Positions 1 through 64,000 of a stretch of 64,000 nt of DNA are shown here, in pieces; positions within the stretch are counted from its first letter, which is position 1; each line of letters starts with the position of its first letter. The translations under genes were made by a program, and so were the position numbers. A model generated the notes under the pieces. It saw nothing but the letters and a program-made list of their open reading frames with translations, searched no databases and was not told the DNA's origin. Source of the DNA: Adineta vaga (Eukaryota > Animalia > Rotifera); NCBI GenBank assembly GCA_021613535.1, contig CP075492.1, forward strand, positions 4,216,001 through 4,280,000, read 5' to 3'.

Positions 1-675
1 TATTTGCTTTACGTTTTCTTTTTCGTCTTCTAGACAGACTATCGGTCATTTTCTTTCTCTTTCTCTCTCTATCTCTCTCCCCGTTCATATCCATCTATCG
101 TTAACGTCATAGACATTCGTCGTTGTTATTGTGATGTTCATCATCTATGCACCTTCGAAAACGAAAGAATAGGACAACGAACATCTTATCTTTCGTTGTC
201 CAATATTGAGGTTAACAAATAGAACTTTCTTTCATAGACGACTCATCCGTTTTCTTTTTCTGTTTGCTACTGTTGCTTAAATTGAGAATGATGCAATAGT
301 TATAACTAACAGGTGCCTCTTTTGTTTGATTCTTTGAATATTTCTTTCTTTTTTTTTTCAAGAATATCGTTCAATGATGGACATGAGTTTGCTTTGTTTT
401 TATTGCCCCAGACGGACAACGCGACTGACCGATTGTATATCGTTTCTTTCTTCTCACCTTCGCCCAAGAGCTACATTGAACCGATTGATAAAGAGTGAAA
501 GTAAATAAATCGACTAGAGTATAGAATCATATTACGACAAAGCGTGTTCGTGATTGTAATCAATTTCTTTAACGAAAAAATCTCTTTCTAGACAGCAGTT
601 AAATATGTAAGTTGAGATTGAGATAAAGTATGAGTTTATCTTTACTTTCAGATGGTTAAGTAGAAAATTTTTCTG

Positions 676-3600
676 ATGGAAAGTGAAATTCTTCAAACAA
701 ATACAATGCAACATCAACAAGATGAAAAAGATGATAGTGGAATTGAACAAGACAATAGTTTTATTTATATACGAATTGCTATCGAAGATTTAAATTTACA
801 AAAAGTACTTAAATTTAATCTTGATGATACTGTTTGGAGTGCAAAACAAAAAGTTTTACAAGTTCTTGTTCGAGTAAGAAGCAATATGATATGTTCGGTT
901 TGATTTATATTTGATTATTTTGTAGGAATTAATCGATGGATTAAATTTTGGATTATACCTACCGCCGAGTAATGGTCGAGCGGGAAAATTTCTTGATGAA
1001 TCTCGTTGTTTAAGAGAATATCCATTAAGTGGATCTGTTAGTTATCTTGAAGTAAGGAATATCTTTGAAAGAGAACCAAAAAATAAAGACGAAGATTTAT
1101 TTGTTTTAGTTTAAATATAAACGACGAGTTTATAAAGCAATTCATCTTGTACAGAAAAATTTGAATTCAAAAGTAAGTCGTCGAATGATTTGAATGAAAG
1201 ATTTTGAATTGATGAGATATGATAAATTTAGATTAGTACAAAGAAATTTATCGAATGTGTCAAAACAAATCAAGTTTCAAAAGTGTCGAGATATTTAGAA
1301 AAAGGATTTGATCCAAATTTTCATCTTTCTAATGATGGTAAGTTCATGAAGTTTACATAGTAGAAGACTTTCAAGAAGACAACGATGAACTATTTATATA
1401 TAATTATAATAAAAAAAAAGAATCATTTCGAAGTCAGGGTTAAACGAATCGATATAACTAACTTCACTTCCACTTCTCTATCTTATATAAGAGTTCATAA
1501 TGACATGCACTTGATAAACAATACGATGAGAGGTTTGAATAAGTACATACTTCTCAAGTTTTGCCTCATATCAATCAACACTGCCTAGAGACATTTGGAT
1601 TTTTCAAAAGAAATAGTTCGCTGATAAGCAACGTGTTTGTTAATTTAGAAACTGCATTATCATGTGCATGTGTTGATTTACTCGAACCTCGATCAATGAT
1701 AATGACCTTGGTCAATGGTGGTGCTCATCTCGACTTTCGAACGCGTAATGGTGGTTTAACACCACTACATAAATCAGCTATACATTATCGAAAAGAATCG
1801 ATTGTCGTAAGTTGTATTGTTTATTTTTGTCAATCCATAGAAATTTTCTTTTTTCTTATTCAAACTAGACACTTCTTGAGCTTGGTGCTTCACCCAATGT
1901 TTATGATGAGAAAGGTTTAACTCCACTCTATCATACAGTTTTAAATAAACAATCGGAATCCATTAATGATTCAGCATATTGTTGTCAATTATTATTGCAA
2001 GATCATTCGATTGTTAATTGTCGAGATGATTATCTATCGTCAGAATTACATCAAGCCTGTCGTCTTGGTCTTGTTCAACATATTGAACATTTACTTTTCT
2101 ATCGAGCTGATATAAATGCAGTTAATGTCGCAGGAAATACTCCTTTACATATTTGTGCGGCAGGAAATCAAGTAAGATTTCCTTAATAATATGTAAAGTT
2201 GATTTTTGAAAATCTTTTTCTTTTTTTTTCTTTAGGAAGCTTGTACTCGTGTTCTTCTGTTTCGTGGTGCTGACACGAATATTGTAAATAAATCAAATCA
2301 AACAGCTTATGAACTTGCATTGGTTTCTCAAAATCCTTCCATAGCTTCGATTATTCAATCGCATAAACCGGATCATATTGTCCCATTTCGCGAAGCACCA
2401 TTAATCAATCCGAAACGTCGATCGGTTTATATCGAAGTTGATAAACATCGAACACGATCATCATCGACAACAACACCATCATTATCCTTAGCTAGTCGAT
2501 CACAAAGTATGCCTAAATTAAATGGTATCAATCTTTTACGTCGAAGTAATTCACCATCAAATGAACCATTTTCTCAACAACATCCATCAAGTCGGAGTTC
2601 ATCACCGAAATCATTTAGTGTTAATAGTGATCATGGATTTGGAAGTGAATGTGCATCTCATTTGTCATCAAGTAAGTCGAAAAGATTTTGATGGAAATCT
2701 TTAGTATTGAATTTATTTTTCAAAATGAAGATTCTCCAAATGCAACTAATGGTTGTTATACATATAAACGAAAACGTTTGTATGCAGCTGCACCTGGTCG
2801 AAAATGTATGTGTATTAAATCGTATCAAGCAAATTCATCTGGAGAATTATCGTTAAGAAAAGGTGATATTGTTGAAAGTAAGATAAAAAAAATTATTCGA
2901 ATGATAGATGATGTGAAAAATTTTGATTTTGTAGTTTTAAGTGTTGGTGAACAAGGATATTTAGAAGGAAGATGTCGAGATTTGGAAGGATGGTTTCCAA
3001 GTAATCATGTTCAAGATATTTGTGTTTTTAGTAAGTATTAAGAAAATTCAATGAATTTCTTCACATAAGATAAGAACAGTTGACATTGAACTAGTTCGTT
3101 TTAAAACTAAAGAAAATTGAGGTCGAAAGTTATTCTTAAATAATGAATATCTTATTCGATTAATTGTAGAAAATAATGAAATGACCAATGGTGATACAAT
3201 TGTTATTAGTCGTGATGCTCTATCTGCATTGATGATCAATAATGATACATGTGCACCACGTACTGTTGTATTACAACGTGGAAAAAAAGGTTTTGGTTTT
3301 GTTCTTCGAGGATCTCGAGGTAAATTCTTCTATTCTATGAAGTTCATATCTATTGATATTTATCTAATCTAGTTGCTGGAAAATTATTTCAACCAACTCC
3401 ATCATTTCCTGCTCTTCAATTCCTTGATAGTATTGAAAAAGGTAGTAACGCTGATAAAGCTGGTTTAAAACAAAATGATTATGTTCTTGAAGTAAGTGTA
3501 ATAGAAAAATATACATTCTTTTCGTAATTTCATACCAAAATGATTAGATCAATGGAATCAATGTTATATCCACACCACATGAAGATTGTGTGAATCTCAT

Positions 3601-6221
3601 TAAACGAGCTGGAGATACTTTAGCATTAAAAGTTGTTACAGTTAACATGCCATCAATGCTTTATTCTCATCAAGAATCACATTATGCTGCTTCTCAATCA
3701 TTACCATTTCGTCGTAAAGGTAAGTTTTTCAAATGAATTATATGATAAGAAAATCTCTTTCAATAGTCCTTCGTCCGAGTCTGAATAAACCTTTCGGTGG
3801 TATGTTCGCACATATTTTTCATATCTCAGCATGATTCTTTTCCTTCTTTTTTTAACTTCGTCACTTGCTTTAGTTTTCTCATCATCAAATAAATCCTTTC
3901 AATCATTGTTTATGAACAAAGGAGAGCATAATACCATCTTAGGTATTTCAAATCAGAATAGAAAAGCTAGCTAACTGCATGAAAAATTTTCACTAAAACA
4001 AAACATAGGAATTCTACTTGATTAATATCTCATATATATGTTTCTATTTTGTAGACGATCTGGATCGAACGTTAGCAGAATATGAATATGGAAGTATGTC
4101 TGAAGCGTATGTATCAATTGCAAAACAAACAATGGACAATATTCATAATGGATCTGCATCACTTCGTTTAAAGTAATGATTTTTCTTTTCTAAATCAACA
4201 AAATAAAAATCAATGTTTTTGTTTTGTGTTTCAAGAAGTAAACCAATGGTACCTGAACGAGATTCTTCTCTTTATGATTGTTTTACAAATACGACTCAAA
4301 ATCAACATGTTTATAACAGATTTCGTCCATTAATTCCTGCTGTTAGTGTTCCAAATCTAACATCTATGACAAATCTTCGTTGTAATTCGAATACGTCATC
4401 GAATGAAGCTGATGAAGAATCATCATTATCATCAATGAACAGTAATCAAATTGTCCAGCAAACAACTTCCATGGAAGAGAATGGCATTGGAATTTATATG
4501 ACACCATCTTTATCTTTAAGTACAACGAATATGTCGACGTTTAAAACAATCATCACTAATAATCCCTTACCGTCGAAACCAAGTGAAGTCAAACGACGAT
4601 CAAATAATCGAAAACAAATCTATGCAACAATTAATCTTAATAATAAAACCATCGAGAATGAAACTTCTGCTACTCCTGCACCACCACCTCCTCCTCCTCC
4701 TCCACCACCATTTCCAATGAATTTTGATTCATTCAATAGAATTCCACCTGCACCAGCACCTTCTATTCAACCAAAACCTATAAAAATCGAATCAGTCGCA
4801 ACAACAAATGATTTTCAAATACAAATTGAACAAGCAAAAAATCGTTTGAAGAGAGTTAGTCTTGAAACATCACCAACAAAAACAATAACAACAATAACAA
4901 CAACAACAACAAAAACCAATGGATTGATTAAATCAACTTATAAAAATCCTTCAAGTAATTATTCTTATTCTAATTGAAAGCAATTGAGAGAAAGAAAACA
5001 CTTGTACTCTTGACATTTTGTTTCTCTTATTTTCATATGACCCTAATAGTTATATGTTTATGTAACTTCTTACTATTGTTATGTAATATATCAATTGTAT
5101 CTACAATCATAACTTTTTTTTTATAAAAAGTTATGTCACAGGAAGTGAGAATGTTATAATCATCATATGTTGAGAAAAGGAAATAGTAATGAGAATTATC
5201 AATATCTATCATAGAGAAACTTACTAAGGTCATTTACACGTTTAAACAATGTCTATAATAATTATTTTTTTAAATTTAATTAGATGATTCAAATAATTAT
5301 CGTTCACCTGAATTGAAAAATATTATTATTGAAGAATTACCACCTACAAATGGTTTTCCTCCTCCACCATCACCAACAACACTTCGTCGTTCAACAACAG
5401 AAAAGTCATCAATCGATCCTCGATTAGATATTAATTTCTCTTCCGTTATTGCACAACGTGCAGCTGCTTCCAAAGCACGACGACATGATAATCTAACTGA
5501 ACTTGAATACAGTTCGAATGGTCTACCACCATCGACAACATTCTACAATCATTGTATTACAACAAATGGCATATCATCACATAGTAAGTAAAAATATTAT
5601 TATGAAATGTGTAGATTAACTGGTTATTTCAGCTCTTCATCACCATCGTTATTAAATTGTTATACAAATTTAATATATTTGTAAGAGATACGTGTGTATA
5701 TCATCTGGGATCTATTTACTTCTTTTTCGGGGTTATTTGTATCTATGAATTGCATGATAAGTCCTATATAGAGAATCAATTTCTTCTGCATGGACATATA
5801 TGTTTTAGTTCTTGTCGTTGTGTGTGTTCATCTTGATGTATGAAAATGTCGTATTACAAATTCATGCTAAAGTTAATCATTTCAAGAGAAATTCTTTGAA
5901 ATTGCCAAAAAAATAATATTCAATAATCGATTGCTCTCTTCTTTTCTTTTGGGAAGAAATTGATCACGCTGTTTTACTAATATACAATTAAAGCTTGACT
6001 ATGCTGGAGCATGTTTGGGAAAATTCTATTCATTCATTTAACATTTTCTTCGCTTCTTATCACATGATATTGTTCAATAGAGAAATTAATTTATCTGGAT
6101 CATTTTAGGTTCATCAAATCCACAACGATTTAGTGCGACAGCGAATCAATTATTAGAGAATCTCAAACGTCGTGGTGGAAATTTAACATCAATGGAACCT
6201 TTAATCAAACATTATAATTAA
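676..6221 (+). CDS. SHANK: SH3 and multiple ankyrin repeat domains protein (Shank/ProSAP), multi-exon
   Basis: Spliced exons give an N-terminal ubiquitin-like/FERM-F0 domain (IRIAIEDLNLQKVLKF...LNFGLYLPPSNGRAGKFLDESR), ankyrin repeats (GGAHLDFRTRNGGLTPLHKSA; GNTPLHICA), SH3 (RKRLYAAAPGR...LSLRKGDIVE...LEGWFP), PDZ (PRTVVLQRGKKGFGFVLRG...FPALQFLDS) and a Pro-rich tail. Candidate terminal exons are at 5633-5655 or 6109-6221. Confidence 0.93.
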
Positions 6222-7522
6222 CTATTGTTTGTTTGAATAAACAATGTGTGTATGTGTGTGTTCTCTTTTATATGCGACTGCAACGAATTTTTTGTTTCTT
6301 TATGTACGTGTGTGTATAGTTTGTTTTAATCAGTGATATTCACAGTCTAGATGTCTGTGTCCCATTTAAAAATGTCGCCTTTGTTTTGTTTATGTTTATA
6401 TTTCTATATTGATTTTTGTTTGACTTCTTTTGCACTCGCATCTTGTCCAGTCACTTTACACACATTCCGTGCGTTTTCAATCGGTTACTCAACACAATAT
6501 AAAGGAGAGATATACATATAAAAAAAAATCTCATAAATCACTTCAAAAGAGTGAATCTTATATGTCATTGTCGGTGAGAATCAACATTGTTGACTTGAAA
6601 TGAATATTATCGAGTACAAAAATTAGCAAATATTCTTCAACCAAGTATACACTCAACCAATGTTTCAGTCGACTATATAATCAACCTAACTAAATACGTG
6701 AAATATAGATAAAATTATTTTATTAACTGTTTCAAATGTATTCTTCGTCATGCATATTATTAAGAACATAAATGATCTTGGATATACTATATTTTGAGCA
6801 CACTAGGATTGTGACTATGCTCCTTTTTTTATTACAAATCATATTGCTGCTACATGCTCTTTGTTATGTATTTTGAGTAATCATCTGTAATGGTTAAAAA
6901 GTGTTACCTAGTTCATTCGAATTTCTGTCCATCGATAGTATAAAATATTAAAAAGATGAAAACAACATCAGTCTTATGTAGCAAAAAATAATAATTAAGA
7001 TGAGAATAAAATGTAGATTCAAGTAAATATTATTGTCACTTCGACTTTATCGATCATGTACATTAATACTGATGATTCACAATTACCTCATTTATATTTC
7101 GAATGTAGCTCATACATTTCCTTCTATGGATGAAAAGAATGCAATTGTGATGCAACAAATGAGATGAACATGTGTTCATTTATGGAGTGCTAATAAACAC
7201 ATCAATAAATCATTCTGCTAAAAATTAGGTGATTCGTATGAATGCTTCATCGGTGGATGCTAACGACCGACATCTTGAAAAACATATTATTTCAATCAAG
7301 CTTATCACGTGTCATTCGTGGTACTTTGAGGAATAGTTCAAAAGTAAATCTTTTCATACGATTACTGAATTACTTTAACGAATAAAACAAGTTTTCTTTT
7401 TTATTAAATCACTTTATTAAATAGAAATAAAAATAATGACACGGAAAGCGTCAACACAAAAAACAAGCACAAGAAAGCAAAGACATATATGTGTAAGTGT
7501 TTCTGCTTTTATGAATTTTTCC

Positions 7523-8647
7523 TTAATGAATTATAATCATCACAATAAATATGAGGAAACTGATAATTGTTGATGAAAATATGACTGTTTCACTATTGGA
7601 TGTTGAAAATCCAGTTGCATAAGATGATTTTGTATAACTTGTGACTGGATTTGATGTGCAGTTGGGTTGAAAATTAGGATAAGTTCCTGGTCCAAAACAA
7701 CCAGTAAGATAAGGATATTTGTTGGTTGCAAAATAACCATAATTACCAATCGCATCATAAAACATACCATTACAAATATCGAAACCTGATGTGACTTGAA
7801 TACCTGATGATAAATATGGACCATAGATAACATGACCATCTTTAGCAATACCAATTACTGTTAAATTTTTTAATGATGAAAATGTTTGAACTGAATAAGC
7901 TGCAACATTATTTAAACATCCAATTTCTGGTGAGCAACCTGTTAAGTTACCCGATGGAGGATTCACCATACATCCGCTTGCAATATGATAGTGCAATTCA
8001 CCACCACCTCCTGGATGCGATAAACATTGTCCTTCCGCTGCATAGCTAGATGGATTTGGATAGAATGGATCAACTAAATTTGCACTATTAACGTTGAAAA
8101 TACTAATACCATCAATAGCTACACCGGCAATTACACTCATTGCCATACTGCGTTGATGCATAACAAAATTGGATGCTGTTGGAACATCTGCATGATTTGA
8201 AATGTTACATAAAAGTTTACTGAGTTCTCCAGCATTTGCTGGTGCTTTATTAGGTGAATTGACACTAACATCAGGATTGAAATTTACTTCAAAATCTATA
8301 TTCAATCCCATAATTGCCGCAGTCAGAGGCACAAGAGAACATCGTCGTGGTAGACCATTGGATTGAATTCGAATACGTACTGTAGAACCATTAATACATG
8401 TTACAGCAAGTTTCTGTTGAAATCTACAAACTCCATTAACCATTTGACCGGGACATGTTACGTTGCTCATTTGTGGACATGATACATTATAACCTTGTGT
8501 ATTTGTAATGTTAACAACTGGACCATTTGTTACTGTTCGAGAAAATTTAGAAGCTATTTGCAGACAATCTTGATATGAATTATTGGCTGCTCCTGACACC
8601 ATACCAATAATAGTTGTTAGTAGAAAAATAAGCGCTAAACGTAACAT
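7523..8647 (-). CDS. Secreted, probably GPI-anchored YHYH-domain protein (intronless, HGT candidate)
   Basis: ATG at 8647 (MLRLALIFLLTTIIG = signal peptide). YHYH-family motifs SNGLP, GVAIDGISIFN, ELHYH, IGIAKDGHVIYGPY, DICNG, YFATNKYPYLTGCF. Ser/Thr spacer followed by a hydrophobic C-terminus. Confidence 0.8.
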   Translation of the reverse strand: MLRLALIFLLTTIIGMVSGAANNSYQDCLQIASKFSRTVTNGPVVNITNTQGYNVSCPQMSNVTCPGQMVNGVCRFQQKLAVTCINGSTVRIRIQSNGLPRRCSLVPLTAAIMGLNIDFEVNFNPDVSVNSPNKAPANAGELSKLLCNISNHADVPTASNFVMHQRSMAMSVIAGVAIDGISIFNVNSANLVDPFYPNPSSYAAEGQCLSHPGGGGELHYHIASGCMVNPPSGNLTGCSPEIGCLNNVAAYSVQTFSSLKNLTVIGIAKDGHVIYGPYLSSGIQVTSGFDICNGMFYDAIGNYGYFATNKYPYLTGCFGPGTYPNFQPNCTSNPVTSYTKSSYATGFSTSNSETVIFSSTIISFLIFIVMIIIH

Positions 8648-9447
8648 TTTTAACAGTGTTAGTTTTCTCAAGAATTTATTTTGCTAACTGAGAGTAAATG
8701 AATAAATTTCTTTGTTTTATATATTTTTTAGACAATCTTCTAAAAAAAAGGGGGAAGGAAAGCTATACAAGAATTGTTTTCTAGATAATAGAGTAAAAAG
8801 CCTGATAAAATAAAACAATTATTTTGATGTTTTTACCTATTCTTGCGTCTTTCTCTGGAGAAAAATCATTAAAGAAAGTTCACCAGGGCTGTATTCTGTT
8901 CTAGAATATCATATGAAAAACGTTCTACTTTTCTTTTTACTTTTAAATGTCACCAATGCTCATCGTAACGTTAAAGTAATAACATTGTTTTTCCTCGCAT
9001 TCTGTTATGAACCAGCATTCCCTTTTTAATTATTTAAATTCAAAGAAGAAAATAGTAAAAACATATTTTTTTCCCCATCATCGCTTCTACTATTGTTTGC
9101 AAACCTTTAATCAAACAAAAGCATCGTCAGTAACCATAGATTTCTTTACTACCATCTTTTTGTTCTGTATTCATCGAATGATAAATTTTGATGAATTCAA
9201 CTTTTAATTGAATTTAATATCATATACTATATTGTTGTACAAAATAAAAAAAGAAAGAAAGAAAGAACATTATGAATGATAGCAGTCGACTATAAGAAAG
9301 AAAGAAAGATCCGATTGAAATAGATTTCTCCTGAAAATTCTCGTTACGTTTGAAATTCACCCGAAAAGAAGAGAGAGAGAGAAAATATTGACTGAATACA
9401 CAAAAGAGAGATTTAAAACAACCGTATGAACAAAAGAAAGATATGAG

Positions 9448-10490
9448 CTAGCGTTTACTATCTTCTTGAAAGAGAATTATAGATGCTGTTGAGGATTGTT
9501 CATCTTCGACTAGATTGAGCGGTGAACGAGCAAGATTTAATGATGATGATGATGATGAATCCGGAGGAACAAAAGATATTGTACCATGCTGAATTTGTGG
9601 ACTAGAAACGAATAAAGACGATGAAAAATATTTTAAATAAAAACAAAATTTCATTTTTACCAAAGTTTATCAAGTGGAATAATACAATTATCAAAATCAA
9701 GTTCAGATATGGGTTCAGAAATGATAATTAAGTCCTCTTTTTTCTTTTTCTTTTTATTTGAATTTATTGGAGGATTTCGTCGTTTTTTCTTCTTTGGTCT
9801 CCAATCATCTTCATCTTCATCATCATTATCAAAATCACCTCTATATTCTTGATCTTCAATTACTATACGACGATGATTATTACTGGAACTGGAAGTTGAA
9901 TCTAAACATTCTCTATTCTACTTTAAAGATCCTTTTCTTATTAATCTTATCTTACCTGTACAAGATCCTCCATCTTCTGGTAAATAATGAATTCCTTCTC
10001 CATTTGAATATTCATCTCCATTTGATCGACTGTCATCGGATGAAGCTGTAATCGTCATAACTTGATCGACGATTCGATTTTTTGCTTGTCGAGATGATCG
10101 TCGACCGACACCTTTGAAGATGAAAGAAAACAAAACCAAAGATGCATTTCAATTGATCTGATATTAACACGAAGAAGAAAACCTGATGAAAACATTCTTT
10201 TTGTTCTTTCTCTCACCGAGACATTTAGCTAAATGATAAGCAAATCGTATGGCAATAATATTTGATTGACCACAATGCGGACAAAGACATGTCTGTTTTT
10301 CAATTGCTGTCGAATGTGTTGGAGAAAATGGCATGAGAAAAGGTTTGTTTTTAATACCATTATTATTTATTTCGAGTTGTTCAACAGGAATACCTTTCAA
10401 TGTTGAATGAATATCATAAACTAAATCAAGTATGAGATCATCCAATTCATTATCAATTATTGTTTGAATAATTATAGATAACTCGTCCAT
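9448..10490 (-). CDS. SGF11: SAGA deubiquitination module subunit Sgf11/ATXN7L3-like, 4 exons
   Basis: N-terminal helix (LDDLILDLVYDIH). Sgf11 zinc finger CPHC...RFAYHLAKCLG spliced to VGRRSSRQAKNRI. Acidic DDEDEDDW-RPKKKK segment in exon 3. Confidence 0.82.
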
Positions 10491-10730
10491 AGAATTCAAA
10501 CAAGATGAATTTTTTGATCTGTAAGAAGAAAGAATTGCCCATTAGTAAAGATTTTTTTTTCTTGCAAAATAGAGAGTGTGAGAGAAAGAAACAGACATAC
10601 ACACACACACACACATACACAAAATACACTGATGATAAATGGTTGACAAACAATGTACAAACAAAAAGACACGAAAAAACAACAATGTACAAATTGTTTT
10701 AGTTTTTAATGTTCAGTTCTGTTGAACCAC

Positions 10731-11790
10731 TTATTGGTACGGTTGAATTGTATACACGTAATTAGGATTTTCACCTGGTTGATCATTTCGAATACAAGTT
10801 ACTACACGAACCTAAAACAGAAAGATACTATTTAATTGAACTAAATGGATGTTTAAATCTTACCGAATGTCCATAAGGTTCGAGTCCATTAGGATTAGCT
10901 GTTGCACCAACTGGTTTAGCAGCAATTGCTTGACCAGGTAACGGAGCTGCAGCTGCTGTTGCTTGTGGTTGAACTTGAACAGTCGTTGCAACTTGAGCTT
11001 GTACCATTGGTCCAGATGTTTGATTAACCTGAGCTTGAGCAACTTGTATACGTAAATCATCGGTTAAGTCACCACCCATAGTCATCGTACGATCATATTT
11101 TGATGCATCACGTACTTTAGTTAAAAATGTTCGTAATGGTTCAACATAAGAATCAAAACCAAGTGTTAACATAGCTAAAATAATATCTTCACCATTAATA
11201 GTTTTACGTTTTTCTTGAAGACATCGATCTGATGCTTCACTGGTAACAAATGAAATAAATTCCGAAACACATCTAATCATGTAAATAGACAAATTGATGT
11301 TTGTTTTGATAGAAAACAGAAACTCACTCTTGAATCGTTTCTTTAGCATCTTTAGCTATTTTGCCTTTTTCGGGTACACCTTTTTTCATAATTTTTGCAA
11401 CATTTGCAATCGGTAAAAATCTATCTTGTTCACGTAGTGGTCCTGAATATCTTGGTAAATCATGAGGATCATTTCCATCATCATATGAACTATCCAATAG
11501 ATGTTGTTGTTGTGATGGTCTACCACGTCCACGATAACTTGATTGTTGTTGATGATGACGACGTTGATGATCATCATCATCCTCCTCTTCATCTTCATCA
11601 AGTTCATCATCGTCTGAATAAGGTGCATCTTCTTTAGTTGGATGATAGGTTCGATAGCATTACCCGTACCAACTGATATTCGATGCATGGAATTATTTTG
11701 ATGAGTAGCTGGTGGAGGACGTGTACCTTGAGTACGACGTCGATGGATTGGACCATCATTAGAATTACCAGAATCGTTGTCTGAATCCAT
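10731..11790 (-). CDS. NFYB: Nuclear transcription factor Y subunit beta
   Basis: Histone-fold sequence [20 protein letters not shown]...[43 protein letters not shown]...[10 protein letters not shown], then a Q/A-rich tail. Last exon ends TAA at 10731. Frame discontinuity near 11650. Confidence 0.93.
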
Positions 11791-13890
11791 GTATATGTTT
11801 GTTGAAGAACGATTCGAGGGGGAAGTCGACCACTGGTCACACGAAGACAGAAGAAAGAATGAATGGAGCGATTTATCAACAAATAAAGGACGAGCAAGCA
11901 ATAGAAAAATGGATATTCATCTTGAATTTTGTCCTTACACAACCAATTATAGGCCTCTAAAGTGACCTCTCTTACTTTAAAGTGTAAATTTTCATAAAAT
12001 AAATTCATTTAAAATATGAAAATTCCTCATATAGTTTTTCTTTCTATGAGATAATAATAATAAAATAAAATTGTATTTAGAAATAGATGTCGCTTTTAAA
12101 GATGAAGACACAATGAATCATAGATAGAGTTATTATTACACGTCGGTCGGTCAAGTCAAGTTGTGTTGCGTTATATTTGATAGATATAAAATATAAACGT
12201 GACCTGCTTTATTTTATCTGAGAAGAACGTACTGTTACGTCATTTTCTCCACTGTTACAGAATAGTAGTTGAATAAAGTTCATGGCTTGTTCATCCTAAT
12301 TAAAATTGAACATTTGACTTTTAAAGAATAGATTTTATGTTGAACAAAGTTTGATTTCGCTAGTTTTCTCATAAGGCGATATATCGAACATTAATAATCA
12401 ATAATGGACAAGCTTTTATCACATTCGCTTCCTATATATATTCACTTATAAGATGTTGAAACATGTGTGTAAATAAATTGTTCTATTTTGAACGCAAAAC
12501 TTACACACGAGAGACGACTGAAATAGAGATAGTATTCATTCGATAATATACCATCTTGATCGAAACGTTATATCAATCAGTTACATAGTATTTATGAAGA
12601 AAAGAGATAATCACATATTAATATAATCTGATAGTCATAATCAATTCAGCTATAATTATCGGATACGTAATGCATTGGCTATGATTTTGTTCACTTCTCT
12701 AGATAAAAAGGATGACTAAACTATTTAGGGTAATATATGTTTTACATACTTTGAAAAATATGATTTGTCTATCAAATTCACCTTTACAACAAGAGAGCTA
12801 AAAGAAAAAAATTAATGAACTGATGGCACATCAATTATATCTTTAGAATACCTTCTAAATCATTTCTTTCTTTTCATTTATCAAACATTTGTTTTCGTAT
12901 TTATTTTTACGAATGTGAAAATTCTTCATTAGTAATCTTATGCAACTATATGTCAGTATCGAAATGAAATTTATTCTCGTAATCATGCTAATATCATACC
13001 TCTTCCTTATGCGACGAACAAGAAGTAAAATGTAAAAAAACAACTAATCTATTAGTGGCAGAAAACGAGTCTAAGAACAAACAGTGAATATACGTGTTTC
13101 GGTATTTTCTTTTCTTTTTCTTGACACATTGTATTAATATTAGCTAGAAGATTTAGAAAATAATAATGTTATTGATGTTTAAATCATATAATGAATGATA
13201 ATCCGAATTGTTTTGTTTTTGTTTGATCTGTATGTCAGGACCATTGTTCTTTTCTTCCCAATTGAAGAAGTACGACCTGGATCCCACAGGAAGACAGCGG
13301 ACAATAGAAACTATATTCAGTTACATTTCAGTGTTAAAAATCTTATTGTTTATTTCTTTTAAGAATAGATGCATTTGGACGTATTCTCTAGCAAAATTAT
13401 GATATACAATTAAGTATGCGTTTTCTTAATCACCATCTGGAACAACGTTAAAAGCGAAGAAATGTTCAATTTTCGGAAACCATGTTTGATTTGTCGAAGA
13501 TATTTTTGTAATCTAATGATAAGAGAGGGACTGATGCTTCTTGTGTTCATTAAACTAAAAAAAAAGAATTGTAAATGTTTCGTCCATTAAGGAGACATAG
13601 CCACATATCGTTAGAAAAGTATTATATAGTTCGACCTATATTTTTATATCATTGAATATAGATTTACTACTAGTGTGCATTGTCTATTCACCCGTAACTC
13701 ACACATGCAGTCATATGACAAAATTTACAAGTTGACATCTGAAAACTCTCTCTAGGAAATGTTCACAGTTGTGCTATTCAAAAGAATAGAAACTAAGAAC
13801 GAAGTTTTGATGTAGTAGAGAATATATCTAATTAACTTATTTGTATATTTTTGAAAAATGAAGTGAATATAGTCATCCGAAGCAAAATAA

Positions 13891-14994
13891 TCATTCATAT
13901 TGTTTTAAACAAAATACAATCAAAATACTAATAGTAAAAGCATGAACTCTTAAAACAGTTCCTTTTATTCGTTGAGTATTTACAATAAGTTCTGGCATAA
14001 TATGTACTGTTGTAATATAAATAAACAAACCAGCTGTGAGTGGTAAAAATATGTGATATGATATTATACGTGTGATAATATTTGATTGAGATTGAAGATT
14101 AATCAAACAAATAATTAAACTCGTTAATCTTGTTAATAATTGATATCGCATTGCCTAAAATAAAAATTTCTAATAGATCAGAAATAATTCATTGAATCTC
14201 TTACCTTAGTAAAAGTCCATCCACAATAAATTAAAATAGTATACCCATAAAATACATGTAACACATCATAAATAATATTCGTTATCATCAGAGTTGAATC
14301 TTAATTAATAAATACAAGTTTTTTTATTTAATTACACGCATATCTTACCGAATATAGAGTTTTTCATCAAAATCGAAGAAAGCTTCAAATTATTTTTCAA
14401 TGTATATAAAATAGTCGATAATAAAAAGAGAATAGATACGATTGTATTGGATGATGTAGGATTTGTTTGACTTTCATGATTTCCTACACGATAAAGAAAA
14501 ACAAATAGAAAACTATTGATGAAAATAAAATACATACGTTGTAAATGTCGAAGATATTTTTCGATTACCAATGAAAGAAAAATTCCGATTAGAACGAATA
14601 AACCAGCACGATTATCATGTTGATTCGGTGTTTCCAATGAATTTTTATAGAAGAGGATGACATTGGGTAATATTCGAAGAAAAACATCAGCTATTAAACC
14701 ACCTGCTGTAAAACTTAGAAAAATTGGTAATATAGATTGGCATTGTCGAAGAATAATCATCAGTGGAATTAAGAGAAATATTGTTATCATAAGAATTAAA
14801 TGAAATAATAAAATGATACTATTATCGGATAATATTGAATCATTCATTGTATTGCCTTGTTGAGAATATCTATATGATGGTAATTCATGTGCATGTTCAT
14901 CTTGACGATATATGACTGAATTTGAATCAATGCTGCTTTTGATTGAAATGATAAACGTATTGAAAATTAGGAGAAAATTAAATGTACTAGCCAT
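13891..14994 (-). CDS. ZIP (SLC39A7/KE4-like) zinc transporter homologue, divergent
   Basis: Signal peptide, HAHELPSYRYSQ, FTAGGLIADVFLRILP, GLFVLIGIFLSLVIEKYLR, GWTFTKAMRYQLLT, PLTAGLFIYITTVHIMPEL. These match ZIP7-type motifs. Multi-exon. Confidence 0.78.
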
Positions 14995-15486
14995 GAATCT
15001 AAATAGATTGATGTCAAAGAAAAATAAGATCAATATTTTAGTCTAAATTCAAACAGTATGAAAAAGATAGCAAGACTATAACTGTTGCTATGATAATCAT
15101 GTAACGTACTTTTAATTTCTGAAAACAAGACAATAAAAATATAATCTTACCGAAATTCTTCATGACTAAAAACATCATATTTTTTATTTTATATTATCGG
15201 TCAGTTTGTATGTAACGTATATATGACAAATTTTTCATTCTTTACGAACACATATCGTTATCTACATGTTTTATATTTGCTTACTTATCAATTATCATAC
15301 TAGTCGTAGGATATACTTCTTCTGTTGAATTAATTAGACATACTGAACGTGAAAATATCACTTGATTTGAGTTCATCTCTCGATATTTGAACTCAAGATT
15401 CGAAATATCGTAGCAATATATTCAAATTTATGGTTTATTTCGAAAAGATTACGAATGTAATAGATATTTCTGTAGAAGGCCTTCAT

Positions 15487-15559
15487 GCCCGGCTAGCTCA
15501 GTCGGTAGAGCGTGAGACTCTTAATCTCAATGTCGTGGGTTCGACCCCCACGTTGGGCG
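15487..15559 (+). tRNA. tRNA-Lys, anticodon CTT
   Basis: GCCCGGCTAGCTCAGTCGGTAGAGC...TGAGA-CT-CTT-AA-TCTCA...GTGGGTTCGACCCCCACGTTGGGCG, 73 nt, with A and B boxes and a downstream T-run (Pol III terminator). Confidence 0.96.
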
Positions 15560-16066
15560 TATTTTTTTCTCTTCATTTTTGTCAATAAATTTTCATGAAG
15601 TGTATTATATCGATTACTGTCTATTCTTTAAACGACATAATGACTTTACTTTACATATATATATATATAATGGTAACAGCTGATCACGAACATGTGACGC
15701 AATACGATTTAAATGACATTTGTAGTAGTATTAGATTTTACATTTGAGACAATGAAATACGATCAGATACTCAAAACATAGAGAATTTCAAATGATTCTA
15801 TGCTATCTGAATAGCATGAATCTATCTATATGTATTTGTATTTGTATAAGTATGTATACTAGCGCACTCCAAGCAGCAATCTTATTATTTGCTAAAAACT
15901 ATCCATACGATGAATTCATCCGAACTGATCGAAAAAAAATATTAATAAGTTAAGTGCATTTTTTTGCATCATTAGAGAGTAAGTTTCATCAGCGAAAACA
16001 TACGTATAAAAGGCGACCAAAGAACACTTTTTAAGCGTATTTTCGATATAATCATTCGATGAAAAC

Positions 16067-17758
16067 ATGTTGCTTTCTCTTATCCTTCTTACAATAGCAA
16101 TTTGTTTAATAGTTGCTTATTTATGGAATCTCAAATCTAAATATGAATATTTCAAAAAACATGGCCTTACAGGTCCGCCACCGGTCTTTTTATTTGGTCA
16201 TTATTTAACTTTTTGGTCAACACATTGTTATTCACGAGAATTAGAAAAATGGACAAAACAATATGGTTCAATTTATGGATTATTTGAAGGTTCTCGTCCA
16301 ATGTATGTTGTTTCTGATGTAGATTTTTTACATGAAGTTTATATCAAACAATTTGCATCGTTTCATTCTCGTCGTGTTCCATTCATAATGAGACAATCTG
16401 GTAATCGGAGTACGCATTTACTAGCAGCTCATGGTGCTAGATGGCGTCGACAACGACATGTAATCAATCCAACATTTTCCACAGCAAAACTGAAATTAAT
16501 GTCACCATTAGTTCAACTTTATATACAAAATTTAATGAATAAATTAGAAGATTTTTCGGAAAAAAAAGAAGAATTCAATATTTATGATTTGTATAAAAGA
16601 TTAACCATGGACGTAATATGTAAACTATATTTTCTTAAAATCTTTGTACATTTTAATAGTTAAGTATCATTTTAGGTCGATGTGCATTTGGTATTGAAAG
16701 TGACATGCAGAATGATGTTAATAATATGTTTTTACGTAAAGCTCAATTGACAATTGATTTAAATCCAGAAAATTTATCGATTATTAAGTTTGGAAATTTA
16801 TTTCCATTTATGATTCCTTTTGTTATGATGTTCTTGATCTGTCAAATGATGTTTATTTATACCTTTCGAAAAATAGCACCTGCTTGGTTTCTACCTCAAC
16901 TTGAAGAACTTGCTCCATTTTGGATCATTAATCGTGCTGATCAAGTTATTAATTCAAGAACATCAACAAAGTTAAATCCAAATCAAACACATCCAGTCGA
17001 TCTTCTTCAATTGATGATCGATGCATCAACTAAAGACTCAATCAAAGTTCGTTATTTAACTATGATATTGCTTAAGTTTCTTTGATAATATACTTTTCTT
17101 CTAGGATAACGAAGATGAGCCAGTGGAATCAAAGAAATTACGTCAAGATGAAATTAGTGTAAATGTATTTTTATTTATGATTGCTGGTTATGAAACAACA
17201 TCAACTGCACTTGCATCATCAACATATATCTTAGCAACAAAACCAGATATTCAAGATAAACTTCGAGCTGAAATTGATGAACAAGAATGGAATGATGATA
17301 ATCAAATAAATTATGATATTGTCATGAATATGACTTATATGGATCTATTTGTTCGAGAAGTTCTTCGAATGTATCCAGTAAGTACAACGGCAATGACAAG
17401 AGAATGTAATAATACAACTGATATTTGTGGTCATCGAATAGAAAAAGGAACTGTTATTCAACCAGATGTATATACTATTCATTTTGATTCAAATTTATGG
17501 GGTCCTGAAGATACACATGTATTTTATCCTGAACGTCATTTAACAAAACGACATCCAGCTGCTTTTATGCCGTTTGGTATAGGTCCAAGAAATTGTGTTG
17601 GTATGCGATTTGCATTGATGGAATTAAAAATGTGTTTAGCAAAATTACTTCGACAATTTATTATATTACCTGGTGAGAAGATTGAAGAAGGTTTTAAACA
17701 TGATGAAACACTTGTTATTCGTCCAAATGGAATGTATGTGAAATTGGAAAAACGTTAA
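16067..17758 (+). CDS. Cytochrome P450, clan 3, 3 exons
   Basis: N-terminal membrane anchor and GPPP hinge, WRRQR, AGYETT, EVLR, PERH and heme motif FGIGPRNCVG. Confidence 0.95.
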
Positions 17759-18981
17759 ACTCATATTCACTTACTTTTATTTTTATGCAAAGCTTTCATA
17801 GTATGACATTTCTTCTTTTTCTGTACCTTTCTAGACATTAGTGACAATTAGTTTTTGTAAAATGAAATAAATGACATTATAAACAGAATTTTGATATTAT
17901 TGATTCTGACAACAGTTAGATTTTCTAAATTACAATCAGTATAGATTGTAAACTATGAGTAAATTTACCTTTTATTGATTTACTGAAAACCAAAACCAAA
18001 ACACACGCTTATAGTGACATTGGAAAAATCTAGTAAAACATTTTTAAGCTGGAATTATCTTTTGTTTGATGAAATATCTTTCTTTCTTTTTTGTATTGAT
18101 AGTATTTAGCGATCACCTGTTTTCGGAAATAAAAAGAATATAGTCCACAACTTCATCAAAGATCTCATGAAAAGAAAACGAAATGATCATTATATACTCT
18201 CAGGTCAATCAAGTTCGACCAGGCCCTGTCGTTCCTAAATAATTTCATCGAAATCTTAACTAACAGATTCCGATGTATTCTTTTAACAAAGATTGTTTTA
18301 CATGGACTTATAACCTTGCAATGGCTAAGAAAATGTTACGGAAGAAAGATATTATGTTTTTTTTTAACTTTGTTTTTAAGAACGAAGAAATTGTTTTTTG
18401 AATTATAATGTATTTGTTTGACCTGATGTAACTGTGAAAAGTTCCGTACAACTTCTGATTTAGAATCAAATAGTTTGCTGTTGCTAATCAAATTATACGT
18501 TTCTCTTCTTCTTCTTCAATAACTTTGATATTAACATGACTGCTATTTATACTAATTCATTTTCACAGATTTAAACTATTTCAATAATCATTTCATTCAA
18601 GTAGTTGATAAAGATATTGTAAGAGAGAGAGAGAGAAGTCGTTAGATATCGTTGTAGAAGAATTACAGAGGATTGCATCGATTTTTCTATCGGTCAATAT
18701 AGATTCACCAATAGAAATCAATTTTCATATGCACATCAATTTTTCGTATTTGAAATCTTTTTATTCTCGAATATTCAACATAGTTGAAAAATTCTACATT
18801 CAATTAATCGATTAAATCCTCATGTTTGTAGATGATACGCATCAGTGTAATCATCATGTCTAATATAAAAGTACTCAAAACTTATTCATCTTATGCTCTA
18901 TGTCGATTAACAATCTCTTCGATGTATCACAGGTAAACCAACTGAATCTTAAAATTTCCTTTTAAATTTGTTAACTTTAGA

Positions 18982-19833
18982 ATGATGTCTACGAATGTTA
19001 AACATGATACATTATCTGTATGCACATTTAATGTGCTTGCACCATGTTATAAACGTTTATCGTCGGAAATTGATCGTGAAAGTGCTTATGATACAATGTG
19101 GCAAGCTCGTCATTTATCAATAATTAAACTTCTTCAATCTCTTAATATTAATCTGATTTGTTTACAAGAATTTTGGTTAAAAAATCCATTATTTGCTCAA
19201 TTATATACATCTAATCTATCATCGAAATATTCCTTTTATACACTTCAACGAACTAGTTCACTCGATGATGGTTTAGCTATTCTAGTCGATACAAATCATT
19301 TACAAGTAATAGATAAATGTGAATTTAAATTAAATGATGTTGGAAATCGTGTTGGATTGTTACTTCATTTAAAATTTCAAGAGAAAAATTTACTTTTATT
19401 CAATATTCATTTAACATTTCCACATTATCGATTTGAACGTCGAGTACGAATAAAACAAATCAAAAAATTTCTTGATCTATTAAATGAATATCAAAAATCA
19501 AAAAATCTTTTCAATCAATGTTCAATTATTTTCTGTGGAGATTTTAATTCGTCATATCATCATGATCATGTTTATCAATTAATCGAAAACAATCAATTTC
19601 AATCATCTTATCGAGTTATTCATGGAACAGAACCAAATGTTACTCATCTAACACATCGAAAAGAACAATTAGGAGTTGATTTTATTTTTTATAAATCTGA
19701 TTTTTTGCAACCTATTTCAAGTGAATTAATACCACGTGGTTGTAATCATATGAAATGGCATGATCAAAGTGGATGGAACTTAAGTGATCATCGAGCTATT
19801 CTCACTACTTTTCAATCGATTAATAAAGAATAG
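18982..19833 (+). CDS. Endonuclease/exonuclease/phosphatase (EEP) family hydrolase, intronless
   Basis: TFNVLAP, ICLQE, NIHL, GDFNS, VDFIFY and SDH catalytic motifs. Confidence 0.88.
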   Translation: MMSTNVKHDTLSVCTFNVLAPCYKRLSSEIDRESAYDTMWQARHLSIIKLLQSLNINLICLQEFWLKNPLFAQLYTSNLSSKYSFYTLQRTSSLDDGLAILVDTNHLQVIDKCEFKLNDVGNRVGLLLHLKFQEKNLLLFNIHLTFPHYRFERRVRIKQIKKFLDLLNEYQKSKNLFNQCSIIFCGDFNSSYHHDHVYQLIENNQFQSSYRVIHGTEPNVTHLTHRKEQLGVDFIFYKSDFLQPISSELIPRGCNHMKWHDQSGWNLSDHRAILTTFQSINKE

Positions 19834-20063
19834 AACTTGATTCTTTCCTTTTTCAAAAAAATAAATCAATTGATTGAACATTAATCGAAATTTCTCATCT
19901 TTTTTCATAAACGATATTCAGACAAACTGAACGAGATGAGTTTAAAGAGAGAAAACAAAACCGCTTTTTCTGTCTTAAAATATTGAAAAATAACAAAACA
20001 GCGCTAAATCTTTCAATTTCTCTCATTCGTTCATCTTCTTTATTTTTCTTAAACTTTTTTCTC

Positions 20064-20507
20064 ATGTTACGTAATAATAATTATCAACAAATATCAGAAA
20101 AATCTTCTTCAATTCCATCATCAACAAAAGAATTTCTTCGTTCTCAACAAAAAGATATTGTTTGTACAGATTGTGGTGGTATATCTACAACTAAAGTTCA
20201 ACAATTATTATCATCATTAGACGATACAGCACCATTGTCAACAAATACAATTCCGAATCCCATAAGATCTCGTCGAATTTATCGAAAACAACCTAATCGA
20301 TCAATTTCAACAAATAAAAAGAAGAAGAAGAATTCTGCACGTAATAACAGTCAAAAGAGTTCTCTTCGTCGGAATATGAAAAAGAAAAGTCCACCAAAAC
20401 AACGTAAATCAAGTAAGAAATCTAATCGATCATCATTAACATCTCGAAATAATAATAATACCAACAAAAATCGATTCAAATCCAAACGAAACAATTCAAA
20501 AAACTGA
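20064..20507 (+). CDS. Small Lys/Arg/Ser-rich basic protein of unknown function
   Basis: Single-exon ORF from ATG 20064. C-terminal half strongly K/R/S/N-rich; CTDC motif; AATAAA overlapping the stop. Confidence 0.55.
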   Translation: MLRNNNYQQISEKSSSIPSSTKEFLRSQQKDIVCTDCGGISTTKVQQLLSSLDDTAPLSTNTIPNPIRSRRIYRKQPNRSISTNKKKKKNSARNNSQKSSLRRNMKKKSPPKQRKSSKKSNRSSLTSRNNNNTNKNRFKSKRNNSKN

Positions 20508-21220
20508 ATAAATAGTTTCATACTTTTTGATTTATCTTATTTTTTCAAATTTAGTTTAATTAAAATCGAAAATATTATTTCAAAAGAAAAATATCATGAC
20601 TAGAAGAATGAAAAAGCGTAGTTTTGTAAATAATCCTACGCTTTCAATAAGTCATCATAATAGAAACAGAGTTTTATTTTACGAATGTATACACTCGACA
20701 TGACCTAATAGGTAAAAAATATGTCACATTTTCACATTGAATTTTTTGTCATAAACTAAAGAGAAATTTCATTTCAAACAAAAACTCCTTCAAATGAATA
20801 TATCGAATGTCTATTAGTAATTTGTCGGTCATATAATCGAAACCTTGACTTTATTATGCTTCTTGCATTATAATTATATTTCTTTTCGTTTACGTCACTG
20901 AAAAAAAACCGATCCACGAAAGAAAAATTCGTCAATTTTACTGCTTTTTCAAACAAAATAAAACAACACCTTCGTTCGTACAAGCGCATGACGTATTTGT
21001 TTCTATGATGAATGAATAAAAAATATATCTAATTTATAAAAGTTTTTTGGCATTGTAGTGCTTTATTTTCATAGTAAGATAGAAAGAAAGAAAAGAACAT
21101 TATTCAGACATGACTTTATAAGGAATTATATCTTTGTGAGCAGAAAGAAAATTTTTATTTTTTGTTCAACTTTTTTTTTGTGTTGTAAATTAGTAAAATA
21201 AATAACATAGAATTTTGTGA

Positions 21221-21982
21221 TTAGTATTGGCCACCTTGAGGATATCGAGCTTCCGGTGCACTTGGTTTTGGTTGATAACCGTATCCTGGTTGTTGATTAT
21301 TGTGTGGATAAGCTGGTTGTGGTGCAGAATAATTATTCTGAAACGTACTTGGTGCTATTTTTGATGCTTTATTTCTTGATACCAAATAAACGATCAAATA
21401 TACAATGCAAAGAATCAAACATAATGCTCCAACACTTAATTGAATAATTTGAAAGAGAAATTTTGCTTGTGTTTCAGTATAGGATGAGAATGGACTAAGT
21501 CTTCTGAAAACAGTAAAGAAAGCGTCTCTAAAATAATAACTAAACATTGTTGTTGATGCAGCATAAGTTGAACAACTTGGTGTTAAAATACATGTTGTTG
21601 GTATAGCAATAAAAACGGCATCAAATGATATTAATGCAGTACAAGCAACAATTGCAATGATTGTTATAATGAATACAACGAGACCAACTGTAGGACTAGG
21701 TGCACAACATCCTAAATTTCATACAGTTTAAAAGATGAAAATATTTTCTTCAAAACTAAAACAAAAAAACTCACCAACAACAAATAATGAAAGAAAATGA
21801 ATGATCATCACACATCCACACCAACCACCAGCAAATACATTTGTTACCCAAAAATTACTTCCTACATTACCCAATTCCGTAATGAAAAGAACAGCAACAC
21901 AGATCAATTCAATAACTCCCATTACGATTGGTAACCATCTGGGAAAGACTTGTCGAAAATTTAGACTCGTTGGACCTGCCAT
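21221..21982 (-). CDS. Four-transmembrane protein (MS4A/CD20-like topology) with Pro/Tyr/Gln tail, 3 exons
   Basis: Four hydrophobic segments, WVTNVFAGGWCG, Cys pair in the second loop, and a C-terminal PQPAYP...PSAP tail. Confidence 0.65.
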
Positions 21983-23492
21983 AGTTTATTGTGAAGAAAT
22001 TTCTTTCTAACTGTTTCTTATTTTCAATATATTCAAGTGAAAATATAAACCTGACATTATGCTATTACTTCAAAATGCTTTCTTTTCTTATTTCTCTCTC
22101 TTTCTCTCTCTTTTTCTCATTACTCTTTCATTTCAATAGAATTAAGTAGAAATATGCCGAAAGAGAAAAGAACGAAGTAAAACTCGTCCGTTTCTTTTTT
22201 ACTTTATGACAAAAGAAAATTTTTTAACTAGAATAAGTAACGAATTGAAGCAATTATATTTCATTTCCCGTTGATAAGTTATTCTTTAGTCATAAAAAGA
22301 AGAAAAAGAAAATCGATTCTATTTGATTTCTTAAGAGTAGAAATTACCAATACAAATAAGAAGTATATGACGCGCATATGATCCATCGTTCTATTTTCAA
22401 ATGCAAATGAAATAATCTGTTTTGATTAACTAAAATAGAGAAAATCTCATGTTTTAAGAAAAATAATTTTCTCTCCAACTATGTTTTATTTCTTCATAGT
22501 TAATGAAAGCGAAATGAAGTAGAATGAAGATCGTTTTCTAACACAATATGAAATAACGTTTGCGATATAATAAAGGTATCAATCGATCATAAGTGTTGCA
22601 TCTGTACTTTATCAATGTATCTAAGAAACGAGAGCTGTAGTCGAACAATTACAAAAATAAAAAATTTCATTACTAAAAGAAAATTTTCTAATTAATTTTT
22701 AATGTTCATTCTTTTGAATTCTAATTAGCAGATGTTGGTACTTTACTCTTCAATAATTCATCCATTTTTTTTCTCGGAAAAAGTACTGAGAAGTCGTTTT
22801 CTTTTATTTCTTTGAATATGACTTGAATCAATATTTTCCTTTCTCTTAATCAACCAAAAGACATAGATGTCTCAAGCATTGTACAAAGTTTTTTGTAGAA
22901 ACAAATTGATTATGAATCATCGAATCTACTTGAAAATTATTATGCAAAAGTGCATGTTTCGAATGAAACTGTCATTTACATTGAATATGACACTTTTCTT
23001 CGTATATTTTTAAAAGATTGTATTATTTATTCTGACAATTTAACGATCTTTTCTTTCTAAATGAGTTTCTAATGTCTACGAGAATATTCCATTGTTTTAT
23101 TTTTCTTCTCTTGAAAATGTAATTTCGACGAAGAGAGATGATTATTAGAATACGTTCGTTACTTTTCAAATGAACAAAGTAAGAAGTACCCTATGAAAGA
23201 TACTTTGAAAAATTAATTTCCTTAAAAGAAAACTGTTGAAAATGTCGATCATACATGTATGACTTTTTGTTTTTAGAAAATAAACGACAAGAACATCGTG
23301 CATTCGAGAAATTCTTGTCAAAGATTTTGAAAGCCGATTGATGTTGATAACTTAGTTCTTTTCTTTATTATCAACAAACTAAATTTAGATAAAGTACGAA
23401 TAAATAAAAAGAGTACTGATAAAGTTACGAATATAAAAAGAAACTAAAGAATATAAATCTTTGTAATTTATTTTGAAATAAAGACTTATACA

Positions 23493-26200
23493 ATGTCTAG
23501 TTTTTATCAATTCAGTGCTTTGTGTATATTTCTTCTGTATTCATATGTTAATGCATGATTACCATGTCCTTTCGATGTTCGTATTGATCATCATAAGATT
23601 GAAACGACGAAAGATTTAGTTATTAATACACCACGATCTCGATTTTCTTGGAAAATTCATCATTTGAACGATGTCTTTCAACGAAATATACAACAAACGG
23701 CGTATCAAATGCAACCTCAATCGATAAAATTAACTGAAAAAGAAAAACCATTTCAATGGGATAGTAAACGTATTTTATCGTCACAATCGATTCATGTTGC
23801 ATATCCAAATGAAAAGAATCTTTTACCATCAACATATTATCGTTTTCGTCTACGAATTTGGACAACGAATGTCATGGAAGCAAGTGAATGGACTGATTGG
23901 ATTGAATTTCGGGCTCCGATATTTGATTTACATGAATATATAATGAATGAAAATGATCTTCAATGGATTGGTTCAAGAAAAATTAATATGAATGAATTGA
24001 GAAAAGAATTTACTATACCAAATACAAGTCCTATAAAGTCAGCAGTTACTTATATATCTGGTTTAGGTTATTATGAATTCTATTTAAATGGAAATAAAGT
24101 TGATTCAAGTCGAAAATTAGATCCGGGTTGAACGACTTATGAATTTCGTACTCTACTTATTTCTTTTGATATAACTGAAAATATTACGGTAACAAATTAT
24201 ATTTCGTCTTGATCTTTCTCAATTAAGTTTTATCTATTTAGATTGGTATAAATGCGATTGGAGTTAAATTAGGTAACGGATGGTATAGTCAAGAACAACA
24301 TGGTGAATCATGTGTGTTTGATTTTGAAATGAGTTTTTACTTGGTAATTTTAGGTCCACCACGTCTTCTTTTCGTATTATTTATTAAATTTATGAATGGT
24401 AATGAAATAATAGTTGGTAGCGATCAAACATGGACAGGTCGAGAAGGTTCAACTAAACATGATAGTATTTATAATGGTGAATTTTATGATAGTCGAAACG
24501 ATCGTTCAAATTGGGCTCGACCAGGATTCAATGATTCTTTATCAGCTTGGATTATGCCGGATTTGATGCCATCACCGGCGAATATATCACGTAGTGACAT
24601 TATTGTTCTTTAAAATATGCCACCAATTCGAGCTGGAAATGATGCTTTACATTTTGAAGTATTGACTGATAAACAACAACAACAACAACAGAGTTATTTG
24701 AAAATAGAAGACATTGGAGAAATCAAAGGTGCTCAATTAACTGATGGTGGAGTACTGAAACCAGTTAATATGTGGTCATCTGATCCAGGTTGATATTTTT
24801 TGTGCTTTATAAATAAAATAATTCTTCCTCTTCGAATAGGTCTTTTAATATTTGATTTGGGTCAAAATATGGCTGGATGGTGTCGTATAAAATTTCATGG
24901 TCCTTCTGGTTATGGTGTTTATATTCGTCATGGTGAAGTACTTATCCTACCAGATATAGCTCATAAGTAGAATCTGACGAGTTTTATTTCGAATCAACTA
25001 AATTATAAATCTTTTGTTATAGTCGTTCAGCTCGGAATACCTACACAGAAAATCTTCGTGCTACTACAGCATCAGATACATATCTTCTTCGTGGTGATCC
25101 TGTTAGCGAAATTTATGAACCAACGTGGTATTTCTTTGTTTTTTCTTCATATCATTGAGTAGTATGAATTATTTTATAGATTTACAGTTCATGGCTTTCG
25201 TTATCTATCTATTTTTGGACAACCAAATGCATTAACTAAAGATGATGTTGAATGTCCATTTGTACATAGTGAAACAACATTGAAAGGTCATTTTACAACA
25301 AATAATCCTGTTGTCAATCAAATTCAACATAACATTCAATGGGGACAATTGAGTAATATTATGTCTTTACCAACAGATTGAGGACCCACATCCATCCTCA
25401 AATTTCATCATGTTTTCTTTAATTCTTCTATCAATTCGTATGCAGATGGTATGCAAGCGGCACAAGTACTTGCTCTTGCATTACCAGGTGTCGTACTTGC
25501 GAATGTGCGATCTGCCGTACTCAATCAGTTGGTTACAAATATCAGACAAAATGAAAATCATGTAACAACAGGTATTGTATCTACAGCTCAAATCTATCCA
25601 GTTCTTTCTGATAATAGATATCATGATTTGGCACTTGAATTAATATCTTCAATAAGTTATCCATCATATGGTTATATGTTTACAAATCCCTATGAAAATG
25701 CAACGACTATTTGGGAACTTTGGAATGCACCACTAACAGGACCTAGTATGAATTCTCGTAATCATATTATGTATGGTAGTTTTGGTGCATGGTTTTATTC
25801 ATATCTAGCTGGTATTCATCTTTCATCGAATATACTTACTATCCGACCTCGCATGGCTTCAGAAACGAAGAAACATCTGATGTCAAAATTAGATTGTCAA
25901 TTGAGCACATTACATGGCCTCGTACATATTTCCTATACACGCGATGAGCATGATACTATTTCGAAACCCATTTTACTTCGTGTGACAATACCACCGAATG
26001 TACAAGCTCGTGTCGTATTTGAACCATTCTTTCATAGTGCATAATGCCAAATGGTGATTGAAAATGAGAAAATGATTTGGTCATCGAATACCGGTGCAAT
26101 GAATATAGAAAGATTGTCTGTTGTAAAAGATTCATCCACTGGTTTGATGACAGTATTTGTAGGTTCAGGTCATTACGAATCTCAAGCAGTATGGCAATAG
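23493..26200 (+). pseudogene. Alpha-L-rhamnosidase (GH78) pseudogene with introns
   Basis: Motifs RFSWK, YISGLGYYE, LDPG*TTY, GNGWY, SIYNGEFYDSR, FDLGQNMAGW, FTVHGFRY, MSLPTD, ATTIWELWN, SRNHIMYG. In-frame stops at 23556, 24129, 24611 and 26042. Internal deletion at about 25380. Confidence 0.88.
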
Positions 26201-26637
26201 AAACTGGTATTTTAATAACATCCATCAAATTTCTATATGTGTGCATATCATTATGTTTTTTTTAATTTTCTTGTAGTTGATAGAACTTTATCTGTTCAAT
26301 TAAGAAAACAGTTTCATTATGAGCACTTTTTCCTTTTATAAACATTATCCGAATACACACAAACCTATCTGTAGATACAGGCAACTCGTGTCTCTATGTA
26401 TACCTTTCAATATTCATGTTCGAGTCTAGTGGAAATCACAACTTTCATAAGATGGTTTACCAGAAAGAATACGATCTTTCTTGCTTTTAGGATATCTCGA
26501 AAGCTCAGAAAAGATTTCTTAAAAAGATTTTGAACATATCAACAAGGTCAGTAATATTTATATTGGAATAGAACGAAGTTCTTAGAAACTACATGTAAAT
26601 GATAAGATCAGAATATTTATCAAATTAGTTCTATACT

Positions 26638-28047
26638 TCACTTTCGATGATGACCACTGGGTAAACCTGCAGTAGGCATCTTACTTGGATCTTGTTTTTG
26701 TTTTTGTTTCGGATTATTTGAATAGTAGTCACTTCTGTTATCACTATGATGCGATTGCGAAGATGCTTGTACTCTTCCATGTGATGTTGATTTTGGTTGC
26801 GATAGATTACCGTAACCCATTATATCTTCAGGTAATTTTTTTGTTATTTGTTGAGCGTGTTGTGATACTGGTATACTGTGCTGATGTGACTGATAAGACG
26901 GCATCTGTTGTTGTTGTTGTTGTTGAGTAGAAGAAGAACCACCTTGACTTCGACTACCTTCGAAGCATAGCCATTGACCGATACAAACAAGCAAATTACG
27001 CGCATACAGCTGACCTCCCCAGCGGCGAAGAACAACTGATGCACCATAATATGCACCAGCTAGTTGCCCATAAACCGCAGCAGTTGTGTCAGTATCATCT
27101 CCAAGATTTACCGCATTTAGAACACCGTTTTCAAAATTGTCACCATCCGACCAAAACGCCCATAGAGCAGCTTCTAATGTGTTGATAATGTAGTTTTTAC
27201 CGCGAATGCCATCTTCATAACCACGTTGTTTCTTGAACGATCCTTTAGCTACAGAGATAACGTCAGGATGCAGCTGCCGAGATCCAAACCATGTTGTATG
27301 ATTTTCGACAAATTTTTCATCTAACAATTCCTTTTTAGACGTTCCTTTGATTGCGGCAACAAGTAAGGCAGCAAAATAACGGCAAGCATCAGCAGCTTTA
27401 GGATCACCATGCGTCAGAAGAGCACTCTCACCTGCCAGATGAACAGCACGCTCCGGCTGCCGATAGAAGAAAAGTGGAACAGGTGCAAGACGCATCAGAG
27501 CTCCATTACCAGCTTGTTCTGCTCCGCCACAGAACTCACTGAATCCTTTTACATTTCTAACTTCTTCCAATGGTAAATTATCAATCTGTTCGTCACTTGC
27601 ATTTCGAAAATGTTGCTTAAGTACATTTTGTCGTCGACAGAACTCTTCCAAAGCTGCACGAGTACTATTACCAATGTCAAAACATTGTCCCGTTGATGAC
27701 AAATATCCTTTCTTATACCACCATTTATAACGAACCATTTGATCGTATGTATTAAATCCACGTTGAGTTAGAAGCGACGAAGCTAAACATAGAGCCATAG
27801 AAGTATCATCGGTCCATTGTCCAGCTTGAAGACCCCATGTTCCACCACCTTGCATATCTCTAACAGGATGGTCTACAAGATACTGACGCGGACGAAATTC
27901 AACACTAGCTCCAAGTGCATCACCTATAGCGAGACCAACAAGAGATCCAACAACTTTCGCTTCCTCTCTGGGTGATGTCTGCTGTGCAGTTGATTGGCAG
28001 GAAATATTAGCAGGTAAGATACGAGCGTCAGGATGTGGAAATTGCAT
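26638..28047 (-). CDS. ADP-ribosylglycohydrolase (ARH/DraG family), copy 1
   Basis: GLAIGDALG, WTDDT, CFDIG, AGNGALMR, LTH, NLGDDTDTT motifs. Q/S/H-rich disordered C-terminus. CDS has no introns. Confidence 0.93.
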   Translation of the reverse strand: MQFPHPDARILPANISCQSTAQQTSPREEAKVVGSLVGLAIGDALGASVEFRPRQYLVDHPVRDMQGGGTWGLQAGQWTDDTSMALCLASSLLTQRGFNTYDQMVRYKWWYKKGYLSSTGQCFDIGNSTRAALEEFCRRQNVLKQHFRNASDEQIDNLPLEEVRNVKGFSEFCGGAEQAGNGALMRLAPVPLFFYRQPERAVHLAGESALLTHGDPKAADACRYFAALLVAAIKGTSKKELLDEKFVENHTTWFGSRQLHPDVISVAKGSFKKQRGYEDGIRGKNYIINTLEAALWAFWSDGDNFENGVLNAVNLGDDTDTTAAVYGQLAGAYYGASVVLRRWGGQLYARNLLVCIGQWLCFEGSRSQGGSSSTQQQQQQQMPSYQSHQHSIPVSQHAQQITKKLPEDIMGYGNLSQPKSTSHGRVQASSQSHHSDNRSDYYSNNPKQKQKQDPSKMPTAGLPSGHHRK

Positions 28048-28848
28048 TATTACAATAGTACTTTCAAAAATAATTCAAAGAAAATCTTACACCGCGTAGT
28101 CTATAATAAATTCGTAGTTTAATCGACTGAATTTTTTCCTTTCAACGATGAAAAAAAGCTAAGTGAACAATGTCTTTTCACGAAACGTGTTGTATTTTTT
28201 TTCTGTTGACTAAACTTTTTTCACAATCTCTTTTTTTCTGTTCTGCTTGACAACTGTGTTTGTCATATAGACACATAGTGTCTGATAAATTTATTCTTTA
28301 CGACCGACTGTCATACACTGACAAAAAATTTTACACGGAAGAATTGAATAGCCATAAATGAAAACAAAACATAATTCATCCTCATAAATATTCGAAGAAA
28401 AAAACATCAGAGAAGAAAGCTTTTTCTTCTCTAGTTTCGTATGTGGACTGAGGTGTTGCAAAAACAGGCGAACTTAAACAGATTCTTCTCTACATTTGCT
28501 ATAAAGTGACACAATTATTAGTAATATATTCGTAACAATGATGAATAAGATCACCATTTTACTTTTTTAGTTACTCTTTGTACTCAGTTTTGCAATTCAT
28601 ATTAACTGGCAAAAAAAAATATTTAAAGATAAGAGAAAGCTATTTATATATTAGAAGAAAGAAAAATAAAAGATAAATATTCGAAATTACACCATAACTT
28701 CAATATCTGATGTATTAGTTTCACAATTTTTTCAGTAAAATGACTATCTAATAGGTTTTTTTAATATCTTAAATTATTAACAAACACTTATTACAGATAT
28801 AAAACACGCACAGGATCTACTAAATAGCTAACATTGTCCTATAAGACA

Positions 28849-30498
28849 ATGTCGTCTTATTTATTTTGTCTTTTTCTTTTCTTACTTTATGTCAGTAGGA
28901 TATCAAGTGGAATAATTAATCGTCATACATTCAATTTCACTCTTGCTTATGCTGACAATTCCACATCCGTCTTACTTGTCAATAATCAATTTCCAGGTCC
29001 AACTATTCGTGTCAATGTTGATGATGTCGTTATCGTTCATATTCATAATGCTCTGCATACAATGGAAGAAGTAACAATTCATTTTCATGGTATGCTTCAA
29101 CGACAAACATCACATATGGATGGCGTAGGATTTGTTTCGCAAATGCCTATTCCATGTGGACGAACATTTACTCATGTTTTTCAAGCATTTCCCGCAGGTA
29201 CACATATGTATCATTCTCATGCAGGCTTACAAGCAGTAACAGCATTTGGTACAATTATTGTTGATGATCCGATGCGGCCATGGGAAATGCCAGAAGCACC
29301 ATCGGGACCAATTGCAATTTCGGATGAATGGTCCGGTGTTGATCGTCTTACACAAGAAAATGGTCTGATGGGATCACCATTTAAATGGGAAGGCGAACCA
29401 TCAAACTTATTGATTAATGGTCAGAAAAATTTCGTATTAACTCTCGATCCGGGTCGAACATATTTGTTACGATTAGTCGGTGGAACAAGTCTATCAACAG
29501 TTGTCTTCGGTATTACTCAACATCCAATGACAGTTGTTGAAGTTGATGGAAAATTAGTCGTACCAAAAAAGAATATGACATCAATTGAGATTGCTTCTGG
29601 ACAACGATATGTGGTTATGATTCAAACAAAAAATGAATATACTGGTGTTTATGCAATGCAAGCATCGATACGATGGCGACTTTCTGCAGCAAATTCAAGG
29701 TAATGAAGAATTTATTTCTCTATAGGAATAAGAATTATGTATTTCAGTTGTATCGGTATTGTACGATATGGTTTACAATCAACAGTTCCAGCAAATGTTT
29801 CCTCTCTTGCGCTTCCATCTCTTTTCAACGAAACAGAATTACTTTTATTTTCCTTTCGTGAACGATATCAATCATTACTTCCTACAGAAAAAATGCCACC
29901 AGGAAACGAAGGTCGACCTGATCTTGAAATAGTTCTAGTAGCAACACAAGATTATACTGCCGATGGTAAAGGTATCCGTTGGTATACAAACAACGCTACA
30001 TTTGATATGCAGCGTTTGAAAAACTTATCAACACCATTACTCATGGATCTATATAATGGAAATGAGCAAAATCTTCCACAGGATGTTGTTTATACACTCG
30101 GAAACAATCAATTAGTTGATATTGTTATTCAAAATACGGTAGCATTAAATGGTGTATGTGAATCACATCCAATGCATATGCATGGACATAAATTTTGGAT
30201 ACATTCATATGGAACTGGTTCTTATAGTCCGGAGGATAGTATTTGGCCAAATACACGGGATCCAGGATTACGTGATTCATTGATGGTTTATGCAAGTTCC
30301 TATGCCTATTTCTATCCGAATCGAAATGTAAGTAATCATCGAAAACCATGTGGATGGACAAAATTACGTATGATTGCAAATAATCCTGGTTTATGGATGT
30401 TTCATTGTCATATTGGTGCACATTCATATATGGGAATGAATATTCTTCTTAAAGAAGATATTGAACATTTATCAATGATATATTTACAACAAAATTAA
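28849..30498 (+). CDS. Secreted multicopper oxidase (laccase/ascorbate-oxidase-like), 2 exons
   Basis: Signal peptide; copper motifs IHFHG, MYHSH, HPMHMHGH and FHCHIGAHSYMGM; intron at about 29700-29747. Confidence 0.92.
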
Positions 30499-30614
30499 AA
30501 TAATTCTATTTTGGGAAGCATGTGTCTTTTTATTTTCGATATAATGATTTTTTTTAAAAGTAATTAAGAAATGACGTCATTTCGAAAACGAAAAGCATAT
30601 TTTTCTTTTAAAAC

Positions 30615-31707
30615 TTAATCAAGATCAATACACATATTATCAAATGCAATATAAACATTCATTTCAAAATAGAGTCGATCAATATTCGTCCAATGTAATT
30701 GAAAATATTTTCCATAATATTTATTCAAACTAATTGTAGCTGAATAGAGAATACTACCAGAACGCATTCCACTTAAAGTCACTGTACTACTTTGATTATG
30801 TGGACTAGCAGCATAGAATGAATAAACTGAAAATGTATTTGTTACATTCGCTGATATTTCCATACTACCACCACCCCAATTATATGCATTGTATGATCCA
30901 CTAACAAGTGCAACACTATAATTCGTTGATAAACCTGTATTATAAACACTAACATTTCGCCAATTCAATCCACCATAACCATTGAGAAGATCAGCATTGA
31001 TAGCAGTTGATACATCATCGAAAGTTAAGAAATTACAACCTGTAAAGAATTGAGCAAATTTTGAAAGAAACAAAAAAAATTGATTATTGTAAAAACCTCT
31101 CACTGATTGAGAACTTGAATCGGTTGATGATTTTGCCATTGTTTGATCTGAAAGTAGAATGGAAGACAATCGAGTTGTTGAATAGAAAAATCGAATTACG
31201 TACACATGATGATTGATAGAAGAAGAGCTGTTAGAGCTAAACCTAAGGCGGATATGAGAAGAATAACGAAAAGGATTTTCTTTCCTTTCTGAAATCGACC
31301 ATTACTAAAAGCTATTCAATTATATACTGCATATTAATACAAATCATCGTCGCCAACCTTTTACTATTATTGAGCAATTGTTTTTCATCCGATCGGATTC
31401 TATTCGTCGTTGGTCGTCTACTTACAATTGGTGATTGAGGTTTTACAACTGTAAAAATATTTGTTGGCGATGATTCAACATTGGTAGACAGATTATGATA
31501 AGAATTAGTAGGTGCTTTTGTGAAGGATCTTGTTGAAATACATGCTCCCGAAATTGTTTTCGTTTTTGTTTTATGTGTTCGTGCTTGATGCTTCTTTGAC
31601 ATTTTCAAGTTAACTTTTTCTGCACTGACAGCACGACTAAGACTACGACTTAAACGTCTTACTTTGATATCACTCCAAGCAGAATGCACTGATACTATAT
31701 GTGACAT
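30615..31707 (-). CDS. Type II membrane protein with a C-terminal bacterial-like beta-sandwich domain, multi-exon
   Basis: Basic N-terminus (MSHIVS...), spliced TM exon (KKILFVILLISALGLALTALLLSIIMC), short stalk, then TFDD...GYGGLNW...VSGSYNAYN...WTNIDRL...FDNM. Confidence 0.62.
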
Positions 31708-32088
31708 GTCGTTGGTTTGTTCTAGAAATAATGATTGAAAATAAGATTCGTATTTATATATAAAACAATCAAACAAATATGGATGAAACATCAATATATA
31801 ATTAAATAATTAAGGTTTCCTTAATTGAAATATATAATTTTACATATACAAACATCTAATAATTGAATTTTGTTTGAATAAAAGGTTTCATGATATGGGC
31901 TGATCAATGACGGAAAATCTAATGAAAATTGCGATGCAAAAACCAATAAAATACTTTGATTTCTTTTAATAAGTAGCAATCGCATTGAAGCATACTTTCC
32001 AATCTAGGTGGATATTTAAAATCTCGTTTTCTTATTTATTTCAAAAATAAATTTCCTCTTCCTAGAATTCCTAATGTAATTATTTTAT

Positions 32089-33481
32089 TTATAATTTCGA
32101 TTTTGTATGTAGTGTCGTTAGATTTTCATTTTCTTTCTTCGACCATTGATCACCTTCATAAACAATCCATTTACTTATACATGTGATGAATGTTTTTGCA
32201 TAGATTAGTTCAGTCCATTTTGATGGTAATTTGGAGTAACCATAATATGCACCAGCTAATTGACCATAGATAGCTGCTGTTGTATCAGTATCATCACCGA
32301 GATTAATAGCAGCTAAAACTCCTTTTTCAAATGAATCTTCATCGGACCAAAATGCCCACAATGCAGCTTTTAAACTATCAATAACATAACCTTTTCCTCG
32401 AATACCATCTTCGTATCCATTCTTTAACTTATAGGATCCTCGAATAATTTGCATGACATCATCATGAAGAGGGATATTACCGAACCATTTGATATGTTGT
32501 TCGTAAAAATCATCTTGTAACAATGAAGATTTCGGTTCACCATGAAGTGCAGCTACAATAAGTGCACCGTATAATCGACAAGCATCTACGGCTTTTCGAT
32601 CACCATGAGTTAACAGATTACTAACAGCGGAATATTCTACAGCTTTCGACGGATGTTTCCAGAAGAAAAGTGGTACGGGTGCTAAACGCATAAGACCTCC
32701 ATTCCCAGCAGCATCCATCTTTCCACAATATACATGAAAATCCTGTAAAACATTTGCGTCCGATAAGTGATCTATATATTTGCTAGGAAGTTTTGATTTT
32801 TTCATAAATTTTTCTTGACGTTTTTCAAATTCATGTAGAGATTGTCTAGTAGAAGAACCAATATCAAAACATTCTCCTGTCGATGACATATAACCATGTC
32901 TAAACCACCATTTATAACGAACTAATTGATCATATGGTCGAAAATCGTGACAAACAATCAATGAAATTGCCAAACAAAGTGCCATCGAAGTATCATCAGT
33001 GAACTATATGTACATCATAAAAATATACTATGGTCCTTTTTGTTTTCAAGATCGAATACCTGTCCTTTTTGAAGTCCCCATGTTCCACCACCTTCCATAT
33101 CATTAACCGGATGTTCAACTAGATAGTCATGTGGTCTAAATTCAACATGAGCACCTAAAGAATCACCCATAGCTAAACCTATCATCGATCCTAAAATCCG
33201 ATCGAATACATTTTTATCAATAGGTTCATGAAGTTCTTGTAAAGCAGACTCTAATTCATGAGGTTTGACAATAATGCGACGATCTTCATCATGGTATCGA
33301 GGATCAAGCCAATGCATTTCTAAGTATCAAATTGAAACTTTATCAAACAAAACACACAAAAAGATAAATTACTTTCTTGAGAATATGAAGAAGGAGAAGA
33401 TGATACCGTAGTCTTGAAGACTAAAACTAACATTTCGATAAAGTTAAGATATATTATCAAATTCTTACATTTACATCCCAT
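32089..33481 (-). CDS. ADP-ribosylglycohydrolase (ARH/DraG family), copy 2, 4 exons
   Basis: GLAMGDSLG, GQ/FTDDT across an intron, AGNGGLMR, NLGDDTDTT. Short upstream exons give the N-terminus MGCKFFKTT. Confidence 0.92.
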
Positions 33482-33865
33482 AATCTTTTAGAAAGTTTTA
33501 TTCGTATTAAAAATTGCAGTCAACCGATGAAATTACTACCTTTTAATCAATATTAGATAGATTTATGTTCGCAGAAAAAACTTACCTTTTCTGTGTAAAG
33601 TCAAATATAAAAACGCTGAAGAATGAAATTCCTTCGTAACTCAATCATTTGTTGTCGCTCTTGTTTTTCTCTACGACATAAATAGAAAGGTGATGTTGTT
33701 TGTAACTCTATTCTTTCATTAAATGACGACAAATTTACGAGTCAATAATTCAAAAATTCTACAGGTGTATTAATCTACGTCAAGAATGATCAAATCAAAG
33801 AAAAGAAAAATCGAGACGGTGTTTACAATATCTAGTTGTTATAGAAAGAGAACAAAAAGTAAAGT

Positions 33866-34858
33866 TTATGATCGTCGTTGACAACGAGGTTTTCGTAAGA
33901 CAATTGTATTTCGAAAACGTTTGAAAACATTTGGACTTCGTTTAACCGAAATAAATCGAATGATTTCATTATTTGATGAAAGAAATAAAATGACTGGTGA
34001 ATGTAATTTAATACATGGACAATTTTTCAATGGAAGATCGAATTGAATTTCATTGGAATCGATTTGTTTAAAATATCGAACTTTATGTTTATTGGCAAAG
34101 ATATAATTATCTTCGGATGTTAATGATTGTTTAACAGGACGCGTACGAAATACAGTTGATGAACGACAATAATCATTGAGTAAATCACTAATACTCGCTC
34201 GTGCTTGACACATGGAACACATCTCTTTTTGAACGATTGTTGTTGATGGAATAGGAGCCATGGTCGTAGTTGTAGTTGTAGTTGTCGTTGTTGAAGCTTC
34301 AGAAACACATAATTCTGTATCTGCTGGATATTGATCGCAAGCAACTGAAAAAAGAGAATGTGTAGCAAGAATGTCAAAAGGAATTGTTTAATTACTCATT
34401 GTTGGCCATTTATATCCAAATTGAGTGATCATTCTCGGTTCACAACTTTGTTTGACTGATTCACAGAGTGTACGACATGGATATAGGAATCGTTTATTAT
34501 CATGTGCCATATTTAATATTGAATCTTGATTATTATCAAATGAAACTAACGTTGATTTTGTAGGTGTTTGTTGAAGACAAACAGGTGCTAGAATCGAACA
34601 AAGTAACAATCGTGCATTGGTATGACAACCCAAACTGAGAAGTGATTGCCATAATGGTAATTCATAAAGAATTTCCGTAATACTTTCGTGATTAAGTAAA
34701 TTTGGTAGATGCATTTGTGTATAACCAAGTCCATAGCATAGAGTAAAATTTGATGGAATTTCTTGACAACGATGAATATTGCCGGGAAGAAAGTCAAAAC
34801 CTTCAGTTAATGAACATGAGATAAGTAAAACGAACACAGCGAGCAGCATTCTCTTCAT
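33866..34858 (-). CDS. Secreted frizzled-related protein (Fz CRD plus netrin-like C-terminal domain), 2 exons
   Basis: Signal peptide; CRD (C..IP..FTLC.GLGY..MHLPNLLNH...CH...LLCSILAPVC...PCRTLCESVKQSC...FGYKWP), poly-Thr linker, and a C-x2-C...YC...CPC...C NTR-like domain. Confidence 0.85.
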
Positions 34859-35475
34859 GAATGAATGTTGATAAAAGTGAAATGAAAGAGAAAATGATTG
34901 TTAATTGAGCGGCATATAACTCAACTTCAATCGACAAGACAAGTGCCTTCAAATTTTTTTCTTCTTCTTCTTCTTCTTTCTCTTCTCCTGTCTGCACTTG
35001 ACTGAATAGCCTCTATACTCATTTCTTTTTCCTTTTAACAAATCACTCAATTGTTAATAGGAAATTTTTCTCGCATCGTATAACAATAATTGACTTTGTT
35101 GTGTCTTTAGTTTTATCTAAGAAGTCGATGAACTGAATACAACAAACGATTAGTCATACATTTCAATTATCTAAATAACAAATAACTGTGACAAGCATTG
35201 ATTGATAATTAACCATCAAATATGAATGTGAAAAGGCTTTTTTGTTCTTTCGAAAAAATTTTACATAGAAATGTCGGAAGATTCTAGACGTGATCTTCTA
35301 TCTAATCTATTTGTCGATGTATATTGATTGACATTAATTAATCATTATAATATCCATCGATAGATAAGTAAAGAAATATATTTGTTTCTATGGAACTGTA
35401 TCAAAGATGAAGTATCAATATAACTACAAATATAATACAGCTCGTTAGTCTAGTCGTGTTTTAGTTACAGAAATA

Positions 35476-36180
35476 ATGGCAAGCGAAGAGATTTCAAATA
35501 TGTCGAATAATTCTATTTCGCAGGATATATATATTAATATCAAACAAACACATAAATATATGTTGAATACATTTATCTCGCTTTTGGTAAAGAATATTCA
35601 AATTCAGAATGATATATTCAAGAGAAGTTTGTTTTTCTTTCGTGAATATTTAGATACTTGGTTTTATTCATTTACCATTGAATACATATTCGTTATTGAT
35701 TTATGATTCAACATGTTCGATTATGTATTACCGACGAATCTATATTATGATCATCAATATCATCTTGATTGGTTTATATGGACTTGGTCTCTGTGTTCTT
35801 CATCGACATTCTCGAATAGGATTACTTACAGTAAGATTGATTGATAACTTTAGTTTAAACTTCAATAAATTCATTGAATTCCTATAGTTTGCTTGGTTAG
35901 TTGCAATTCTTGATATACTTGCTACTCTGACGGTCTTATCACTTCTCTTTATCATTATTTTTTTAATGACGCCAATATCAGTTTATTCAGTCGAAATATT
36001 TACTGGTCTTTTTCTCTTCATAATTCTGTCAATTATTGGATTTATCTACATGGTAATTTGAAATTTGAATGTTCTAACGAAAAAATTCTATTTTCTTTTC
36101 AATAGACAATTTCAATTCAACATGCACTTCATCTGTCCAAACTATTCAAGAATAACAGACAACTTATTACTGAGATTTAA
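35476..36180 (+). CDS. Small multi-pass membrane protein of unknown function, about 4 exons
   Basis: Exons joined by GT-AG introns (after 35586, about 35832 and 36052) encode four hydrophobic segments. Stop TAA at 36180 followed by AATAAA. Confidence 0.55.
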
Positions 36181-36386
36181 CTTTTTACCCTATATATTTT
36201 TTATTTCACTAATAAAGCACTCGCGATGTGTTCAAAACAAATGTGTAACATTTGAAATGATTATATAATTGTGTACGATATATTATATAATCATTTTCTT
36301 TTTCTAACACACTTTTCTATGATAACAAAAAACGAACTGATATAAACAACACTTCTTTTTCTTGCTTTCATCAGTATTGATATAGA

Positions 36387-37704
36387 ATGCAGTTTCATCA
36401 TCAACTTGTTTTATTTGTGTGTGTTCTTCGTTGTCTCCAACCAACGCACGGTGAAATTAAACCTGTATTAATAAATAAATTTGAATTGGCATATGCAGGA
36501 TTTTCGACACTTTTACGTTCATGGACATTGAATTCAACATCATGGACTTTATCGATCTCCTGTTTTAATCCAATTCCAAAAACAACAGATTATGTTTACA
36601 ATGTACCAAATATTGAACGGCAATTAACAACAAAAATTACACCAACAGTTGTGACTAATCAAATAGTATGGCCAAATGGTATTGTAGCTGCAGATCAATT
36701 AGTCGAATATTCAACAATTGTTCCAAGTGGTTTTCTTGTTCCTGGCAAAACCAATGGAAATTTATATTATATGTCTCAATCAGGACCAATAGCATTAGTA
36801 CCAAATGATGGAACACATTGGTTTTATCATGATGCTGCCTTCAAAGATATGGATGGAGATGGTCATATTGATATTGTTACAGGACGAGCAAATGTGCCAA
36901 TCATTGGTACGCCAACTACTCAATTGATTTGGTTGAAAAATCCTGGTAATTATACAATTACTGGTCCTTGGAAACTTAATTATTTATTAAGTGATGGTGG
37001 ACCCGATATTCAAGTTCAATTTGCTCAAATTAATTCAATAAATGTAACTTTTATCGATCCTATTCAATTCTCTATTATTATTTTTTTAAATTTTATTATA
37101 GGTACTCTTTGCTAATTCTTATTTTACGCGTAAACTTCAGATGTTTTGGTCTGATACAGATCCACTTTGGAATGATGCTTCTAAATTACATGTACGTCAT
37201 ATAGATTATCTAGCTGTACCGTATGCGTATGTTCAATTAACTATTGATCTTAATGGTGATCAAAAACCGGATTTACTTGTGACTGTAAATGATCAACATA
37301 ATGGATCATTGATCGCCTATGAATTACCATCTTCAGGTGATGTACGTCAAGCAAATTTTACTAAACATATTCTTGCCACTGGTTTTGCACCACGTACTCA
37401 AGCTAAAGGACGTGGAGCACCTGGACAAGCTGTAGCAGTTCAGTTCTATTCTCCATCTATTTCTCGAAAGAAACCTGTTTTAGTTTTATCAGGTGATGAT
37501 GATGGTTGTGTCTATCTATTAGAAGCTCTACATGATAATGATCCAACGAATTGGGAATATTCGAAAAAGATAATTCATCGATCAAGCAAATCAACAATTG
37601 GGCAAATTAGTATTGAAGATGTTGATAATGATGGACATCCGGAGATGTTCGTACCAGCTTATAATGAAGGCATCGTTTATATTTATCGATTAATAGATAG
37701 TTGA
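36387..37704 (+). CDS. Secreted FG-GAP/VCBS-repeat beta-propeller protein, 2 exons
   Basis: Signal peptide; three Ca-binding repeats DMDGDGHIDIV, DLNGDQKPDLL and DVDNDGHPEMF; WPN, GFLVPGK, WFYH and GAPG motifs. Confidence 0.8.
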
Positions 37705-38056
37705 AAAAGAAACGTTCTTTGAAAGTAATTTTTTTTTCTTTGATTTAATAAAGTTATTGCTAATGAAAGATATTCAAAAATGTATTGAGAAGATTCGTAT
37801 TTCTAAGAAAAAAATATTCATAGTCGATAAAAGAATCTTAAAGCCTCACAATTTCGTTTTCAACGGATGTTCTTCTTTTCTCTCATTCTCGTTTACTATT
37901 ATACTTTATTGAGCAGATCAATTATCTCTTTGCTTGAGAGTGAGTGTAGAATGAAGAGACATCCTCACCCTAGTTTAGTGTCGATTCAGATATTTTTCAA
38001 ATATATTTAGTAGAGATATTCATTTAAAAAGAGATACAAATGTAGAATCGTAAATA

Positions 38057-41000
38057 TTAGTTAGTTTCGAGTATTGCTGATTCGAAAGAAAAAAAGATCG
38101 ATGGTTTTTGCCATTTGACTACGATAGGTTCAGTATCAAAAACGTCATTCCATGGAAACTTTAATGGAAGTGTGATTGTATGACGCTCTAATATTGTTTT
38201 AATTGGTTCAATTTTCATTTTTGAGAATGGAGATGGACAAAATATGGCTGCAGGATACACATAAATCGGTTGTGCTGATCGTCGTTTTAATCCATGTTCG
38301 ATATCGTCACAAAGTTTATCCAACTCGCTTTGGTTCTTTCGCATCTGTTTGGCAAATTGCAATCGATATTCAAGTTTTTCACTATCGGAAAGTATTCGTC
38401 TCACACGATGCATATAAGGAATAACAACTTTTCGCCGTTCATCATGTTTTTTAGCAACTTTCAACTCTTTATTGGTATTCGTAGAGCTAAATATTGGCTT
38501 AACGGGAAGTGAGAATCCTTTCAACTTTTCCTTCCTCTTTGTTAAAAAAGTATTTGTATATCGGCATGGTTTAGATGAAAGATATCTGCTACCAACACGG
38601 TAGTCCTTTGATGTTAGTGATGAACAATTCTGTGTTAGATTGTTTAAAAGATGTAAGTTATCTAAAACGATATTCAGCACAGGAAACGCTGTATCGTTTA
38701 TATTACCAGTTGCTGCAAATGGTGCGATATTTAATATTGTTTTTGAGTATTCAATTTTTTCCGACCATTGTTTGTAAGAAAATATTCCAATAACGAATCT
38801 TACACTACATATTAAGTTGTCTTTTTTTTGTTGATCCTCTGTACTATTTGTATGCACTAGAACGAATCTCAGAAATACTTTTCAAAGCAATATACAAAAA
38901 TCGATACTACTACTTACGATAGTTTTGTCTTCCATATGATATATATTCCTCACATTGACTTTCTTTTTCCATAATTATGTCTTGTACTTGTAAAATAAGA
39001 TTCTCTTTATCATCCTCCGTGATTCTTCCTTTCTCTAACATCATCGATTTTTTAACATTCTTCTCATATTGTGATTTTCTTTGTTCTATTGTAAGCAAGA
39101 AATGTAATTCCTTATTGTTTAAATAAGATTTCACTATCTTATGTTGATTTGATACGATAAATGGAACAGATGAGAATATTGAATTAGGTCTCGTATACTG
39201 CATCTGAAAATGATTTCAAAAGTATCGTAGAATCATAATTTCGTTTGAAAGGAAATCGGTTTTGAGAATCCACTGAACGCTATCTAAAAAGACATGTTTT
39301 TGATACATCGACATTATACTTACGATTTTTAAAAGTAGTTTATCATATTCCATATTGAAGTTGTGTTCAGATCCAAATAGTTGAAAATAGGTTCCATTTT
39401 GAGTGAGTAATTTTTGTAACCAATTAATTGGATCATAATTTTGAATTTTTACTGCAATGATAATTTTACCAGTTTCATCAGCATATGTTGCTTCTTTTTT
39501 ACATAATTCATCTTCAAAATAATTATTACTAATACAAAGAATAATACAATCTGATTTATTCATTTTTCTTGATATCTGTTGAAAACTAGCTGTTCCATCG
39601 ATTGATTTCATCCATATATTAAAACCATCATGAACTAAGCGAGTTGCTAAACTTTCTGCTACTGACCAGTCTTTTACTGAATGACTCAACATTATATTGT
39701 AACGATTGGGAGTCGTGCTAGTTGATGGTTGATGTGGTAGAAATATTATTCCTTGAACGAATGCATTTGTTAAATGATATTTTTGCTTAACTTCATATAC
39801 GTTATTTATAAAACCGCATAATATGAGTTGTTGCTCTTCATCTAATTTTGGTAATACGTATCGATTAATCGAATATTCATAGAAACTATTAATCATATTT
39901 TGATTCCAATGTTGAAATCCATCTATTTTCAGTGTAAACATCGATCTGTTGAGATACATATGAATACTCTTTTCACAATCTGTAAAATAATCCGTGCTGG
40001 TTGACATAAGCATAATTTTCATAGCTAAAAGTGAATACAAAATCAAAAGAAAATGTTTGAAAATACATAAACTCCAATGATATCTTACTTGAAACTGGAT
40101 AAGAAAGCGTTCCAAAACTATTTTCTGTTGTTGGTACCGACTGAAGGCTCATAAAAAATTGTTTCTGTAAAGTTTTTTGATCAGGTAATAAAACAAATGA
40201 TACATTCAACGGTATAGATTTGATTAATTTAATTTGATTCACTGTTGCTTCAATCATTTCTTCTGCTAATATTTGTTCTTGTTTACATGAATCTGGAACT
40301 GCAAAAGCGATTGATTGGACTGATTTACTGTTCTTTATTACATATCGTATTGTTTTGGAAATGAATTCTGATATAGATTCACTTAAATAATCATCATCTA
40401 CCATTCCCGTTGGTAATGACCAATTAACGAACAGAATCTTTTTACAAGCTAATCTTCCACCGGTGGTTTCAGTAATAAATGGAAGTGAGTTCGATCCCAG
40501 ATCTTTTCGAGATTGTTTTTGAACGATTTCACCCGCTCGTTCAATTATATTCTGCTTTACGCCAGATGATAACGACGAAATAATTATAATATCTACCTAA
40601 TATATATTCAAGTAAAGAATAGGAAAACATGCAAATTAACTCAAATAATCAATACTAACTTTTTGTTGAGAGATATCACCAGTGACGATATTGATCGATC
40701 CATTATCGAGTTTAACTCGAGAGGAAATAGAGGGCGACGAACAAAATGGATCAGATGTGTTTTCATCGGCTCTTGGAATTCGACATTGTTTTAATTCTGT
40801 AATTGATTCAAAATCACAATAACAATGATTTTTTCGTGCAAGATTTTTCATAGGTAAGAAAGATTTGTCGATAATATTGTAGTAGAATTCTTGACTTTCA
40901 AATCTATGTGTATGTATTTTAGACAATAAGTTCATTACACATGTTTCTACTTCATCTTTCAGATTTTCTGATGCATAAAAAGATCGTTCTGGAATTAAAA

Positions 41001-42472
41001 ATTGTACACCATAATTACGAAATTGTTTTTCAATGTTTTGTAGTTCTGTCAAACAGAGATTTTTTAATCCATCAAGCTAAATAGAACAAAAAGTGTTGCA
41101 TGTGATTGTCTGATCGATGTGAACAAAATAAATAAAATATAAGCATACCTCATTCGGAGTTATTCGACTAAATTTAAATCTCTTCAATTGATGACGTTCG
41201 AATAAAGATTTAAACTTTCGTAAGATTTCAGTAACTAATTTTTCATATCCAAATATTTCAATTTTATTCTTCAGACAATATTTACTGCAAGTAACCGAAA
41301 CAATTGAATTATCTTGTGAACATTGATTGATAATTTCATCGAACTCAGTATTATATTGTGTTGTTGGACAAATCCGATAGTTTGATAGAGTCTTTTGTGT
41401 ACGATTATCAATCAATTCAATTGTGAAGAATTTATCATTAGATGAAGTAAGTATACTTTTATGTAAAATGTTATTTTGAAAAATAACATCGATTTCTGTC
41501 GTATGATATGGAGAATTAAATTCATCATCATCGAAATAGTAAATATCCAATGTTTGATTGCATTTTCCCGTTAATTGACATACTGTAAATATATGGGATT
41601 CAAGATCGAATATATTTTGAACAATACAATTTGGTTTTGATTGAAGTAATAATTTTGTAATGGTGTTTTGTAGATATCTTTTTGATTTGATTACTTCTTT
41701 TAAATGTTGAAGAAACCGTTCGACAAGCCGATTTTCTTGTTTTGTTCCAGTGACTTTAATGACATAGTAGACTGATGAATTATTATCGTTCTGATGCATC
41801 TGTTCAATTACAATTTCAATTGATTTTATTTCTTGTTTAATGAAATTAATTAAATGAGATTGTAATGCTCGATTTTTGAAAAATTTCGCTTGAATAATAT
41901 CATCAATGAAAAATAAAGCTTCCTGTCTGACGTTGTCAGAAACTATATTGTCTGGTTGTTCCTGTTAAAAATAGAATCGAGAGGTAGTGTCTTACATCGA
42001 AGTCATTTATCATCAATTCAAAAGTATTGATAATTACCTCGTTCGAATGAACTGGTGCGTTGACATTAGCTCGTACTACTGTTAGTGAATGATCAGAAGT
42101 TCTTAATTACGCATATATATATCTTACAATATAATCAAATGAAAAACAAATGACATACTCATTTGTTTTCTTCGCATTTTCTTGTTCATTCTGTAGTTTT
42201 AATTCCATTAATTTGATTCGAAATCTACTTTTTGCACCAATTGTTGTCTCTTGTATCGATCCATTTGGATCTATTTCCACTACTAATTGTGAAATATCCT
42301 CGTCAGTCATAGCCATGAGAGCATGGCCATCTATATTCTCATCTAATATCAAGAACATTCAATTTCTACAAGTGTGACAAAAAAACTAATTACCTTTGAA
42401 TATCTTTACTTGTCTCCTGAAACCATTGTCTTTTAACCATCTAGAGACTTGTTTCACCGACCAATTTGCCAT
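38057..42472 (-). CDS. SAM - KH-like repeats - macrodomain - TIR - unknown C-terminal domain protein (paralogue A)
   Basis: SAM (MANWSVKQVSRWLKDNGF.../DENIDGHALMAMTDEDI), macro-like (INIVTGDISQQK/VDIII...TTGGRLACKKILFV...SIAF), TIR_2 (YNIMLSHS...IILCISNNYFEDELCKKEATYA...IIAVKI). About 9 exons. Confidence 0.8.
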
Positions 42473-43334
42473 TAATTTCCGAGATCTAAAATAAATTATA
42501 ATGGTAAACTTTTCAACTGTTAACTTCTTGTTAAATCAATGCTTAAAACAATTTAGAACGTGTTATAAGAACTTGCGATCGGATTTTTACTACCTATTAT
42601 CTTGTTATTGTTAATGTGAATATAAAATAGATGTATAAGAAATAATATCAAAAATGTGTCCTAATGAAATTATTTATCCAACGACTGACGATAAGCTGCT
42701 TTGCCTACTGATCTGGCTATGTATTGTAGTTGTTTCTAAAGAGTTTTGACGGAAAAAGTCTCATATGGTGAATGATTTATGACTCGATGGAAGATTTTTT
42801 CGGTAACAGTTTATCCTCCTCTTAAAACTCTATGACGTTAATATACTTTTACTTTTTTTAAGATTTATTATCAAGAAAAAACCATTAATACAAAACAAAT
42901 AGAGTCAACGTATTTCGGTTGCTTCGAAATTCGACTACTATTTTTCAACAATCAGATTATTCTCTTCTGTTCTTACTCTTTAATAAACGACTTGTTCTTT
43001 ATATCTAGTTACTTCTCAAGACTTGTTATACTTATTTTCTTCTTTTTTTTCTTTTTTTCCTTTCTTGTAGTGCAAAAGATGATGATTATAGATGACACGA
43101 AGATACGCATAGAAACGGTTACCACCGTGATACATCAAAACTGATGAAACATCATTCTCCCATCCAGACAAATATAACTTTGTATATAGCCGTTTCCATG
43201 TCTGTCTTGTTCTGGTACTTTCTTTCAATTTTTCTGTATTTTTATCAGGTTTTTAAAATTATGAAAGGTTGTTAACGTCTTCAAACTTACTTTATACGTG
43301 ATAATAAGTATCTTACGAGTTTTGAGATTTAGAT

Positions 43335-46300
43335 ATGTCAGTAGGTAATTTGACTACTAATCAAGTTGGCGATTGGTTGACAACCAATGGATTTGCTGAA
43401 CATATCAAAACTTTTATAAGTATAGAAAAATTCTGATTGATAGTAAGTTTTAATTAGATTCTTTTTGTACCGAAATTAGGTGAAGACATCGATGGTGAAG
43501 CATTGTTCGGTCTACTTGATGATGAAATAATGAAACTATTAACTCTTTATGACAAAGACGGAACCATAAGAACTCCTACGAAAAGAAAACAACGTAAATT
43601 TAAAATAATATTGGAAGAATATCGAACATCAGTACAGCAAGAACGAAGAAAACGGAGAAGAAGCAGGTATGTAAATTTATATTTTCTTTCTAACGAATCT
43701 CTTCGTATTCTAGATCAGTAATAAACAAAGAATCTAATGAAAATCTTGCTATCAAGTAAGAACTAAATTGTAAAAGATAATATATTCTAAACATGTACAT
43801 TCATTCATTCTTAAGCTTACGCACGATGCCATCAAAAGTCACAGGTCAATCAGCCAAAGAACGATTAGCATATTCAAAAAATTATGTTGTCGAATCAACA
43901 ATCACGAGTTCGAAATTCTTTCAAAATGAAATGGTCACTTCGTTTTTAACGAAATATTATCTACGAAAATTTAATGTCAAGTATTATATATCAGCATATG
44001 TTTCATCTGATACAAAAGATACATTAAAAATCGAATTAACAGGTGATAAAGCAAATGTCACGAGTGCTCTGACTGATCTACAATTATTATCTGAAAGTAT
44101 AAAAATAAAAATTTTTGATAATCAAGAAACAGATCATAGAAGTAAGCGTTATGAGCTGTTTGTTGTCTTATAAATATGCATGCAATCTACGTTTTTGTAT
44201 AGTTATGAATTGGTCAACATCGATATATTCAGATTCTGTTCTTCTTATTTTGCAAAAAATCTTTGCTGATCGAAAGAAATTAACAATCTGGGAAAAAACA
44301 AATCTATTATCTGGTTATTTTATAGTTTATTATATCAGTGGAGAACATCGATTCAATCTTTCAGAAGAATTTATCTATCAAATGCTCAATAATGAAATAT
44401 CTTACGTGGAAAATATAGTAATATCAAACATGGATAAATGTCAATCTAACTTTCGAAGGGCAATCAAAGAATTTATCAATAATAAAAAACAACAACAAGA
44501 AAAACTTCAAACAATGACCATTATTTATTACCAATCTGTATCTCAATCAGAAATGAAAATCAGTTTTTTTGGATTGAAATATCAAGTTGATATTGCCAAG
44601 AAACAACTAAAACTATTGATTAATAAACATCAAATACGAACAATACGAATTGAACTCGATTCAAAACAGGTATAAATATATCAGATGATCGATTAGATAT
44701 GTGCATAATCATTCGTTCTTATTAGAAAAAAGTTTGACTTCACGTTTTTTCTTTTCTTTTGTAGCGTGAATATTTATTAGACAACTGTATTTCTCAATTG
44801 AAACAGATAGAATTGGATTATAAAGATGATAATGTTCATATTCAAATCCATTCAAATTTACTTACTGCACCACAATATCTCATTGTTAAAATCAAACAAT
44901 TGATTCAATCATTGCTCTTTCATACAACTACTCTTACATTTCGTTATATCGAAAACGGCATTACCTTAACTGAACATGATCAGCTACAATTGAAAACTAT
45001 CGGTCAAAATCATAATTGTCAACTAGATCATATCGATACACAAACGGAAAAGGAAATTATTCTATTACCGAAAAGCAAAGATACACCAACATCAAAATAT
45101 ATTATGAAAAAATCAGAAGAATTTTACACTTCATTAACACCAGTCTGGAAACTTTCAGTTGAAACAAATACAATAGAACTTCGTCCAGCATCTAATCCAA
45201 CAGTGAGTTGAATGATACATTTTATTGTGCTCTAGAGATTCTTGTTATTTGTAGAGTGATATAACTGTTATCTCAACAACGGAAGATATAATCAAAGAAA
45301 ATATTGATTCCATACATCGGAATGGTCATTTTATATCTGAAAATGGTAAAAATATTTTAGTAATACTATGGTCACCATTGAAAGATCCGATCGAAAAGTT
45401 GATTTCTACATCATTCAATCAGATTGATGTGTTATGTATGGACAGTATTGAGTCAATTGCGTTTTCTACAACTAATTGGGAAAAAATTGATGATAAAAGA
45501 AAATTGGCAGAAGAAATGATCAAAGAAATGAAAGACTTGCTCGAAACTGAAGACTTTGCCAATCGATCTTGGAAAATTTCATTCAGTTTTAATGATGAAC
45601 AAAATGATTTATTGAAAGAATTTTCGGAAATTATTATATCATTACGATTGGCAAAGAATGGTTATGAACAATTTACCTATCCCATAACAAGTATGTACGG
45701 AGATTGCAATGATCTTTTTTTTTGGAACCTGAATAATTCTTTAAGATGAATGATCGGGATTTTGATTCAGTGCTTAGAAAGTTAGTTGTCAATAGATATG
45801 TATCATATGTCTTAATCATACAGAAGAATCCATAAATGAAAATTTCTTCTTCATTCTAGCAACTTCATTAACGTTGAAAACATCGTCAAATTCAAATATT
45901 ATAAAATCTGAGAATGCAATCAATGACTATATGAAAAGATCTGTTCTCAGCACAATTGAAATTTATAATCCTTTCGATTCTAAAATATGGAATCAACACA
46001 TGATCAATGTATTTTATAAATATTGTTTGGAGAAATGTGTATTACCTGATATTCATCTATTCAATGAACAATATCATTTATATTTAATCGGCTCAAAATC
46101 TGCTGTTAATCATGCAAAAGAAAAATACAAATTCATGACGGAAATCGAACGATTAAAAGCATTAATTCATATTCCATCGTCAGAATCTGTGTCGAAGAAC
46201 AAAAACTCAAAGACTATTTCAAGCACTTATAATATCATATTAAATGGCTGTTCGAATGATAAAGATATATTAGAGAAGCTTGCAAAGCGTTTCAATGATG

Positions 46301-48029
46301 AAGGTTATCGAGTATTGATTGATTATTGTGATATCAATCCATCAAATAGCAAACCAAAACAACATTACAATAGCGATTTAATTGTTATCTGTTTTAGCTA
46401 CCATTACTCGCAAGATTCTAGTTGCATGAAAGCAATGTTATCTATTAAGAAATCTGAAAAGAAATTTATTCCATTCGTCTTATTAGAAAAAGCTTTGAAT
46501 GAAAGAAGTAATTGGATTCAGATGTGCTCCACCGAAACACTCTTTTATGAGTCATTCGAAGAAGAAATCAGATTTAAACTTGAAGAAAACTTCGATTTGG
46601 ACTATGATAAGTTATTTATAGAATTAGTAAGTATGTTTTTATTGATACACTTGAGATTAACATAAAGGACTTGCCGTAAAAGAATGTTAAATGAAATTAC
46701 AAGATTCTATCTTTATTTGTAGCTTCATTATACTAAACCTGGTGTAGTCGATCGAATCTATGCAATATCGGACGATGTCACTAGTACAGAACAACGTGAA
46801 GAAGATTTTAGTCTTAAAAGAACACTCTCGCCATTTACCCAAGAACAAATTTGTAAAAAAGAAGAAATTTATCGAGAAAAAATTGAACATATCTTAGAAC
46901 GAGATGCTATTCCAACGGATGAAGTGACCAATTTAATTGCATTACTAGGTATAATTCTTGGAGATAACGGAATTGAAGGATATCCCGTGTTAGTAGAAGA
47001 CCATCAACCACAAGATGACGGATACATAAATCGTAAGTAACATCAGCTAATCCTCGAATAGTGAAATATATATAAAAGAGGAGTATCTAATAATCCACTC
47101 GGTATTCTATAAATTGATATAAATCATTATTCAAATCTTATACAACTAGTTATTCCTTTAAATGTCACAAAATTTCTTTATCGATTCATATTCTATGAAG
47201 ACAACTGAACAACGTTTTTTTTTTCATTAAAGCTGTAGGTGTTCAAGATTATCTCAACTCTTTTTTATTACGTCTACAACGATGGATAGAAAAGGCATCA
47301 AATGGACCCGTCTGTAAGGGCAATATACCACCCTTTACCGTGACTGGCGACTTCAATGATGCTATATTTCCGATTTCATTATTGGACAAAACTCCTTGGT
47401 GGGAAACCGATTTGGATTTATATGATTTTGATCATTCTTCAACAGATTTTGATAAAGTCTCTCCAGAGTTAACTATCGGTTCATGGAGCAGTTATGATGA
47501 AGCACAAAATTATTTTCAAAAACTTGTCAACAAAGATGCTCGATTTCGTGATAAACAACTGAACAATAAAAAATCACAAGTACCAAGTAGAAAACAGCAC
47601 GCATATTTCAAAACGAATATTAAACGAGGTACTATTGCTTGGGATATCACTGAAAATCGACGAGTTTTAAAAGAATATGAACGCAGAAAGAATGGTGGAA
47701 AAAGAAAGAAACTAAATTCAAAAACACGTAGTTCGTTGAATTTGTTGGATCGATGGGTTCAATTAGTATCAGATCTAAAAGAAGGTAGAATTAACATGAA
47801 ATCAAATGAAATACGAGGTACAATTGGAAAAGAATTGAAAACAAAAGACGAAATCAGAAAACGTATAGAATCAGACGATCCGAATAATACACAATGGTCA
47901 ATGGAACGAGTTCCGCCAAGGCGACGAAAGTTCATCAAATTGAAAATCAAGAATACAATTGAATGGGAAAATTTCTGTGAACAATCCGAATTGAAAGCTC
48001 AATCAGTAACTATACAAGATACAACGTAA
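43335..48029 (+). CDS. SAM - KH-like repeats - degenerate macrodomain - degenerate TIR - unknown C-terminal domain protein (paralogue B)
   Basis: SAM (NLTTNQVGDWLTTNGF.../EDIDGEALFGLLDDEI), WNQHMINVFYKYC shared with paralogue A, TIR_2 (YNIILNGCS...LIVICFSYHYSQDSSCMKAMLSI...FIPFVL), and a TGDFNDAIFP motif. Confidence 0.78.
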
Positions 48030-48147
48030 AATCGAATTTTTCATTTCATATTAACATATATTTTTCGCAAAAACATCTGTGATTAAATAAAACAAAATTT
48101 ACATGAAAATATGTTCTTTTTTTTCAGATAAAAATCATTTGAATTCC

Positions 48148-50437
48148 ATGGATTTGTTACTTCAACGGTATCAACAAAAAATTCGTCAATTTCATAAAAC
48201 TGAACGTATTGCTGATATCAAAGATCTTCTCGACGATATCGTATCATTTTTAAACGGTACAATCTCGAATTCAATCGATGGTTTACATCTTTTATCAGTA
48301 ATCTGTTTTGAATTAACATCAATTCATACATTAAAATGCTTTAATAATTCTGAAATAATCAATCATGAATTTTTCATTCTACTTCGTAGTACATTAATGA
48401 TGTTACTATCGAAATTAACATTTACAAACTTATCAAAACCAGAGAAACAATGTTTAGATGCAATTAGTTTATTTATCACTCAATTATGCTTATATAAAAA
48501 TCAAATTTCTTTAAATTTCTTTATTGATAATAATGAACAATTGGATCCAAATAGCAAACATACAATTCATTTATTATCCTATGAAAAAATCTTTTTTTCA
48601 GAATTATTTATTAAAAAATTTATTCGAATCTTAAATGATGATATATCTGTTAAAGAATATAAACCATATCATATCAAATATAAAATTGTTGATCGTTTCC
48701 TTCGAATAGCAATGAAATGGATTGATACTAATTACAAATTACTTCTTGATTCCATCGTTAAATGTCTTGAATCATCAATTTATTTGAATCTTTATAAAAC
48801 TATTGATCTGCGTCAAATGATCTTAAGTCCAAAACAATCATTTTTCATGTATCAATGTCCGAAATTTATTCGTCTATGTAGTCAAACTCGTCAAGTCGAA
48901 ATATCGGAGATCCTATCGAAATCAATGATACAATTTAGTAATGATATCTTTGACATACAATTAGGAACTGTATTGGATGGTAAATCAAGAACTCAAGTTC
49001 TTTCATGGTACATTGAATTATTGAATTATTTTGCTTTAACACCGAATACAAGAGAATTTTTTGTTCGAAGTAAGTTTGTATTAGACATCAGTAATTTGAA
49101 GATATACGATGTAATGAATGTGAATGTTTTTGTTGAACTATTCATTTTTAGGAATCAATTTTAGTACGACAATGGTCGATCATATGATTGGAATCTTGAG
49201 AAGTGAACCATTAATTATAAGTGTTCATAAAAATGCTGAACTTTTTCATGCTGATGTTGCTCTCATGTCATATTCAATAACATTGTTATATAATTTAACA
49301 TTTGAAAAGAAAATCTTTTATGATTTGAAATATCGAAATGTAATATCTGTTTGTGAGAAACTCTACGAAGCAATCGATCGAACAATACAATTTGCATCTC
49401 GAACTTTAGGTGCTATTTTAAATCAAGAAGATATTGATGAAATTGATAGTCCATCAAAAGTAGCACGATCCTATTTATATTTTATTGAAAATACAATTGA
49501 TGATATCACTCTTACATATCATGGAATCAGATTAGATGGTGTATTAACAAATCTTGAAAGTATAATATTAAGAAAAGCTTTCGCTTTTTTTTTCTACTGA
49601 TATTCTGTTTTAGCTATTGTTCAAAATGATGAAATTAAAGAAGAAATAACGAATGATGGCGATGGTATTCCATTAATTGCACGATGTGCATATGAACCAC
49701 ATCTTGATATCGTCACAATTCAACGTCCAGCTCTTCGAATTCTTGATGCAATATCATTTGCCAGTCGGTCAGCAATAGAACAGATCAAAGAAAATGATAT
49801 TTTAATGGATCATATTAAAGATATCTCACGACGTAATGATCGATATCAAATATCAACAGCAAATCGTCTTCTATGGAAAGTAGAAGAAGAAGCTGAATTT
49901 ATATCAAAACAAGACACACGAAAGAAACCGAAACGAATAGAAATTAAGAAAATTTTCAATGAAAAAGAAGCGATTTATCAATATGTTCAAGGAGATTATT
50001 ATTTTCAATTGACTGATGATATCAATTTAAATCAATACGATATTATGATAAGTTTTTGTCACGATGATATAAAAATATGTCGTGATATTTATAATCATCT
50101 TCTAAATTTAAATCTCTATCGTATTTCATTTGATGAAGATAATACACATGAATTAAATCACAAACGAATGGCACAAACAATTGAAAACTCTTCGATTGTT
50201 ATTATATGTTTTTCAAATAAATATCGCTTGTCTTATGCTTGTCGATTAGAAGCGGAGTATGTAGTGAAACGACAACGTCCGATTATTCCAGTGAAAATTG
50301 ATCCACGATATGATCCAACTGGATGGTTAAGTAAAATTATTGACAATAAAACAATTGTTGATTTGACAAAACCGAATTTTCAAAATGCATGTCAACAATT
50401 AGTTGATGAAATCTATCAAACAAATGCAGTACAATAG
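48148..50437 (+). CDS. Helical/ARM-like repeat - TIR domain protein, 3 exons
   Basis: Long helical N-terminus with ARM-like segments (LLYNLTFE; GIPLIARCA...ALRILDAISF; ANRLLWKVE). C-terminal TIR_2 YDIMISFC...MAQTIENSSIVIICFSNKYRLSYACRLEAEY...PIIPVK...PTGWL. Confidence 0.85.
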
Positions 50438-50537
50438 CAATCTTGACAAAACAGACGAATAAAACCTTTTCATTTCTAATAAAATACTTTAGAACGATTG
50501 TTTTTGTATTTTATTGTAGATATAAATTAGAAACGCA

Positions 50538-52496
50538 ATGACGAAAGATTATATGGTACTCTGGTTAGATACAAATCGTGTGTTTTCCAATGAGGAAAAT
50601 CAAGAATTCATCTCTCGATTACGATCCATCGTTGACACTGTCAAAGTCTATAATCAACTCGATCAATGTATTGAATTTCTCGAGAAAATTAAAGATGAAA
50701 AAGTTTTCTTGATTATGTCCGATTGTTTTGCTCGACAAATTAGTTCACTCGAAGAACAATTCAATCAATTGAATTCGATTTATGTACTTTGTAATCAAGA
50801 ATTTAAAGTTAATGAAATTGTGCAAACATATAGAAAAGGTAGAGGAATTTTTACTAAAATGGAACAACTTTGCAATGAATTAAAAAAAGATATTCGTCAA
50901 TTAATTAACGATTCAGTTTCGACAAGTATTATTCCGGCAACGGCAAATATGAATGATCTCAAAGGACTTGATCCAATATTTATGTATTCTCAATTATTAA
51001 AAGAGAATCTTTTTACAATGGAATACGATTATAAGCAAGAACTCGAACGATTTCTTGATTATCGCCGTAGGTTTTATAAAAATGATTTGATAGAAAAGAT
51101 GACAATTGAAGATCTTAAAAATAATTACCATAGAAAAACACCGATTGAATGGTATACAATGGAAAGTTTTTTATTTAGAATGCTTAATCAAGCCCTAAGA
51201 GAATTGAATATACAAACGATTATTCGAATGACATTTTATCTTCGTGATCTTCATGAACAAATTAAGCAACGACATTCCGTATCAGATCTTAGTACTTTTC
51301 CACATACTATTTATCGTGGTCAAGGCATGTTTAAGAAAGATTTTGATGAGCTGCTCAAATCAAAAGATGGTCTCTTCTGTTTCAATGTTTTTCTTTCGAC
51401 TTCATGCAGCAAAGATGTTGCTTTGAGATTTGCTCGTTATTCTCAGTGTGATAGTGCTAAAACGTCAATTTTATTTGAAATTAAGATTGATCCACCAATG
51501 GCAACATCTTTTTTTAGTGATATTCGAGAATTAAGTCAATTCTCAGAAGAACAAGAAGTTCTTTTTTCTTTGTCTCCGATTTTTCGAATTGGTGATATCA
51601 AACAAATTGAAGAACGTCTATGGCAAGTTAATCTTACTCTGACAAATGAGAAAGATCCACTACTCAAACGTCTTACTGATCATATGCGAATTGCACTTGG
51701 TCGTGGCGATGTTTGGCATAAATTAGGTCAATTGATGCTTAAGACAGGTCAATATAATGATGCTTTAGAAACATATAAAGTATTACTTGAAAATGTTGAA
51801 CCGAACGATAAAGCAGAAAATGCTTTTCTTCACAATCAACTTGGGTATATTTTAAAACAAAATGATCAATTAGAAGATGCATTTTTTCATTGTCAACAAT
51901 CGATCAAAATTTATCGAACATACATGACAGAAACTGATGCTCGTTTATCAAGTGCTTACTCAAATATTGGTGGAATCTTGAAAAAACTAGGTGATGCTAA
52001 TAGTGCATTGAAATTCTATGAACTTGTCTTAAAAATTGATCTTTCTGCAGCAAAGCCAAATCAATTAGAAATCGCTGTTGATTATAATAATATTGGTGCG
52101 GTACATGATGATCTTGGAAACTATTCCGAAGCACTCAAAAGTTATGAACAATCATTAGATATTAAACTTAGTCATCTTCCACCTCATCATCCATCAATGG
52201 CCAGTACTTATAGTAATATAGGATCAATACATCAAAAGATGGGAGATTGTTCAACTGCATTGTTATTCTATGAAAAAACACTAGGAATTCAGAGAAAATC
52301 TTTACCACCAAATCATCCATCACTCATTGTTACCTATGGAAAATTGGCAACCGTATACGAACGATTACAGCGATACGAAGAAGCCATTCAAAATGCTAAA
52401 ATAGCTGTTGATATCGCTGGTAGAGCGTATGGTGCATCACATCCAGAAGTGAGTAAAAGACAAAATTACTATGATGAACTTCTCAAAAGACTTTAA
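50538..52496 (+). CDS. ADP-ribosyltransferase (ARTC/R-S-E class) - TPR protein, intronless
   Basis: N-terminal LWLD...CIEFL...KVFLI...SIYVLC domain; ART motifs WYT...LNQALR, IYRGQ, FLSTS and EEQEVLF; about 6 kinesin-light-chain-type TPRs (PPHHPSMASTYSNIG). Confidence 0.92.
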   Translation: MTKDYMVLWLDTNRVFSNEENQEFISRLRSIVDTVKVYNQLDQCIEFLEKIKDEKVFLIMSDCFARQISSLEEQFNQLNSIYVLCNQEFKVNEIVQTYRKGRGIFTKMEQLCNELKKDIRQLINDSVSTSIIPATANMNDLKGLDPIFMYSQLLKENLFTMEYDYKQELERFLDYRRRFYKNDLIEKMTIEDLKNNYHRKTPIEWYTMESFLFRMLNQALRELNIQTIIRMTFYLRDLHEQIKQRHSVSDLSTFPHTIYRGQGMFKKDFDELLKSKDGLFCFNVFLSTSCSKDVALRFARYSQCDSAKTSILFEIKIDPPMATSFFSDIRELSQFSEEQEVLFSLSPIFRIGDIKQIEERLWQVNLTLTNEKDPLLKRLTDHMRIALGRGDVWHKLGQLMLKTGQYNDALETYKVLLENVEPNDKAENAFLHNQLGYILKQNDQLEDAFFHCQQSIKIYRTYMTETDARLSSAYSNIGGILKKLGDANSALKFYELVLKIDLSAAKPNQLEIAVDYNNIGAVHDDLGNYSEALKSYEQSLDIKLSHLPPHHPSMASTYSNIGSIHQKMGDCSTALLFYEKTLGIQRKSLPPNHPSLIVTYGKLATVYERLQRYEEAIQNAKIAVDIAGRAYGASHPEVSKRQNYYDELLKRL

Positions 52497-52998
52497 TTTG
52501 TTTTCCACATTTTTCAATATATATATACATATTTAGCTATGGTGTTCTTCTTCTTCAACACCCATTTGCTCACACCAAAAATATTTTATAAAAAGAAACA
52601 GAACAACATCTTTAAATATCACATTCATCGATTGTGAATCATGATTCTTTCTCTTCTTTGTATTTGTAATGAGTTATTGTATTTAGTATATCTATTGACT
52701 TAAATCGATTTCGATTTCGTGAATATTATATTTGATCGAAATTAGAAAAACAATATCTATTTTAGATTTAAATAATAATATTTTTCAAATTATATTGATA
52801 TCTACGTAAATGAATTAAAAAAAAGATTGGTTTAGTAGAAAAATTTAAAAGTATTAGTCTTTAATTTGAAAGAATAAGTAAAGAAAAATGATTGTTCGTT
52901 TAAAATGGTAAATGTTGGTTTTGCTTCGACTATTCTATAAATAAAAATAACAGTTGAATAATGTTGAAGATACCTAATGATTTTCAAAACATACGTGT

Positions 52999-53223
52999 CT
53001 ATTTGCCCAAGCATCCACAAATATGCATACATGATGGCCATGATCCACATCCTCCAGGACATGTGCAGCCTCGAATCTCAAGAAGTTCTTCAAGTTTTCG
53101 TAATTGAAAGTCAGGATCTTCATTACCATTCGAAAACGATATGAATGCTGTTGATGTCATAGCAATGGTAGCCATAAGTATAATCACAATAATCCAAGCA
53201 CTTGCATTGTTTTTAATAGACAT
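52999..53223 (-). CDS. Secreted cysteine-rich peptide precursor (6 Cys, probably amidated)
   Basis: Signal peptide, acidic propeptide ending in Arg, mature region GCTCPGGCGSWPSCMHICGCL and a terminal GK. Confidence 0.7.
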   Translation of the reverse strand: MSIKNNASAWIIVIILMATIAMTSTAFISFSNGNEDPDFQLRKLEELLEIRGCTCPGGCGSWPSCMHICGCLGK

Positions 53224-54033
53224 AATATATATTTTTGAAATATTAACGATGGAAAGTAATCGACGTTTATATGTTGTTTAAGAATATAAACTATGGTTTA
53301 TATAAGTTATTAAATGAAAAAGAAAATTTTCTATCAAATGTTTTTCTTTTTGCTTTTAATTCAACCGTATCGACATTTTTATACTATTATATGATAATAA
53401 GAAAATAATAGATATTTGTTTGTTTAGTCATGATTGGTAGAAAACTTAGATATTTATATATCGATATATCATGATAAAAATTTCTTTGTTTTTTTTTGTT
53501 TGTCGACAAAGAAAAAAAGTCTTTCGCGTAAAATATGCATTCCTTTCAAAAAAATCGTATACATACGAAATATTTCGATTAGCTCATTAGTTATTAATCG
53601 ATTCGATTACATTTATTTAGGACGACAAGAAGAGATAAAAATAAGAGAAGAAAAACATAGAGATATGAAAAGCTGATATTATAGTTTCTTTTTTTCTTTT
53701 CTTTCTTATTATTTGTATGATTAGCTTGTTTTCTGTACATATGTTTTTAACAGTCCTCTTGCATCTATAAAAATTTTTTCGTACTAACATATTTATCAAA
53801 ACACAATAGTAAACATTCGAATACAAAACATTAAACATGTGATGTACTGTTCTATGTTTATTGAGTAAAACACGATTATCTTCAATAATGAATAAGCGAA
53901 AGACAAAACATCTTATAACGATCATTTTGTATTTTTGAAGAAATTAAATTTATCGTTCGCAGTGAAGTTTAATAAATTCTTTTTAAAATATATTATACAA
54001 ATAAAATAGATTAAAAAAACGAAATTAATAATA

Positions 54034-54256
54034 GAATCGTGTAGGGTAATTCAGATCAATCTTGACATCTTCCCACTTTTTTCGCTAATACTTTTTTTTG
54101 GCACATGGTATCAAAGAGATTCTTTCACCAGTAGATAGAGCATGTTTAGTTCTAGTTGTGGTGAAAAAATTACCTTTCTATCATGTCTAACGGCTGAGAA
54201 CGAAACAAAATATGATCGTCGACTCGAGTTTTGATCTGAATTATCCCACACGACTC
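54034..54256. mobile_element. MITE-like element (223 bp) with 26-bp terminal inverted repeats and TA flanks
   Basis: Left end GAATCGTGTAGGGTAATTCAGATCAA versus reverse complement of the right end GAGTCGTGTGGGATAATTCAGATCAA (23/26). TA at 54032-54033 and 54257-54258. Confidence 0.65.
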
Positions 54257-54408
54257 TATAAAGTTTTGAGTATTGTTCTGAAATCCGGAAAAGTAAAAAT
54301 CAAGAAAAATTCTGTGAAGAGATTCAACAGTTTATTTGACAAAGAACTATGTACAATGAAAAAGAGAAATCATCTGATATGAAGAGAAGTGATTTAGTTC
54401 ACTTTTTA

Positions 54409-54484
54409 GGGTGGGTGTGGGTGAGGGTACGGGTGGATAAAGACACTGACTTTCACCCTTCCGCAGCCTCAACCACACCCACTC
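54409..54484. repeat. GC-rich imperfect inverted repeat with a G-quadruplex-type arm
   Basis: GGGTGGGTGTGGGTGAGGGTACGG pairs with CCGCAGCCTCAACCACACCCACTC (20/24 identical to its reverse complement). Confidence 0.6.
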
Positions 54485-54789
54485 ATCCAGAACACAATGA
54501 AATAGAATAGTACTCGGTGGACGATGATTATGGTTGAGACAGACAGCAGAAAACATTTATTGAAGAATATTGCCCTTTCTCTTTAGCTATAAAGATATTA
54601 GAGATTTTTCCGAATTTTTGTTTTCCGGATTCCAAGACATATTCAAGTTTTGCATTTCTATAATAAAGATATGAATGTGAATCAGCGACATCTTTCCTTT
54701 CTTGGATTAGCGAATGGAGTTTCACTTCCAGCCATTCAGTAAACAATTTCTAGAATTATTATTTTCATTTTCTCACCTTGAATTTGTCG

Positions 54790-55583
54790 ATGAGCACGGG
54801 AACTAGTGATCAAATCACCACAGCAATTACCATTCCGATTGAAGATCCTTTAAAAGCAAAAGTAAATCAAATGAGTGATGAAAATTTCCTATCGAATACT
54901 GCAACTGACCGAATTGATATAAAACGTGTTCGATACCCACATTGTCTTGTTTGGACACCAATTCCTGTTTTGACATGGCTTTTCCCATTTATTGGTCATA
55001 TGGGTATTGCTCGTACAGATGGTGTTATTCGAGATTTTGCTGGACCTTATTATGTTTCCGTATGTATTAATCAATTTCTGATTTCTAATAGAATAAAATC
55101 AATGAATATATTTTGATAGGAAGATAATATGGCATTTGGTTTACCAACACGATATCTTCAACTGGATTTGAATCGTATATCAATGCTAGGCAGTTCAACT
55201 AATATACGAACTGTTTGGGATAAAGCTGTCGAACAAGCATCCGATGAATATAAGAAACGAATGGTAATTATTGAACTTTTAACTTTTCTTGATATTATAT
55301 GTTTTCTTTAGCACAATTTATGTTGCGATAATTGTCATTCGCATGTAGCCATGGCTTTGAATACAATGGGCTATGATCGAAAACAGACATACAATATGGT
55401 TTCATTAACATTTTGGATGTTTTTCTGTGGAAAATTTGTCAAGTACGTAGACTTATATGTCAATCTCGCTTTTCATTCTTTCATTTTTCTAGTTTTGCTG
55501 GTTTTCTTCGTTCTTGGATTCCATTTCTTATCTTAGTCGGTATTGTTGTTACCATCACTGTCGTTACAAAATTACAAACATAA
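54790..55583 (+). CDS. TMEM222: Transmembrane protein 222 (RTE1-like family), 4 exons
   Basis: [26 protein letters not shown]...[16 protein letters not shown]...[17 protein letters not shown]. Confidence 0.93.
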
Positions 55584-55702
55584 TCTCAAAGTCGTCAAAA
55601 AGTTTATTTATGACAATCTACATTCATTATTTTTTCATTTCCTTTCGATTGAACATAATTTAAGAAATAAAATGTATGAATTATATAAATATTTTTAAGA
55701 CA

Positions 55703-56638
55703 TCAATAGAATGCACGTCGTAGACGATTCCAAAATACAGTTCTTATGTTTTTGTTCATCATAAAAATGAATGCAATTTGTACATTGGTACAAAAACTAA
55801 CTGTCAATACACATATGTGATAAAGAAATACAGGTGCTTCACCAGGTTCTACTGTATTCCATACTACGAGAACAAAACTAGGTAATCCTGCTGTACCAAG
55901 TATACCAATAAGTATGAGGACATTTCTCAGAACACGGATATCTCTAGTTGATGTTGACATTAAATTCGTGGTAGTAACATTTATACGTCGTGTATGAAGA
56001 ACAATATATCGATAGATGACAATGATAGTAAAGAAAGGAATGCCGATGGCTGTAGCCATATAAATATATAAAATTGATTGAAGAGAAAATGCTACAGTAC
56101 ACATATGCAGTTCAGATGCATATTCAAATGTATCTGAAATATTTAACATCAATATAAATTGATGAGAAGATGTTCTATACATACCTGAGAAATAAAGAAG
56201 TAATGGAAGAAGAGAACTAATACACCAACTAAGAAAAATAATGAACCAATGAACACGAAAAGTTAATAAGTATCTTTGATGATACAAAATATTGAAAAAA
56301 AATTGACTAATAGCCGTAACAAGATATGAATAACATATAGCATCTGCTGCTATACTTGTAAAATAAGATAGAATTATGCATACGTATTCATTGCTTTTAT
56401 CTCTTGGTATTAAACCAATGATTAATTGAGCGATCAGAACTATCGAATAAGTGAATATAGCACAACTAGAATTCATTGTTAATAGATTAGGAATGGTCCA
56501 AAGAGTTCGATGCAGAACAATCGTTAATGATAAAACAGTGCAGACAAATATGTTTATTATCTGCATAAGTCCGAGGAGGAAGAAACTGATATTTAGATAA
56601 ATAGGCGAAGGCTCACGGTATCCAAAACTGCTATTCAT
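55703..56638 (-). CDS. Orphan rhodopsin-like 7TM GPCR
   Basis: Seven hydrophobic segments, Cys at the top of TM3 and in ECL2, Pro in TM4/5/6. The ORF reads through a 51-nt in-frame GT-AG intron (56134-56184). Confidence 0.8.
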   Translation of the reverse strand: MNSSFGYREPSPIYLNISFFLLGLMQIINIFVCTVLSLTIVLHRTLWTIPNLLTMNSSCAIFTYSIVLIAQLIIGLIPRDKSNEYVCIILSYFTSIAADAICYSYLVTAISQFFFNILYHQRYLLTFRVHWFIIFLSWCISSLLPLLLYFSGMYRTSSHQFILMLNISDTFEYASELHMCTVAFSLQSILYIYMATAIGIPFFTIIVIYRYIVLHTRRINVTTTNLMSTSTRDIRVLRNVLILIGILGTAGLPSFVLVVWNTVEPGEAPVFLYHICVLTVSFCTNVQIAFIFMMNKNIRTVFWNRLRRAFY

Positions 56639-57742
56639 GATAATATTGTTATTTTTTGTTAAATGAAAATAAAAATGAAAAAAGAAGTTGAACTTTTAAA
56701 ATCAATGATGACAGTTTCCTTCCGTTTTTATCTCGTCAAACTGTCAACATAGACAAAAGATTTCAAAATTTAGTTATTTCATCGAATCATTTTAAATTAG
56801 AAAAAAAAAATCAATGTATTGATTTCGATTAGAAGATGAATCATAGTTTTATCAATAAAAGATAAAGAAAAGAATGTAGTATGGGCATTTTAAACAAATA
56901 ATTGTTTTGCATCATTAGTTGCTATGTTATAATCATTAAATGCAGTAGCTGGAATATATTTCCTCATATAAACATGAATGAATATGTGTGATATATAATG
57001 ATGAGATAGTCAACTAGTTGTGAAATGAAAGATGAAGTACTACACGTGTTGAAGAAGAAGATAAAAGTTCTTTTTATTTATGTACACATTTATATCGTCA
57101 ATAGAAGATTAGAACAAGACTATATATCAACCGTTAAACGCAATAGAAGAATTTTTTTGTTATATTTATATTCGAAAGTTTTTTTTTGTCGAAAAAGAAG
57201 AAGAAGAAGAAGAAGATAAATGATATTTGGATAAAACAGGTGTATGGATGATATCGACATGATACGGTTATTCTTCTTCTTTTTCAATCAATGAACAAAA
57301 TGAAAAATGATTTTTAATTTGTTGTTTTTCTTATCAACGAAATTGAAGAACGGTCAAATATACAATAAAGAGAGAATTGCTTTTGGAATGTTCGTCTATT
57401 CGTTTTTTTTGTTTGCTCTGTCATCATCATCATAGTCGTCTCTCTCTCTCTCTCCCTTCTCTCTATATATTCATTTGAAGTTAGTTTTATCGTTGTTTAA
57501 TAGAAGAGAGGCTACCTTATCTCTATCTTTCTTTTCAATGTTGGCAAGCAATGAAGAAAAAAAGCTAAAAGAGAAAGAATATAAGAGCACCTTTCGTTTT
57601 TGTTTTACTACCTTCTTCTGATTAATAATCCTCCTTTTTCTTTTTTCTCAACACAGAATCGAAAAAAGGCAAGCACATATGGCGTATACTTTTTCTTTTT
57701 ATTCGAAATTTGGACATGATTTATATGTTTTAGTTTTAATCA

Positions 57743-60323
57743 ATGGATCTCGAATCTTCCTTATCCAGTATTGATAATCAATCAAATTTAAACAATACTT
57801 CAACAAATTCCAATGACGAATCATCAAATTCACATTTATCTCCAACAAATATTATTGGAACACATCCAAATGAAATCATAACAAGTATCAATCCTGATAA
57901 CGGTTATCCTGTTCGACAAGAAAATGGTCAACGTAAAACAGGTCCACCACCTGATTGGCCAACAACTCGTCATCCACCGGGACGTGGCTGTGAAGTCTTT
58001 GTAGGTAAATTACCGCGTGATTGTTTTGAATCAGAATTATTTCCTTTATTCGAACGTTGTGGACAAATATATGAAATGCGTTTAATGATGGATTTTTCGG
58101 GTTATAATCGTGGTTATGCATTTATAACATATACAAATCGTGATGATGCCAAACGTTGTGTTAAAGAATTAAATAATTATGAAATACGTTCGAATCATTT
58201 GATTGGTGTTTGTCAATCGGTTGATAATTGTCGACTTTTTGTTGGTGGAATACCGAAAACGAAAAAACGTGAAGAAATACTCGAAGAAATGTGTAAAGTA
58301 ACGGAAGGTGTAGTTGATGTAATCGTTTATCCAAGTGCGAATGATAAGACAAAAAATCGTGGTTTTGCTTTTGTCGAATATGAAAGTCATCGATCGGCAG
58401 CAATGGCACGAAGAAAATTATTGCCCGGAAATATTCAATTATGGGGACAACAAATCGCTGTTGATTGGGCTGAACCAGAAAATCAAGTTGATGAAGATGT
58501 TATGGCAAATGTAAATTTTATTATCTTGTGTTTTGAATATTATTCATCTTAAATTTAGGTTCGAGTTTTGTATGTAAGAAATCTAATGATGAACACAACT
58601 GAAGAACAAATTAAAGAAGTTTTCGAACGATTTAAACCGAATTCAATTGAACGTGTCAAAAAATTAAAAGATTACGCTTTTGTGCATTTTAAACAACGTG
58701 ATGATGCATTACATGCAATGAATCTTATGAATGGTAAATTTAAAAAAAATATCGATTTATTCATTAAGACATATTTTGTTTATCTTAGGTTGTGAATTGG
58801 ATGGATCAATTGTTGAAGTAACATTAGCTAAACCAGTTGATAAAAATCAATATTTTCGATTCACACGTGGTGTTAGTCCATCAGGATTAACTGCGAATTT
58901 ACCAGTGAATAATTATTTATTACATAAGATTATAATTTAGTTTTTCGTTACTTTAGTTTGCAATACCAACAGGTACAATTGGTCCAGCTACTGCATTTGA
59001 TTTAACTGCATTTCCATATTTCACGATACCAACAGGAAATCATACTTCAATACCGATGACAAATGGAACAACAGTTATTCCTGTCGCTGTCAATCCTCTT
59101 CAGCAAAAGTAAATTTTACAATTTTCTCTCCAAAAGAAAAACTCAAATTGTTTCTATTATTTTAAATCAGAAATGTTCGTCGATGTGTCAATGCCACTGG
59201 TCGTCTCTCATCAAATGGTAATACTAGTCCACCATTATTAAATCGTACAACTCCAACAGGTATTCTTTCGTCATCATCTCGCCCAAGTCAACCATCACCG
59301 AATATAGTTCATCATCGTGGTGCTTATTATACAATTCTTCGTCCAACATCCCGTCGTACTGATGTAGGTTTTCATTTATTTATTTATTTATCTATTCTTA
59401 TTAATTAGAATACATATTGCATGTATTTTCATTTTTTGTTTGTCTTTTATCTGATTGAATTGCTTCGCATGGCTTAATTGATAATTGTTATTTTTTGTTT
59501 ATAATTTTCCTCTTAGGAAAAATGTCTTGAAGATCTTTATAAAGAGACGGATGCTGCGCTGTACAGCTCATCTGCTAATACTGTCGCTCCATCGATAATG
59601 ATGATCGATCCCAATCCGCCTCAGTTTATTTTACCAGACCAACAAGCTCATTTGCCGCAGACGGACGAGGTAATTTGCTTACGAGAGTTTAACTTTAACA
59701 TTAAAAATTCTTTTCAGTATCTTAAAATAGCTGCTTGAGGCGTAAGACATGATTTCATTCTTCCCAATCTTCTACTTCTCTATCGTTAGATTATAAACAG
59801 AAAAAAACAACAATATAGATTTTTTTAAAACTTATTTTAATTGTTCTGCATGTTAATTTTGCTCGAAATTGAGTTCAGCTGCACATTATCCTATTCGATA
59901 TAAATAATTCATACTTTTTTTTTATTGTATTTCTATTGATTTCTTTTCTTTTGTATTCGATTGTTTGATGAGTTATCCTTTTAATAGATTCCATTCGCTC
60001 CAACAGCATTTGGTTTTCCACCTGGTACACCTTTATTTCAACCAACAGCAATCTTTCCACATCCACTTCTTGCTGGACATCCATCAGGTGCTCAACCATA
60101 TCCACAACAATCCTTAGTATTTACAACAACAGATAATAATGGACAGACTCAACAATTTTTTCATGCTCATCCACAACCAAACTTTGCTTTTCCATTTATT
60201 TTTACACCACAATTAGCAACACAACAAACATCAGCAACAACCAATCCCGAAGCATCCGTCTTCAGTTATGCAACACCAACAGTAACAACAACTACTGCGG
60301 ATAGTAATACATATACAGCTTAA
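57743..60323 (+). CDS. Triple-RRM RNA-binding protein of the RBM47/RBM46/A1CF (hnRNP R/Q) family, multi-exon
   Basis: QENGQRK.GPPPDW...[52 protein letters not shown]...[15 protein letters not shown]. Alternative 3' exons. Confidence 0.93.
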
Positions 60324-61595
60324 AAAGAGAAAATAATGAACTCTATATGCTCTTTTGTGTTTGATAAGAACGAGAGAGAGTGAAGAGAGTAAGAAGAGCC
60401 TATTATGAATATTTGTATGTTTCAGCTATTATTTATACTCGTTGTTTTTTTCTGGTCTCTTTTCTTCTCTTTAAATATTGTTTGTTTGTCTTTTTACTTG
60501 AATTCATGTATGAGCCGTGGATTTTCTTTATCATAGGAAAAATGTATTCAACAAAACTATCGTTTGTTCTTTTTCTTTTTCTTTCTGTTTAAAAGAAATA
60601 TATCAATGGAAATATAAAGATGTTGTTTATCGATGATATAACTTATTGAAGCGAACTAAGTTTGATCGTTCGTTTAAAATCTCTGATCTAATTAATTATC
60701 TTGTATTTATATTAAAAGCAAAGGTCAATTGAATAACTAATGACATGATAACACCTTAATTAACATATTTATAAATAGAATACATTTATCTTCGATAATA
60801 ATTATGAAAGAAGTTTATTAAAACTTCGAGAAGAAATCGAAAGACATTATTCATCTGCTATGTCGAATAGAGAAAGATTAATAAATGTCACCAGAGATAT
60901 ATCTCTTCTATGGCTACTTACAGAAATAACGGCAAAGAAGAAGCAAACTGACATTGTATAGATTATATATACTCAATCTACACGACAAATGTCAACAGAT
61001 GACGAAGAAGAAGAAAACGGGAAGAGAAAGATGATTCAGCTAATTTTTTTATTGTTATCATAATATACAAAAGAAAATTCACTCAATTGTTTTTCTACAA
61101 ATCAGACTATTAACCGAAAAAAAGATACAAAAAATAAAAGAAAATTTCCCTTTTTTTGCTTCTTCTTCTTCTTCTTCTTCTTTACTCTGCCTAATAACAT
61201 CAATCTGATACAGCAAGCGTCATTATTGATGTCAGCATAATCACAATGATAATAATAATATCTATCGCTATTTGCGAATCATAGTAATCGCACCAAGGTT
61301 TTTCTTTTCTATTCTTATTTTTCTATTTTGTACATGTAGTTCGATACCGTCTTGTGTTCCTATACTTACATGCGTATAAAGAAGCGAAAGAAGACGACGA
61401 AGATATTTCTTGTCTTTCTGTATGCATGTTAGTCAAGAAGAAAGAATTGCCGAGCATTTTCTCTTCTCTAAATGCATCTTGTTTTTTTTGGCTCTATTCC
61501 TAGCAATGAGAAAAGCAGATAGGATATTCTAAGTAGAGACACAGACTAACATAATAACAACTGATGAGAATTGTCGTTGTTAGTTTAAATAAGAG

Positions 61596-64000
61596 ATGAG
61601 TGGAACACCAAGTCTTGGTGCTTTTAATAAGGATAAAGTAGCTAATAAATTTGGTATACAGTTAAAACCCAAAGATGCACCTTCTACCAAACGACCTTCG
61701 ACATCAGCAATTGAATATAAATCAACAGCAACAACGACATCAGGATTATCTAATGTATCAAAAAATAAAACTTTCAATGATTTTCGTACAACAGAAACGA
61801 ATACAAATGGTTTTCTATCGAATACAAATCATTCTCTTGCTTTAAAACCAGTTCAAACTCAAAAACCAATTCCGGAAAAAGTTTCAACAAGTAAATCAAC
61901 TTCTAATCTGTTAAATACATCTGTTCAGAATCAACGATCAAATTCATTGACCTCAAATGTCAGTCATTCCACGAGTAAATCCAGAGAACCTTCACCTGCT
62001 CCAACAAAGCGATCAAGTATCGTCTCATCAACACCACGAGCTGTATCACCAGCACCACCGGTTAAACAATCGAATACATTATCTCCAAATACTGAAGCTC
62101 AAATTGAACGTAAAAAAGATCAACCTCTAGATCGAAGACAATTATCCAAACCATTGGACAATCATTCCTCAACGGCAAATATATCTTCAACAACAGCGTC
62201 GACCTCGACTAATTCATTGAAAAGGTAAAATATAAATTCTAAAAATAGTACATCCTTTCAATTTTTTTCTTTTGAATATCAATCTATCTTTTCGTTCGTT
62301 TTGTTTCCCTCTCTCTCTCTCTCTCTCTCTTCATATGTTTTGATGAGATTGATATGAAGTTTTTACCTTGAGTTCCAGCATGTAGAAATTACAATCTACA
62401 TGCTTGAAAATTCAATTGAGGAAAAAGGTGCGATGTTCGCTATTTTGGTCTCAACGAAGTAAAAAATAATCACAAGACGTCCATGATTACTAATCGTCAT
62501 TGAGTATATATTTCAATCACGTGTTTCGCTTTTGACGCATTCTTAAAGAATTCATTATAAGATATGCCTGTTTGTCTATCATCAAAGTACATACATAACT
62601 ATCCATCTTCTCCTCCTCGTTCTTTCTCTTTTTGTTGTTCTGTCTCTTCGAATAGTATCATGCGTTTCAGTGCACACTATTTTCATTCGATTCTTGTTTC
62701 TCTATCATCATCATCATCAACCTGTTGCGAAAAAAAGAGGGGGGAAGGAAAAAAAGAAGGAAACGAAAAAGACAATTATAACACGTCTCGACATCAAAAA
62801 GCAATGAGTTTCGTTCAATTGCTCGTCATCATTTTATACAAAAGCCTTGGCCTTGGCATACGATCTGTATACAATAATACGACCTTTCTTGGCGGGCGCT
62901 TGTCAATGCACTCTCGTGTTTAATGACTCATAGAAGAGAAAATCAATGTTGCATATGTACAAAAAAAGAACAAGACAAAAAGAGACGCGAAGGCCATAAA
63001 CAGTTCTAGACGAAAGAGAAAAAAGGTTTTTCATATTGACGAAATCAAAATTAAGTATATATATCATTCGAAAAAAATAGCTTTCTTATCTTTTAAAAAC
63101 ATCATTAATTCATTTTAATTTCAAAGGAAAAAACCTAAATTGAGAATGTAATAATATTCGATCGAATCATTTAGTTTGCTTCTTCCTTTTTTTCTCTTCT
63201 CTTTTTACTTGTTTATGTTCTGTTTTCGAAGAGAATCAGTATTATTATCGAAGAGATTCATTTTCTTTTTTTTCTCTATCCTTTCTTTCGTTCTTTTCTC
63301 CATCGATATCGGTGCATACGGTTGATTTCTCCTTCAAATAAAACGACGATTATACCTTTGTATAATGTATATGAGAGGTTGAAATTGACACATACTCCTG
63401 TATACATGTGCATTATATTACGTACGTTTTCTTTTTGATAATGTCTTATTATTATTATTGTCGCCGTCGTTGTCGTCATCGTTGATAATATTGCTCAATG
63501 TGGTGAGTTATTCGTTGTGGTTTATAATAAATTTACTGTTCTTTATTGAAATATCAACGAAGAGAAAGAAAAAGAAGAAAAAAGCCCTATAAGAATACGA
63601 ATATGTCTTCATCAACGTTCACACAACGATGGACATCCGTATATGATCTAACAACGAATAGTAATAAACCTAAAAAGTTAAATTTATTCTTTCTTCAACC
63701 ATCGTCACCTGAATCGAATGCATTTACATTTCCATTACGTCCCACACAGTCATTGATTGCACTAATAGAACCACCGTCAACAACAACAACAACAGCAAAA
63801 GCAACAACAAGAAATTCAGAATCAACATCTCATCAACTATCAGAACAAACAAAAACATCTCCCTCTCGTGTCGCGGAAATTATTCATCGATTCGAATCAC
63901 AAAATGTATCATCAATGAGTAATCAACCAAATAAAACATTACCTCCAACTCGTTCTATAATTATCAAGGAATGGAAACGAATACCTTCTCGAACTCCTCT
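61596..64000 (+). CDS. 5' part of a gene with a Ser/Thr/Pro-rich disordered N-terminus (runs off the window)
   Basis: Exon 61596-62224 ends at a GT donor. A second open frame from ATG 63603 (MSSSTFTQRW...VAEIIHRFES) stays open to the window end and may be an alternative first exon. Confidence 0.55.

Follow-up and report, generated by a model that had tools for sequence, protein, structure and literature searches.

In vertebrates, the genes for PARP9 and DTX3L, which together with PARP14 form an interferon module, lie head-to-head, and their protein products bind one another via KH-like domains (PMC11251020, PMC11080071); cADPR has been shown to be made by some rotifer TIRs of other families (bioRxiv 10.64898/2026.04.20.719644). 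Immunity in bdelloid rotifers is largely unknown. Here, we describe a gene pair, A and B, found within a window of 64,000 nucleotides of Adineta vaga DNA, in which macro-PARPs and TIR NADases, each an NAD-based immune toolkit, are united in one animal protein. Literature searches returned no description of the A/B family, and UniProt ids for the family were not found in the examined portions of the animal-TIR preprint's supplementary tables. The features of the locus are as follows.

38057..42472, minus strand: gene A, 9 exons, 1283 aa
39324..40024, minus strand: A exon 7, KH-like domain and TIR with Glu in the catalytic position (Pfam TIR_2, 59 bits)
40089..40700, minus strand: macro domain of A, encoded by the end of exon 5 and by exon 6
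42473..43334, unstranded: divergent A/B intergenic region, 862 nt, candidate shared promoter
43335..48029, plus strand: gene B, 10 exons, 1282 aa
45860..46626, plus strand: B exon 8, KH-like domain and Glu-less TIR (Pfam TIR_2, 36 bits)
48100..48127, plus strand: candidate trans-splice acceptor, T-rich YAG, 20 nt before the ATG of C
48148..50437, plus strand: gene C, TIR with Glu (Pfam TIR_2, 55 bits)
50538..52496, plus strand: gene D, without introns, encoding an ART-TPR protein that carries R-STS-ExE motifs
A protein, by residue: SAM 1-85, KH-like repeats ~120-480, macro ~495-680, KH-like ~690-785, TIR 799-918 with the alphaC Glu
A C-terminal part: helical region carrying the TGxxND motif
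B protein: domain order as in A, macro shortened, TIR with Ala in the catalytic position
C N-terminus: helical-repeat region, ARM/HEAT-like (weakly supported)

A and B are divergently transcribed paralogues with start ATGs at 42472 (minus) and 43335 (plus), 863 nt apart, just as the initial annotation had proposed; exon models with GT..AG introns yield open frames in both, and the two proteins share 23% identity over 1139 columns (blastp, E 3e-68). Five introns coincide in both aligned position and phase, amongst them the phase-1 intron of the SAM domain that had already been noticed. The list of motifs said to be common to the pair needs only a small correction, in that LxYTxP does not hold for A, which reads MQYTRP there. 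Our model of A matches the public Adineta vaga protein I4U23_011937 (P0012) exactly, and the public B protein (P0014) lacks two in-frame stretches, of ~31 and 15 aa, when set against our model of B. The initial annotation had overlooked the KH-like repeats, as well as C and D, the genes linked to the pair.

SAM_1 and TIR_2 score above the Pfam cut-offs in both proteins; a Pfam scan found neither macro nor KH at cut-off in either, and the assignment of these domains therefore rests on structure. The predicted structure of A contains a macro fold (Z 19.8 to PARP9 macro 2 and 19.5 to PARP14; VIA), for which the top Foldseek match is PARP15 macro 2 and the best PDB matches are the macros of PARP15, PARP14 and PARP9; the nearest structural neighbours are a rotifer macro-WWE-PARP, a PARP14-like protein and PARP9. 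In the predicted model the KH-like units show a beta-alpha-alpha-beta-beta-alpha topology, which, along with weak matches (KH_PARP14_8 in one homologue, at an E of 7e-5 that is below cut-off, and atlas feature scores of only 0.75-0.79), points tentatively to a KH identity for the repeats. The (WWE-)ART C-terminus is absent, with no PARP match, and the TIR occupies its position; the C-terminal region folds poorly (pLDDT 63, pTM 0.34), with no match beyond the TIR. Macro-PARP genes in the A. vaga genome have this same scaffold, their exons apparently start at the same places, and the first match outside bdelloids is a fish PARP14-like protein. A and B are PARP9/14-type scaffolds, with a macro between putative KH domains, in which the WWE-PARP end has been replaced by a TIR.

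Neither macro domain has both the adenine-binding Asp and the glycine-rich phosphate loop: A retains the GDI Asp but is missing the PARP14-type IAFPxIGxG loop (AVPDSC stands at the site of PSIGCG in a PARP of its own genome), and B is missing both, together with ~25 residues that A keeps. Reading of ADP-ribose by these domains is therefore doubtful, as the canonical phosphate-binding loop is missing in both. Such a degenerate loop, on a scaffold that resembles endogenous macro-PARPs and is joined to a TIR, the usual output domain, might suggest that the KH-macro part imitates the animal's own macro-PARPs as a decoy, such that a pathogen factor attacking those PARPs would trip the TIRs; we consider this very unlikely, however, given that the macro is the most conserved region of A (mean identity 0.45) and that rapid diversification is not evident.

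The cluster is old, and has been repeatedly copied in bdelloid rotifers. The head-to-head arrangement is kept at 10 loci, drawn from Adineta, Rotaria and one metagenome and including A. ricciae, A. steineri, R. sordida and R. socialis (twice), with differing flanking genes; recurrence at 10 loci excludes a one-off local duplication. A and B form two separate clades in the tree (support 100/99). Within A. vaga, all four B genes face an A (the B copy at C3:14.26 Mb has a frame break, bridged with X) and all three close C genes follow a B. At the other loci the ATGs lie 853-6795 nt apart, with transposon insertions in the widened gaps, and no conserved DNA block was found between loci in the A-B intergenic region. 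Exceptions are loci L056 and L062, with B-C but no visible A, and L053, where the ~9 kb upstream of A contain no B. A word-index search with the B TIR exon gave no matches, whereas a profile search did.

Wherever B is complete, C follows it, and the slot of D holds an ART gene (ART-TPR or Ank-ART) at seven of eight loci (L060 being without one), in a genome that carries at least 150 ART genes. The same-strand B-C and C-D gaps span 30-590 nt, mostly <260 nt, and the B-C gap contains a splice-acceptor-like site with no donor; an acceptor precedes C at 7/9 loci, against a background of 4.2%, and by the same rule precedes D in only 1/3. We suggest that these short gaps and donor-less acceptors mark B-C-D as a candidate operon-like unit. 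In principle, a common promoter together with trans-splicing of an operon could be all that links the genes, their products acting as separate proteins of one pathway with no A-B complex: B-C-ART occurs without A in two assemblies, and both the gap lengths and the donor-less acceptors would hinder separation irrespective of protein function. We nevertheless think this improbable, because A still faces B across gaps grown to 6.8 kb with transposon insertions, and because the A and B clades remain distinct in sequence.

B is also not a decaying pseudogene. Its frame is open, RNA contigs show splicing of introns 1, 2, 3, 6 and 8, an RNA contig lies within exon 8, and dN/dS is below 1 (0.27-0.42 for B-type TIRs; 0.40-0.42 for B exon 8 against its metagenome orthologue); the earlier concern that B might be silent or drifting can thus be set aside. 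A is represented in RNA contigs by unspliced exon pieces only. One Glu-less A, of the Thr type, has a dN/dS of 0.14, and these ratios indicate that Glu-less TIRs are conserved under purifying selection.

A TIR in A that keeps its catalytic Glu, facing a TIR in B with Ala instead, was the central observation of the initial annotation, and it stands: by profile, this position lines up with the alphaC Glu of both C. elegans TIR-1 and Cat1 (phmmer with the A TIR alone gave no useful match to the PDB), and C has the Glu as well. It had been taken to make A a dedicated NADase executor that couples through SAM to B, which would be a dead sensor or inhibitor, after the manner of RPS4/RRS1. Amongst nine linked pairs, Glu/non-Glu (A/B) occurs in five, namely all three complete A. 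vaga copies, A. ricciae and one R. socialis locus; Glu is never confined to B (0/9), the bias extends to the tree (24/35 A rows against 10/30 B rows, though rows are not independent), and Glu also varies in plant sensor TIRs (PMC13725568). Yet the asymmetry is not fixed across bdelloids, with one pair Glu/Glu and three non-Glu/non-Glu, so that a ‘one active, one dead’ split is true of only about half of the copies. A has lost its Glu repeatedly (3/9 linked pairs and 11/35 tree rows, with Q, T, G, I, K, S or N in its place) and is conserved all the same, whereas plant executors are uniform (PMC13725568); at L059 none of A, B and C has Glu, and at L057 all three do, R. socialis having a Glu-less set and R. 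sordida an all-Glu one. Nor is co-assembly through SAM obligatory, this domain being present in both partners at 4/10 loci, in neither at 3/10 and in one only at 3/10. The B TIR is no more variable than that of A (mean identity 0.38 against 0.40), no partner-specific sensor domain was found, the domain order of the two being identical, and the greater degradation of the macro in B argues against a sensor role. On balance, the initial interpretation is borne out only in part, and we regard the executor/sensor reading as unlikely, with PARP9-DTX3L a closer analogue than RPS4/RRS1.

Synthesising these findings, we propose that A and B are subunits of an old, co-regulated heterocomplex like PARP9-DTX3L, set in an NAD/ADP-ribose immune cassette; we give this an even chance, and the four-gene cluster as a whole is likely to be an NAD-based immune module. 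The family would have arisen when a TIR took the place of the WWE-ART end in a PARP9/14-type macro-PARP, which was followed by an inverted duplication that predates the split of the sampled bdelloid genera. A and B would be transcribed from a shared promoter and would bind via KH-like and TIR surfaces, with SAM as a dispensable addition. Clustering of the TIRs, which would recruit that of C, may then be triggered by stress or infection; the cue could be ADP-ribosylation carried out by the linked ART and read by the macro domain of A, or alternatively RNA bound to the KH repeats, and the B TIR would serve mostly as scaffold or regulator. Where Glu is kept in A or C, assembly would also cleave NAD+ to ADPR/cADPR; where it is lost from both, signalling would proceed through assembly alone. 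A bolder version, which we hold to be doubtful, is of an operon-like defence cassette in an animal, based on NAD/ADP-ribose and mobile as a whole, in which the ART would write ADP-ribose upon sensing, the PARP14-derived A-B heterodimer would read it, TIR assembly with C would generate cADPR or drain NAD+, and B would act as a built-in brake; if true, this would be the defence-island logic of bacteria, made from animal parts.

The pair sits in a cluster retained across bdelloid genera, whose natural copies, in which the number of catalytic TIRs runs from none to three and SAM may be present or absent, provide a ready series for testing; it thus becomes possible to ask when an animal TIR needs enzyme activity and when scaffolding suffices, and whether Glu-less partners regulate catalytic TIRs.

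Amongst described systems, PARP9-DTX3L is alike in its head-to-head genes, its KH-like repeats and macro, its one catalytically inactive partner and the ART gene that shares its locus (PMC11251020, PMC11080071). It differs in that A and B are paralogues, both TIR-ended, with neither a PARP nor a RING-DTC domain, with an N-terminal SAM in some copies and with the macro ligand loop lost; the A-B heterodimer and shared promoter are here putative. Plant paired TIR-NLRs (RPS4/RRS1, CSA1/CHS3) are likewise linked, divergently transcribed paralogues whose two TIRs often include a Glu-less one (PMC13725568), but Pfam scans found no NB-ARC/LRR core in A or B, neither partner has an integrated domain that the other lacks, and A, the supposed executor, is itself often Glu-less. 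With SARM1 and C. elegans TIR-1 the pair shares SAM and TIR in one chain, a TIR fold (Z 15.1-15.3 for A) and the aligned Glu, and gene C resembles an ARM-TIR; unlike these proteins, which have tandem SAMs beside the TIR, A and B have a single N-terminal SAM ~700 residues away from it (missing from many copies), and no ARM. Finally, bacterial Macro-TIR fusions (ESM Atlas clusters of 1234 and 144 members) also place macro and TIR in one protein, and Thoeris-type operons also cluster NAD-handling genes; A and B, by contrast, are animal genes rich in introns, with macro and KH parts nearest to those of macro-PARPs, and their macro-TIR fusion is therefore most likely independent of the bacterial ones.

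The two genes lie in the 100.8-Mb, six-contig genome of Adineta vaga (G000, contigs C1-C6), the window covering C3:4,216,001-4,280,000, where exon models made from the sequence place them as follows.

Gene A: 42472-38057, minus strand; 9 exons, 1283 aa
Gene B: 43335-48029, plus strand; 10 exons, 1282 aa

Every intron in both models is GT..AG, neither contains an internal stop, and the public protein I4U23_011937 is identical to the model of gene A. As the initial annotation had it, these are head-to-head paralogues (ATGs at 42472 on the minus strand and 43335 on the plus). Their sequence identity is 23% across 1139 aligned columns (E 3e-68), five introns are at equal aligned position and phase, and they share one SAM-to-TIR layout, SAM and TIR_2 passing Pfam cut-offs in each. 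In contigs whose source runs were guessed to be transcriptomic, introns 1, 2, 3, 6 and 8 of B are spliced out as modelled, such that B is not an unexpressed copy; a further piece falls within its TIR exon, and A is represented by unspliced exon-4 pieces only.

The divergent pair is found four times in A. vaga (in the window, at 4.86 and 14.26 Mb of C3 and at 11.45 Mb of C1), with all four B genes facing an A. Three sites are degraded or ambiguous; C and ART here denote the genes downstream of B.

G000:C1:11,449,800-11,451,350 (L045/L046): fourth copy; A complete except for SAM, B ending after the macro start; without C or ART
G000:C6:701,400-704,200 (L047): what is left of a 14.26-Mb-type copy; Ank-ART gene, C-type TIR piece and 3' part of A, middle absent
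G000:C3:14,263,498-14,263,549 (L043, ~4000-4035): frame change in the linker between KH-like unit and TIR of the 14.26-Mb B copy, either a frameshift or an unusually short GT..AG intron (~38 nt)

The arrangement also recurs in other bdelloids: A. ricciae (L063), A. steineri (L068), Rotaria sordida (L057) and Rotaria socialis (L059, L060), as well as on one metagenome contig, where the two ATGs are 6.8 kb apart with transposons between. In the tree, A types and B types form two clades (support 100/99), and Didymodactylos has both. Exceptions are B-C without a visible A (loci L056 and L062) and A without B (L053). The B-C-ART block of R. sordida has A upstream in one assembly (L057) and, in the second (L056), a beta-lactamase-family gene in its place, possibly through presence/absence variation of A.

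The conserved unit is a cassette of four genes rather than a pair. Gene C, comprising helical repeats and a TIR (Glu intact in the window), comes after B at every locus with a complete B, and each of the three close C genes of A. vaga stands after a B. An ART gene, either ART-TPR or Ank-ART, follows C at 7/8 loci, that of the window (gene D) carrying R-STS-ExE motifs, whilst the genes flanking the set vary from locus to locus; the ART link is the weakest, as A. vaga has at least 150 ART genes. The B-C and C-D gaps span 30-590 nt, a T-rich acceptor sits 11-30 nt upstream of the C ATG at 7/9 loci (versus 4.2% background), and no splice donor was found in the four gaps checked; this fits a candidate trans-spliced operon, both trans-splicing and operons having been reported in rotifers (PMC12460157).

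Nearby, and recognised by eye, are two ADP-ribosylglycohydrolase-like genes 5-11 kb from A (26638-28047 and 32089-33317, both minus strand) and another (L064:1-1245) some 5 kb away from the C3:14.25-Mb copy; these might be erasers for the cassette, or chance neighbours within an expanded family. Also in the window are multicopper-oxidase-like (28834-30498, plus) and secreted frizzled-like (33866-34858, minus) genes, both named by eye, and an FG-GAP-like gene (36387-37704, plus) whose synteny with A is kept on the metagenome contig (L052).

Co-assembly of A and B through SAM, proposed initially, fails as a general rule: both partners carry SAM at four loci, neither at three and only one at three, so contact between SAM domains cannot be what generally holds the two together.

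The Glu of A and Ala of B were correctly placed, since in a profile of family TIRs they occupy the position at which Cat1 and C. elegans TIR-1 have their alphaC Glu.

Residues at the TIR catalytic column (A/B/C; A/B for the metagenome contig)
Window: E/A/E
A. vaga, 4.86 Mb: E/S/E
A. vaga, 14.26 Mb: E/V/E
A. ricciae: E/V/E
R. socialis L060: E/H/A (A read from a 95-99% identical cluster representative)
R. sordida: E/E/E
R. socialis L059: T/Q/A
A. steineri: Q/Q/E
Metagenome: Q/A

The predicted asymmetry thus extends to A. ricciae and one R. socialis locus (L060), but not to R. sordida (Glu in both) or to R. socialis L059, A. steineri and the metagenome contig (Glu in neither). It is a tendency: Glu is present in 24/35 A and 10/30 B tree rows, the P of 0.006 being too strong because the rows are related. 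With no ExE match found in its ART-TPR gene and Glu-less TIRs in A, B and C, R. socialis L059 is possibly an enzyme-free version of the cassette. Judged by sequence, Glu-less TIRs are conserved; dN/dS (Nei-Gojobori; rough, most pairs having a dS close to 1) comes to 0.27-0.42 in the B TIRs, which are therefore not decaying neutrally, and 0.14 for the Thr-type A TIR compared between two Rotaria species.

The initial proposal of A as executor and B as sensor, as in plant pairs, is favoured by five asymmetric linked pairs with none reversed, and plant sensor TIRs likewise vary at the Glu; plant executors, however, are uniform there (PMC13725568), unlike A, and three linked pairs are Glu-less and one double-Glu. 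We regard this division of labour as improbable overall, though conceivable for the Adineta copies.

In the AlphaFold model of A (residues 95-930, mean pLDDT 81), beta-alpha-alpha-beta-beta-alpha units recur ahead of a macro domain, after which come one further such unit and the TIR. Its best PDB matches are the macro domains of PARP15, PARP14 (Z 19.5) and PARP9 (Z 19.8), followed by TIRs (Hydra TRR-2, Z 17.0; SARM1, Z 15.1); in the Atlas, the closest models are a rotifer macro-WWE-PARP (185-836 aligned, TM only 0.29), PARP14-like and PARP9. The macro-WWE-PARP genes of A. vaga itself match A across the same stretch of KH-like units and macro domain, with exons apparently starting at the same places, and the first sequence match outside bdelloids is a PARP14-like protein from a fish (E 1e-5). 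We infer that the ancestor of A and B was a macro-PARP in which a TIR and helical tail took the place of the WWE-ART end. Their macro domains are altered: A. vaga's own PARP keeps the PARP14-type phosphate loop, the GDI Asp is all that A retains of these features, and in B this Asp is lost too, together with ~25 residues. Most distinctive of the family is the conserved post-TIR region (A ~925-1090, B ~917-1065; YTKPG, a helical hairpin and WxxK...PPFTxTGDxNDAxFP), for which no fold match was found. TIR and macro-PARP families are large in A. vaga (52 TIR exon and 24 macro matches), and include tandem clusters of TIRs at 11.69-11.76 Mb of C5.

The best-supported reading, which we hold with even confidence and doubt, is that A and B would be co-regulated and join as a heterocomplex through KH-like and TIR surfaces; this would recruit C, cleave NAD+ only in assemblies where a Glu survives, and work inside an immune or stress module linked to ADP-ribose. 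The steps observed are the architecture and the linkage, B's expression, the selection and the pattern of residues. Binding of A to B, a trigger, TIR activity and an immune role would complete it; activity of TIR-A is plausible by analogy, since rotifer TIRs of other families produce cADPR in a Glu-dependent manner (bioRxiv 10.64898/2026.04.20.719644).

The cassette is real and conserved, its function a prediction. Our literature search found no description of the A/B family or its cluster, nor a precedent in an animal for this combination, although each element has one: macro-PARP scaffolds, head-to-head immune pairs, ARM-TIR proteins and bacterial Macro-TIR fusions. The model for the proposed A-B complex is PARP9-DTX3L, whose genes form a head-to-head pair sharing a bidirectional promoter (PMC11251020), and whose products bind via KH-like domains (PMC11080071).

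What the first reader, a model, noticed from the sequence alone, without database searches (positions are those of the whole stretch)
43335..52496. Probable polycistronic operon (SAM-macro-TIR B, ARM-TIR, ART-TPR) resolved by spliced-leader trans-splicing
Seen: stop-to-ATG gaps are only 118 bp (48029 to 48148) and 100 bp (50437 to 50538). Each gap contains AATAAA (about 48086; 50458 and 50478), a U-rich tract, and a 3' splice acceptor about 20 nt before the ATG (TTTTTTTCAG at 48127; TTTTATTGTAG at 50519), leaving little room for a promoter. Established: bdelloids use SL trans-splicing, and nematode operons have this roughly 100-bp intercistronic layout. Inference: three immune-like genes are co-transcribed, which independently supports functional linkage.
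Basis: partly seen in the sequence, partly recalled or inferred. Interest (0 to 1): 0.8.

Follow-up and report, generated by a model that had tools for sequence, protein, structure and literature searches.

The report
Candidate spliced-leader operon of rotifer immune genes
Three NAD-related, immune-like genes of the rotifer Adineta vaga lie head to tail only 100-118 bases apart, each downstream gene preceded by a conserved splice-acceptor site, which fits an operon cut up by spliced-leader trans-splicing; no RNA available here shows the leader or a joint transcript.

Summary

These features are not chance.
- A T-rich YAG|AT(A/T)AA site lies 9-37 nt before the conserved start codon of gene 2 in all 10 copies examined (three A. 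vaga paralogues, seven loci of other bdelloids).
- A comparable site precedes gene 3 in all 8 copies.
- No strong cis donor lies upstream, except at Rotaria gene 3. The sites are therefore orphan acceptors, most likely spliced-leader (SL) acceptors.
- The genome holds 42 SL RNA genes.

Such short gaps are unusual. Only 2 of 39 sampled ART-TPR paralogues have a same-strand open frame ending within 150 bp upstream. All three A. vaga gene1-gene2 pairs keep gaps of 118-138 bp.

Co-transcription itself is not shown. The low-depth RNA contigs gave no SL and no contig bridging a gap. One contig runs from gene 2 through both AATAAA to the acceptor. Orthologous gaps reach 327-1452 bp in A. steineri and Rotaria.

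The layout (AATAAA 34 nt before the acceptor) is tunicate-like rather than the nematode 100-nt type. I put the operon reading at about 0.5.

The scan has flagged similar candidates elsewhere in this genome (s1-482656, s1-489498, s1-502387).

The parts
42473..43334 (.). Divergent intergenic region between gene 1 and its head-to-head paralogue on the minus strand. It is the only long non-coding stretch upstream of the cluster and the candidate site of a shared promoter. T-rich AG|AT sites lie just before both ATGs (AG at 43331-43332 on the plus strand; on the minus strand, 15 nt before the ATG at 42472).
   Evidence: Sequence read. The promoter role is inferred, not tested.
43335..48029 (+). Gene 1: a multi-exon SAM...TIR protein. 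The first intron is 43420-43479. The other introns were inferred from GT..AG sites and reading frame. The last exon is about 47233-48029.
   Evidence: Pfam TIR_2 E 1.5e-8 and SAM_1 E 0.008. RNA contigs lie only on exons. No macro hit was found.
48030..48147 (+). Gap 1 (118 bp). It holds ATTAAA/AATAAA at 48082-48091, a T-run ending in CAG at 48113-48127 (the candidate SL acceptor), and a 20-nt leader at 48128-48147.
   Evidence: The acceptor is conserved in 10/10 gene 2 copies. No strong donor lies within 400 nt upstream. No RNA contig covers this gap.
48148..50437 (+). Gene 2: an N-terminal helical-repeat domain followed by a C-terminal TIR domain. Exons are 48148-49069, 49152-49559 and 49614-50437.
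   Evidence: Intron 49070-49151 is confirmed by a spliced RNA contig in run X1. Intron 49560-49613 is inferred. Pfam TIR_2 E 1.1e-14. The fold of exon 1 is an ARM/HEAT-like solenoid, weakly supported.
50438..50537 (+). Gap 2 (100 bp). It holds AATAAA at 50458-50463 and 50478-50483, a T-rich tract ending in GTAG at 50499-50519 (the candidate SL acceptor), and an 18-nt leader with an in-frame TAA.
   Evidence: An RNA contig of run X4 covers 50346-50520, that is, the gene 2 stop through both AATAAA to the acceptor.
50538..52496 (+). Gene 3: a single-exon ADP-ribosyltransferase plus TPR protein of 652 aa.
   Evidence: Pfam ART 28 bits (cut-off 22.3) and TPR_12 E 4e-40. Orthologues at 57-61% identity occur in Adineta steineri and Rotaria. 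RNA contigs run to at least 52599.

Best explanation
The window is from Adineta vaga chromosome 3. Genes 1, 2 and 3 form a conserved, tightly packed, same-strand cluster.

Shown:
- Gene 2 and gene 3 are each preceded, 18-20 nt before the ATG, by a conserved 3' splice site that has no cis donor partner.
- An AATAAA ends 34 nt upstream of each of these sites.
- The genome carries 42 SL RNA genes.
- All three genes are expressed as spliced RNA at a low level.

Inferred:
- RNA polymerase II starts in the 860-bp divergent region upstream of gene 1 and reads through the whole cluster.
- Each upstream mRNA is cleaved and polyadenylated within about 40 nt of the next acceptor.
- The 23-nt spliced leader is trans-spliced at 48127 and 50519, which caps and releases the mRNAs of gene 2 and gene 3.

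This is the layout of tunicate or 'SL1-type' operons, which have almost no intercistronic spacer. A weak internal promoter (a hybrid operon) is not excluded.
For: - Coordinates are confirmed.
- SL genes are present, with the SL sequence followed by GT, in 42 copies. The SL sequence is as in PMC3795323 Table 1.
- The acceptor before gene 2 is conserved in 10/10 copies: three A. vaga paralogues, A. steineri, two Rotaria and four environmental or Logan contigs. It lies 9-37 nt before a conserved MDLL start.
- The acceptor before gene 3 is conserved in 8/8 copies.
- No strong donor lies within 400 nt upstream of the nine gene 2 acceptors scanned. Frame and phase between acceptor and ATG are not conserved, so the leader is non-coding.
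- The gaps are short for this genome. Only 2 of 39 ART-TPR paralogues have a same-strand open frame of at least 100 codons ending within 150 bp upstream.
- All three A. vaga gene1-gene2 pairs have gaps of 118, 138 and 125 bp. An unrelated bdelloid contig has gaps of 69 and 108 bp.
- An RNA contig runs from the gene 2 coding sequence past both AATAAA to the acceptor, while introns are uncovered, so the material is RNA.
- The four-gene block was duplicated as a unit, without its downstream neighbour.
Against: - No SL-bearing contig and no contig bridging either gap were found. Gap 1 and the first 650 nt of gene 2 have no RNA coverage at all.
- Orthologous gaps are 471/327 bp in A. steineri, 580/696 bp in Rotaria sp. 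Silwood1 and 1452 bp in R. sordida. The tight spacing is therefore not a fixed feature of the cluster.
- Rotaria gene 3 has a GTGAGT/GTAAGT donor 55-57 nt before its acceptor, which suggests its own 5' exon and promoter.
- Microsynteny extends to the unrelated RTE1 gene and beyond, so conserved gene order alone is not specific to this trio.
- Operons have not been reported in rotifers (PMC7986045).
- A promoter inside the upstream gene cannot be excluded by sequence.
Confidence: 0.5

Rival explanations
1. The three genes are independent transcription units in a compact locus. Each gene has its own promoter, embedded in the last exon or 3' UTR of the gene before it. SL trans-splicing merely trims a short outron, so the genes are neighbours but not co-transcribed.
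For: More than half of bdelloid mRNAs are trans-spliced whether or not they sit in an operon (PMC1925144, citing Pouchkina-Stantcheva and Tunnacliffe 2005). Gene 1 and its head-to-head partner also carry T-rich AG|AT sites before their ATGs, although they face an 860-bp intergenic region. Orthologous gaps of 327-1452 bp leave room for promoters, and Rotaria gene 3 seems to have its own 5' exon. No bridging RNA was seen.
Against: In A. vaga only 82-98 nt separate the upstream stop from the acceptor, and only 54 nt in contig L088. That space is filled by the poly(A) signal and the pyrimidine tract. No conserved promoter-like motif was found upstream of the acceptors. Three ancient paralogous pairs keep gaps of 118-138 bp, although typical gaps in the genome are several hundred bp.
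Confidence: 0.33
2. The acceptors are cis-splice sites. They would belong to 5'-UTR introns, or to read-through fusion transcripts that join exons of the upstream gene to the next gene.
For: One A. steineri gene model fuses genes 1 and 2 into a 2029-aa product. In A. vaga the exon ending at 47032 would join in frame to 48128 (my frame count). Rotaria gene 3 has a donor 55-57 nt upstream of its acceptor.
Against: Five of ten acceptor-to-ATG leaders contain an in-frame stop, and the phase differs between the gene 2 copies. No strong donor lies within 400 nt upstream of the nine gene 2 acceptors scanned, nor of six of eight gene 3 acceptors. The fused model is a gene-finder product, not RNA evidence.
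Confidence: 0.07
3. Chance: AATAAA and T-rich AG strings are common in DNA with 20-25% G+C and have no function here.
For: AATAAA occurs about once per 570 nt per strand in the window. The 12-mer around the gene 2 acceptor is not enriched genome-wide (252 matches against 431 for the reversed control).
Against: The acceptors sit at the same place before the start codon in 10/10 and 8/8 copies, which are otherwise unalignable in the gaps.
Confidence: 0.03

Closest known systems
Tunicate operons (Ciona, Oikopleura) and the rare SL1-type operons of C. elegans
   Same: A single SL is used for both operonic and monocistronic genes. The upstream poly(A) signal lies almost next to the downstream trans-splice acceptor, with little or no intercistronic spacer (PMC7986045). 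Here AATAAA ends 34 nt before each acceptor.
   Different: SL addition and polycistronic RNA are not shown here. Tunicate operons were defined genome-wide with cDNA evidence. Metazoan operons are mostly housekeeping genes (PMC12460157), whereas this cluster is immune-like.
C. elegans SL2-type operons
   Same: Same-strand genes lie about 100 bp apart, with a poly(A) signal, a U-rich tract and a 3' splice site in each gap.
   Different: The nematode figure of about 100 nt is measured from poly(A) site to trans-splice site, and a specialised SL2 is used. Bdelloids have one known SL, and here the whole stop-to-ATG gap is 100-118 bp.
Other operon candidates flagged by this scan in the same genome (s1-482656, s1-489498, s1-502387)
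   Same: They are head-to-tail clusters with gaps of 74-140 bp in A. vaga. One follow-up note reports the SL on downstream genes.
   Different: Those clusters hold unrelated housekeeping genes. I did not test them, and they are leads only.
SARM1-like NADase signalling and bacterial TIR/ART defence gene clusters
   Same: SAM, helical-repeat and TIR domains, plus an ADP-ribosyltransferase, are encoded side by side. All of these are NAD-linked.
   Different: The domains are split over separate proteins. No catalytic residue or activity was tested here. The resemblance is by domain content only.

Membership tests
SL-resolved eukaryotic operon | Two or more same-strand genes separated by very short distances | tested here: met
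   The gaps are 118 and 100 bp. This is rare for the genome: 2 of 39 sampled paralogues have an upstream gap of 150 bp or less.
SL-resolved eukaryotic operon | The organism has SL RNA genes and SL trans-splicing | tested here: met
   There are 42 genomic copies of the 22-23-nt SL followed by GT. The SL sequence is given in PMC3795323, and more than 50% of bdelloid mRNAs carry it (PMC1925144).
SL-resolved eukaryotic operon | The SL is added at an acceptor just upstream of each downstream gene | tested here: inconclusive
   Conserved orphan acceptors are present. However, no SL-bearing contig was found in four low-depth RNA runs, and a metagenome scan for the junction gave only chance hits.
SL-resolved eukaryotic operon | A polycistronic precursor RNA spans the intergenic gaps | tested here: inconclusive
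   One RNA contig covers 50346-50520, from the stop to the acceptor. No contig bridges into the next coding sequence, and gap 1 is uncovered.
SL-resolved eukaryotic operon | A single promoter upstream of the first gene and none in the gaps | not testable with these tools
   No 5'-end or chromatin data could be reached. No conserved motif was found upstream of the acceptors.
C. elegans SL2-type operon | A specialised SL2 and a spacer of about 100 nt between poly(A) site and trans-splice site | tested here: not met
   AATAAA ends 34 nt before each acceptor. Only one SL family was found.
TIR domain proteins (genes 1 and 2) | Pfam TIR_2 match above the gathering score | tested here: met
   35.6 and 55.4 bits against a cut-off of 28.
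Arginine ADP-ribosyltransferase (gene 3) | Pfam ART match above the gathering score | tested here: met
   28.0 bits against a cut-off of 22.3, plus strong TPR_12. Catalytic residues were not examined.
Macro domain (claimed for gene 1) | Sequence match to a macro family | tested here: not met
   No Pfam hit at E up to 1 on any exon, and no PDB sequence hit. The fold was not tested.

The most novel reading that the evidence does not exclude
This would be a conserved animal 'defence operon'. SAM-TIR, helical-repeat-TIR and ART-TPR genes would be transcribed as one polycistron and resolved by spliced-leader trans-splicing. It would be among the first operons described in Rotifera. It would also be unusual in holding immune-type NAD-consuming genes rather than housekeeping genes.
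Probability: 0.4. Interest if true: 0.8.

Novelty: new member of a known kind. Interest (0 to 1): 0.55.

Why it matters
The literature I could search says that operons have not been reported in rotifers, even though bdelloids trans-splice more than half of their mRNAs (PMC7986045).

A confirmed operon would add a phylum to the list of SL-operon lineages. It would also bear on how trans-splicing allows promoters to be lost in compact genomes.

Co-transcription of two TIR proteins with an ADP-ribosyltransferase would be direct evidence that these hugely expanded bdelloid gene families act together. That would be a useful entry point into bdelloid innate immunity.

It matters for annotation too. 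The public models here are truncated (494 aa for gene 2 in A. vaga) or fused (2029 aa in A. steineri).

Tried and rejected
- **Loose ends in run X1.** The loose ends at 47811 and 52787 map to chromosome 3 near 13.08 Mb. They share only 18-21 nt with the window, so they are microhomology chimeras or mis-laid contigs, not junctions.
- **Exact-protein look-up of gene 3.** Nothing was returned; records of this genome appear to be withheld.
- **Metagenome scan for an SL-plus-leader junction.** It gave 25 hits, none with the rest of the SL.
- **Logan and JGI contigs of orthologues (L019, L020, L086-L089).** All are genomic DNA. None carries an SL or is spliced.
- **Genome-wide counts.** The acceptor 12-mer is not enriched (252 matches against 431 for the control), and AATAAA upstream of it is not enriched either.
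- **Shared promoter-like words upstream of the acceptors.** Only AATAAA-type words and a TTTGGTTTGTAT block were found.
- **Conserved gene1-gene2 protein fusion.** Rejected, because in-frame stops occur and the phase varies.
- **Rfam and tRNA scans of 42000-55000.** Nothing was found.
- **Spliced proteins.** They were searched exon by exon, by reference only.
Full report
**Identity of the DNA.** The window is G000:C3:4216001-4280000 of a 100.8-Mb genome in six contigs, with about 30% G+C. A public protein named 'I4U23_011939 [Adineta vaga]', lying on a contig of exactly the length of C3, matches part of gene 2 at 100% identity. The organism is therefore the bdelloid rotifer Adineta vaga.

**Observation.**
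- Gene 1 stops at 48027-48029 and gene 2 starts at 48148, a gap of 118 bp.
- Gene 2 stops at 50435-50437 and gene 3 starts at 50538, a gap of 100 bp.
- ATTAAA/AATAAA lie at 48082/48086, and AATAAA at 50458 and 50478.
- T-rich tracts end in AG at 48127 and 50519, which is 20 and 18 nt before the ATGs.

**Domain content.** Pfam confirms TIR_2 in genes 1 and 2, and ART plus TPR in gene 3. SAM is a weak hit in the first exon of gene 1. 'Macro' finds no support from Pfam or from a PDB sequence search. For exon 1 of gene 2, an AlphaFold model built on 13 sequences (pLDDT 79) is an all-helical solenoid. Its best PDB matches are armadillo or HEAT proteins such as CNOT9 and importin-4, and they are weak (E about 0.02, TM 0.43-0.50). 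All spliced genes were searched exon by exon, by reference.

- The runs gave only short contigs at depth 2-5.
- The contigs lie on exons and leave the predicted introns uncovered.
- One contig skips 49070-49151 (GT..AG, 82 nt).
- The material is therefore RNA, and gene 2 has exons 48148-49069, 49152-49559 and 49614-50437. The second intron is inferred.
- All three genes are represented.
- No contig carries the spliced leader, and none bridges a gap.
- Positions 48000-48800 have no coverage at all.
- One contig of run X4 covers 50346-50520. It runs from inside gene 2, through the stop and both AATAAA, to the base after the acceptor AG, with five further letters that do not fit.

The X4 contig shows that transcription from gene 2 reaches the gene 3 acceptor. 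It would also fit polyadenylation next to that acceptor, but it cannot prove either an operon or a poly(A) site.

**Spliced-leader machinery.** The 23-nt bdelloid SL printed in PMC3795323 (Table 1) occurs in this genome 42 times, followed by GT, with only its first base differing. The copies often form inverted pairs. More than half of bdelloid mRNAs are reported to carry it (PMC1925144, citing Pouchkina-Stantcheva and Tunnacliffe 2005). Wenzel et al. state that operons have not been reported in rotifers (PMC7986045). My literature searches found no later report.

**Comparative evidence for the acceptors.** Gene 3 has clear orthologues at 57-61% identity in A. steineri, three Rotaria species and several environmental contigs. 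Its best paralogue within the genome is only 43% identical. I compared the following loci:
- three A. vaga clusters: this one, a second at C3:4.864-4.878 Mb and a third at C3:14.26 Mb;
- A. steineri, R. sordida and Rotaria sp. Silwood1;
- contigs L019, L086, L087, L088 and L089.

| Site | Motif | Distance to ATG | Copies with the site |
|---|---|---|---|
| Before gene 2 | T-rich YAG\|AT(A/T)AA | 9-37 nt before a conserved MDLL start | 10 of 10 |
| Before gene 3 | T-rich (T/A)AG\|ATA | 7-146 nt | 8 of 8 |

The rest of each gap cannot be aligned between copies. No strong donor (of the GTRAGT type) lies within 400 nt upstream of the nine gene 2 acceptors scanned, even where the gap is 440-540 nt long. 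For gene 3, only the two Rotaria copies have such a donor, 55-57 nt upstream. The leaders between acceptor and ATG contain in-frame stops in five of the ten examined, and the phase differs between the gene 2 copies. A conserved protein fusion is therefore excluded.

These are orphan 3' splice sites under selection. In an organism that trans-splices most of its mRNAs, that makes SL acceptors the most likely reading, at about 0.8.

**Is the tight spacing unusual and constrained?** I took 40 ART-TPR paralogues. For 39 of them I measured the distance from the first in-frame ATG to the nearest upstream same-strand open segment of at least 100 codons. The distance was 150 bp or less in 2 of 39, and typically 300-1500 bp. 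The measure is rough because it misses short terminal exons.

| Cluster or locus | Gap 1 (bp) | Gap 2 (bp) |
|---|---|---|
| A. vaga, this cluster | 118 | 100 |
| A. vaga, second cluster | 138 | 253 |
| A. vaga, third cluster | 125 | no gene 3 |
| L088 | 69 | 108 |
| L089 | 155 | 228 |
| L087 | 208 | not available |
| A. steineri | 471 | 327 |
| Rotaria sp. Silwood1 | 580 | 696 |
| R. sordida | not available | 1452 |

(Values.)

All three A. vaga gene1-gene2 pairs keep gaps of 118-138 bp, although their proteins share only about 30-48% identity. The tight layout is therefore recurrent and probably old, but it is not universal. In Rotaria, gene 3 probably has its own 5' exon and promoter.

The duplicated block in A. 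vaga covers the head-to-head partner of gene 1 plus genes 1-3. It does not include the downstream RTE1 gene. This argues for a functional module. Between species, however, microsynteny continues into RTE1 and the next gene, so conserved order alone is not specific to this trio.

**Layout.** In both gaps the last AATAAA ends 34 nt before the acceptor AG. In L088 the distance is about 18-23 nt. Cleavage of the upstream mRNA and SL addition to the downstream one would therefore fall within a few tens of nucleotides.
- This matches Ciona and Oikopleura operons and the rare SL1-type operons of C. elegans (PMC7986045).

Only 82-98 nt separate the upstream stop from the acceptor, so an independent promoter would have to sit inside the upstream gene. 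A search for shared words upstream of the acceptors found only poly(A)-type motifs.

**Verdict.**
- The sequence observation is confirmed and is not chance.
- SL acceptance at both sites is likely.
- Co-transcription is the most economical reading for A. vaga, but it remains unproven. I give it about 0.5.
- Independent promoters embedded in the upstream genes stand at about 0.33.
- Cis-splicing readings stand at about 0.07.

The scan has noted similar candidates elsewhere in this genome. I did not test them, and they are not counted as support.

**Dead ends.**
- The exact-protein look-up for gene 3 returned nothing.
- The metagenome scan for an SL-leader junction gave only chance hits.
- Genome-wide counts of the acceptor 12-mer showed no enrichment.
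- The two loose ends in run X1 share only 18-21 nt of microhomology with a locus at C3:13.08 Mb.
- Rfam and tRNA scans found nothing.

Noticed in passing
L013/L014 (G000:C3:4864001-4881000) and G000:C3:14251001-14270000: The whole four-gene block (the head-to-head SAM-TIR partner, gene 1, gene 2 and gene 3) has an old paralogous copy 610 kb away on the same chromosome, at 34-48% amino-acid identity. A third, more diverged gene1-gene2 pair lies at 14.26 Mb and has no ART-TPR gene downstream. No copy was found on another chromosome.
   Followed up: partly
window 52497-54700: About 2.2 kb separates gene 3 from the RTE1 orthologue (about 54700-55640, plus strand). In A. steineri the same two genes are 204 bp apart. 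The extra stretch holds a small Cys-rich ORF on the minus strand (52999-53223) and has RNA contig coverage at 52600-52787. Gene 3 has no canonical AATAAA within 300 nt of its stop.
   Followed up: no
window 47794-47811 and 52767-52787; L007 (G000:C3:13083722-13086751): Two contigs of run X1 leave the window at 47811 and 52787 and continue into one distant locus on chromosome 3 near 13.08 Mb. They share only 18-21 nt with the window, so they are probably template-switch or assembly chimeras involving a well-expressed gene.
   Followed up: partly
window 48148-50437; L016 1-7673: Public gene models are wrong here. The NCBI A. vaga model of gene 2 is a truncated 494-aa protein, and one A. steineri assembly fuses genes 1 and 2 into a 2029-aa product. 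This is the kind of error that tight clusters cause.
   Followed up: partly
G000, for example C1:2551158-2551338 and C5:9884354-9925971: The 42 SL RNA genes often sit as inverted pairs about 156 bp apart. They are concentrated in arrays on contig 5 (9.88-9.93 Mb and 10.91-10.93 Mb).
   Followed up: no
L017 7930-8000 and L018 7930-8000: In both Rotaria species a GTGAGT/GTAAGT donor lies 55-57 nt before the gene 3 acceptor. This suggests a short 5'-UTR intron and a separate first exon.
   Followed up: partly
L019 about 95-110; L088 about 8675-8690; L089 gaps at 3196-3350 and 5672-5899: A TTTGGTTTGTAT block recurs shortly after the stop codons of genes 1 and 2 in several bdelloid contigs. It may be a UGUA-type 3'-end processing element or a 3'-UTR element.
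   Followed up: no
whole genome G000: The ART-TPR family is very large. The first look gave 852 candidates, and all 103 that were scored had E below 1e-65 against the N-terminal 401 aa of gene 3.
   Followed up: no
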